Assembly: GCF_003704095.1 (NCBI RefSeq)
Contig: NW_020843837.1
Coordinates: 186,001-250,000 of the forward strand
Source of the DNA: Pocillopora damicornis
Lineage: Eukaryota
DNA length: 64,000 nucleotides
Direction: 5' to 3'
Part shown: positions 1 to 64,000 of the stretch, piece after piece
Layout of the letters: each line of letters begins with the position of its first letter
Numbering within the stretch: position 1 is the first letter of the stretch
Notes under the pieces: generated by a model
Database searches by the model: none
What the model was told of the DNA's origin: nothing
What the model saw: the letters and a program-made list of their open reading frames with translations, nothing else
Program-made: the position numbers and the translations under genes

Positions 1-227
1 TGCCACCCCTACATGTTTCCAAAACAGTACAGGAGTCAATTTTCTTTGAATTTAACTACAACCCAGTAATAAAAAACAGCTTCACAAATGTAAGATTAAT
101 TTGGAGTTGTAACTCTATGAAATAAGAGGAAAATACTTGAACACAGTGATTGTTTATCTATATGTAAAGCACAACCCCTCTGCTCTTGATATTTAGCCCC
201 CACAATATTCTATAAATATATCTGTAC

Positions 228-3124
228 CTTTCCTCAGATCCCTCTGGTGAGACAAATATTTCCGACTCTTGTTTAATGATATTTCTTTCCACTGATGTTG
301 GCTGGTGTGCCAAATCATACTCAATTTTCTTCTGCTTGGAAGTGCAAAACTTACAAGGAGTTTCTCCGTTCACTGTAAATATGTGAATAGATATTAGTAA
401 CAAGTAAAAAATAAAAAAGCCAAAAATAAGCCTGAAACTGGCATAGAGAAGTTTGTAAGGTTTTGTTTGCAACATGTTAAGTTATGTTGTAAGTTGATTT
501 TATCTTAAGTTTGCTTTAACTTTTAATGTATATTGCATGACAAGGTAAAGAAAACAATAAAAGAAGGTAAAAGGTTATTAATACGGGCACTTTCAGCCTT
601 TGGAACAGTTACAGATATATACTGAAGAGCGTTCTGTTGAGATGGGAATGTGAAAGAGGAAGTCCCTTCCCTTTCCTCTCTTTTCTCTGCTTTTCATGTC
701 TCCCTTGCCTTCATTTCATTTCCCATTCATTGTTATTTTACAACTCAATATCTACCTGCTCTAAGAAATGAATTAGGATTTCCAGTCCTCTTGGCATAAT
801 CAAGTGGTACATCACCACTGCCATCCTGTGCATTCATGTCTGCACCATGTTTAATGAGGCAGCTCACGCTCTGTAAGTGAGCTCCTAATGCGGCTAAATG
901 GGCTGGTGTTGCACCAGAACCTGAAGGCCAACATGGTGGGTATTACATTCTCGATCCATAAAATATTGTATTGAATTGTCTCATGTCAAGATTAATTAAT
1001 TCATGTAGAAGTCTTTCCTCTTAATGCATCTATATACAACATGTACATGTATATAAACATGGCAGTCTGTAGAGTTTCAGGTCTTTTCTGTAATACTGAT
1101 GAAAGCAGTGATGGGAACTTTAAGAGGGATCATTTTTAGATTGCTCACTAACATCATCTCTCTTTAGTATGACAGAACCTGTTTCATTACAATCACATAA
1201 TAGCAAAGATGTATTTAGGTGTGGGGCAGTAATAAACTTCTAGTGAAAGAAAAAACTTTACCATCTCTGATGTTGGGATTAATTCTGTGTTCCAGGAGCC
1301 AGTTAACACATTCTGTAGCACCATTTTGTGCAGCCTAAAATTGATCATGAAATTGTCACTAGTGTCTAAAATCAAAATTTAACAACTACAAGAACAAAAA
1401 AAAAAAACTATACTCAAACAAGCAAGTTGGAACACTCAGAGCTCTACAACAGTTCCACCATACTCACCACATGAAGCAAAGATTTTCCAGATCTGTCTCT
1501 AACATCTATTTTTGCCAGCCCTGAACCCAACAGAAATACCAAACAGGGGCAGTTATTATGTGCTGCAGCATAATGTGCTGGAACACATCCTGCTGTGTCT
1601 CTAGAATTTACATCAATGTCACTGTGTGCAAGAGTTTTCAAAGCTTCCAAGCCTCCAGCACTTGCTGCATAGTGAGCTGGTGTGCGTCCTTGATCATCAA
1701 CACAGGTTACCTCAACATCACTTTCTATTAGACACCTGAAGTGAAATGACAAACATTACATTTACAACATCACAGTTTTCACTGAAAAGTGTCATAACAA
1801 GGAAACAGTACAATAATAAGTAACAAGAGGATATTTTGTAAATAGAGTAAGAGAAATGTTAAGTTTTGAGCTCAGTAAAGAAATAGAGAAAGATATTTTT
1901 TGTCTTATTCCAAGCGTGGGACAAAGAAAAAATTCTGAGTCCCCATGGGAATCAAACCTTTGAACTTCAGATTCCACTTTCCACATCCTGCATACTGCTA
2001 GGATCAGCAATGAGAGAATATTTTCTACATCTAAATTATAAAATGGTTCACGCCACCAAATTTAGCAGAGAAATCTGTGCAACAGCTGGAGAATTCTCTG
2101 ATCTGTGTTGCATGCATGATAACATCATGCAGGCTTTAACTCTTTACTCCAGTAACATGTCCTTTTGGAGAGAGAATTTCATTTGGAGCCCAGTTATACA
2201 TAAATATTATTGAGTACCTCAATGCAGCTCTATGATTTTTCATTGCTGCCAAGTGAGCTGGAGTACGTCCCTGTTTATCCTCTAACACCATGTTACTACC
2301 ATTCGTGATTAAGATTTCCAGACATTCACTTTCACCGTGATATGCTGCCAGATGAGCACTTGTTTGTCCATTGGAATCAACAACATTGATATCTGTCATA
2401 TGCTTCAGAAGTTCTTTCACCACAAGAGTGTGACCACCAATGCACGCCTCATGGAGTGGGGTCCTTTGCACATTGCTACCTTTGATAGGATCTGCACCTG
2501 CCTAAAACATTTGATTACTTCGGATAAAAGTATTTGTCATTTGGTTTTTCAGCAACATCTATATCCCCTGAAGAAGTTGAAAAAGTCCCCACGAGGATTC
2601 GAACCTCAGACCTTCGGATCATCGGGGCGCGGAATCGTGTCCCATACTCGTGACAAGACGAAAACGTCTTTCTCAAATTCGAATATCTTAGGACAACGTA
2701 TTACTTTTAAAGGATGTTCAACATCCCGGCTGAAACTACTCGTGAGGTCTGTCAATCCAGTACCGCTCCATTTATCCTTCCAACTTACCTTTAGAAGCTG
2801 TCTAACAACCGTCAAATGCCCATACCCGGCGGAGCGATGCAAAGCGGTCCTCTGAGCTCGATGGCCTCCAGCTTTCTCGTTCACATTAATATTTTTATCT
2901 AAAAGCAGTCGGGATACAGTATCTGAATCACCTCTTTCAGCAGCCTCCTGCAACGGAGGCAAGGAGAAACTGACAAAATCCGATGGCAACGGTGGATTAA
3001 GGTCTTCACTTTTTGCACTGATATCTCCTTCGCCAAGCTCGAAATCCTTCGCTCGACTTGCCGTCAATGATGTGTACAAACTAAGATCAAAAGTGCGTGC
3101 ACTATCTACTTCCCTTACTGACAT
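228..3124 (-). CDS. Multi-exon ankyrin-repeat protein; 3' end lies off the left edge. Exons 3124-2789, 2501-2218, 1735-1468, 1334-1262, 920-756, 372-228
   Basis: All GT-AG junctions join in phase. Repeated ankyrin motifs: [84 protein letters not shown]. No orthologue assigned. Confidence 0.92.
1885..1990 (-). mobile_element. Degenerate tRNA-derived SINE fragment (intronic)
   Basis: GCGTGGGACAAAGAAAAAATTCTGAGTCCCCATGGGAATCAAACC is related to the copy at 2580-2675; its reverse complement carries a B-box-like GGTTTGATTCC. Confidence 0.6.
2580..2675. mobile_element. Rearranged tRNA-derived SINE fragment, two pieces in opposite orientation
   Basis: AGTCCCCACGAGGATTCGAACCTCAGACCTTCGGA has B-box GGTTCGAATCC on the minus strand. 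It is followed by TGTCCCATACTCGTGACAAGAC, the reverse complement of the motif at 1900-1925. Confidence 0.6.
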
Positions 3125-3542
3125 TGTTCAAAGTCGAATTAAAAAATATCAGTTACTTCCATTGGCAACTTATTTAGTGTTTTGACGCCATTTTGTTTCC
3201 TAGGACCCAATCTTTTAGGAAAACTCGGTCGTACTCTCAGCTGCTAAATCCTGGGATCTCGCAGCATCCTGGGATCTCGTATAGCTTGACACTTCAGTTG
3301 ACAGATGTTCCTCAGTTTCTGTGCAAATAAACAAAAGTATTTTCCAAAATGTCATTGGTTGAATTGCTTCAAAAATATGTTTACACCGCAGTAATGAATT
3401 ATCTGCTCTCTTTGGCCCAGTTGGCGAACTTGCGGTTCTATGTTCATCCACCATGACGACCGGCCAAGCCTCAACTTAGAGACTTAAAAAGCGATCACCC
3501 TTGCTTTCCAATCAAGGCGGCAGTCTCTAGTGGTTTCCCGCA
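3125..3542. promoter_or_regulatory. Probable bidirectional promoter between the ankyrin and prominin genes
   Basis: Divergent ATGs about 420 bp apart; locally CpG-richer; YY1-like CGCCATTTTG at about 3186-3195; direct repeat TCCTGGGATCTCG twice at 3249-3279. Confidence 0.6.
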
Positions 3543-6500
3543 ATGAGGACATGGTTGATATTTTGTCTGTTCTGTGCAAATTATGTTGGCTGTGAGATGG
3601 AGTTCCCCCCGCTTCCCCAAGGAAAGCCTTACAGTTTAGAAAGCGAAGAGGATTCTTGGAGTTTGAACGGTCTCACAAGTATTGCAAATGACATCGCCTT
3701 GACGCTCAGAAATCAAGCGCCTTACGGTAAGGATCGTTTACAACTGTACTGCTATCGTGTGTGTGACTATTTTGACCTTTTCTACCCGAAAATTAAGCCG
3801 CTGTTTACACAAGGCACGATAAACTGGACCATATTTCGAATGGGATGCTGTCCACAGAATCATAGCCGCGCTTGTGCAAATACAAGTATCACTTCATAAG
3901 TGTGCTGCCTCTCGAATGTAGTGCTGCAAGGCAATTGCTATCCTTCGGAATAAGACATGCGCTTAAATATTGCACAAAGTCTAACAGTTTTCTTCTCGGT
4001 ATGCGGTTAGGTAAATATATTCTTAAGATTAGGATTTTAAAGCTGGCAACATTTTACATTGAACGCGTTGACTTTCGCTGTGATGATAACTTAGGCTACA
4101 CAGTGAACGAACTAGTTTAAAGGTTACGTCCTAATTTTTACTCAAATGTCATATTTTTAAGTGATTTCAGTTTAAATATTTTTAAACTAGTTTTTTATTG
4201 GGTAGTTGTTCCTTTGTTCAAGGATTATGGTAATTCAATCAGAACGAAGAAAAAATTTTACTAAACAACGTTTCGACCGCTTATTCAGGGCGTGTTTTAC
4301 TGTTGATTACTTATGAACCATTGGAGGAGAAAGGTATACATGTTAAGGATGACACCACCATAAATATTTTGCCTCTTTATAATACAAAACAACTAGATCC
4401 CATTAGGTTCAGTAATAGCTCACATATGATGCAAAAATTTGGAAGGAACATCAGTGACTCATGTGGCTGCCTCTCTTGTGCCAATTTTTCATTCACACCA
4501 CATTTGTGATCTTACCAAACAGACATACAGCAACATTGAATCTATTTTTTAAGTAAATATATACCTCCTCTTTGGTTTTTTGCAGAAATTATTGGAAATA
4601 CCTTAAGTAATGCATTTGGTAAAGGAGGAAAGTCCCCAGAAATCTCTGAGGTTTGTGAAACCAATTAACTTTCACTTAAAATTGAAAGAGGTTATACTTT
4701 ATAAAAAGCTTCAAGCAAATTTTATGTCATAGAAAAATTTTGTAAAACAAAAGATCTTACCCACCTTGAAAAAATAAGTTTTAAAAACCATTGCTTAAGT
4801 TGTTTCTAAATGTATAGCTTCTCGATAATATCTCAAAGAAGTATAATTACCTTTAACTTCATAGCTTTTCCCTCATACAAGGGCTTTCTTTCCTTTTGCT
4901 GTTCAGCCACTATGCAAATGGCTGTAGCCTCTTTTTACAAGTCTCGAGTGAGCTGCACATGAAGACCAAAATGTGCTGATTACATATAAATTTACCTTTA
5001 GTTAAGACAAAAACTATTCTTGAAATAGCAAGGATTACTTATCTTATTTACAGGTAGAAAAAGTAGGTCTTTCAGAAGGAAGCTGTGATGAAAGATTAGC
5101 CAGTGGTAAAAAAGTGACTTCCCCTTGGGTACAAGCATCTATTCCATTAAAATCTATTCCCCTTGCTTTTACTTAGTGATTTTTTTTTTCAGTTTTAATC
5201 AGTCTCTCTGAGTAAATAGGAAACAAAGCAAAGGTTGAAATTAATGGCAGTTCAAGGAACTTTTTTCACCAATTTTTTTACATCAAAGCAGCCAGTGTTT
5301 CAGAAACAAGTACTGTAACCAGTGAAAACTCTGGTGACTGGTGCTGCTGGAGAATACTGACAAGTATTACTGACAAAGCCCATAGAAGAATTTTATCATT
5401 GTGATTGTTTGTTGTATGATGTGGTCAGCAATGTTTTTGTTTTATTACTTTCTCAGGTGATTGACTATGAAGTTCCTTTGATAGTGCTGGCTTCCCTCTC
5501 TTTGATTGCTGCATTGGTTATCCCTATTATTGGCCTAGTCTTTTGCTGTTGTCGTTGCAGAGGAAAATGTGGTGGCATTATATATGATGATGAACTCAAA
5601 CAGCATCCTGCAAAAGAACGAATAGCATACTCTGCTGGAATTCTTCTTTGTGCATCTTTACTGATGTAAGTTTGAGTTTTGAAATGTTTTCTTCATTTTT
5701 GCTTTAATTGTTTACAAATAAATGGAGGTCCATGTTGGGTCATATTTATGTCATTTGCTGACACAACAGTTCATCTTCCATTGATCAGCTTTATTGATCA
5801 GCCCACATAATGAATTTTTTTTTTTGCTCTATTTTATGTCTTGCAGTATTTCAGGTGGCTTTATTCTAGCTTCAAGTATTCATATGAATGACAGTATCCC
5901 ACATGCAAGAACAGTGTGGAATGACTCATTTAGTGATATCAAAATTTACACAGGCAATTTACTTCAGGTAAGGGATAAACTATATATGAATCTGTGTATT
6001 CATGATGGGCTTGTTTGATACTGGTACAATACTTAATTGTGCTGAAAAGTGACCTGTGTAAATACACTATTTAAAAATTTCAGGAAATAAATCACATATT
6101 ACTTCAAGAAGCTGTTCCCACAATTGACATTTTGTTTGATGCAGTTATTGGTGAGTTTTGTGGGCATAGGTCATACATTTGGGTAATGGATATAGTGTAA
6201 AATAAGTTTTTTGAAGTCTGGAGGATTTTTAGGATGTAGTATATTAATTAGTGATTCTGACTAAAAACTAATCTGGCAGTTCTGAAATCCAGAATTCCTT
6301 TGCGACTAGTCAGAAATGCCAGAAACCTCTACTTTCTTCTACTTTGGAAACTTTTAGCCCAGTTAGAATTTTTCCTGGGATATGATACTTTCTGATTGAG
6401 TTGTCCCAGTTAGAGGTTAGGCCAGGATCACTACAGTATGTTTTACTTTTGGAACTCTAACAATGATGAATAAGCACAATTGCCCATTTTAATAGAGTTA

Positions 6501-9500
6501 GAAGTGGAACACAAATTTACATTTATGTAGCACAGCCATAGCCCTTGAGTGACTTGCATCTAATTTCTCCTCACCATATCACCCCTGAATCAAACATTTA
6601 GGCCAGGAGAATAAAGGAACTGACCACCAACTTGAGAAGCTTTTGATTTTTAATCAAATTCTCCTAGTCAGCACCCCAGGAAATGTATAAAAAATGTATG
6701 GAGAATATGCATACTGAAGTTAGGGTGTAAAGGGTTAAATTACTACACTAGACAATATTATCAAGAGATACTGTGTATTTTGTGGGTGTCAAAGCAAAGA
6801 TGCCTGGTGGAGGCAAAGACTTCCTAACAGTAGTCTTAAGAGTTTCTGTAAAGTTTGTTGTAATTATTCCTGTCTCCTAGATTGTATATAACAAAAAGTA
6901 TGTCTCCAACAAAAAGTTAAGAAAAAGGTTACATATTAATTATGTAATGTAATTCAAGTGCTCATTTAGTTCATACAATTGTAGAAACACCTTATATTTG
7001 CTTTATTGTTTTGTAGTACACTTAAATGTAACCTGGAACAGTGTTGAAAAGTGGATTCATAGTGTTAATTTTTTAATTTGTTTAGCAATGGGAAGAGATA
7101 TAGTTGTTCCTATAATACAGTCACCTGTATTTCAAGAACTCTACTCTGCTGTTAAAGATGTTGATCAAGGTAAATGTACATTATGGTGCCCATATTCCTG
7201 AAAAGGAATTTTCATATGATACTACACATTATATTGCTTAATCTCTTTTTTTGGCAACCAGAATTTTATTTCAGGTAACTATTTTATGATTTTTTTTTCT
7301 GCAAGTTGCAGCTTGGGAAAAAGTGTAGCTTGGAGTGCTGTCAATTGTTTTTTCTTTTTTTTTCGGTCTAGACAGAGTCATCTGTCATCAAATTTAAGCT
7401 AGGCTGGGAAGGGGTTGGGGTGTGGAGGGGTAGTGAAGAATCAAGCATTCCCAGGTTTTTGGTTTCCTGAATTTGCAGCTAAAAACAATTTACTTTCTTT
7501 TATTATCAGCTGTGAAACAGACCGCACAGCTTTTTGGGGAGATAGCAGATGCAAAGTCATCCCTAATCTCAAAAAGCAGCCACATTCAAAATGAACTAAT
7601 TTCCATTCAAAAAGCATTGGAGGTCATTCATACTGAATGTAAAAGTAGTGGAGGAAGCAGTCTTTGTGATGAAATCCCATTTGGTAAGGATGTGGAAACT
7701 GAAGCAGACTTTAACAAGGTGTGTGATTTTGTAGATTGTAACTTTCACTTATTAATTGTAACAAAAAATTATTGTTCAAGATATGACTGTCACAATAGTA
7801 ATTTGATGTCAATGAAATACACATTTACTGTTCATTGTACATATAAATGATAGTGCAACACTATTGTTGTTCAGCTAATTACTGTTAATTTTAGACTTTA
7901 TCCTGTGTATCTCAGGGAGAATTAAGTGAGTCATTTTGTGGGTAAATTTAAAGTGTTTGGTGACAAATAAGCTTTATTTAGTGCCCCAAAGCTTTTCCTT
8001 GCCATCCTACAACATGCCACCTTCAAAAAGTTCCTTGTTTGTTCAATTTTTTAAGATGGTAGTAAAGAAGTGTATCATATACAACTGAGTGCAGTCTTAT
8101 TATTTCTAGGTCCCCAATGTTACTGATAGCCAAAACAAAATAGAGGATGTGGCAAAGAGTGGTCTTGGAGATGATGTTGCAAAGGTACAATTTTGAACTC
8201 TAACAACTATTGTTACAAATTCATATGTTAAGTCTTGATAATAATTTAACAATTTTCATTTATATTCAAGGTGATTTCTTAAGTTTTCAGGTGTTAAATA
8301 TTTTACTTGTACCTAGGCAAGGTTATGATTTATATTTTATGTGTGGTTTGAGAGCTATTTGCAATGGAAACACTGTGATCAAGGCCTGTGATTAGGGCCT
8401 TAAAAATGTGTTAGAGGGAAGCTCTCTAAGTATAATAACTGATATACACTGTAATCAAAACTATAACAAAGTTTCACTAATAGGACAGTGTATGTGTCAT
8501 GCTAGTAATTTGACAATGTATTTGGACAGTTTACATGTTGTGCCTGGGTAAGTGGTCAGTATGCATCATGTGTATGCGTTGTTGTCAAATATTTTACTTA
8601 GTTAACTGTTGTGTTTTTATGAAAACATATAGCCAAATTATTGAATTTCTCTTCAAATTTTGTCATAGTTTTGATTAATTGTTAACAGGACTTCGTGTTG
8701 TCCAATTCTGTCTGTAATTATACTCGTGATGAACAAATCTGACTCCTGCTTTATGGTTTTCCAAGTTCATGAATCACTTGTGTGATTACAGACCAAATTG
8801 GACTCCACTCAGTCATATTTACCATATTAATTGTTTAAACCTGAAACTGAACTAAAAATTTCATTCTTTTTTTGTATTAAAGTGTTTTGTATTATTTTTA
8901 AACTTAAATTTGGATACAAAAACTGATTCAATCTTGTGAACAAAAGAGCAAAAACTTGTAAAAGGGTGCCTGAGAATACAGGAGGGGATTTGAAAATCTG
9001 TACAGTAATACAGACTAATTATATCACTGAATTTGTTTTGTACATTCTCAGGGAAAAAGGAGTAAAGTATCCTGACTGACATAAAACCATTTATAAAGTT
9101 TTTGCAATTCATTAATTTACCTTAATTTACATTAATCTAAGGTCATTAGTTTAAAGTGATAAAACAATCACTCAGAAACTAAACGTGACTGCAATCTTTT
9201 TATCTCTTAAATTATCAGACCAGTTTACTTATAGCTATTGGTCACTAGAACTTTGTGGTTGTGGTTAGGAGGTCATAAGTGAACCATGTTCTCTTCCATT
9301 ATCAAAATAGGGTAACCAGTCTCTACAGGACATGGCTGAGAGAGTTCAAAACTTGACTACAAATTTAACCAATGGTAAGAAATAAGACTTGTGCAAAAAT
9401 TCCTGTATGTGATGTAATGCTACACTTAAAAACAACTTTATATAATATCTGCTTGCTTGACCACTGAGCTGTCTTGTACATGTATTTTTTCCAGTAGATA

Positions 9501-12500
9501 TAGAAAGAAAGCTCTTAATCTGTTTCAAAAACAAAAAACAAACAAGCAAACTTAGCATTAGGATAAAGAACTTACAGAAACTCAATTCTGAAACAAAAAA
9601 AAAGAAAAAAGCATTTACTGAATCCTTGAATCCTCGACCCTTAAACTCTCCAAGGTGATTACCCATGTAACTTTCCCTGTAATGTATATGTGGGAGCCAG
9701 AGGGGAGAATTGCCTTGTTGAATTGCTTATCACTTTAAATAGTTGAAGGGTCAAAATATAGTGAAAGTTGGACTTTGAACACTGAATTTAGAGATCACAT
9801 ATCACTCAAAGATGCAACAATTGTTGTCTACAGAATTTCAGAATTTTACTTCCAAAATAAAAGATATGCCAGTGGATGTTGTTCAGCCTTTTAGAGATGA
9901 CATTGATAAGGTAATCTTTAGCTAGGGAACTAGAACGTTATAGTTTCATTTCTACATCTTCTTTGAAGTTATCTGGTTATGGTTGTTCTGCCCTTCACCT
10001 TTTTTTTTTTTTTTTTTTTTTTTGGACTTGGCCTATTCCCTTTGAGCACCATGCAATTCTAATAAGGAAGGGGTAGTTATTCCATTGTTATTTTGACTCT
10101 GAGTTTGGATTGCAATGTACAGTATTCTTTTTACAGGACCTTGTTCATGTCTTAAGTCTTTGAACTAGAAAAGTGTCTCAGGGTTAAGTTATTTTTCTTT
10201 CTTGCTCAAGACAGGTTTTATAGATCATTTGAGAATTTCAGATATGTTCATGAATCTTACTTCCATCTGGCCAGAGTTGGTTAAAACTGTTTTTGTTTAT
10301 GGGAATATTAGCTGCTGGTTCTTAGCTGCATGCTGCTGGGTCAAAGGCGACCTTAGCACTAGCCTGTTACTAGGATTTGTGGGATTTTAGTTGACTGCAG
10401 TAACCTCAGTGTCCCCTCAATGATTAATTAGGGTGTTCCCACAAAAAGAAATAACATTACAAGGTGCATGTGAAGTGAGGTGTTTTAAATTTGTTTGTTG
10501 TTGTTATGATAGTACATTGCAGATACTCTGTTTCCAATCAGAGATGATGTAGATGAGACGTATCTTGGTCCAGATGGATTGCTATCCAAATATGACAACT
10601 ATAGGTAAAGTATGTATACATGTATTCTGTATTCTGTATAACTGTATACATGTATTTGCTGCTATAGGGTATATGTACATGTAATTTTGTGGGAAATCTT
10701 GACACTTTACATTCCTCCTTTGGTTCTCTCTCTCCACCTTTATGCAATGTTGTATCTGTCCAAAACTGAATGTTTTGGTTGCAAAACTGTTATCAATGTT
10801 ACTTTCCAGTGTTAAATTTAAGGATTGAGCCAGCTTCACAGAGGGAAAAACAGAACAATTCGGTGTTGTATAAGGATGTGATATTGGGTTTGAAGAGAAG
10901 CTAATAGGAGATACAGTGTAGACTGTAGACAACTTACCTTATAATTATAGTAATTATAAGACCTTTCAATTTCTTTGGATTGGCTTCATTACTCAGACAT
11001 GATGTGAATAGAATGTGGGGCAAAAAAGAGTGAGAGAGAAAGAGAAAAAAACTGAAAATAATGTATCTTGTTGATTATCTTTTCTTCTGTCAGGCATATA
11101 GCCTTCCTTTTAATAGGAGTCCTATCTCTGTTGGATGGTTTGCTGTTGATAATTGCTGTGGTAATGGGCTTGTGTGGTTCTTTAAGTTATGATACACCCA
11201 GCAGTAGAAGTAATCTTTCACACTGGGCAGGAAGGCTTATGTTAGGGTGAGTTGTGGATGCTTTGACAATATAATTATGTACTTGTATATGATTAAATTT
11301 CAACTACTGTAGGAATAATTGTAAATAAGCTCAAATTACTTTATCAAAGACTGCCCATGAGTGGAATTTGTGATCTTTGAACAATTAGTAACTCAAAACT
11401 CGTTTTAATACAAATCGCATGAAAAAAATCATTTGATTGCTTCTTAATTACTTCCATTTAATATCATGCTTCTGCCCTGAGTTTCAATTTTCTGTTCTGC
11501 TTGGTATTTATGGTTTTGTCTCAGCCAAGTGGCACTTGGAAACTTTTTCTGAGGTCCTGGCTGATAGAAGAGTTCTTAGTCGTCTATTATAGTTGGGGTC
11601 ACTTGGAATCTTTTCCTAATCTATGAAATTATTTGTATTTTCAAAAACTCCAAGGCATCCCTCATATCTTTAACATCTTTTGTCTAAGGATACATGCAAC
11701 CATTAGTTTTGGGTTGTTGCTTCAATTACAATTGTGTTATGAAAATAAGCAATTATATGTAAGCTTTGATTGCAAGCTTTGGTAGAGAATGGTAATAATT
11801 ATTAGTTGTATAGCCCTATTTACATGTACAGATCAATAGTGGTAGGACAGTTTACTCTATCCTCTACAAAACACCCCAAACTTTGTTGTTATTGAACTGT
11901 TTTCAGCATATTTCTGTATTTACAGAACATTAAATTTCATTGGTTTTTTCTGATTTAAGGAGGCTCTGAACTTATGATTTTTATTAATATGCTGCCAAAA
12001 GATAAATGTTGATGTGCTGAATATATCACAACCCTATTCATTGGTTTTCTGTTTGCACATTCATTCAATTTAACAGTCATTTCTTTATTTCTGATTATGA
12101 ACTAGAGTTTTATTATTAACTACCTAGAGATCTAAACTAACTAAAGGAGATACAAAATTCAGGTTGAGCATTGTTAAGATTATAGGTAAATTATAATATT
12201 TATTTGACCATTTTTCCCATTCTAGAGCTGCTGGTTTGTTCTTTTTTTCTGCATTTCTCTTTAATTTGTTGACTGGTGTCACCTTCATGTTGGGAGCAAA
12301 TATAGCGGTTGTTTGTGATGGCATACCTGATTATAAGCTTCTTGAAAAGGTATTACTTTTGTGCAGATTCATTCTACCCATGTGTATACTTTAGCCTTAT
12401 TATATCAAATAGCATAAAAGGATTTCTCATGATGGTAATTCTCTTCTCACTTTCTTGTGAGTAATTGAAATTTCTGGTAGCTTTTCTTTAATTATCTTGT

Positions 12501-15500
12501 TGTCATTTCCTTTGTTAGATGTTTTACTACTTGCTCTGTGCTTTCAAACATGTTACCTAAACAAGGCATTGGACATGTACTTTGATTGGAAGTTGGAAGA
12601 TTAACTTACTTCCTGTCAAAATAATAATATTATTGTCATACCAACCTTTGTTGGCTTGTTGTACCTTTTGAAGTAGCTGCCTTTTTTATTTTTTAAACTA
12701 ATTGATGATTTGGCAGCTTAAGCAAAGCAATGTTCCCAAATGATTTGGATTTGGGTGCAAATTTATGCACCAATCAATTCAAAGCTTTAACATCCCCCCC
12801 TTCCCTTAGCAACCCATGGGCATTTGACTGTTGTCTGTGCACTGGGGGTGGGGAATTTGAACCTTGCCTGGAGACAGTGGAACATAAGTGTTTTATTTCA
12901 CATATGGAGGAATTGAAAGGTATTTGTAAAGAGTCCACTTTTATAAGAAAATTTTTCACAATGAAGAATGATACTTACATGCAATGAACCCCACAGCAGC
13001 ACCAAAAACTGTTATGTGGCTTTGCTAAATTCTGAATCATTTGTTGGGTGTTTAAATGCAATTTTGGCATGGGGGCAGGAATCTGCACTTACCAATCTTA
13101 AAAAGTTGAAATGCTCAGAGGTTCACTCTAAAAAAAATTGATTGATGCATTCAATTTTATCTAGCTATTTATGCATAATAATTTTCATAGACTATAGATG
13201 ACCCAAAATTTATGGGAGGAGAGTACTTGCTGAGTGAAATGATCCTAAATAATGGAAATATTCCATTGACTGTGTCTGGAGTGCTTAGGTAAGTTTTCTA
13301 GTACATGTACATGAACATGTAAATTATGAAAGACTGAAAGCATCTTTTGTCTTTGAGTGGATCATCATCTTCATCTTTGACTTTGTCTTCCATCAAATAT
13401 TTTTGATTGTGCATGTTGGTGACAATTATTTTATTAATAATTAACCCATTGAAATTTTCCACTTCTGGAGAAGCAGGGAATTGCATTTATGTCACTTCAA
13501 AGAATTCCACAGACAGTCCTCCATTTCTTCCTGTACACTCCCTCCCCCTGCCCCCTGCCCCCTGCCCCCTCCCCCCCCTTTGCATTGGCTTTTCACATTT
13601 CACTTGAGGCTTATGTTTCACAGGATGATGAAGACTAATAATGTGTTACTCTGAAATGAAGTGAAGTGAATGATAATATAGAGTGTCTTACGCTCTATTG
13701 TAATACTTAAGCAAGCAACCCATTTATAAAGTCTTCACTAATTTCTGTCTTGTGTGAACTTACAGTGAATGTTCCAAAAATCAAGCTCCTTGGGATGTTC
13801 TCAAGATGGACCATGTGTTTAATCTCTCTGTTGTTCTTAACTACAAAGATGTAAGTTTCAAGCAACAACAAAGAAAATTAAGTTTGTTTGTGTGGTCACA
13901 TGTTCAGGGAACTTAAACACACCAGATTAGTATTTATAATGCTTGAGTTCAGGATTTGTGTCTTGGTTTTGACTTAATTAATTAGTTGTCTGAATAAGGC
14001 TAGTGTGGATTTCTACAGGTTAAGAATATCAGTGGATTTTGGAAGGGACAGTTTTTTTCTCTCATTATGTTAATGTAAGCTGTGAACCTTCGTTAAAGGG
14101 CTTCAGCTAATAGAGATAATGGTATCAATATTTATGATAATCAGATAATGATGACGAGTGCCTTAATTGTCTGCATTGATATGGCGTTTCAGCAGCTCCT
14201 CAAATTGCACATTAATCCTCTACAAAATGTAATCTTATGAATTTCATAAGAACTAGATTCATCCTATTGCCCCTGTTAGTTACTTCGTCCTTAAAAAGTG
14301 GGAGGTTCACTATTTCATTTAAGTCTTTGTTTTAACCAGAGTCTCTGAAGAAGTGAAATTGAATTTCATGAACTTCAAGTCTCTGTTCAAAGATATGTGA
14401 CTGTTGATAACTGGTGTGCTGAGTATTGGTGTTTGGTTTTTTAGAATTCAATCTTGCATTTTGCATGATTTTCTCTTTTATGTGCCATTAGCGAATCCCT
14501 GAACTGGACGCAGTGTTTGCTACACTAAATGAAACTGTTAAAGATACTGAAGTAATTCCTGAGAAGACCAAGAAAAGTGTAAACGACTCGTTGAATGCAG
14601 GGGTGTCAGACATTAACTTCACCCAGTATCATGAACAGGTTAAGTATGGACAGAAGGTTTTTATTGTTAAATTAATAGGATGCTTAATGATAAACTTGGG
14701 CATGTCATTCACCATGGTGTCGCGACTGAACTTGATTTTATGGAGGAAATATCCATATTATCGTGTTGATTGTGCCTCCTGAAAAATAGTTATTGAAATC
14801 TCAAACTAATCTCCTATCTCCCAAAATCCCAAATGCTACAATTTCAACCCCACTTCCTCCAAAAACTATATGAATAGCCTCCCAAGATTTAATTCAGGGT
14901 TCCCCTTGTAACAGACAAACAGAGGAATGATAGGATAATTTTGGTTTTGTCAACTGAATTGGTAATGTGAATTGGCCACCGTAAAGAGTTTCAAAGAAGA
15001 GACAAGAGATGGGTAGTCTGACAAACAAACAGGTACGGAGACTGAAAGACAAGCAGACAGACATGGTAGAAACAATCAGACAGACAGGTGGATAGAAGGT
15101 CAGATGGATGTACGACAGACAAATAGACCGTCAGGCATCTGAATAATGAAGACCAGGCAAAGGAATTAATCGCCAGAATAGCAATACATACATCCTGGTG
15201 TCCTCAAAACATGTAGAACTAAAGCAAAAAGCAATAGCCTGAATCGCTGGATTAATGATACACGTAACAACCATATGGTGGTAGAATTAAAAGTTCCTTA
15301 GTCACGTCATTTCTGTGTACATTTTTATACTCCCAGGTGAATAAACCTATCGTCACTGTCTCCTTGCCATCATTTGCATCCAATGTCAGCAAGGCTGCCA
15401 ACACAACAAAAAGTCAGGTATGTCGATACAGTTGCCCGGGACCATTTGCTTGTCATTACAGCTTCGATTAATAACTTGCGGCATTATGCAACCAATTATT

Positions 15501-18500
15501 CAAAGGATCAATACAACCATGGTTTTGATAAGTTTTATTTTTTTTGCTTTTGTACTGGTATCTTACAATTCTGACTATCACTAGCCATTTTTATGACTTT
15601 TCCCCAATGTAAGAAGTTAGCATTGCGGCATTACAGGCACCTAGACAATGGCAATTCAAGACAAATTTGTAGTTATGTCTTTGGATGTCTACCAACAGGA
15701 GCTTGCAGTGGTTTTTCGTGGTGTTTGATTTTTTGTTTGTTTGTCTGTGTTTTTCAGAGATGAAGGAAAAGTGATTGAATTTTTCCTACGAACGACCTTT
15801 TCAGATTTGGCCGATGAAATATACTGTGTCCTTTAAATCATTCAATCAATTGGTTCTTAAATTTAGTTTTTTTATTTTGCAGAAGGCTTCGGTTAGTAAT
15901 AAGTTGGCGAATGAAGCAAACAAACTGGACAATCTAGACAAAACATATGTGAAACCAGCGGAGAAACAGGCAGTAAGTGTGTAACTTTTCACTGATAATT
16001 TGATTGTCATCGATTCAATGGAAGGCATGTGGATGCAAGACCTTATTCGATTTTTTTTGTGTTTTTCAGAAAGATCTGGGTAAACTTGCAAGTGATCTTC
16101 AGCAATCGGGCCAAGCCATACTGGTATGCTTAGTGATCAATAGTAACAAAATGACCGTACCGGTTTTCTGCTCCATGTTTATCGTAAGGCAACAAAAAAT
16201 CACATTCTCTGATAGGACGTAAATGCGAACATGTAAAAGTTAGCACTCTTGACTAAAATACGAGCTTCCTCTCGAGCCGCCGAGCGAAGCGAATGTGCGA
16301 GAGGTCTGTGAGGGGTCTGGCACGAGAACACTCGTAGACCTCTCGCACTCACTTATTGTTCACTGACTCAAAACCCGCGGGCTTCAGCGCTCGTTCCGCA
16401 GGGCCAATGAGAGCCTACTTCTAGGCTATTCGATTTCGTAACCTCTGAGCAGCGAGGAATTCATGGTGAATTAGGTTTTACTAAACGTGATAGAAATTCA
16501 GTTTATACGTGTGGATTTATACCTGTTTTGTTCGTGTCACAATTTGTGCTGGTCGTCTGTTTGTGGCGTAGAAGCAACCTTTTCTCTTGAATTTTGTCTA
16601 AGATTTTAGTACGTGTCAATATTGTTGTACAACAAAGTAATAATTGTGTATCTTTACTTCAGAGTTCTGGCGAAAGAGTTGTTAAAAGCATAGAGGAAGT
16701 GGCGACCTTTTTACAGGATGATGCTCTGTCAATTGCTGCAAAGGTTGGTGGTACTATTTCTTGTTGCGAATATCTAGTGCTTTGTAAGAATGTAAGAGAC
16801 ATTTGGTATTAAGAGCCTTTCAATTTTCTTGTTGGTTTCGATAACTACCAATGCCGATAAAAAAGTTGTTTAGTTGTTGTATTTGTATCCAAGATTGAAA
16901 AGGTGATAGTGTTTAAATTAAACATGGAAAATATCAGTAAACGAAACAGATTTTGTTGTAGTTTGTTGGAAAGACCCACGCGGCCATCCCTCCGATTTAG
17001 ATTTTAAAGTATGGCTGTGGGCCCCTTAAAGTTAATGGTACTTTGGAAAATTAGACGCCGCACGGCCCTCTTGGCAAGTGAAGACGCCCTTTATTATTGT
17101 TTACGTTTTGTTTTATTTTTTTGTAGCACAGTACTCTTAAAGTTCCTAACTGCTTGTTATGTGTTCTGCTCGAAAATTTATCATACATCGCTCTTATGCG
17201 GCAGCTCCTTTTGGTTCCAGTCTCAAAGATGACCACTTGCTTCTTTTTGAATATTTGCTTTACTAGGGGGTAACAATGCACTGGGACAATGTGTTTGGTA
17301 ATGTGGATTATTTGTTGGACTATGTCATCCGTCAGGTACATTGGAAATTTATCTGTGTATTTAGTGCTTTGGAAAGTATTTTACACTTATGAAAATTCCT
17401 GAACGTTTTATCATGTAACTCCCTTGACCGCGTTCGACTTCACCATTGCATGAATTAGATTTTGTGTAGATTTTGAAACCTTTTAAGATTGTAAAGAACG
17501 CGGCTCAATCTCCGTGAATCGACTACTGTGTGCATATCAACTCAGTCTTGTGTTGATTGTATTTTAAGCTTTATGTGTTAGGTCCTCCTTTTTCTTTGTT
17601 TAATTTGTGGCAGTATCTAGAAAGAGACATTAAGTTACCTCGAACGCCTCATCGCAACTGATTAAATATCCTCACTCCTCCCCACTTGTTGGGCTTTTAA
17701 CAAGGAAACTGGACTGCACGAAGAGTATTCAGCATTGAGAGGGAAGTGGGGGGCTTAAGGTGCAGTTCTGACCTTACAAAAAAACAATAGCTTTTATATG
17801 AGAGTGGCTTTGAATTCCGTAGGTCCGATATGACGTTGGAAAGTGTAAAATTCTGTCAAACATATACCACGGGTTTACTGGATCTGTATGTTCTGAATAT
17901 GCGGCCGGAATGGTAAGTGAAAAGTATAATGGTAAGAAAAGAGAAAAAAATATTGCCTAGATGAGTCAACCTTGTGTTTAAACACATGAAGTAGTCTTGA
18001 GCCTGCTATGGAGATTCCCCTACGTTCCTTACAAGTTCAAGACACCTTGCGTAGTAGCCTGCGAGCAGGCCTCACTATGAGCGCTGCAGGACGCGCTTTT
18101 TTCCGCCCGCGGGAAGATTTATTTCTCTAGCCATTTTAACCGAAAACCATTAGAGCTGAAAAATTGAACAGTGTTATCAGAGATGTTATTGACTAATTTT
18201 TGTTGTTGTTATTATGCAGAATGCCTCATGGGTAGCATCTGGTCTGAGTTCTCTTGTACTCCTCGTCTCAATTATTCTTTGCGTAAAGGCGTCTAAACAT
18301 TTCTTACGGGCGAAAAAGACTGGAGTTTTTAACAAACTAGGTATGTATTTGCTTCAGTCAAACAATTTCAATGGCAACCCACATGTAAACTGGCAAACAA
18401 GGTTGTGAATTCTAGAAAAGAAATATGGGAAATAGTCAAACTATCTCTAGATCTAATTGATCCTGTCTTGGTTTGCCAAGTTTTCGCACACGATTTCAAA

Positions 18501-19615
18501 ATATTTTTGGGCAGTTTTGCCATATTTTTTCCTTCTCCAGTGGATGATGTTTTATGAATGTCTTGTGGTGTCGCCTAGAGGACGTGCAGAACAACTTCAT
18601 TCCATTTATTTTATTTCACGTCATTATGTAATTCTACTTCTTCGTCTGAAACCTCGAGGATTCACAATATGGTCATTCTTTAAAGTTAGTGTTTTATTAC
18701 TAAAATCACGCAAGTTTTTAACCTAGCAGAATGCAAGTGTCTGTCTCTCATTTGATATGAATGGTGATGACAACTGCTCCAAAAGACAATTTTCATTCAA
18801 AAATAAGTATGACTGCTACGATATAGTTCACACGTGACGTCAAAAGGTGATGAAAAGGAAATAAGAACTAAACCAATGGCTCGCTCGCTAAAGGCAAAGG
18901 TTTCACTGATCTTAACTTCTTACCGTTTTGAATATGAGCTCAATCATTTCGCAATAAAACAGCCACTTTTTGAAGACAGTTTATAATAAATTAAATCCAG
19001 GATTGAAGACTCATTCTAATTTAGGTATTTGTCAAGGCGCTTGGGAGACTTCCGTCTCAATTTTTTATTTTTATTGCACCCAGAGAGCCTTAACTTAACT
19101 TAATTTAAAACATTGCCTTTTAAATCGGCAGCAAGTAAATCGCAAAGATAATGAAAATATTGTGCGTTGTTGAACATAAGTAACAACAATTCGCCAGGAC
19201 GTAAGCCGGTAGTCTGCGATATGAAAGATATTTGGATACCATCGATCTTTGAGCGCGTTGTGTTTAGTCCATTGACTTATCTGTGGTCGTGCTGTGGCGA
19301 ATTTCTCAGTGGTACTGCCGTATGTTAACTCCGGCATTGCCCTAGTCCAGGTTCAGCCTAGAAATAAGCCACACGGTGTTCTGATTGGTAGCGGGTTCCT
19401 AGCGAAAATTAGATACTTTCTGGGTAGGATTGGCGGAGAAGGGAGAGGAGGGTAGGGGAGGGTAGTGGGATGGAGGTATGAGGGATGCTCATCGTTTTTT
19501 TTTCCTTTTCGCTAAAACTCTCTTGACCTAATTTTCATAAACACTTTGTTTTCCAGAACCAGAGGATATGGTTCAATTGCACAGCCTCGAGGAAAGGCCG
19601 ATGCATCATGCCTAG
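3543..19615 (+). CDS. Prominin-like pentaspan membrane glycoprotein, about 24 coding exons (first 3543-3726, last 19557-19615)
   Basis: Signal peptide MRTWLIFCLFCANYVGC; hallmark TM1-Cys cluster IIGLVFCCCRCRGKCGG (exon 5457-5665); TM3/4 exons near 11094-11247 and 12286-12349; C-terminal VGKCKILSNIYHGFTGSVCSEYAAGM/NASWVASGLSSLVLLVSIILCVKASKHF (17823-18340); last exon in phase to TAG 19613-19615. Some internal exon limits are approximate. Confidence 0.9.
6541..6738 (+). mobile_element. piggyBac-like MITE family A
   Basis: Homologous to 36798-37009 (-) and 57364-57575 (+); ends in AAAGGG-TTAA. Confidence 0.75.
8640..8830 (+). repeat. Interspersed repeat with long internal palindrome
   Basis: Close copy at 57790-57972 (AACAGGACTTCGTG..TCCAATTCTGTCTGTAAT...ATTGGACTCCACTCAGTC). 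Confidence 0.8.
12764..13150. mobile_element. MITE with ATGCA(C/T)CAATCAAT terminal inverted repeats
   Basis: ATGCACCAATCAAT on the left and ATTGATTGATGCAT on the right; the same terminus recurs at about 49995-50021. Confidence 0.55.
14933..14996 (-). mobile_element. Truncated Penelope-like terminal repeat fragment
   Basis: Reverse complement ACTCTTTACGGTGGCCAATTCACATTACCAATTCAGTTGAC matches 63755-63795. Confidence 0.65.
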
Positions 19616-20627
19616 AAATTGCTTTCGCTTAGGTGCTTCAGTTAACGAAGAAATAATGGAAAAAAGAAATAAATGAAAAAAAAAAAGTGATTAAATGAAA
19701 ATAAAAATAAATTTATCAAGGGTTTTTTAGTATGCAGGTTAAAATATTTTCGCGTATCCTAGGTAATGTGAATTCTGGAGCAACTAGGTCTGTATGTAGT
19801 TTTTAATGGCCTAGCTGACGGCCTTCTGCAGATGTAATATTCCACAAAAGCAATAAACAATTTTGCCAACAAGGGTACAAAGCGGTTAAGCCATGAATGG
19901 GCTGTTGTGAAAATTGATGAGGGCGTGACATTTATACCGTGGTGAACACCACGCAGTTGACAGAGGAATACTGAACACAAAATCATCTGTGAGAAAGGAC
20001 ATTGAAATGACAATATTTTGTTTTAGCTCACTGACTTGTTTACACAGAATAAAAATATCCCGTAAAGACCAGTTAATTTTTAAGAAAGTTTAAGGTAAAC
20101 TTAAAACATTGCCAAGTGTGAATCTTGGTACACTAATAGTATTTCTACAATTTACACAATAATGTAAATTAAGGGCCATAAGACTCCTTTTAGCGTCACG
20201 AGCAATCTTAAAGCACGCGGGTTTCTTCAAAACAGCAGTGTTCCAATAAAAGCCTTTATTATAAACGAGTGCTACTAAAATCGTCTAAAAGTCACAAGCA
20301 TACGAATCTGGTAACAAGTGGTTCTGCTGTGGGATCACATAGTTTTCAGGCGAAATGGAGGGCTAACTGTCAAAAAGGGAGGGGGAAGGGGAACACAGGA
20401 ATATTACAGAGACTTGGGGGGGGATTAAGTAAATTTTATCGCGACAAACCAAACTCCTCAGACCCCTCCCCTGCGATAAATAATTACCAGTCCCTCAGCT
20501 TTAAGGAATTTTCACGGTCTAATTAGGTGGTGTGGTGTTGAGGCGGCTTTTTGATATATTGGGCTTTCAGACGAGTGGCTTGAGGAAAAGGTGGCTTTCT
20601 AGGGAAAGGGAGTTCATAAAGGACTCT

Positions 20628-20837
20628 TTAACCCGTTTCACTCCCAAGAGTTAATTAGTAATTCACCTTACTGTCTGCTATACAGGTCTTATGATGTTAG
20701 TTTGGAGAATTTGGTGTTGTATCAACTGTCAATCGCCTAATTGACATTTTTCTTTACTCCTATTACTTATCTGCGTAACATATCGAAATCGTAAGGAGAA
20801 ATTCTCTCCTGGTCACTCATGGGTATTAAAGGGTTAA
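20628..20837 (+). mobile_element. piggyBac-like MITE family B
   Basis: TTAA-CCC...AAAGGG-TTAA ends; homologous to 38226-38436. Confidence 0.75.
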
Positions 20838-22010
20838 ACCTAAAATGTGACACATGATTGTTCTTCTGAACTGTCGCCCAGTTGAAATGACTACAGTATG
20901 CATTTCTTTTGTTGAAGCCCTACAAGAACAACATTTCTTAAAAACATGGAAACTAATACAGGCTTCAAATACTGTTACGTTTGGCCCTGAAACGGGTTTC
21001 GAGTTGAAATAAAGCTCCAGTACTTGTATAGCAGTACTATACCATATCATTTTGTCTTACACTTCCACTTGAGAGGTTTATGTTGGAGATGATGCATAGG
21101 CGACTATCAGAAACTTAATGTCTTACAGGGAGGTTTGGAATTACGATCTGTGAAGTTCTATGGCGAGTTTACGTAAATCTTAATTAAGCGAGGAAGCAGA
21201 ATTGAAGGGTTAACAGACCTCATTGTTTTACTACAGGAATTTCTGCAGATTTTCCGTCGGAGCTTCCATGGCTGGATGGGTTGGGGATCAAAGACAACTA
21301 CGTCAACTTGGTCGACGTTAAGTCTTTAGGTGAAATTTGACCACAATTTACGGTATTACTATGGGATAAACTTATCTCCTTAAATCTGACGAGGATACGC
21401 ATTCTCGTGAGCGTGTCCGGAGACATACGGGAAACAAGCCAAAGTTTTGCTGACTCTCTGCATGAGAAATATTTATGGAGTTAGATTATGTTGCAATCAG
21501 ATTTATTTTTTTGACTGTGTTGAAACCGAAAGCGAAAAGTGAACGACTAAGAACTATATTAGAGTACCTCTGAAGATTACGATACAAGCATAACACTTGT
21601 GCACTCATTTCTGTCGCCCGGCTATTGACGGGTGCATTTATCACGTGCTCAGCTCGATTTAAAGTAGAGATTCTTTTTCTGTGAATCTTGGGAATGATTG
21701 GCGTTTTTCTGTTGTGAAGCCATACGGATAGAAAAGTTACCTTTATTTCAATAGGGCATTCCTTTCAGTTGTTACAAAGTGAACATTTTTATATCAAGGC
21801 CTTATATCTAGTAATGCAAGTATGTACAGAGAAACAAAAACAAGAAGGAACTAGTTCATTACAAGCAAAGTAAAATCTAAATTAAGAAATCCAAAAAATG
21901 ACAAATAAAAGCATTTTCTAAAGAATTTTTAGAGCTTTTTAGCTTCGATCTGCCTTGTCGCACAACAAATGACGCTCCGATCTGTTTCCAAATGGATTCA
22001 CTATAATTAA

Positions 22011-22367
22011 GGCTCTTTTCAAACGTTGAACTTCACATGAGGCGAACTAAACTGCAATTTTGGTCGACCCCAGCGGGTAATGTTCGACCGTTGGGTCTTT
22101 CGTAGAACATAATTCGTCGAGCCAAATTTAGAGCAGCAAAAACTAATATTTCGGTCAGAGAGATTTCAAATAAAACAATTTGAAATTTAATCATTACCAC
22201 GAAAAGATCGATCTTCACACGTTCTTTCCGTCCGATGCAGACGGATAGAACGTGTTGGTCGATCCAAATTCAGTTGGACGAACTCAACCGATTTAAAAAT
22301 CAAACTCAACTTGAACTTAATTCTCTCACTGGACTTCTCAAGTGAAGTTCGACGTTTGAACTGGACC
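22011..22367. mobile_element. PIF/Harbinger-like MITE
   Basis: About 30-bp imperfect TIRs (TTCAAACGTTGAACTTCACATGAG / CTCAAGTGAAGTTCGACGTTTGAA) flanked by TAA and TTA. Confidence 0.65.
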
Positions 22368-23014
22368 TTACTGAGACATTTTCCCTGTCGATTTTACCGT
22401 GTGACCGTTGCGCCTATCCTTTTAGAGGTTCTTTAATGCTTTGATCCGGCCACTAGCGACATAATGATCTTAGCCTTAAGTGGAAGAACAAGATTGTTAT
22501 GTTGCACGAGGAACACATGAAGCTTGGAAACGATCCTCGAACGACGAAGAATGTCATATGCGGAATGTCCTGCGTGACAAATTAATGGAACTAAGAAGTG
22601 CTTTTGATCTCGCACACAATGACTGGAGGTCTGTCCTTACGATTGAGTTCGTATACGCTAGATTTTGCGCTCCCACTTCGACTTGAGCTTTTATCGTGGT
22701 CATAGTCTTAGAGATTGTTCGATGATAGTATCTCTATAGCTGTGTTTTTCCTTTTTTTTTCGTAAAGATGTATGTTTTGACGGCTTTCACGAAAGTCCTT
22801 AATTGCACGCGTGCTAGGGCGTATCTGCCAACTGATTTTTTTTAAAGTCTTTTTATAATTCCATAAATGCAAAAAAGGTCGCAACAATATTTGGTATGTC
22901 CCTTATGGGTACAAATCCTAAAGCTGCATTGCTGATGTCGGGCCGCATGATAATTTAATTTGCGGCGATGTACCATGGCTTCGAAGTAAACTCACATTGA
23001 GTGGCACAAAAGTC

Positions 23015-26000
23015 TTACACTGTTGCAGTTCGTCCACGACCATGTCTAACATCTGCATCAACGTGTAGTGAGTTCTCACCCTTCCTTCGAGGCGCGAAGG
23101 AATGGAACTGCTGACGCAACTGGTGGCTAATTGCAGATGTGCGCAAGCTGAAGTGCTGTGCCGTGGCGAACACTGGGTAAAACGAATGACTGACACTGTT
23201 GCGTAACCTGCGGGGTATCGAACGTATTTCTTTCTTGAATCGACGGTGTCTGAATGGATAGAGAAACGGGTTCGCCAGCGAATTCAGGTTAAAACAGGTG
23301 ACTGGAAGCCAACCACCAATAATGAATAAAGAACGCATGCTCGGGAATGACTCGGCAGCGTCAAGAATTTCAGAGAAGGAATATACGTAGACTAGCAGTA
23401 GAACAGTTGGTAAAGTGAATAGGATAAAATTTGATGACACCAGCACTGCTATTTTCCTCGCTAGTCTCGCTTCACGTTTAATGCCGAACTGCATGCTGGA
23501 TCTCCTTGCATAGCAGAATATCAAAATGTAAAGTCCCAGACTGATAAGGTAAAGAAGTACAAATATGGCCGAGATGCTTAAAGTTATGTTAGATGTTTGT
23601 AACAGATGTTTTCCTGTATGGAAGGGCATCGTGCACTGGAACCATCTGTGATATTCCAGCTTTCTTACGCCAAACAAAGGCAAGCTCGCAAAGGTGATCG
23701 CTCCTGTCCACACAAGAATTAAAATGGTGAGCAAAGTTCTGGTTTTAACCTTGCCTCTGCATCTCTGGAAGTACACTATGACAAGATATCTTTCTACAGT
23801 TAGCATGAGAGAGGTGAATACAGCTGTAACCTGGCCTATAGTGAATACCATGCCCATGTATGTGCAGGTGGAGGTGTCCGTTTCCATAACAACTCGCGGC
23901 TTAACGTTTGAGTCACTGAATATGTTGTATTTGGCGATCATCACGCTGTGAACACCAATCAGAATATCGCTTAACGCCATACTGCCAACCAAGACGAATG
24001 AAATGTTATTCCTTAACAGTCTTGACGTCATAATCACAATGAGAACAGACATGTTGAGAACAACAATCAATCCTCCTAAGGCATACTGTGAAAGGAACAG
24101 TTTTCGAGGAAAGTCGTACAACTTTGTTAAATACGGTACAACGACATCGCGGTGGTAGCAATCCGAGCTGAAGTCACAGAAGCATTGTGGCGAGAAGCCT
24201 TGTCTCACAAATTGCGCAGAAACTCCATAATTTACTGCCTTAGGGTAGTAGTAAAACTCCTCGAGAGTTACGTGACACTTCATCTCGCTTATCTCTCCTT
24301 CCCCACTCAAGCCATTTCCACTGAATTCCTCGTAATCTCCCATTTCCTCATCTCCTGACATTGTTTCATTTCCGGGAATCTTAAGGAGGTCGCAGGCAGA
24401 GCAGTGCGAGCTCCACGTAACCCCAAGAATCTCTTTGAGTTCGGGCATGTGAAGGATATGCTGATTGGGTATCCAGCCCTCGTTGCCGTTAATTTTGAGA
24501 ACTTCAAGAAATGGCATGTCTCCTGTGGGATCCCCGTTCCATTCCTTCAGATTGTTGTTTTGGAGATCTCTGGATTATGAAAAATTACTTCTTTTGAATA
24601 AAATGAACTTTTGTTTAATAAAAAGAGTACTTTCTCTTTGTAACGAATAACGAACAATCAGGCTGGTACGTCATAGAAATTACCTGAAAACTAGGTAGGA
24701 TTTACGAGAGAGGATGAAGCGAAAAGACTGGATCCTTCATATTAGTATCATCCCCGAAAGAATTCCTCATATGCATGTTATTTAACGACTGTCTCGTTTT
24801 CGGAGATCTAAGGAAGACCTGAAAATAACCATTTTTTTGTTGCAATCTTTGCTTTCTTTTGGACATCTATCCGTTCACCATCAAAGACAAGCAAGCAGCG
24901 TGCACAGTTCACGGAGCATTATTCCCTGTGGATTTAATACCTACGTCCATGGAATCGTTTCTCAAGGGATAGAGGCTGTAAGGGGAATTCAGTCTCATCA
25001 CATGCCTGTCCGTTGCTCTGTACAAGTGTTCCAGTATTTTAACCAAAAATTAGTTAGGAAAGGATTCATTAAAAAACTTACAAGATACGCAGATTAGTCA
25101 AGCCTTTGAATGCATGTTCGTTGATGATTTCAATGCTGTTGTTTGACAAAGATCTGAAAGGAAAAACATTTCTCTTTGGTTAATTCCAAATGAGATATTC
25201 GACTCTTTGTGGAAAATACGTAAACTACGTAAAAAAAAATATCGCTTTGTTGCATCTGGCAGTTATAAATCAGATCAGCAAATATACTAAATAAGTAAAC
25301 GTTGTGTTACTATGTTGTGAGAATCCTATGCAGTGTCATAGGGGATTATTACAAAGTACCCGAATCCCGTCGGAATGCGTCTGTCGTGACTCATATACCA
25401 TGAATTAATTGTCCCCACCTAAGGTCTTAAGACGTTGATGAGGCCCAGCCAATGAAAAACAAAAAAAAAATGCTTTTACACTGCAATGAACCTCGCACAA
25501 AACATTAATCATAACGCGGGCACTTACAGAAACTCGAGGTTGTGAAGGTTTGTAAAGATTTCCCTTGGTATTACTCTGATTCCATTATCAGCAAAGGACC
25601 TGCGGATCGAAAAATTGTTGTTATATCAAACAAATCTCACTTTCGAGTTAATGACAGTGTCCTTGCGGACACCCATTATCAATGATCTTAAAAAGGCGAA
25701 TTTAATAAATAATTGAACATAGATAAGCGGACATATTACTGCGACATAACGCGGGGGCAAGTCACTTCGGCGGAAATAAGAAACTTTCGTTGGTAAATTA
25801 GATTTTGGAGGAATTACCTCGAAGTACATCTACAAGGTGCTTCTTCATCCACTGTTTACAGATCAAATGGGAATTCGGAATGTTTTTTTATTTGTAGGGG
25901 GAGGAAAACCAGAGAATCCGGGGGAAAACACCTCTGGAGCAAGAACGCGAATTAACCATAAACTGAGATTAGTGGTGAGGAATATAAGCACCCTAATCAC

Positions 26001-26906
26001 TGCGCTGTTCCCTGCTCCGGCGCTTCGTGTTTTAAAACCGCGTGCAGTAATCCGTGAAGCTTTCATGATATTTCAGAGTTCTTAAAGGTGGTTGTGCTCT
26101 TAATTCAAGCCTCTTAGTCTTGCTGTCAATTCTCAATTGTTTATGGATTTCATAGAACATTCCTTGAAAATGTGCAAATCTCTCTTAATAATATGGACCA
26201 TAGAAGTGCTTTAGTATTTAGTGCGACAAAACCGAGGTCATTACTATCGATGTTTACGGTTTTCAATTGATATTTTCTATTTTCAAAAGGGAAAAATTAA
26301 CGGGGATAGTTCGTAGGGATTAAACTTTAATAAGAGGAAGCCTCAAAGCGTTGAATGTAGTCTAAACATTGCATTTAAAAAGACATGAAACAAATTAACT
26401 ACACCTATTCATTCTCCCTTGCCTGGAGCATGCAACAAAGTTTTGAGATAACTGATCTTCTTTTACGAAGCGTTCTCCAGTGCAGGCTACTAACACTTAA
26501 AAAGAAAAGCGAGTCGCTTAGTCTGTATTTCTGGCCAGGAAGTGTTTCAGCCATCGCTTACATTTTATCAATTTTTTTTTCTTAACAATCATTTGCGTAG
26601 CAATGCAAGAGTGCTCTACGATACGTTCTTTTTCTTTCTTTTTTTTAGATCCTCTAAATTTTTTGTTTTAAGTGTCTCACTCATTACTTACAAAAAGTGG
26701 AGTTGCCTGGAAGAGTTGAATTCTACCGGCTCCTCCAGTTTGTTCACGACACATCTTCCATAGACACGATTCTTGTCATCGTGCGCGCACCAACACTGTG
26801 AAGAACACGAAGTCCAGCTGGAAAGATTCCTCATTTGCGTGATCTCTCCACGACAGTAACATCGGCAGAACGCAAAAAATGCCAGTAAAAGTAGAAATGT
26901 GTTCAT
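23015..26906 (-). CDS. LRR-containing class A GPCR (LGR / glycoprotein-hormone-receptor-like), about 637 aa; exons 26906-26692, 25599-25528, 25153-25082, 24569-23015
   Basis: Signal peptide plus Cys-rich LRR N-cap (CSSQCWC); two 72-nt phase-2 LRR exons (LSFADNGIRVIPREIFTNLHNLEFL, LSLSNNSIEIINEHAFKGLTNLRIL); 7TM with MALSD, LTVERY, ARKIAVLVSSNF and NSLANPFLY (compare GPHR NSCANPFLY). An acceptor just before the ATG implies an upstream 5'UTR exon. Confidence 0.9.
25834..25965 (+). repeat. Degenerate interspersed repeat (SINE-like) in GPCR intron 1
   Basis: GGAGGAAAACCAGAGAATCCGGGGGAAAACACCTCTGGAGCAAG resembles a common cnidarian repeat core (recognised from memory only). Confidence 0.45.
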
Positions 26907-29900
26907 CCTGTATCAAGAAAAAAAAATAACCAGATTTCTTTCTTTCTGTGTTTATCACATCACCTTTGGTGTCATATGGATGCACGATGAAAACGATCGT
27001 CAGTAATATAACTACACTTGATAGGTTAAAAAAAAAATACAACTCACAGTCATTCAGTGTTTTTTTTTCTTTTCAGCAAAATAAATGTGTTTGTCAGGGC
27101 AGTTTGTCCTTTAATCTTACAGTTTTTACCAAAAAAATCAGGACTCAAACCGTTTAAATCAGTGCTATTATTGTTCTGGGGTAGTCTGGTTATCGACGAA
27201 ACATTTCGATTCGTAATTTAAGTGTGTTTCATTTTAGGGATCACTGCCTATCGATTTTTGCCATCGGTTGTCAGTTACCTTGTCGAGTTTGCTTGCTACT
27301 CTCCAAGAAGAAAGAAATGAACTGTATTGCCTGTTTGCAAAGCAAGGTGTTCAAATGTCTGCTGTCTATTTTCGTAGGCATTGGACAATGCTTTAATGTA
27401 AACATATTGTTAATTTGCAAGGGGAAATATGTCCTGATTTATAAGCGTGACAAATATGATTTCCCCTTGCCAAGCTATGAACAAATTTGGCTTTTAACCG
27501 AAATAATAAGAGTTTTCCTTTAAAGGCGGAAACTAGCATTTTGTTTAAGAAAACTGTATTTAGGAAAGTAAGTTATTTTAAGCCTGCTTTTAAATATTTT
27601 TTGGTGTCGCCACCACATTTTCGCCATTTTCTAGTATTATAAATGTTAATTGTTTTGCGAATCCTTTACAGTCGCCAGCGATAGAAATCTGGATCCAGGA
27701 GCAATACAGGCGATTAATGCCGTGCTCATAATACAAAATGTAGGGGTTATTTTGACGGTGCAAAGTTTGTGTGCGAAGCAATTAACAACTTGTCAAAAAA
27801 AATACAACATCTTGATGGAGGTTTTTACCTATTTGAATGGAAGATCATCATCTGGTATCGAAATTGAATCGAAAAGATATCTTGATTCATTTAAGTTTCG
27901 CATTTCGTATATTATGCTAGGTGCGAGCGATGTTTCCGTGCTCAATAGTAAGATGAATAATGCATGAATTAAGGCTTCAGGAGATTACTTCATTATCATC
28001 AGAGGCTCTAGGAAAAGCATGGCACTCCCCTCTGTTTCAAAATTATCCGTATATAGGCGGAACAAATTAAAATTGCATGGTAGGTGGACTATTTTGGCAC
28101 AAAATTATCTTGTTCTGACAAAGTAAGGTTGTATTAGTCAAATATGCTTTTTGTATTTCGAGCATCAAGTGACAGGGATTTTATCATATTTAGATTTGCT
28201 TCCCTTCTGTTTCCTTCCTAATGGTAAATTTTGAAAAGGCTCTGCTCTACAGTTGAAAAATTGCCATTGCAAATATCCTGTCTGACTTGATTTTTTCCTC
28301 TACGTTCAAAGATCATTAAAAAAAAAAAAATTTACATCACGACATCTGCTTATCCTAAACCTGGAACTCTAAAGATCTAATGAGCAAAACTTGAAAGGAA
28401 ATCTAGATTAAAAACAGCTTGTAAAAGAGCCTTTTATATTCGACTGTCAATTGGAGCCTTAAAGGAAGAAAAGAGTAGCGAATAAAAAAGTTATGGAGCC
28501 TCAAGTGACCATATTTTCATCACTACTCTACAGGAAGATAAACGAAGTTCTTTCATGACCTGGCATCCTGTCTGTCGCTTTTTAATTAAAAACGAGTTTT
28601 TGAGGCGGCAGAAGGCTCTTGGAAGACAAATTCTGGGCTAAAATATAAATTTTTTGTTCGCGTTTAGTCCCAGCTGCTTACAAGCTGTTTAAAACTCGGT
28701 TACTATACATGAGTTTTTTTCACGCGTAGACGAAAGAAAAACTAATTTTTTGCTCCCTTAACCAGTCCGGTCAACTAATGGATACTGAACATCCGTGTTC
28801 CGACCTCAGAATTAGTTTACATTTGCAATTTTGTTTCTGAGTGAGTACTGAAAGCCTTATCAATTACATATCACACTTAAATGCTCAAAAGGAGAGCTTT
28901 CGACGCGCTCCCACAAGAAAATATATCAGCTATAAAGGAAAAAATGTTTAAGGTAACAGCGATAATATCCTGAAGATAAAAAAGCAAATTCGATCGTTTG
29001 GCATCTCAAACCTAAAGCCTCTTTTTGAGTGAACAATCATGATCGTTTTAATCAGGAGTTGAATCATAGCATTCAGTTGAATAGCTGAATTTAAATTGCA
29101 GCGGGGAAAGGTGACACTATTAGTAAGATAGCAAAGAGTTCAGGCGCAATTTTCGATTAAAAGGAATAAATCCCGATCGCTCTTTTCTACCTTAGATAAC
29201 TTCTGTTGTGCTTAGGAAGACTCACCTGCAGAAAAAATGATGCGAGGTCGAATATCTTTTAGTCAAAACTCAATATATCATTGGATTTTGTGGTTATCCT
29301 GCTTAAAAAATGATTATGAAGACGTTATGTCTCTGAGTTGTCTCACGGTTGCAGTTACTAATTCCCGATCCTTCGAGCACAAACTTAAGGGAATGATTTC
29401 ATTAAGAATGGCCTGGTCAGCTTTATCAATCTCTTTTACAGTGATAGCTCATTCCGGTCAAAACAATTAATCAAAGTTTTTATTTATTTCCTGTTGGGTG
29501 GATGTCTGAATTTATAAATTTTTTCGGTTTTACGACTAGAAGGAAGAGCCACCTGTAATGTTTAAATAGCTACCTATTGCAGCGAGGGGTAGTAAGAAGT
29601 TTTGTTTATCAGAGATTTAACGTTTTCCATGTTTCTCAACGATTTGTGGTTTTATTTCATTTTAAAATTTGAAAGAGGATATTTTATCGTCGAGGTTTCC
29701 TCCATACCTAACTTCACCATCGTAGTTATATATTCGAGCTTTGAGGCGTTTTTTTTTTATTATTTTCTTATGATATTTTTAGAGTGCGTCAGTAACGATA
29801 ACGTCGGCTCGTTTTTTTCCTTCAAAATATGGAACAAAATCAGTAGTAAGGTACCAGTTTACGCTGAAATAAATATGTGTTTTTAGAACATGCCTACTGC

Positions 29901-32900
29901 CTTTTCCTCTGTGGTTCTCTTTCTTGCTCAAATATATTTGACAAAGTCAAGCTTTATGAAATTTTGGATGATCTTCCTTTATTTTTTCATCAAAACAGGC
30001 CTAGACAAGCCCCTTTCATTTATTAAATGGCAATGTGAATGATAATATTTATTTACATAAGAAACTTTGCTGCTAGTTTCTCATCTCATTGTGGAGATAA
30101 AAATGATGGGAAAGCCATCTATTTGACTTGATTAAAGAGCATGAAATACTACGCTTGTTTAGTCGGGTGCTGTGTTGATGGTTACGAAGTATATATATAA
30201 AAAAAACGTTCTTTATTAGAATTTTTCATTATTGAGATTGTTTCCCTCACTCTATTACATGTTCACGCTTATCAAAGCGAAGCTGTAAGCGTCGTTTATT
30301 TCCGGCCAAGGAATAAGTCGCAAACATTATTGCAGGCTAGGCTACATATTNNNNNNNNNNNNNNNNNNNNNNNNNNNNNNNNNNNNNNNNNNNNNNNNNN
30401 NNNNNNNNNNNNNNNNNNNNNNNNNNNNNNNNNNNNNNNNNNNNNNNNNNNNNNNNNNNNNNNNNNNNNNNNNNTCCTAACTACACCCCGCAGGCTTAAG
30501 GAAGTTTACGACAATAATCGTGAAATAACTAAACTTCCTTTTTTTTTGTCAAACTTTGACATGTCCTCTCATTTAGGGTTCTCCATGTTCACGGCTTTGA
30601 ATTTATTTCCGCCATAGTTATTTTGGTTTCTCTCCTTTTTTTTCTCATTTGAGGAAAACTTTTAATCCAATGTTATAAGCCCTTCAATTTGTCGAATTGA
30701 TTAATAAACGTAAGTTTTTTTTTTCCTTAAAACATAAATCCTCGGAACTAATAAGTATCGCACAAATGACAGAGCGGAGTCTCATCCGGGATAGCTTCAC
30801 AATCACGACAGGATTTCGTCGGACTTCGGAAAGGCCACTTACAACAATTTGCATCACATCAGTTGAAACACGAGGGCAAGAATCTTTTAAACGTTTTTTG
30901 TAATCTTGATTTTTTTTCTCTTTTTCAGCATTCGTTTTCTTGTAAGTCCACCAGAACATGAAAACTCCTGTACGTGAAGCTTTCATATTGGAAGGAGGGT
31001 TTTTTCCCTTGGAAGTTTTCCAAAAGCATAGACATAAGCGAAGGTGAAGTGCGCAATTGTCGTGGATTACTCCCCAACGAAAAACCCAAGGAAGTCTGGC
31101 GACTTTACTTCATTACTCTCAGATGGCTCTGAAATGCCATTACAGTTTGCCAGAAAGCAGTATCATGGATCAAGAAATGGGAGAACGCTAGCTATGAATA
31201 AGTCTCTACCTTTAAAAGAAAATAAAGGGGCTCTCTCTTTGTGAGAATGATTTAGATTAATGTTAGAAGATCAAAACACATATACAATGCACCCCTATAT
31301 CTTTGATGGTGTACGGGCATTACCTCCCAAGTTCTCACAATGGAATTCGCCGAGTGAGTCAGACGAAATGTGTGAGGAAACTAATACCTGGAGTTGAATC
31401 TTGACAGCTGGTGGCCAGGCAAAACGCAATCGTTAAAAGAGGTTTTGTTTTCGAAGTTTTTCACTTTCTATTTTAGGTTGTACAAATTTTTAAAAGGCAA
31501 AGAGCAGAACTCTATCAGACAAACTGTTTTGACCACAATATATGCTTTCCGTCAACAGATAGGTGGACACACTTTCACTGATCTAAGAGGTTCCCGAAGG
31601 CACGAAGATCCGTATGTGCGTAAACGCTCGCGACACGCGTACATCTGCCCTGCATAAGGATGTGAAGATTGAAAAATTGATATTAGAATTTCCCGTCCTA
31701 AGAGGTTAGGGCTTGCCCTTTGCTTGGAACTTTTTCTGAACATTTTTCTAAATATGTTTTTCTTCCACGACCACCACCACTTTGTGAATATCCATTTTCT
31801 TTCACGGTCAAATATTTTAAGAATTTCTTTCTTAAGCGAACTCGGCCATGTGACTTACCTTTTGCTACCTTAGAGATGGCACATGTGAGGAAGTTATTGT
31901 TTGGGAAGTTATAAACGCCTCGAATGAAGTAATTACGGAATATTTCATTTCAATATTTCATTTTAAGACTCCAATTTTGAATTGCAAAGCGTTGTGGATA
32001 CGCAAAATTGCCATTTCGCGTGTTAAACTGTCTAAAATCGCCCCAAAGGTATGAGGAGAACTTTGTTGCGACAGCCGAGTGAATTACCCGAGACGCTTTT
32101 CAGTGAGGTGCCCAAGCGTGTATGGTCCATGATATGCCCATGAACAAAAGAACAAGAGGTAACATTACGTAATATTTCAGATATTTGTTGCTTATTAACC
32201 CGCATCTACAAAGAGAAAGGTCAGTGTATTCTTCCATCAATGTTGTAACCTGGCGATCCCTTTTCAGTGGGGGTGATTTCGCGAAAATCAATGATGCGTC
32301 TTATGACAGAATGGAGGCTATCATCAACCACAGCATTTGATGGAAAATTAGCTGTTTTCCCGTAAATTTAATAAGTTTTTGGGAGCCGAGGATAGATGCA
32401 AACGAACTAGAAAAGTTATTTTTAAGTTTTATTTAATCAAATAAAAACAATAAACTACGTGTACACTCTTACGCGCAAAGTGACACTGTTATAACCACCG
32501 TTATGGGATTGTTTTGACACCAAAGTGAGCTTAAAAAATAAAATTAAAAGTGCAAAATTTTGTCTGAAAATAATCAAAAGCGCTACTTGAAGCCTACGAA
32601 TAACTGTAAAATAACATCTCTTTAGAATTGGCTTATTCAACCGTCAAAAAGCTTCTTTGTTACCAATGATGCATCCCTGGGCGAATTTTGTAAACAAGAA
32701 TTGAGATGAAAGGTTCTTGATTCGCAGAGGAGATATTGGACGAAATTGCTTTACGCCACGAGTCGCAAACTAGCATCAGCTTGGGTGTTGTATACTTTCG
32801 ACCACTCATTGCGGAACTTAAAGAATTTCGAAAAAAGTGTAACTTAAATCTTGGGGTTAAAATCCGAAAACTTGCTTAGGGTTAAAAAGAGTGTACACCG

Positions 32901-35900
32901 TAAAACAATGAAACATTTTCTTTCGTCCTAAACGTGCAGCCAAAATGGCAATTATTAAATTTCTACGCGCAAAACGCAAATTAGCTTCTACTTTTTCACT
33001 TACTTGAAAATACAATAGAAAAAATGTGCTAACGTTTCTTCATTTTCTCGTTGTTGGAGTAAAAAAAAAGAAAAAATTAAGAAATCCAATACGAAACTTA
33101 GATCCTACCTCATACATGCAGGTGTCTAGTTGCTATTCCTTCACCATTCGTTTCCGCCAACCGCTCAAAATATTTTTTCGATTCTCACTTGCGCTGAAAC
33201 TGTAGAGGGAATGACAAACATTAAACGTAATAATGACCGACACCGCGGTACATATTTTATATTCCGTCACAGCTATCGAGGTTTTGCCCTCATTGCGTAT
33301 TTTTTTAGATTTCTCGCTGTAAATGGTGAAAAATATTTTTACATATCTTGGTAAATACCACCTTGAGATACATTTAAACAGGAGAACCTCCTTTGTGACT
33401 TTTGGAGTATTACCGAGTACCTGGTAACAAGCGTTCAAATTGCAGATTACCTTAACAGGCTAGCGAAAAAAATTCATGTGAAATTCAAATTGAGAAAAGA
33501 TCATTTCAGTTTAAGTCATATCAGCAGCTGTAGTACGGGTCGGCTTATTTTATCTTGTTTTATGACAGGATATTAAGTTTTTGCAAACGCAATTTGGTTA
33601 TTCACGTTACGTAAGTGACAAAAGGGCTATTTTTCACTGAAGACATCACTTGCGTTTCTCTCTTTCACTCTATTTAAGGGAAAAGGGATAAAAATGAAAG
33701 CTTGAGCACTAAAAAAATTATGTCGTTAAATTTTGAGCAATCAAACTCATGACGAAAATAAAGGAAAAATAGAAGAATTAAAAAAAAACTCGATCGTTTT
33801 CTTCATGCCACGCGCCATCAATGATCCAAGTTCAATAGAATATTCCTAATTTCAGTTTAACATTGATATCCAAATATCTTGTTACCTTCCAGATCTTTAC
33901 TAAATGATAGCCTTGCGATTTAGGATTTTTTTACTGATCGACATTTTTGTTGATACTTCTGAATCAAATAATGGTAATTGTGAAAACATAGGTATCTTGT
34001 TTAGTGAAATAAATGAGCAAATACGAAAGCCAAATTTAACGGATGTTGAACAAGTTTATCTGGCTTTTTCATTGCGTCCATAATTGAGGAGACTCTTAAA
34101 AACACATTACAGTGAGTTTTAAAACATCTATAGTGCATGATGTGTCACCGAAAAATGGTCTTCATTACACAAAGTATTTGTGACTACTTAAAATGTCGGT
34201 ACTGACTATTCTCAATAACGCATTTAACGAGTAAGTCTCATTAATATCCATGCATGGCTAAACAATGTTTCAGAAAAGAAACATTTTCTTTCTTGATGTA
34301 AATGAGCATAAATAAAGCTCTTGCAACATAAGTTTCAAAATTCATCCCTTTTTATAAAAGTGTTTGAATGACTATGTGGAACGTGTCATTTTCGTGATAG
34401 TTCTTCTAGATTTGATTCCGTATAAACTCGAAAGAGAACTACAATGAAGAAAAACCAAAACGCCCAAGGATAATGGTCGAAAAAACAATGCCTGCACGCA
34501 TAATTTGATATAATTCACATAAACAAAACATACTTCTCTTTCTTATGCGGCAGCTAGTCGTCGCTTTGGGAAAATAATCAAGGTGAAGATAGGTTATCTA
34601 TCTGACGCGAAATCTGTTGGTGAAAAGCTGACTTTGTTTTTTCAAAGTTCTGAATCTTTTCTCTTATTTTGGACAAAGTAATGAAACATGGCGGAAACAT
34701 ACAAGGTATACCTAATCAAAATAAAGTAAAATCTTAGAATAAATTTTAAGCGTAATTTTTTTTTTACCGTGCCTGCGGTAAAGTAAGAATGTAAGATGAG
34801 ATACAACAAATTTTAAATGAAAAAATTTACCTTGATTTTAACCGTGGTTCTCCGCAGTACGTCGTTTATGAGTATCACCTGGTTTTGTTTGGACTGAGTC
34901 AAGTTACAAGATGTTATCTCTCTTATATGGAGAATGTCGAATTCATGTAGAGGTAGATAATTGATCTAAGACAGGAAATAATTACTCTCTATAGGTAGCT
35001 GCAATTTCACCAAAAAATTGAATCGGAGGAGGCGTTTAAGAGAGAAGGCCAAGAAGATTCTGGTAATGCTACGCTGGGGTTCACAAATGTGGAGTTAAGT
35101 AAACATCCGAAAATACCGCGGAAACGTCATCGATCGTCAAATCTTGTGACGTAAGAAGCACTTTTATTATAGATGTAAGACCAGGGTGCATTTTAAGTAT
35201 AGAAAAGGTACCTGGTGACATGTATTAAGCGTTTTTCGAACACTTATTCGTGAAAAGAAATAACTAGAAATGGGAACAGTATGAAAACATTAGGCTGTAC
35301 TATTGGCTGTCAACGTCAATGATACGTAGGAGGTATTGCCAAATATGGTTGATGTAAGGAGCCCTTACTGTTTCGATAAGTTTTTAGGAAGTTCTTTTCA
35401 TCACTTTCTCGATGTCAAGCTAACTATAAAATTACGCCCACTCTAAGCCAAGCTTGTTCCTGTTATTTTAACTCCCGTCTGCGACGTCTTCTGGAAAGAT
35501 GTAAGCCCTTTCAGGTCTGGTATGTCTTATGGTGAGTTTTTTACCGCTGAAAACGAAGCCTAACTTGGACTGAATTTATCCTGTTTATCATACATGAGGA
35601 GGTTCTGGTAACATAATGTCGTGCTTGTATCTGGTCCATGTCCAGGCTTTCAAATTCCTCTCTATCCTCTATTAGATTAAATTTTGATCCTATATAGATC
35701 CTACTCATTGCAGATAAACTCTCCTTCTACAAATTTCTTCAACTAAAATTGCGAATGGTTAAAAGATACATGCCACTTGGATAAACAATGGTTTTGTTCT
35801 TGTTCTTCGTCTTTACACCCGGAAATGTTAGCCTCTTCCGAAAGAGGATTTACTTTCATGTTATTCAAGAGGTAGGAAAACGACAGTTCGGTCACATCAT

Positions 35901-36797
35901 TTGTTTTAGTCACACAACGAAAACACAATCGTATAAATTAAAGGTGACTTCTGTAACTAAAAGCTTAGCAGACCTTAGCGGTCTCCAAAATTCTGTTTTA
36001 GATGCCACATTTCCTGCAATTTTCCCTCGTGCTTTCGATCATTATATCGGAGAGATCACTATCAAAACTTCCGTGGTTGGCGTGACCTTTACAAGTAATT
36101 TAAAGTTATTGCTGATTACCATAATCAGGATTTCCAGAAGTCACGCTAAACAAAGACGAAATGATGTCAGACAGTTTCCGTTCACATGACTTGGTTTCAT
36201 CTTCCATAACGATAAGGTTTTAATTCGCAATACTACCAATTCCTCTATCACCATCAACCAAAGGCTTCCATATCGTAACAAAGCGTCGAAATGGCTGAAA
36301 ATGTCTTTATTTTATGTAAAGCTGCTTTACTGATTCTGAGTGTTATAGTCTGAGAGGTTTAATTGGCAAGAGTGGCATCTTTGATAAGGTGAGTTGACTT
36401 TCACAAGTGAATGTATTGTGGAGGTTGTTGGTAAATTACGTATAAATGAGAGAAAGAATTGGGTTGCACTTTAAAAAAAACTGAAAAAGCTTCGATTGGT
36501 TTATTGCTGAAGTACAAAGAAAAAAAATGAATTACTGAACTGATTTGTGTTTGCATGTGGTCCAGAACCATATATTTGTCTTGGTATCATATATCAACGG
36601 GTCTTTACTTGTACCACTAACTTGCGATCGTGTGGAAGCATTTGTAAATGCCTTTGAAGACAAGAAGCGATGTTTATAAGTGAGTGTATTCATATCAGTT
36701 CGCTTAAAAAAAACTCGTTTCCAGAAATGAGCGAGGAATATTCCTCTCATCGAAGATCCATTAAAAGAAAGTGTCTTTTTTCTCTGTCTGGGCGGTA

Positions 36798-37009
36798 TTA
36801 ACCCTTTACACCCTAATATCAGTATAAATATTCTCCATACTGTTCTCTATACACTCCCAAAGCGGCCAACAATGAGAATTTGTTTAACAATCAAGAGCTG
36901 CTCAAGTTGGTAATCATCTTCTCTTTCCTCATGACTTTCACGTTTGATTAAGAGCTGGCATAGTAAGGAGAAATTAGATGCTTATCACTCTTAGGGGCTA
37001 AAGGATTAA
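36798..37009 (-). mobile_element. piggyBac-like MITE family A
   Basis: TTAA-CCCTTTA ... TAAAGGA-TTAA; reverse-complement homologue of 6541-6738. Confidence 0.75.
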
Positions 37010-37989
37010 CCTGTTTTGGTACCCGACCGGTGTGCAGTTGGCAGTTTTCATTCTTCATCATACTGACCTCGTGAAGAACTTTTCATCGACTTCTCCGAAT
37101 GACTCGAGTCTGATGGAGGCTCTTAAATTTCACTGCCACACCGTGGTAAAAACGAAGATCTAAGGCACTAAAAGCCTAAATTCAAGATATCAAGGTTTTG
37201 GAGAATATTGAACAATCAACAATCTGCCTCAGTTTTGGGTCTGTGCGTGTTTCCGTTAATAAATCAGACGTCAAAATTTTAATAGAAATAAGACTTTTCT
37301 GTCAGATCTCATAAAAAATGGATGACCTTTAAAATTAGGTTCGATTACCAGCCACTGTTGGGGAAATGAGCCTGCGTTCAGCCCCAAAGGTTCCTCCTCT
37401 GGAAGATCGAAGACCGGACACGTGAAAACGGTGGAAATCGAGCCTGTTAAATGGGGCCGGGTCGTATAAGAGCGAATTCAAATATATTTCTAATTTTTCA
37501 GGCGTCAAAACTTGGCAAACTTTCCGCATTTTCCAAATTTTGGCGGCGGTCGCATCAAGCTAGTGTTCTCTGACCAAACCTTCGCTGATTGATTCATAAG
37601 TCAATCACAAACCCATCTCGTTGAATCAGTACAACGCAGGAACGGACATGTTTTGCGCTGATCTTTTGCGTTTTGGTTGACGTTTGCGCTATTTGTCCTG
37701 GCTTCGATAATTGCGATGGAAAGAGGGCTAGCTAAAATTTTACGTTGAAGTTATCCATTTTCCAAATTGCTACAAGTCACAAGCATTTGAATAGAAGCGG
37801 TGCCCAAATGCCTCGTTTCCTCCGAAAGAGAAAGGGTCAAATGGATAAGGAAAGTCCTGCCATCGCGCGCCAAACTAGACTAGCTTACTAAATATTTTTC
37901 CCACTGAAATTTTATACCGACACGTCTTGCACAACATGACAGCTAAGCGGTTAAAAAAACATGATTGTTTGTTTTTCCAAAATTTGGTG

Positions 37990-38226
37990 GCCTCCCAGGT
38001 AGGACATCGGGTCCTTGAAGTTTGGCGAAAATTTGGTGATCCGCAATAATTTGGCAAGGTTTTCAAATTGGGGGTCGCACTCATTTTACGCTACTTGTTG
38101 ACAGATTTTTCACCTTAACAAAAAAATAAAAAAGCCTTAGCACGACCAGGGCCTTAGGGGCCTAAAAAAATATGGTACTATTTGCTGATTACTTTGGGAA
38201 AGACGGACGGCTTTTATTTTGCCCCA
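37990..38226 (+). repeat. Direct repeat, copy 1 (copy 2 = 39718-39892 plus 40279-40328)
   Basis: Shared GCCTCCCAGG..AATTTGGTGATCCGCA..CAAATTGGGGGTCGCACTCATTTTACGCTAC..AAAAAAATATGG followed by TACTATTTGCTGATTA..TTTGCCCCA. Confidence 0.85.
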
Positions 38227-38436
38227 AACCCTTTTACTCCCAAGATCTAATTTGTAATTCTCCTTACTGTCTGCCATTTAATTCTTATGATGTTAGCTAG
38301 AAGAATTTGGTTTTGGATCAACCAATAATCCCCTAATTGATATGTTTCTCTATTCTCATCACTTGGCTGCTTGATATTGTATTGATATTGTTAGGAGAAA
38401 TTCTGTCTTGGTCATTCCTGGGAGTTAAAAGGTTAA
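38226..38436 (+). mobile_element. piggyBac-like MITE family B
   Basis: Homologous to 20628-20837; ends AAAAGG-TTAA. Confidence 0.75.
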
Positions 38437-39154
38437 ATAGATGGGTTACTAAAGTATAACAATACGAGTAGCCTATTTCCCGCGAAAAGATAGTCTAAAA
38501 ATATACCGGTCGTGAAAATGCCGTGACATCAGGTCGATCTAGGCCAGTGTGGGAGTTGAACGCTCCAAGTAATGGGCTCCTGGTACAAGTCGTGGGTCGT
38601 GGGTGTGGGTACAAGTCGTGTCCGTAATAGTTAACAATTAATGGTTATAGTTCATATTTATCAATAATATTATTAATAGTACTTCTACTAATAATTAATT
38701 ATTGCTATTGTAGAGGGGAACGGTTTTTTTTTTCGTGAAACGTGACTTGGTTACATAGCCGTGAACGGTGAATCGCCTTTTTTTCTGGAAATTGCGAGAC
38801 GACTGGTTTTTGTTTTTGCGAAACGTGACTTGAACTGTTATTGTTCCTCTTCCTTCAAAAAAACTATCCAGTAAGCGTCTCAAAACAAGATCACGTGTAG
38901 AAACATGACTGTGATTAGCTAATCATCATTCTGGGCCCAAGGTCTTTTTATTCCAACAGGTAATTAAACACCTTTTATCTTCGTATCATGAAATGACCAT
39001 TTCATATTGCGTGAAACGTGAATGGCCCTGAAAAGTGATCTAGGACCCCCCCCCCTCCTTTACCACCTCAATTATGGTCTAAGTTGACTTAATTAACATG
39101 ACGTAATGTATACAAATTAAACAACCCTTCTCCAACTGTCAGGAACCAGTAATA

Positions 39155-39217
39155 GGCTCCTGGCTCCTGGCTCCTGGCTCCTGGCTCCTGGCTCCTGGCT
39201 CCTGGCTCCTGGCTCCT
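39155..39217 (+). repeat. (GGCTCCT)9 tandem repeat
   Basis: Read directly. Confidence 0.97.
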
Positions 39218-39444
39218 GTCAACTGTAAAATATTATTGTTTATTCCAATATCATCTCATCAGCTCAGTAAGACTACTATTTCATTGATTCACCTACATAT
39301 AAGTAATACATAATTTATTAAACCAATTTTTACCAAAAAATCTATACTTAACAATAATTAATTATTAGTAGTAGTACTATTTATATTATCATTATTAAAC
39401 ATAACTATCAACCATTAATTGTTAACTATTACCGACACGACTTA

Positions 39445-39672
39445 TACCCACACCTACACCCACACCCACACCCACACCCACCCCTACACCCACACCTACA
39501 CCCACACCCACAACCACACCCACACCTACATCCACACCTACACCCACACCTACACCCACACCTACACCCACACCTACACCCACACCTACACCCACACCTA
39601 CACCCACACCTACACCCACACCTACACCCACACCTACACCCACACCTACACCCACACCTACACCCACACCCA
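39445..39672 (+). repeat. (ACACCC/ACACCT)n hexamer microsatellite
   Basis: Read directly; it generates the THTY, GVGV and CGCR spurious ORFs. Confidence 0.97.
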
Positions 39673-39919
39673 CGACCCACTACTTGTACCCACGACCCAA
39701 GACCATTAGTCAAACTCGCCTCCCAGGCAGGACAACAGTTTGGCGAGAATTTGGTGATCCGCAAAAATTTGGCAAGTTTTTCAAATTGGGGGTCGCACTC
39801 ATTTTACGCTACTTTGTTGACAGATTTTTCACCTAAAAGAGAAAAAAAAAGCTTTAGTGCGACCCGGCCCTTAGGAGCTCAAAAAAATATGGGGACAGAA
39901 AAGTAGGGTAATCGTCTGG

Positions 39920-39983
39920 GGCAGGTTGCTTGAAAGGCAGGTTGCTTGAAAGGCAGGTTGCTTGAAAGGCAGGTTGCTTGAAA
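39920..39983 (+). repeat. (GGCAGGTTGCTTGAAA)4 perfect 16-mer tandem
   Basis: Read directly. Confidence 0.95.
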
Positions 39984-40687
39984 GATCCAGGATAGAAACA
40001 AACTCGGTTTTGAATTCCCTTCCGTCAAAGTGCTTTCCAAATTTATGAGAAGATGAGGTCTTTTGACCGGAGGACAAAAATAAAATGAACAGAGAAGCTC
40101 CTCGTTTGGTCGCTAGCGTGAGAAAGAGGAAAAATCAAAGTTTCCCACAAGAATATTAGCCGCAGATCTTTGCCTGACTCTGATGATTGAGAAGAATCAT
40201 TAAGTTTAAAATTACTTACCAAAAGTTCGTTGATCACGTGGGTCATTGCCAGGATCATGTTTGACGAGCATCGGTGATTACTATTTGCTGATTAGTTTGG
40301 GAAAGAAGGACATACTTAGTTTGCCCCATTGCAAATAAGCACCCACTGTTGGGACGGCGTTATCGGTTTAAACAGATGGGTTCCTGAAGTATAATAATAC
40401 CACGAGCCAACGACCGATGAACCGCCAAGAATTTCCTTGGGATTCAAAAGTACATACTCCCGTGGCCTTAAAATACCGGATTAGTAGATGCATCACGATC
40501 AACTCGGGGAATTCGACATTCCGCTTGCATTTTTTGCCTGCTCCTCCCTGTAACAATTAAGCGGGATTTACACATTTGATGCAAGCCATATTCTTACCTC
40601 TCCCATGAAAGAAGAACAGGATACACGGCTAAATGATTTTTTGCTTTTGTTTTTCTCTTTATTTATTTGTTAGGGTAAAGCAAAAAG

Positions 40688-43087
40688 ATGGAGAAAATAC
40701 CGCCGCAATTAGCTTTCTTCATTGGGTATGCTGTGGCGGTATTCCTAAGCAACACAAATCACTGGACTGAATCCATTGACTTTTATTTGGAATGCCTTGC
40801 GCTTTGGAATTCTGTTTCAAAGACGAAGACTTCCCCAGTGATGATTCTAATTGAACGAGTGATACGAGAAAAAGTTGCAAAGGGAGGACTCTTCTTTTAT
40901 GAACGGGGAAAGATACGTTATGACCTCGGTCAAGTTAAGGAATCAATAAAATACTTTGAAAAAGCGCTGACCCTTTTCAGTCAAATTGGTTCCAAACCAT
41001 ATGAGGCATGGTGTCACTGCCGCTTGGGCAGATCGCTCCACATTGCTTGTCAGTATGAAAGAGCCATGGAACATTATGAAAAGGTTCTCAGTGGTATTCA
41101 CGAAATATCCTCAAATGACATAAGACAAGAGCTCCAAGCAAGAGTGTACAACAACATCGGTGAGGTCAAGCATTATCGTGGAAGATGTGAGGAAGCTAAA
41201 AGCTATTATGAGAAAGCTCTTGAGATTAGCACTAGAGCAGGAAATGAGATAGATAAAGCAGTAAGCCTCAACAACCTGGGAGTTTTGCATCATAACTATC
41301 TGTCTAAACTTGACGAAGCACTTAACTTCCATAAAAAAGCACTCGAAATTCGTAGAAGACTTGGATGTAGAAGAGTAGAAGGAACGTCCTATACCAACAT
41401 TGGTGGAGTCTATGAGGCCCGTGGTGACTATGAAAAGGCATTGGAATATTATGAAAAAAGCTATTTAATTAGTTTAGAAGTCAAAGACAAGGTGCTAGAG
41501 GGAAAGAGTCTCTACTTCATTGGAAAGGTTCATAAGCTCCTAGGTCAGCTTCAAAAAGCCATCGAATACCACGAAAGAGCCCTAAAAATCAACCGGGAGA
41601 CCGGTGTCAAAACAGCTGAAGTTCTCAGTGACCTTGCAAATCACTATATATGCCTCGGTGATTACGAGAAAGCAGGTCATTATCATAAAAAAGCTATTAA
41701 CATGTGCAAAGAAATAGGGGATATCGAACACCTGGGAATTTGCTTAAGCAATGCCTATCAACTGCCTCTTTATCTTGGTGAATATGAAAAAACCAAGACA
41801 TGTTTAGAAGAGGCTATAACTTCTCACGAAAAGACTGGAAACAAATTGTTCCTAGCTACGACACTTTTTAATATCAGTAGTGTATGTGAGTCTGCTGGCC
41901 AATACCAGGAAGCACACGATTACTTAGAGAAAGCTCTAAAAATCAGTAGAGAAACCCAACACATACACGCAGAGACAATAGCATTAAGCTCTATGGGGTC
42001 CATGAATTTTTCTCTTGGAAAATATGAACAAGCCATTGAGTATACTAAAAAAGCACTGAAAATCGCTAAGGAGATAGGTGAAAAAGAAACAGAAGTGTCT
42101 TGTTATATTGTCCTCGGTTGTGTATATTTCGCTCAAAGTCAGAACGAGAAAGCAATCTGGTATCAGAGCAAAGCGCTTGAAATGAAGAAGGAAATTGGAA
42201 TCAAAGATCAGTCGCAAATCGATGTTCTACATATCTTAGGCCAAGCATATTCCTCTCAGGGAAACCTCTCGAAGGCGACAGAAACCTTCCGTGAAGGAAT
42301 GAAAATCCACCAAAGTACTCGTTCTTCCCTTAGAGATGAAACAAACAAGATTTTATTGGATAATCAGAACCTTTCTTGCTACAAATCTCTTTCGTGGCTT
42401 CTTCTTTGCGAGAGGAATTTCGACCAAGCCCTTTTCACTCTAGAGGTTGGACGAAGTCGTGCCCTGGTTGATCTTATTTCGAAGAATTACGGAATCAGCG
42501 GGAATCCTACTCAAAATGAGTTAACTCCAAATGCCCTTCAGAGCTTCTTGAAAGAACAAAAGAAGAACTTTCTCTTCATAGCAACGTTGAAAATGAAAAG
42601 TTTCTCCTTGTGGTTTGTCGACACAGGAGGAAGTGTAAAATTCAAACAGGTCAATGAAGACTTGGAAACGGAGCTATCAAAAGAAAGTAGTACCACTGAA
42701 GAGCCTGGAATGGATACTTCTTCATCAACTTTGGATGACCTGCAATGTGAGGATCGTTCATTGGCCTCGCTGTATGAAAATGATGTATTGGCTTCACGAG
42801 AACAAAAGTTAGAACCAAACAAACGTTCCGTGAAAATGCAAATGAAACAAATCGGAAGCAAATCTTACACTAGCCTTTCCGATATGGTCAAGTTGTACGC
42901 TGCCTTGATTGCTCCTATTTTTGATCTCATAGACAGCCCGGAGATCATCATATCCCCAGAACCTGGCGTTTTCTTGACACCATTTGCCTCGTTAAAGGAT
43001 GAAAATGGAAAGTACCTTTCTGAAACTGTGAGGGTCCGCCTCATCCCGTCACTAACGACACTGAAGCTCATTCACGACTCGGCAGCC
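40688..43087 (+). CDS. TPR-CHAT (TTC28-like) protein, copy A: N-terminus, TPR array and start of CHAT; cut by the assembly gap
   Basis: Roughly 12-13 TPR-like repeats of about 40 aa (YNNIGEV, LNNLGVL, YTNIGGVY..GDYEKALEYYEKS), EVGRSRALVDL linker, IIISPE..LTPFASLKDENGKYL CHAT start; splice acceptor TTAG at 40670-40673. Confidence 0.88.
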
Positions 43088-43187
43088 NNNNNNNNNNNNN
43101 NNNNNNNNNNNNNNNNNNNNNNNNNNNNNNNNNNNNNNNNNNNNNNNNNNNNNNNNNNNNNNNNNNNNNNNNNNNNNNNNNNNNNNN
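43088..43187. other. 100-N assembly gap (other gaps: 30351-30474, 47867-48372, 48493-48592, 49855-49954, 52168-52267)
   Basis: Runs of N; exact 100-N length recurs four times, so it is a placeholder of unknown true size. Confidence 0.99.
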
Positions 43188-46000
43188 TCGGTCAGATCAA
43201 AGAATCAATCAGCTGCCTAAAAAAGGCATTGTGCATCTACGAAAAAGCTGGTCCTAGATTGAGAGAGGCGTGGTGTCACTGCCACTTGGGTAGATCGCTT
43301 CACATTGCGTGCCAATATGAAAGAGCTATGGAGCATTATCAAAAGGCTCTCGATGTAAGTGGACTATCAGTACATGAGAAACAAGAACTCGAGGGAAGGG
43401 TTTACAACAACATTGGTGAGGTACATAATGTGCGTGGAAATTATGAAAAGGCTCGTCAGTATTATGAGAAAGCATTTAAAATAAATAAGGAAATTGGAAA
43501 TGAGATACACCAAGCGATATACTACAACAACATGGGAGTAATGAATCATAACTACCTGGGCAATCTTGAAGTAGCACTTGATTTCCACGAAAAAGCGCTC
43601 GAGATTCGTAAAAGACTTGGATACAGAAAAGCGGAAGGAACATCCTATAACAACATTGGTGGAGTGTATGAGGCGCGTGGTGACTACAAAAAGGCATTGG
43701 AATATTACGAAAAAAGCCTTGAACTTAGTGTAGACATCGAAGACAGAGTGTTGGAGGCAAGTAATCTGTACTTTATTGGAAAGGTTTCAATGATACTCGG
43801 TCAGTTGCAAAAAGCCATGGAATATCTTGAAAGAGCCCTTGAACTCAAATCAGACACAGGTGTCAAAAAGGCTGAAAATCTCACTGACCTTGGAAATCTC
43901 TACATGTACATCGGTGATTATGAGAAGGGAAATCAATATCACCAACAAGCCATTAAACTTTGCGAGGAATTGGGAGATCGCGAAATCATGGGAAAATGCT
44001 ATCAAAATGCTAGTGTGCTGCCCAGTTATCTCGGTGAGAATGAGAAAGTTAAGAGCTATTTAGAAAAGGCTATTGATATTCACGAAAAAACTGGAAACAA
44101 AGTGGATCTTGCTATGGCATTTACTGAAATCAGTTCTACTTATATTTCTGCTGGTCAACACCAGAAAGCATGCGAATGTTTACAGAAAGCTCTGAAAGTC
44201 AGTGAAGAAATCGGACACATCCAAATAAAGATATCAGTTTTAACTGGTTTTGCCCGTTTGAATTTTCATCTTGGGAAATATGAGCAAGCCATTGAGCATG
44301 CTGAGGATGCACTTAAAATCGCGAAAGAGATTGGTGAAAAACAAATGGAGGTGTCTTGTTACGTTCTCCTTGGTAGTGCCTATTTTACTCAAGGTCACAA
44401 AGAGAAAGCAATCCAGTATCAGAGCAAAGCACTTGAGTGGAAGAAGGAGATTGGAATGGAAAATCAGTCGCAAATCAAGCTTCATTACATTTTAGGCCAA
44501 GTATATTCCTCTCAAGGCAACTTCTCGAAGGCATGTGAAAACTTGCGTGAAGGTATTAAAATACACCAAAGAACTCGATCTTCCCTCAAAGATGAAACCG
44601 ACAAGATTTCATTGGATGGTACGAACTGTCCATGTTATAAATCTCTTTCGTGGCTGCTTCTTCGCGAGAGGAATTTCAACCAAGCCCTTTTTACTCTGGA
44701 GCTCGGACGAAGTCGTGCCCTTGTTGATCTAATGTCGGAGAGTTACGGAATCAAAAGGAGTCTTGTTCATAAAGAAGTAACTCCAGATGCCCTCCAAAAC
44801 TTTTTTAAAGAACAGCGAAGGAACTTCCTCTTTATAGCAACATTTCAAATGAATAGCGATTTCGCCCTGTGGTTCGTTGACAAAGGCGGAAGTGTAAAAT
44901 TCAAACTGGTAAAAATAGACTTAGAAACCGAGTTATTCAAAGAAAATAGTGCCCCCAAAGAGCCTGAAATGGATGCCTCTTCATTGACTTTGGATGATCC
45001 ACACTGCGAAGATCGTTCATTGGCTCTGCTGTATGAAAATGATCCATTTGCTTCACAGGAACAACAGTTAAAACCAAACAAAGGTTCTGTGCAAATGCAA
45101 GTGAAACAAATCGGAAGCAAATCATACATTGGCCTTTCCTATACGGTCAAGTCGTACGCTGCCTTTATTGCTCCTATTTTTGACCTCATAGACAGCCCGG
45201 AGATCATCATATCCCCAGAACCCGACATTTTTTTGATACCATTTGCATCGTTAAAGGATGAAAATGGAAAGTATCTTTCTGAAACTGTGAGAGTCCGCCT
45301 CATCCCGTCACTAACGACACTGAAGCTCATTCACGACTCGGCAGCCAGCTATCACTCTCAAAGTGGAGCTTTGATCATCGGAGATCCAGCAGTTGGCCCT
45401 GTAGAGATAAATGGAAGTGTAAAGACTCTAGATCCATTGCCTAAAGCCAGAGAAGAAGCGCAGATGGTGTCAAGATTGGTAGGAGTGCGCTGTTTGATAG
45501 GAGAGGAGGCCACAAAGGAGGAAGTCTTGAAAAGAATCCAAGAAGTGAGCTTAGTGCACATTGCTGCCCATGGTGATGAAACCACCGGGGAAATAGCTCT
45601 TGCTCCCAACAGGTCTGTCGTTGGAGTTCCTAAGATCGGCGACGTCTTGCTAACAATGAACGACATAGCTCAAGTTGGTATCAGAGCCAAGCTGGTGGTA
45701 CTCAGCTGTTGTCATAGTGCTCGTGGTAAGATATTAAAAGCCGAAGGGATTTATGGTATTGCTCGAGCTTTCCTAGGATCTGGTGCTCGTTCAGTCTTGA
45801 TGTCGCTTTGGGCTGTCAATGATGGGGCTACCGAAGCATTCATGAATATATTCTACAAGTTCTTGATCCGTGAGAAACTCAGTGCAAGCGAATCTCTTCA
45901 CCAGACCATGAGAAAGATGCGAGAGTCAGCACTGTACTCTGAGAGGGAGCACTGGGCTCCATTTGTCTTACTTGGAGACGATGTAACTCTCACATTTTAA
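43188..46000 (+). CDS. TPR-CHAT (TTC28-like) protein, copy B: TPR array and complete CHAT protease domain; 5' end lies in the gap
   Basis: Colinear with copy A (43188 pairs with 40926; 45346 with 43087). CHAT motifs LIIGDP, LPKAREEA, VHIAAHG, LVVLSCC, GIARAFLGSGARSVLMSLWAV, HWAPFVLLGD. Confidence 0.92.
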
Positions 46001-46209
46001 GGGGTAGGTAAGATGGAAGACATCAGTCGATTTGATCTTTAAATACCCGATTAAGAGGACCAATAAAGCTAGCTAAACTACATGTTTCGCCCCTGATAAG
46101 TTTCCTCGTCGGTGGACCGAAGAAATAAGGTCTGAAAAGATATTCAAATGCGGATAACAGATTTCAAAATCGCAACTATCGGAAGTTAAATCATTTGGAT
46201 TACTGTTTG

Positions 46210-46285
46210 GGGTGTTGGCCTGGAACTCAAACTTGGGACCATCAGTTGTGAAAACAGGGCTTAGACCTCCTAGCTACGCTACCTC
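46210..46285 (-). mobile_element. tRNA-like SINE head (degenerate)
   Basis: Minus strand GGTAGCGTAGCTAGGAGGTCTAAG (A-box like) ... AGTTTGAGTTCC (B-box like); no intact cloverleaf. Confidence 0.4.
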
Positions 46286-47315
46286 GAATTAAAAAATGGT
46301 TTTATTTCTTTGTCATTGTAAGCCTTTCAGCCCGCGGTGTCAATTAATTTGTCCTGGATTTAATTTCATTGCCATGCCTATTTACTGACGTATGAGTTTC
46401 TTGTCCCAAATTGTTGTTGTTTTTTTCGTGCAAGCAATTTTCTTTTCTTTTGAATAAAAGCGCCCCCTGTATAAACTTTGATAGAGATTTAAGATCTTTT
46501 AATATGTTTATGGTACTTAGGTAATCATGCAAGAGGACAAACATGGATATGATCATCTCTGAGTCCTGGACCTTGTGCTACAGCGATGAGGTACAGCCAT
46601 GTGAAAGCACCACTTTGTAATTTACAATGCTTAGGGCACTCGAAACTGAGTCTGCCAAGTTGACATTTTTATTCCATTTGCTTAGTCTTCTTCTTAGTCA
46701 CCAAGAACGTAGCCGGAGTGACATTAATATCTGAATTTATTTTGTGCCTTCCAAACCGTTCTAACAACCAAAATAGGGCAAAAGCTCAATTTTTTTACAT
46801 ATGGTGTTAATTCTTGACCACAAAGGTTCAAGAATTATAATGTAATGATATCTTTAGCTTTATCTTAGCTCTAAAACTGAAATCTAAAGGAGTTTTTGGC
46901 CGGTTATACCATTTTTTAAGCAACTTGTTACATCAAGAAGATGATCATGTTCAGTTCAACAGTATTTTAGCATTTCTTTGACATCACTTCCTTTTGTTAA
47001 GATTTGCATTTTAATACAATTAAGTCGTATCAAACGAGAAAGAGAACGATAGAAGTATATTTTGATGTAAGAAATTAAAATTTTCAATTCCATAGCCAGT
47101 TCTGGTCACACTCCGCATAGCCGCACGTGATAGAAACCTTCTAAAATGCAAGGAGTCTAACTTTTTTTGTTTATCTTTTGGGTAAAATATACAAATCGAA
47201 ATTTTTTATGATTCTTATGATAAAATCATATTTCACTGATCATTTTCAGGTCTCTTGAGATTGCTTCTGATTTCAGAAATGTTTGCGAGGTCTAGAAAAA
47301 ACCAGTCCTTTGTAC

Positions 47316-47530
47316 GAGGGTCTCAATGGGGTTAACTGATAGCCGTAAAATAGCCAAGAAATGTAGCCGTTATCCGTAAAAATTGACAAATTTCAAGCGA
47401 CAGTCGTAAAAAAAGTTAACGGTTAAAAAATTTTCAGGTGACAACAGCGGGATGATATCAACCGTTAGCCGTAAAATGGCCAAAACATTTTACTGTTAGC
47501 CATAAAAGCCATCACCCCATTGAGACCCTC
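47316..47530. mobile_element. MITE with perfect 17-bp TIR GAGGGTCTCAATGGGGT
   Basis: GAGGGTCTCAATGGGGT / ACCCCATTGAGACCCTC; internal repeated TAGCCGTAAAA motifs. Confidence 0.85.
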
Positions 47531-49481
47531 CTTTAGGAAATGTTAAATCACGTGGACAATATTTATTTATCTGTAAGGCCTCTGGTGAGAAAGATAACCT
47601 CTCTTTTCCTCAGTTGATGGGTAATGGAGCCATGGAAATTTATCGGCCAGTCCAGCAATCTATACGGGCTCATTATTTTTTAATTCTTTACCAGGGTTTT
47701 CATTTTTAACAATACGAGGTAGGTTGTTGTCTTTAAGCAACAGCATTTTATTATCAGTTTCACGTCAACAATGACTTATTTTCAAAGAGTAATTGTAGTC
47801 TGAAGCGACGCGACGCAAATGATGTAGAATCGATAAGTCTAGTGTTAGATCAAAGTCAGTATCTGANNNNNNNNNNNNNNNNNNNNNNNNNNNNNNNNNN
47901 NNNNNNNNNNNNNNNNNNNNNNNNNNNNNNNNNNNNNNNNNNNNNNNNNNNNNNNNNNNNNNNNNNNNNNNNNNNNNNNNNNNNNNNNNNNNNNNNNNNN
48001 NNNNNNNNNNNNNNNNNNNNNNNNNNNNNNNNNNNNNNNNNNNNNNNNNNNNNNNNNNNNNNNNNNNNNNNNNNNNNNNNNNNNNNNNNNNNNNNNNNNN
48101 NNNNNNNNNNNNNNNNNNNNNNNNNNNNNNNNNNNNNNNNNNNNNNNNNNNNNNNNNNNNNNNNNNNNNNNNNNNNNNNNNNNNNNNNNNNNNNNNNNNN
48201 NNNNNNNNNNNNNNNNNNNNNNNNNNNNNNNNNNNNNNNNNNNNNNNNNNNNNNNNNNNNNNNNNNNNNNNNNNNNNNNNNNNNNNNNNNNNNNNNNNNN
48301 NNNNNNNNNNNNNNNNNNNNNNNNNNNNNNNNNNNNNNNNNNNNNNNNNNNNNNNNNNNNNNNNNNNNNNNNAGGATAACGTGTCAACACACACGTGCAC
48401 CAAACCATTATGGAGCATTCATAGATACAGTCAGCCAAAGGTAAGGTTGCCTGCTCAAGAAATACTTGTTTAAAGCAAGCTGTATTTATTTTNNNNNNNN
48501 NNNNNNNNNNNNNNNNNNNNNNNNNNNNNNNNNNNNNNNNNNNNNNNNNNNNNNNNNNNNNNNNNNNNNNNNNNNNNNNNNNNNNNNNNNNNACTGATTA
48601 AATAAAAATCTTGGTCGAGATATGGAACTCATCTGTCAACACAACTCCTCCCTATCCCAACCCTTACAATTTTTGAATTCACACAATAAAATATATTTTA
48701 GGAACAGAATATGTGAGAGTCCTGCCCTTTAAAAGAATCTAAAGATATTGTTGTTTTGTACCTCAGAATGCATTAATAAGACTTAAAAGACTGATCTTTA
48801 CCCTTTGACAAGTTTGGAATTGGTGACCCAAGCAGGAGTACTAGACTCCTGTTAATCTAGCTTCTCCCTTGTTGTAGTGATGAACCCTTTTTACAACACG
48901 ATTAAAAGGAATTGCCTTTTATATTTTGAGTCAGAGTATATGTATCTTTACCTCTGAGTGTGTGCTAATATCTTCAACCAGTAGGTTTGTCTACTGACAA
49001 ACAAACAAAATAATGAAATTCTAGAACCCTTTCCTGGAAGAAACTTGTAACTTTCTTCATTATTTTGTAATGAAAATCCGGCAATCGTAAAAAAGTTGAC
49101 CCATCAGTTGTCCACTAATTAAAATAATAGAACTTTTTAGCTTCATATATCATAGATAAGTCACTTGGTCTGAAATAGGCAAACCACAGTTGCTGCCATA
49201 ACAAATTTAGAAGCGAATCATAAGGGATGATTGACTGTTGCTGCACCTGTAACTGCTACAGAATTTCCACAAAGCTGGATTTGTATTTTCTTTATTATGT
49301 GCTAAGGATCCTAAGCTTTAGAAGTTAAGTATCCATGCTTTAATTCTTCAAGTACCAGTCACACAAACTGAATTTGTGTTTTAATCTGCATGAGTAAATG
49401 GTCAGAAAAATAACTCTGTCTTGTCTCGATTTTTAAATGTTGTGGTTGTTTTTCAGTTTCTTTTAAAACAGATAAGGAATT

Positions 49482-49625
49482 TAGATAAAAAAAGATCAAA
49501 GTAAATACTTAAGAGTATCTAGTACCAAAGTGTGTTCTCAACATTTTGAAGACAATGATTTTAAGTTTGTATACAGCCGAACTAGAAGATTGAGAGATAG
49601 CACCTGTCCTTCTTGCTTTCAACAG
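49482..49625 (+). pseudogene. THAP zinc-finger domain relic
   Basis: Frame from 49482 reads *IKKDQSKYLRVSSTKVCSQHFEDNDFKFVYSRTRRLRDSTCPSCF, matching THAP W...VCSxHF...RRLxxxAVPT.F with TAG at the conserved Trp position. Confidence 0.7.
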
Positions 49626-51256
49626 GAGGCTATTTCAAAAAAACATTTGTTTTTTTTTCCATCACAAATTGTAATTGTTTCAAAGTTTGCTTGGAAGAGT
49701 TTCAAATAAGTTTTACATTCATATGAACCCATATTGAGATAAAATATTTTCCTGAAGCTTCCCTCGTTAATCTGCATTACTTCTGTTTTCTATACTACCT
49801 ACTTGCTAAAAAATGTTGTTTATGGAGAATCTTGCCAAAATTACAACTCTAAATNNNNNNNNNNNNNNNNNNNNNNNNNNNNNNNNNNNNNNNNNNNNNN
49901 NNNNNNNNNNNNNNNNNNNNNNNNNNNNNNNNNNNNNNNNNNNNNNNNNNNNNNGTTCAAATTCTCGGAGGGTGTCCAGTGGGGGAGGGGGATTTGAAGC
50001 TTTGAATTGATTGATGCATAATTGATGCATAACCATCGGTTACATAATTCTCTCTTGATTGTTAACAAAACGGGCATCCTCCTTTAATCAATACGCGTAA
50101 TAACGTCTTAGGATTTCGTCGGTAATTAGTATTAGTAGTGATGTTCATAAATTGCTCGAGTGTTGCCGCGCAAATTTTGCTTGTTGCGTGACGCATTTGA
50201 TTGACGTAGGAAAAACACTGGAAACTAGATAAGAGAAAATCCAACATGGCGTATATATCAAGAGTTCAAGATTCCAAAATGGAAACAAAAACGGTGCAAT
50301 CATCATTTCCTTTCATTTCATGTTGACTATTGATTAGTGGCATTTGGATGGAATAGATGACTCCGCACTGAGTGAAAAACTTTTAAAAGCTATCAACGCG
50401 TGACATTCAGAAAACTACTTGAGGTTCAGGTATACTTGGCTCGGCCTCCCAGACCGCGCGCGAACGATATTGAACGTGGGCTATAGCTCAACAACCTCTT
50501 TCCCAGAGTTCCTCTTCTACCCGCCCACTCTCTCTCTTTCTCTCTTTCTCTTTCGCTCCAGAAGGCGAGAAGGAGAGAGAGATCTTTGAAATGAGGTTGG
50601 CCCTTCAAATAATGTTATGGTTTGTTTCCCTTGCCTTGGCGGCCTCGTTTTAAGTATACTGCAACACGAGCAATATTGGTTTTAAAACAAATTTATCCTT
50701 CGAGCACTGCAATTAGCCATTTACAGAAACTGTAAATGAAAATGGATGTCAATTCTGATTATAATTTTCAAAAAGTACTCATCATGCAAAGTGTATCCAT
50801 TAAAATTAATCTACCAATTTATTCAACAGATTCCTGTCAATCATAGTAAAATAGACACCAAACTGAATTGACTTCAAATAGAAACAAAAGACTGTAATAA
50901 AATCCGCTTAGTATACATAAAAGATGTAGATCCAGCAATGCCTTACAATAAAGTTCAGAATTTCTCTAAGAATGCACTGATTTAAAATTTATCAGTAGCA
51001 GTACTCAAACAGTATAAGTAAGTTTTCAAACGGAGAAGTGTATATTTACAGTTTGATCTTCAGGTCTACTTCAGGCAACTATGTGTTGTAACGTACGACT
51101 AAATGCATGTGTCTTACAATGTATTCCAATTAGTGAAATGCAATTTTATTTTAAAATTTTGCTGGTTTTGTCACTACTTTTCACTTCATTGACTTGTGCT
51201 CATTACGGAGTATTACTAACTGGTGTTCCAACTCCACCCTTAAAAATAATATAAAT

Positions 51257-51608
51257 TTAATTCAGTTTAGTCTCATCAAGGAAACCTGAAAGAGGGAGAG
51301 AGAAACAAGGCTAATTAATAAGTTATTGTTTATAAAGGTTGAACTCCCAAACTCCTTTAGAATTCTCCCTTTCAGGGACTTTATTATCATATCGAGAGAA
51401 CACCCTCTAGCTGATAGTTTCTCCAATTCTCTCCCTATCACCAGAAATAGACATCAGAAGTTACGTTACTAATAAATGAAGTGAAAGGGTCACAAGGCCT
51501 TCATTCATTAAAGACAAAGCATATATGTTGATAATGTTTAGAATAAAACAATTACCGCACTTGTCATCCTGCGAGTTGAGCTTGGACATCTTGGACATTG
51601 CGGCCTCA
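51257..51608 (-). CDS. Putative last two coding exons of an unidentified gene (51608-51556, 51285-51257)
   Basis: Good acceptors (CTTTTAG, CTTTCAG) and donor GTAAT; the spliced frame reads EAAMSKMSKLNSQDDKCGFLDETKLN*. Confidence 0.4.
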
Positions 51609-63805: not shown

Positions 63806-64000
63806 CATTTTTGGGTTGTTAAACTGTTTTCAGTTTTCCCTCTCAGTAGTTTTACAAGCCAGTAAAGTTGGAGCTCAAATGAATCGAACCCAGATTTAAT
63901 AACCAAGTCTTTAATATCGAGGAAATAAAGTTATGTCGGCGAAAACTTCCAAAGTGCTTTTGGTTTACCCCGACAGAGACTTGTTTCTTAAATCACTCGG

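What the first reader, a model, noticed from the sequence alone, without database searches (positions are those of the whole stretch)
40688..46000. TPR-CHAT locus: two divergent TPR 'sensor' bodies sharing one start and one protease end (divergent alleles or homogenised tandem pair)
Seen: copy A has the N-terminus but stops at the gap inside the CHAT domain; copy B begins at the residue matching A position 40926 and has the C-terminus. Their TPR arrays are only roughly 60-70% identical in protein by eye, with both frames fully open for over 2 kb. Similarity rises toward the CHAT domain, and the last ~50 nt before the gap are identical to the stretch ending at 45346. Inference: the layout 'shared 5' - body A - 100 N - body B - shared 3'' is what a scaffolder produces from a heterozygous bubble, or from tandem copies with near-identical collapsed ends. 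Either way a variable TPR solenoid is attached to a conserved caspase-family protease, the pattern expected of a polymorphic immune or allorecognition receptor-protease.
Basis: partly seen in the sequence, partly recalled or inferred. Interest (0 to 1): 0.85.

Follow-up and report, generated by a model that had tools for sequence, protein, structure and literature searches.

The report
Two coral TPR-CHAT genes, mis-scaffolded
The 1770-residue reading frame is an assembly artefact: pieces of one coral TPR-CHAT protease gene were dropped into a hole in a distant sister gene, and both belong to a large, already published coral gene family.

Summary
The sequence is as described. Copy A (40688-43087) and copy B (43190-46000) flank a 100-N gap, are 66% identical in protein, and share 54 identical bases at the gap. 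The proposed layout is not real.

A gap-free long-read Pocillopora contig matches the window up to 43087 and again from 49955, with only 2107 bases between. Window 43188-49854 is three small contigs, one inverted, from gene B's own locus. In Stylophora and P. verrucosa that locus lies beside a DAO gene. Here the DAO gene sits at the very start of the same scaffold, about 226 kb away.

Complete A-type (about 1019 aa) and B-type (1016 aa) genes each have their own start and their own CHAT end. The duplication predates the Pocillopora/Stylophora split.

A roughly 600-base tract in the CHAT domain follows a within-species tree, not the orthology tree. This indicates interlocus gene conversion and explains both the similarity gradient and the contig break.

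Variation peaks at TPR residues 340-460 and is lowest in CHAT. Evidence for positive selection is only suggestive.

Both genes are ordinary members of the published coral TPR-CHAT (TTC28-like) expansion. Function is untested.

The parts
28976..40687 (.). Upstream flank of the gene A locus. It includes the orthologue of a Stylophora LRR-GPCR gene.
   Evidence: Collinear with the upstream flank of the Stylophora A-orthologue (L033 143-9692). From 31319 it is 96-99% identical to the long-read Pocillopora contig L056 1-10000.
40688..43087 (+). Gene A, codons 1-800 of about 1019: N-terminal 80 residues, TPR array, linker and the first ~65 residues of CHAT. It is cut off by a contig end.
   Evidence: 95-96% identical to complete A-type genes L054 and L056. 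Groups with Stylophora P0034 at 100/100 support. Poly-A RNA contigs lie on it.
41705..42067 (+). Most variable TPR patch of gene A (residues 340-460).
   Evidence: Entropy peak among 18 A-type proteins. 23 non-synonymous against 2-3 synonymous differences to four other A-type genes. In the A-versus-B comparison, omega is about 1.1 at 41846-42026.
42788..43087 (+). A-side part of the A/B gene-conversion tract. It ends in a run of 54 bases or more (43034-43087) identical to B.
   Evidence: Quartet sites over CDS 2101-2700: 2 orthology, 30 concerted, 1 other. Exact shared runs of 38 and 54 bases. Independent k=31 contigs of A stop at 42955.
43088..43187 (.). 100-N scaffold join that falsely places the A locus next to a piece of the B locus.
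   Evidence: L056 runs on from the base matching 43087 into A's own sequence and reaches the base matching 49955 after 2107 bases. No letters were derived for the N run.
43188..47866 (+). B-locus contig 1: gene B codons 81-1016 plus stop (43190-46000) and 1.9 kb of B's own downstream flank.
   Evidence: 98% identical to Tara scaffold L032 7535-12226. 92.7% to the P. verrucosa chromosome locus L055. 82.6% to the Stylophora B-orthologue locus L031, flank included. Identical to residues 30-965 of NCBI XP_027060185.1.
45050..45649 (+). B-side gene-conversion tract (CDS 2101-2700) in the first half of the CHAT domain.
   Evidence: Within-species A/B identity is 0.92-0.93 in Pocillopora and 0.96-0.98 in Stylophora, against 0.89-0.91 between orthologues.
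45161..45979 (+). CHAT protease domain of gene B, with His at 45569-45571 and a Cys-Cys doublet at 45707-45712.
   Evidence: Pfam PF12770, 179.8 bits, profile positions 10-289 of 289. His194, Gly195 and Cys240 are invariant and Cys241 nearly so in 29 family members. The model's best fold matches are Craspase TPR-CHAT, separase, DdvA and SAVED-CHAT. Codons checked.
48373..48492 (+). B-locus contig 2 (120 bases) between two gaps.
   Evidence: 100% identical to L032 12696-12815.
48593..49854 (-). B-locus contig 3, placed in the wrong orientation.
   Evidence: Matches L032 15539-14290 (94.7%), L055 18653-17354 (92.1%) and L031 19849-19465, all reversed. Those three records are collinear with each other in forward orientation.
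49955..57201 (.). Downstream flank of the gene A locus, where the A locus resumes.
   Evidence: 97-98% identical to L056 14508-23060. Collinear with the flank downstream of the Stylophora A-orthologue.

Best explanation
The locus is a scaffolding chimera of two real, complete, paralogous genes.

Gene A encodes about 1019 aa. Its locus spans the window from about 29 kb to 43087 and resumes at 49955. About 2.1 kb, holding A's own CHAT 3' end and the flank just after it, is missing from the assembly.

Three small contigs from the locus of paralogue B (1016 aa when complete; NCBI 'TTC28-like') stand in that hole at 43188-49854. By synteny, B's home is beside a DAO gene just beyond the start of the same scaffold, about 226 kb away. 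The Pocillopora damicornis assembly is short-read contigs joined by Chicago/HiRise.

Inferred cause: the contigs broke, and were then joined wrongly, because A and B share a gene-converted tract of about 600 bases in the CHAT domain with exact runs of 38 and 54 bases or more.

Shown by the data: A and B arose before the Pocillopora/Stylophora split. Their TPR arrays have diverged (66% protein identity). The CHAT core stays similar through constraint plus gene conversion after the split.

Inferred by analogy only: each protein is an intracellular sensor-protease, in which the TPR solenoid binds a partner and gates a caspase/separase-like His-Cys protease.
For: Collinearity of the A locus:
- L056 (2.17-Mb long-read contig with a complete A-type gene) matches window 31319-43087 and 49955-57201. 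Only 2107 bases lie between in L056.

Origin of the B block:
- The block matches B loci of a Tara scaffold (98%), the P. verrucosa chromosome (92.7%) and Stylophora (82.6%), flank included. One piece is inverted.
- No A-type gene lies within 7.3-10 kb upstream of B in L032 or L055. No B lies within 10 kb downstream of A in L056.
- In Stylophora, A and B are 327 kb apart on opposite strands.
- The Stylophora PRK/DAO flank of B maps collinearly to G000:C472:59-4931 on the minus strand, so B is expected just off the scaffold start.
- L032 and L055 carry the same DAO-side sequence 5-7 kb upstream of B.

Two complete gene types:
- Full-length B-type proteins have N-termini 55-61% identical to A's. 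Full-length A-type proteins have CHAT ends 88-90% identical to B's.
- The TPR tree gives (StyA, PocA) at 100/100 and (StyB, PocB) at 100/99.
- Quartet sites (orthology: concerted: other) are 153:11:15 for CDS 1-1900, 2:30:1 for CDS 2101-2700, and 14:3:2 after that.

Independent contigs from public runs:
- A-type contigs stop at 42955 and B-type contigs at the homologous 45214.
- Two alternative contigs cover 45319-45562.
- B-type contigs run upstream of 43188 into sequence unlike A.
- Poly-A RNA runs hold both genes.

Assembly method and missing content: PMC6208414.
Against: - No reads of the sequenced individual were available. All runs were Logan contigs, so read-pair links and depth across the joins could not be checked.
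- The gap-free references come from other Pocillopora lineages and from Stylophora. A P. damicornis-specific rearrangement is not formally excluded.
- C472:1-831 is only 85% identical to the DAO-side flank in L032 and L055, although gene B itself is 93-98% identical. This is unexplained.
- The sensor-protease mechanism rests on domain content and fold similarity alone. TM-scores are about 0.5 and identity is 13-16%.
Confidence: 0.88

Rival explanations
1. True tandem pair. A and B really are neighbours in P. damicornis, and the gap hides A's 3' end, an intergenic spacer and B's 5' end.
For: Both copies lie on the same strand of one scaffold. Tandem TPR-CHAT arrays are common in corals (PMC12314368). 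The gap length is unknown.
Against: - L056 shows 10 kb downstream of A without B and rejoins the window at 49955.
- B's upstream 7-10 kb in L032 and L055 holds DAO-side sequence and no A.
- B's downstream flank stops at 49854, and the A flank follows.
- One B piece is inverted.
- DAO sits at the scaffold start.
Confidence: 0.05
2. Divergent alleles. A and B are two haplotypes of one locus, laid end to end by the scaffolder as a heterozygous bubble.
For: The assembly paper reports high heterozygosity. The layout resembles flank - A - gap - B - flank.
Against: - Both have separate orthologues at separate loci in Stylophora.
- dS between them is 0.54 overall and up to 1.7.
- The flanks are not shared. 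B's downstream flank differs from A's, and B's upstream differs from A's.
- A-type and B-type contigs both occur in each of four unrelated runs, and each continues into its own sequence.
Confidence: 0.02
3. Real lineage-specific rearrangement. In this P. damicornis genotype a 6-7 kb piece of the B locus was copied or moved into the A locus, disrupting both genes.
For: Non-syntenic, copy-number-variable TPR-CHAT regions between haplotypes are documented in Acropora. No reads of this individual were examined.
Against: - Every boundary of the block coincides with an assembly gap.
- The block is itself three contigs, one inverted.
- No second copy of B, and no A 3' end, exists elsewhere in the assembly.
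- NCBI's own model treats B as a separate partial gene.
Confidence: 0.04
4. One giant 1770-residue protein with two TPR arrays.
For: The frame stays open through the gap.
Against: - The frame depends on an arbitrary 100-N placeholder.
- All close relatives are 1015-1019 aa.
- RNA contigs for B continue into a separate 5' end.
Confidence: 0.005

Closest known systems
Coral TPR-CHAT domain-containing proteins (TTC28-like expansion; Acropora, Montipora, Pocillopora)
   Same: Same architecture: an N-terminal TPR array followed by a single C-terminal CHAT domain. The coding sequence is intronless. The family has dozens to hundreds of copies per genome, with more than 40 places in this genome. NCBI names gene B 'tetratricopeptide repeat protein 28-like'. 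The expansion is published (PMC12314368, PMC9145168, PMC6208414).
   Different: Nothing categorical. The specifics here are that the two paralogues lie more than 200 kb apart, are conserved across two genera, and exchange a CHAT tract by gene conversion.
Human TTC28 / TPRBK
   Same: TPR array plus C-terminal CHAT. It is regarded as the metazoan prototype of the architecture.
   Different: Per PMC12314368 most non-anthozoan animals have only 1-2 such genes, and TPRBK acts in mitosis/cytokinesis. From my own knowledge, not tested here: TTC28 is much longer, at about 2,500 aa. The coral genes are about 1,016 aa and highly multiplied. No orthology was tested here.
Csx29 (TPR-CHAT) of type III-E CRISPR 'Craspase'
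   Same: TPR domain fused to a CHAT protease. It gives the best structural matches to the modelled CHAT domain (7y85_D E 9.4e-10, TMq 0.50). It is a documented case in which partner binding at the TPR side switches the protease.
   Different: 13-16% identity, and no sequence-level PDB hit for the CHAT part. Csx29 is bacterial and works bound to Cas7-11/crRNA. Nothing of that kind is expected or seen in this animal locus.
Separase, DdvA and SAVED-CHAT (other clan-CD CHAT/caspase-like proteases)
   Same: Same fold class and the same His-Cys arrangement.
   Different: Different regulatory domains and different biology. Similarity is at fold level only.
Paralogue-induced misjoin in short-read plus proximity-ligation scaffolds
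   Same: Contigs end inside a stretch shared by two paralogues. Small contigs are then inserted, one of them inverted, into a nearby hole on the same scaffold, each join marked by a 100-N placeholder.
   Different: None. This is a routine artefact class.

Membership tests
CHAT-domain peptidase (Pfam PF12770, caspase-like clan CD) | Significant match to the CHAT profile over its full length | tested here: met
   Gene B: 179.8 bits against a cut-off of 24, profile positions 10-289 of 289. Gene A matches only the first 73 positions because it is truncated (25.8 bits)..
CHAT-domain peptidase (Pfam PF12770, caspase-like clan CD) | Caspase/separase-like fold | tested here: met
   AF2 model with pLDDT 79.9 and pTM 0.82. 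Foldseek top hits are Craspase TPR-CHAT, separase, DdvA, SAVED-CHAT, gingipain and caspase-1, at probability 1.0 and TMq about 0.5.
CHAT-domain peptidase (Pfam PF12770, caspase-like clan CD) | Catalytic His and Cys present | tested here: met
   His194-Gly195 and Cys240 are invariant and Cys241 is at least 90% conserved in 29 family members. Codons are at 45569-45571 and 45707-45712. Which Cys of the doublet is catalytic was not resolved.
CHAT-domain peptidase (Pfam PF12770, caspase-like clan CD) | Proteolytic activity | not testable with these tools
   Needs biochemistry.
Coral TPR-CHAT (TTC28-like) expanded family | TPR array at the N-terminal side followed by one C-terminal CHAT domain | tested here: met
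   Seven TPR_12 stretches followed by CHAT in both copies. Complete relatives are 1015-1019 aa.
Coral TPR-CHAT (TTC28-like) expanded family | Member of a multi-copy family in the same genome and in other corals | tested here: met
   120 matches from 541 first-look candidates, with more than 40 places at E below 1e-80 in G000. Homologues occur in Stylophora, Oculina, Porites and Acropora. Supported by the literature.
Allelic pair (heterozygous bubble) | Both forms occupy one locus with shared flanks on both sides | tested here: not met
   The flanks differ. A's flanks resume at 49955, and B carries its own downstream flank and a DAO-side upstream flank.
Allelic pair (heterozygous bubble) | Divergence postdates speciation, with no separate orthologues in a sister genus | tested here: not met
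   Separate Stylophora orthologues with 100/100 and 100/99 support, 327 kb apart.
Tandem duplicate pair | The genes are adjacent in gap-free assemblies | tested here: not met
   No second TPR-CHAT gene lies within 10 kb of A in L056, within 10 kb of B in L055, or within 7.3 kb upstream of B in L032.
Type III-E Craspase Csx29 | Sequence-level homology to Csx29 and a Cas7-11 partner | tested here: not met
   phmmer of the CHAT part against PDB sequences finds nothing. Only fold-level similarity is seen, at 13-16% identity. The host is an animal genome. No Cas7-11 gene was searched for.

The most novel reading that the evidence does not exclude
Two TPR-CHAT paralogues lie more than 200 kb apart and inverted, and have been kept since before the Pocillopora/Stylophora split. 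They evolve as modules. Recurrent interlocus gene conversion keeps a ~600-base stretch of the protease domain alike within each species. Meanwhile one TPR patch (residues 340-460) diversifies under episodic positive selection. This is the evolutionary signature of a paired sensor-protease immune receptor that needs a common protease specificity.
Probability: 0.25. Interest if true: 0.45.

Novelty: already known. Interest (0 to 1): 0.18.

Why it matters
The main value is as a correction. The 1770-residue frame, the 'shared start' and the 'shared protease end' should not be carried forward as biology. The public P. damicornis scaffold appears to be wrongly joined here.

The case also shows how gene-converted tracts between distant paralogues can break short-read contigs and then mislead a scaffolder. 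In a family of over 100 copies this can imitate alleles or fusions.

The real biology left is modest. It consists of a conserved paralogue pair of the published coral TPR-CHAT family, a conversion tract in the protease domain, and a variable TPR patch. These could guide population-level tests of whether the proteins act as immune sensors.

Tried and rejected
- Single 1770-aa gene: rejected. The frame depends on the placeholder gap, and relatives are about 1016 aa.
- Alleles: rejected by synteny, by the tree and by dS.
- Tandem pair: rejected by gap-free relatives.
- Shared k-mer run at B's start, which a bubble would leave: only 7 bases match.
- The 208-base match upstream of both genes (38228-38435): it looked like a shared flank but is a dispersed repeat with dozens of copies.
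All 24 runs are kept as contigs, and the tool warns that depth is one figure per contig, so only contig positions were used.
- A's own CHAT 3' end elsewhere in the assembly, searched with the Stylophora sequence: none found.
- Sequence search of the CHAT part against PDB: no hit. A fold search was needed.
- Conversion from B as the source of A's variable patch: rejected. Derived states are split evenly between the two A alleles, and only about half match B.
- Positive selection: not established. The whole TPR region of window A against L054 has 3 synonymous and 35 non-synonymous differences (binomial p = 0.012, one of several pairs, uncorrected). Other pairs, and the patch taken alone, are not significant.
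- The look-up of encoding contigs for P0165: not on record.
- Earlier-findings searches by place and by five words returned nothing.
- Operators' rule: no letters were derived, printed or proposed for any N run. Other assemblies were used only for coordinates, lengths and identities.


Full report
**Observation.** The window is G000:C472:186001-250000 of a 234-Mb, 4393-scaffold eukaryotic assembly. It is Pocillopora damicornis: the B copy is identical to residues 30-965 of NCBI XP_027060185.1, 'tetratricopeptide repeat protein 28-like [Pocillopora damicornis]'.

An open frame runs from 40688 to 46000. It crosses a 100-N gap at 43088-43187. It remains in frame only because 100 N plus 2 bases make 102.
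- Copy A (40688-43087) encodes 800 residues: an N-terminal 80 residues, a TPR array, a linker and the first ~65 residues of a CHAT domain.
- Copy B (43190-46000) encodes 936 residues. It starts at the equivalent of A residue 81 and has a complete CHAT domain.
- The copies are 66% identical over 725 residues.
- Nucleotide identity rises from 0.68 to 0.93 toward the gap, and the last 54 bases of A equal 45293-45346.

There is, however, no shared run at B's start.

**Two complete gene types.** A database search with B returned two sets of full-length proteins.
- B-type proteins of 1016 aa are 85-98% identical to B. Their first 80 residues are only 55-61% identical to A's.
- A-type proteins of 1016-1019 aa are 91-93% identical to A, and 95-100% at the N-terminus. 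Their CHAT C-terminal part is 88-90% identical to B's.

Neither a shared start nor a shared end exists.

**Separate loci.** In Stylophora pistillata the A-orthologue and the B-orthologue lie on one scaffold, 327 kb apart and on opposite strands.
- The window upstream of A (28976-40338) is collinear with the upstream flank of the Stylophora A locus.
- Window 43188-48488 is collinear with the Stylophora B gene plus its downstream flank.
- From about 51.3 kb the window is again collinear with the downstream flank of the Stylophora A locus.
- A tree of the TPR-plus-linker region groups Stylophora A with Pocillopora A (100/100) and Stylophora B with Pocillopora B (100/99). The duplication therefore predates the split of the two genera.

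**The join is false.** The evidence comes from several gap-free records.
- A 2.17-Mb long-read Pocillopora contig (L056) carries a complete A-type gene. It matches window 31319-43087 at 96-99%, and then window 49955-57201 at 97-98%. Only 2107 bases lie between in L056. The ends of the window's contigs at 43087 and 49955 therefore bound a hole of about 2.1 kb in the A locus.
- What stands there instead, between gaps at 43088, 47867, 48493 and 49855, is three contigs of the B locus:
  - 43188-47866 (98% to Tara scaffold L032, 92.7% to the P. verrucosa chromosome);
  - 48373-48492 (100% to L032);
  - 48593-49854, which is inverted relative to L032, P. verrucosa and Stylophora.
- Neither L032 nor the P. 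verrucosa locus has an A-type gene within 7-10 kb upstream of B. They have DAO-side sequence there.
- The Stylophora PRK/DAO flank of B maps collinearly to C472:59-4931 on the minus strand. This is the very start of the window's own scaffold, oriented so that B should follow just beyond base 1.
- A's own CHAT 3' end is found nowhere in the assembly.
- The assembly was built from Illumina contigs joined by Chicago/HiRise. Its authors estimate that up to 14% of non-repetitive content is missing (PMC6208414).

**Why it broke there.** A four-sequence site test was run on Pocillopora A and B and Stylophora A and B (sliding windows).

| CDS positions | orthology | concerted | other |
|---|---|---|---|
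| 1-1900 | 153 | 11 | 15 |
| 2101-2700 | 2 | 30 | 1 |
| 2701-3051 | 14 | 3 | 2 |

- In the middle tract, A and B are 0.92-0.93 identical within Pocillopora and 0.96-0.98 within Stylophora. Orthologues are 0.89-0.91 identical.
- Synonymous divergence between A and B falls from 1.7 at the 5' end to 0.18 by the gap.
- This is the signature of interlocus gene conversion after the split of the two genera. Most simply it occurred in both lineages.
- The tract corresponds to window 42788-43087 on A and 45050-45649 on B. It contains exact shared runs of 38 bases and of 54 or more bases.
- Independent k=31 contigs from four public runs stop at 42955 on A and at the homologous 45214 on B. They then give two alternative contigs over 45319-45562.

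That the scaffolder then misplaced the B pieces because of this similarity is my inference.

**Expression and gene structure.**
- Two poly-A RNA runs hold contigs over both genes and none over the immediate flanks.
- RNA contigs leave the genome near 40663-40672, where a pyrimidine tract and an AG precede the ATG by 15 bases.
- They also leave it at 46003-46006, just after the TAA stop, where GT dinucleotides follow.
- The coding region is thus a single exon, probably with introns in both untranslated regions.

**Variation.**
- Among 18 A-type and 54 B-type full-length proteins, variability peaks at residues ~340-460 of the TPR array. It is lowest in CHAT.
- Pairwise dN/dS in B is 0.45-0.7 for TPR and 0.25-0.5 for CHAT.
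- In the variable patch, the window's A differs from four other A genes by 23 non-synonymous and 2-3 synonymous changes.
- The whole TPR region of window A against L054 has 35 non-synonymous and 3 synonymous changes (p = 0.012, uncorrected).
- This is suggestive of positive selection but not conclusive. The B-type set may also include extra paralogues, since two clusters occur on one P. verrucosa chromosome.

**What it is.**
- The CHAT domain passes the Pfam test strongly.
- Its model (pLDDT 79.9) matches Craspase TPR-CHAT, separase, DdvA and SAVED-CHAT best.
- His-Gly and a Cys-Cys doublet are conserved in 29 family members.
- The genome holds more than 40 such loci.
- The expansion of TPR-CHAT genes in corals is published, with 276-304 genes in Acropora and 362 in Pocillopora effusa. 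It shows haplotype copy-number variation, and the function is unknown (PMC12314368; also PMC6208414).
- Earlier notes of this scan on other windows of the genome reached the same family assignment.

A sensor-protease mechanism, in which the TPR array binds a partner and gates the protease as in Csx29 or separase, is a reasonable analogy. It is not shown here.

**Verdict.** The layout interpretation is refuted. The 'variable sensor, conserved protease' pattern and a homogenised tract are real. The genes are ordinary members of a known family, so interest is low.

Noticed in passing
window 23015-24517 (-): A single-exon 500-aa open frame with a rhodopsin-type 7TM receptor domain (7tm_1, E 8.6e-21).
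   Followed up: partly
window 28976-36249: Collinear with a Stylophora gene model carrying LRR_8 and 7tm_1 domains (an LRR-containing GPCR) upstream of the A-orthologue. A 1.5-kb part (33966-35523) also matches a second place in the Stylophora locus, so a repeat is embedded there.
   Followed up: no
window 38228-38435: A dispersed repeat of about 210 bases, with dozens of copies at 88-91% identity across the genome. It is also present upstream of gene B in the Tara scaffold and in P. verrucosa, where it can imitate a shared flank.
   Followed up: partly
window 40663-40673 and 46003-46009: Poly-A RNA contigs leave the genome sequence here. A pyrimidine tract plus AG lies 15 bases before A's ATG, and GT dinucleotides lie just after B's stop. 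This suggests introns in the 5' and 3' untranslated regions of otherwise single-exon genes.
   Followed up: partly
window 53807-54220: A 180-base tandem repeat (2.3 copies here). The family forms longer arrays on many other scaffolds and occurs near both the A and B loci of Stylophora.
   Followed up: no
G000:C472:1-831 (outside the window): The DAO-side sequence at the scaffold start is only 85% identical to the matching flank in the Tara scaffold and in P. verrucosa, although gene B itself is 93-98% identical. This is unexplained. It could be a divergent haplotype or fast-evolving non-coding sequence.
   Followed up: partly
L033:10001-13027 (Stylophora scaffold LSMT01000051.1): The Stylophora A-orthologue is annotated as two models of 694 aa and 302 aa. 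It has one in-frame stop between the TPR part and CHAT. This is either a pseudogene in the making or an assembly error.
   Followed up: no
P. verrucosa chromosome CM071750.1 (L055 and protein clusters 3 and 5): P. verrucosa has at least two B-type genes on one chromosome. The cluster-5 type differs from the others mostly in the linker between TPR and CHAT (32-36 synonymous and 48-50 non-synonymous differences there). B-type diversity in metagenomes is therefore partly paralogy and not only allelic.
   Followed up: partly
G000:C472:346337-351079 (L006, outside the window): Another TPR-CHAT gene lies about 118 kb downstream on the same scaffold, inside an open frame of 2162 codons. It is 48% identical to B over the C-terminal 570 residues.
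   Followed up: no
NCBI XP_027060185.1 (P0121): The public protein model for gene B has 29 N-terminal residues that are not encoded anywhere in the window. The model was evidently completed from other evidence across the gap.
   Followed up: no
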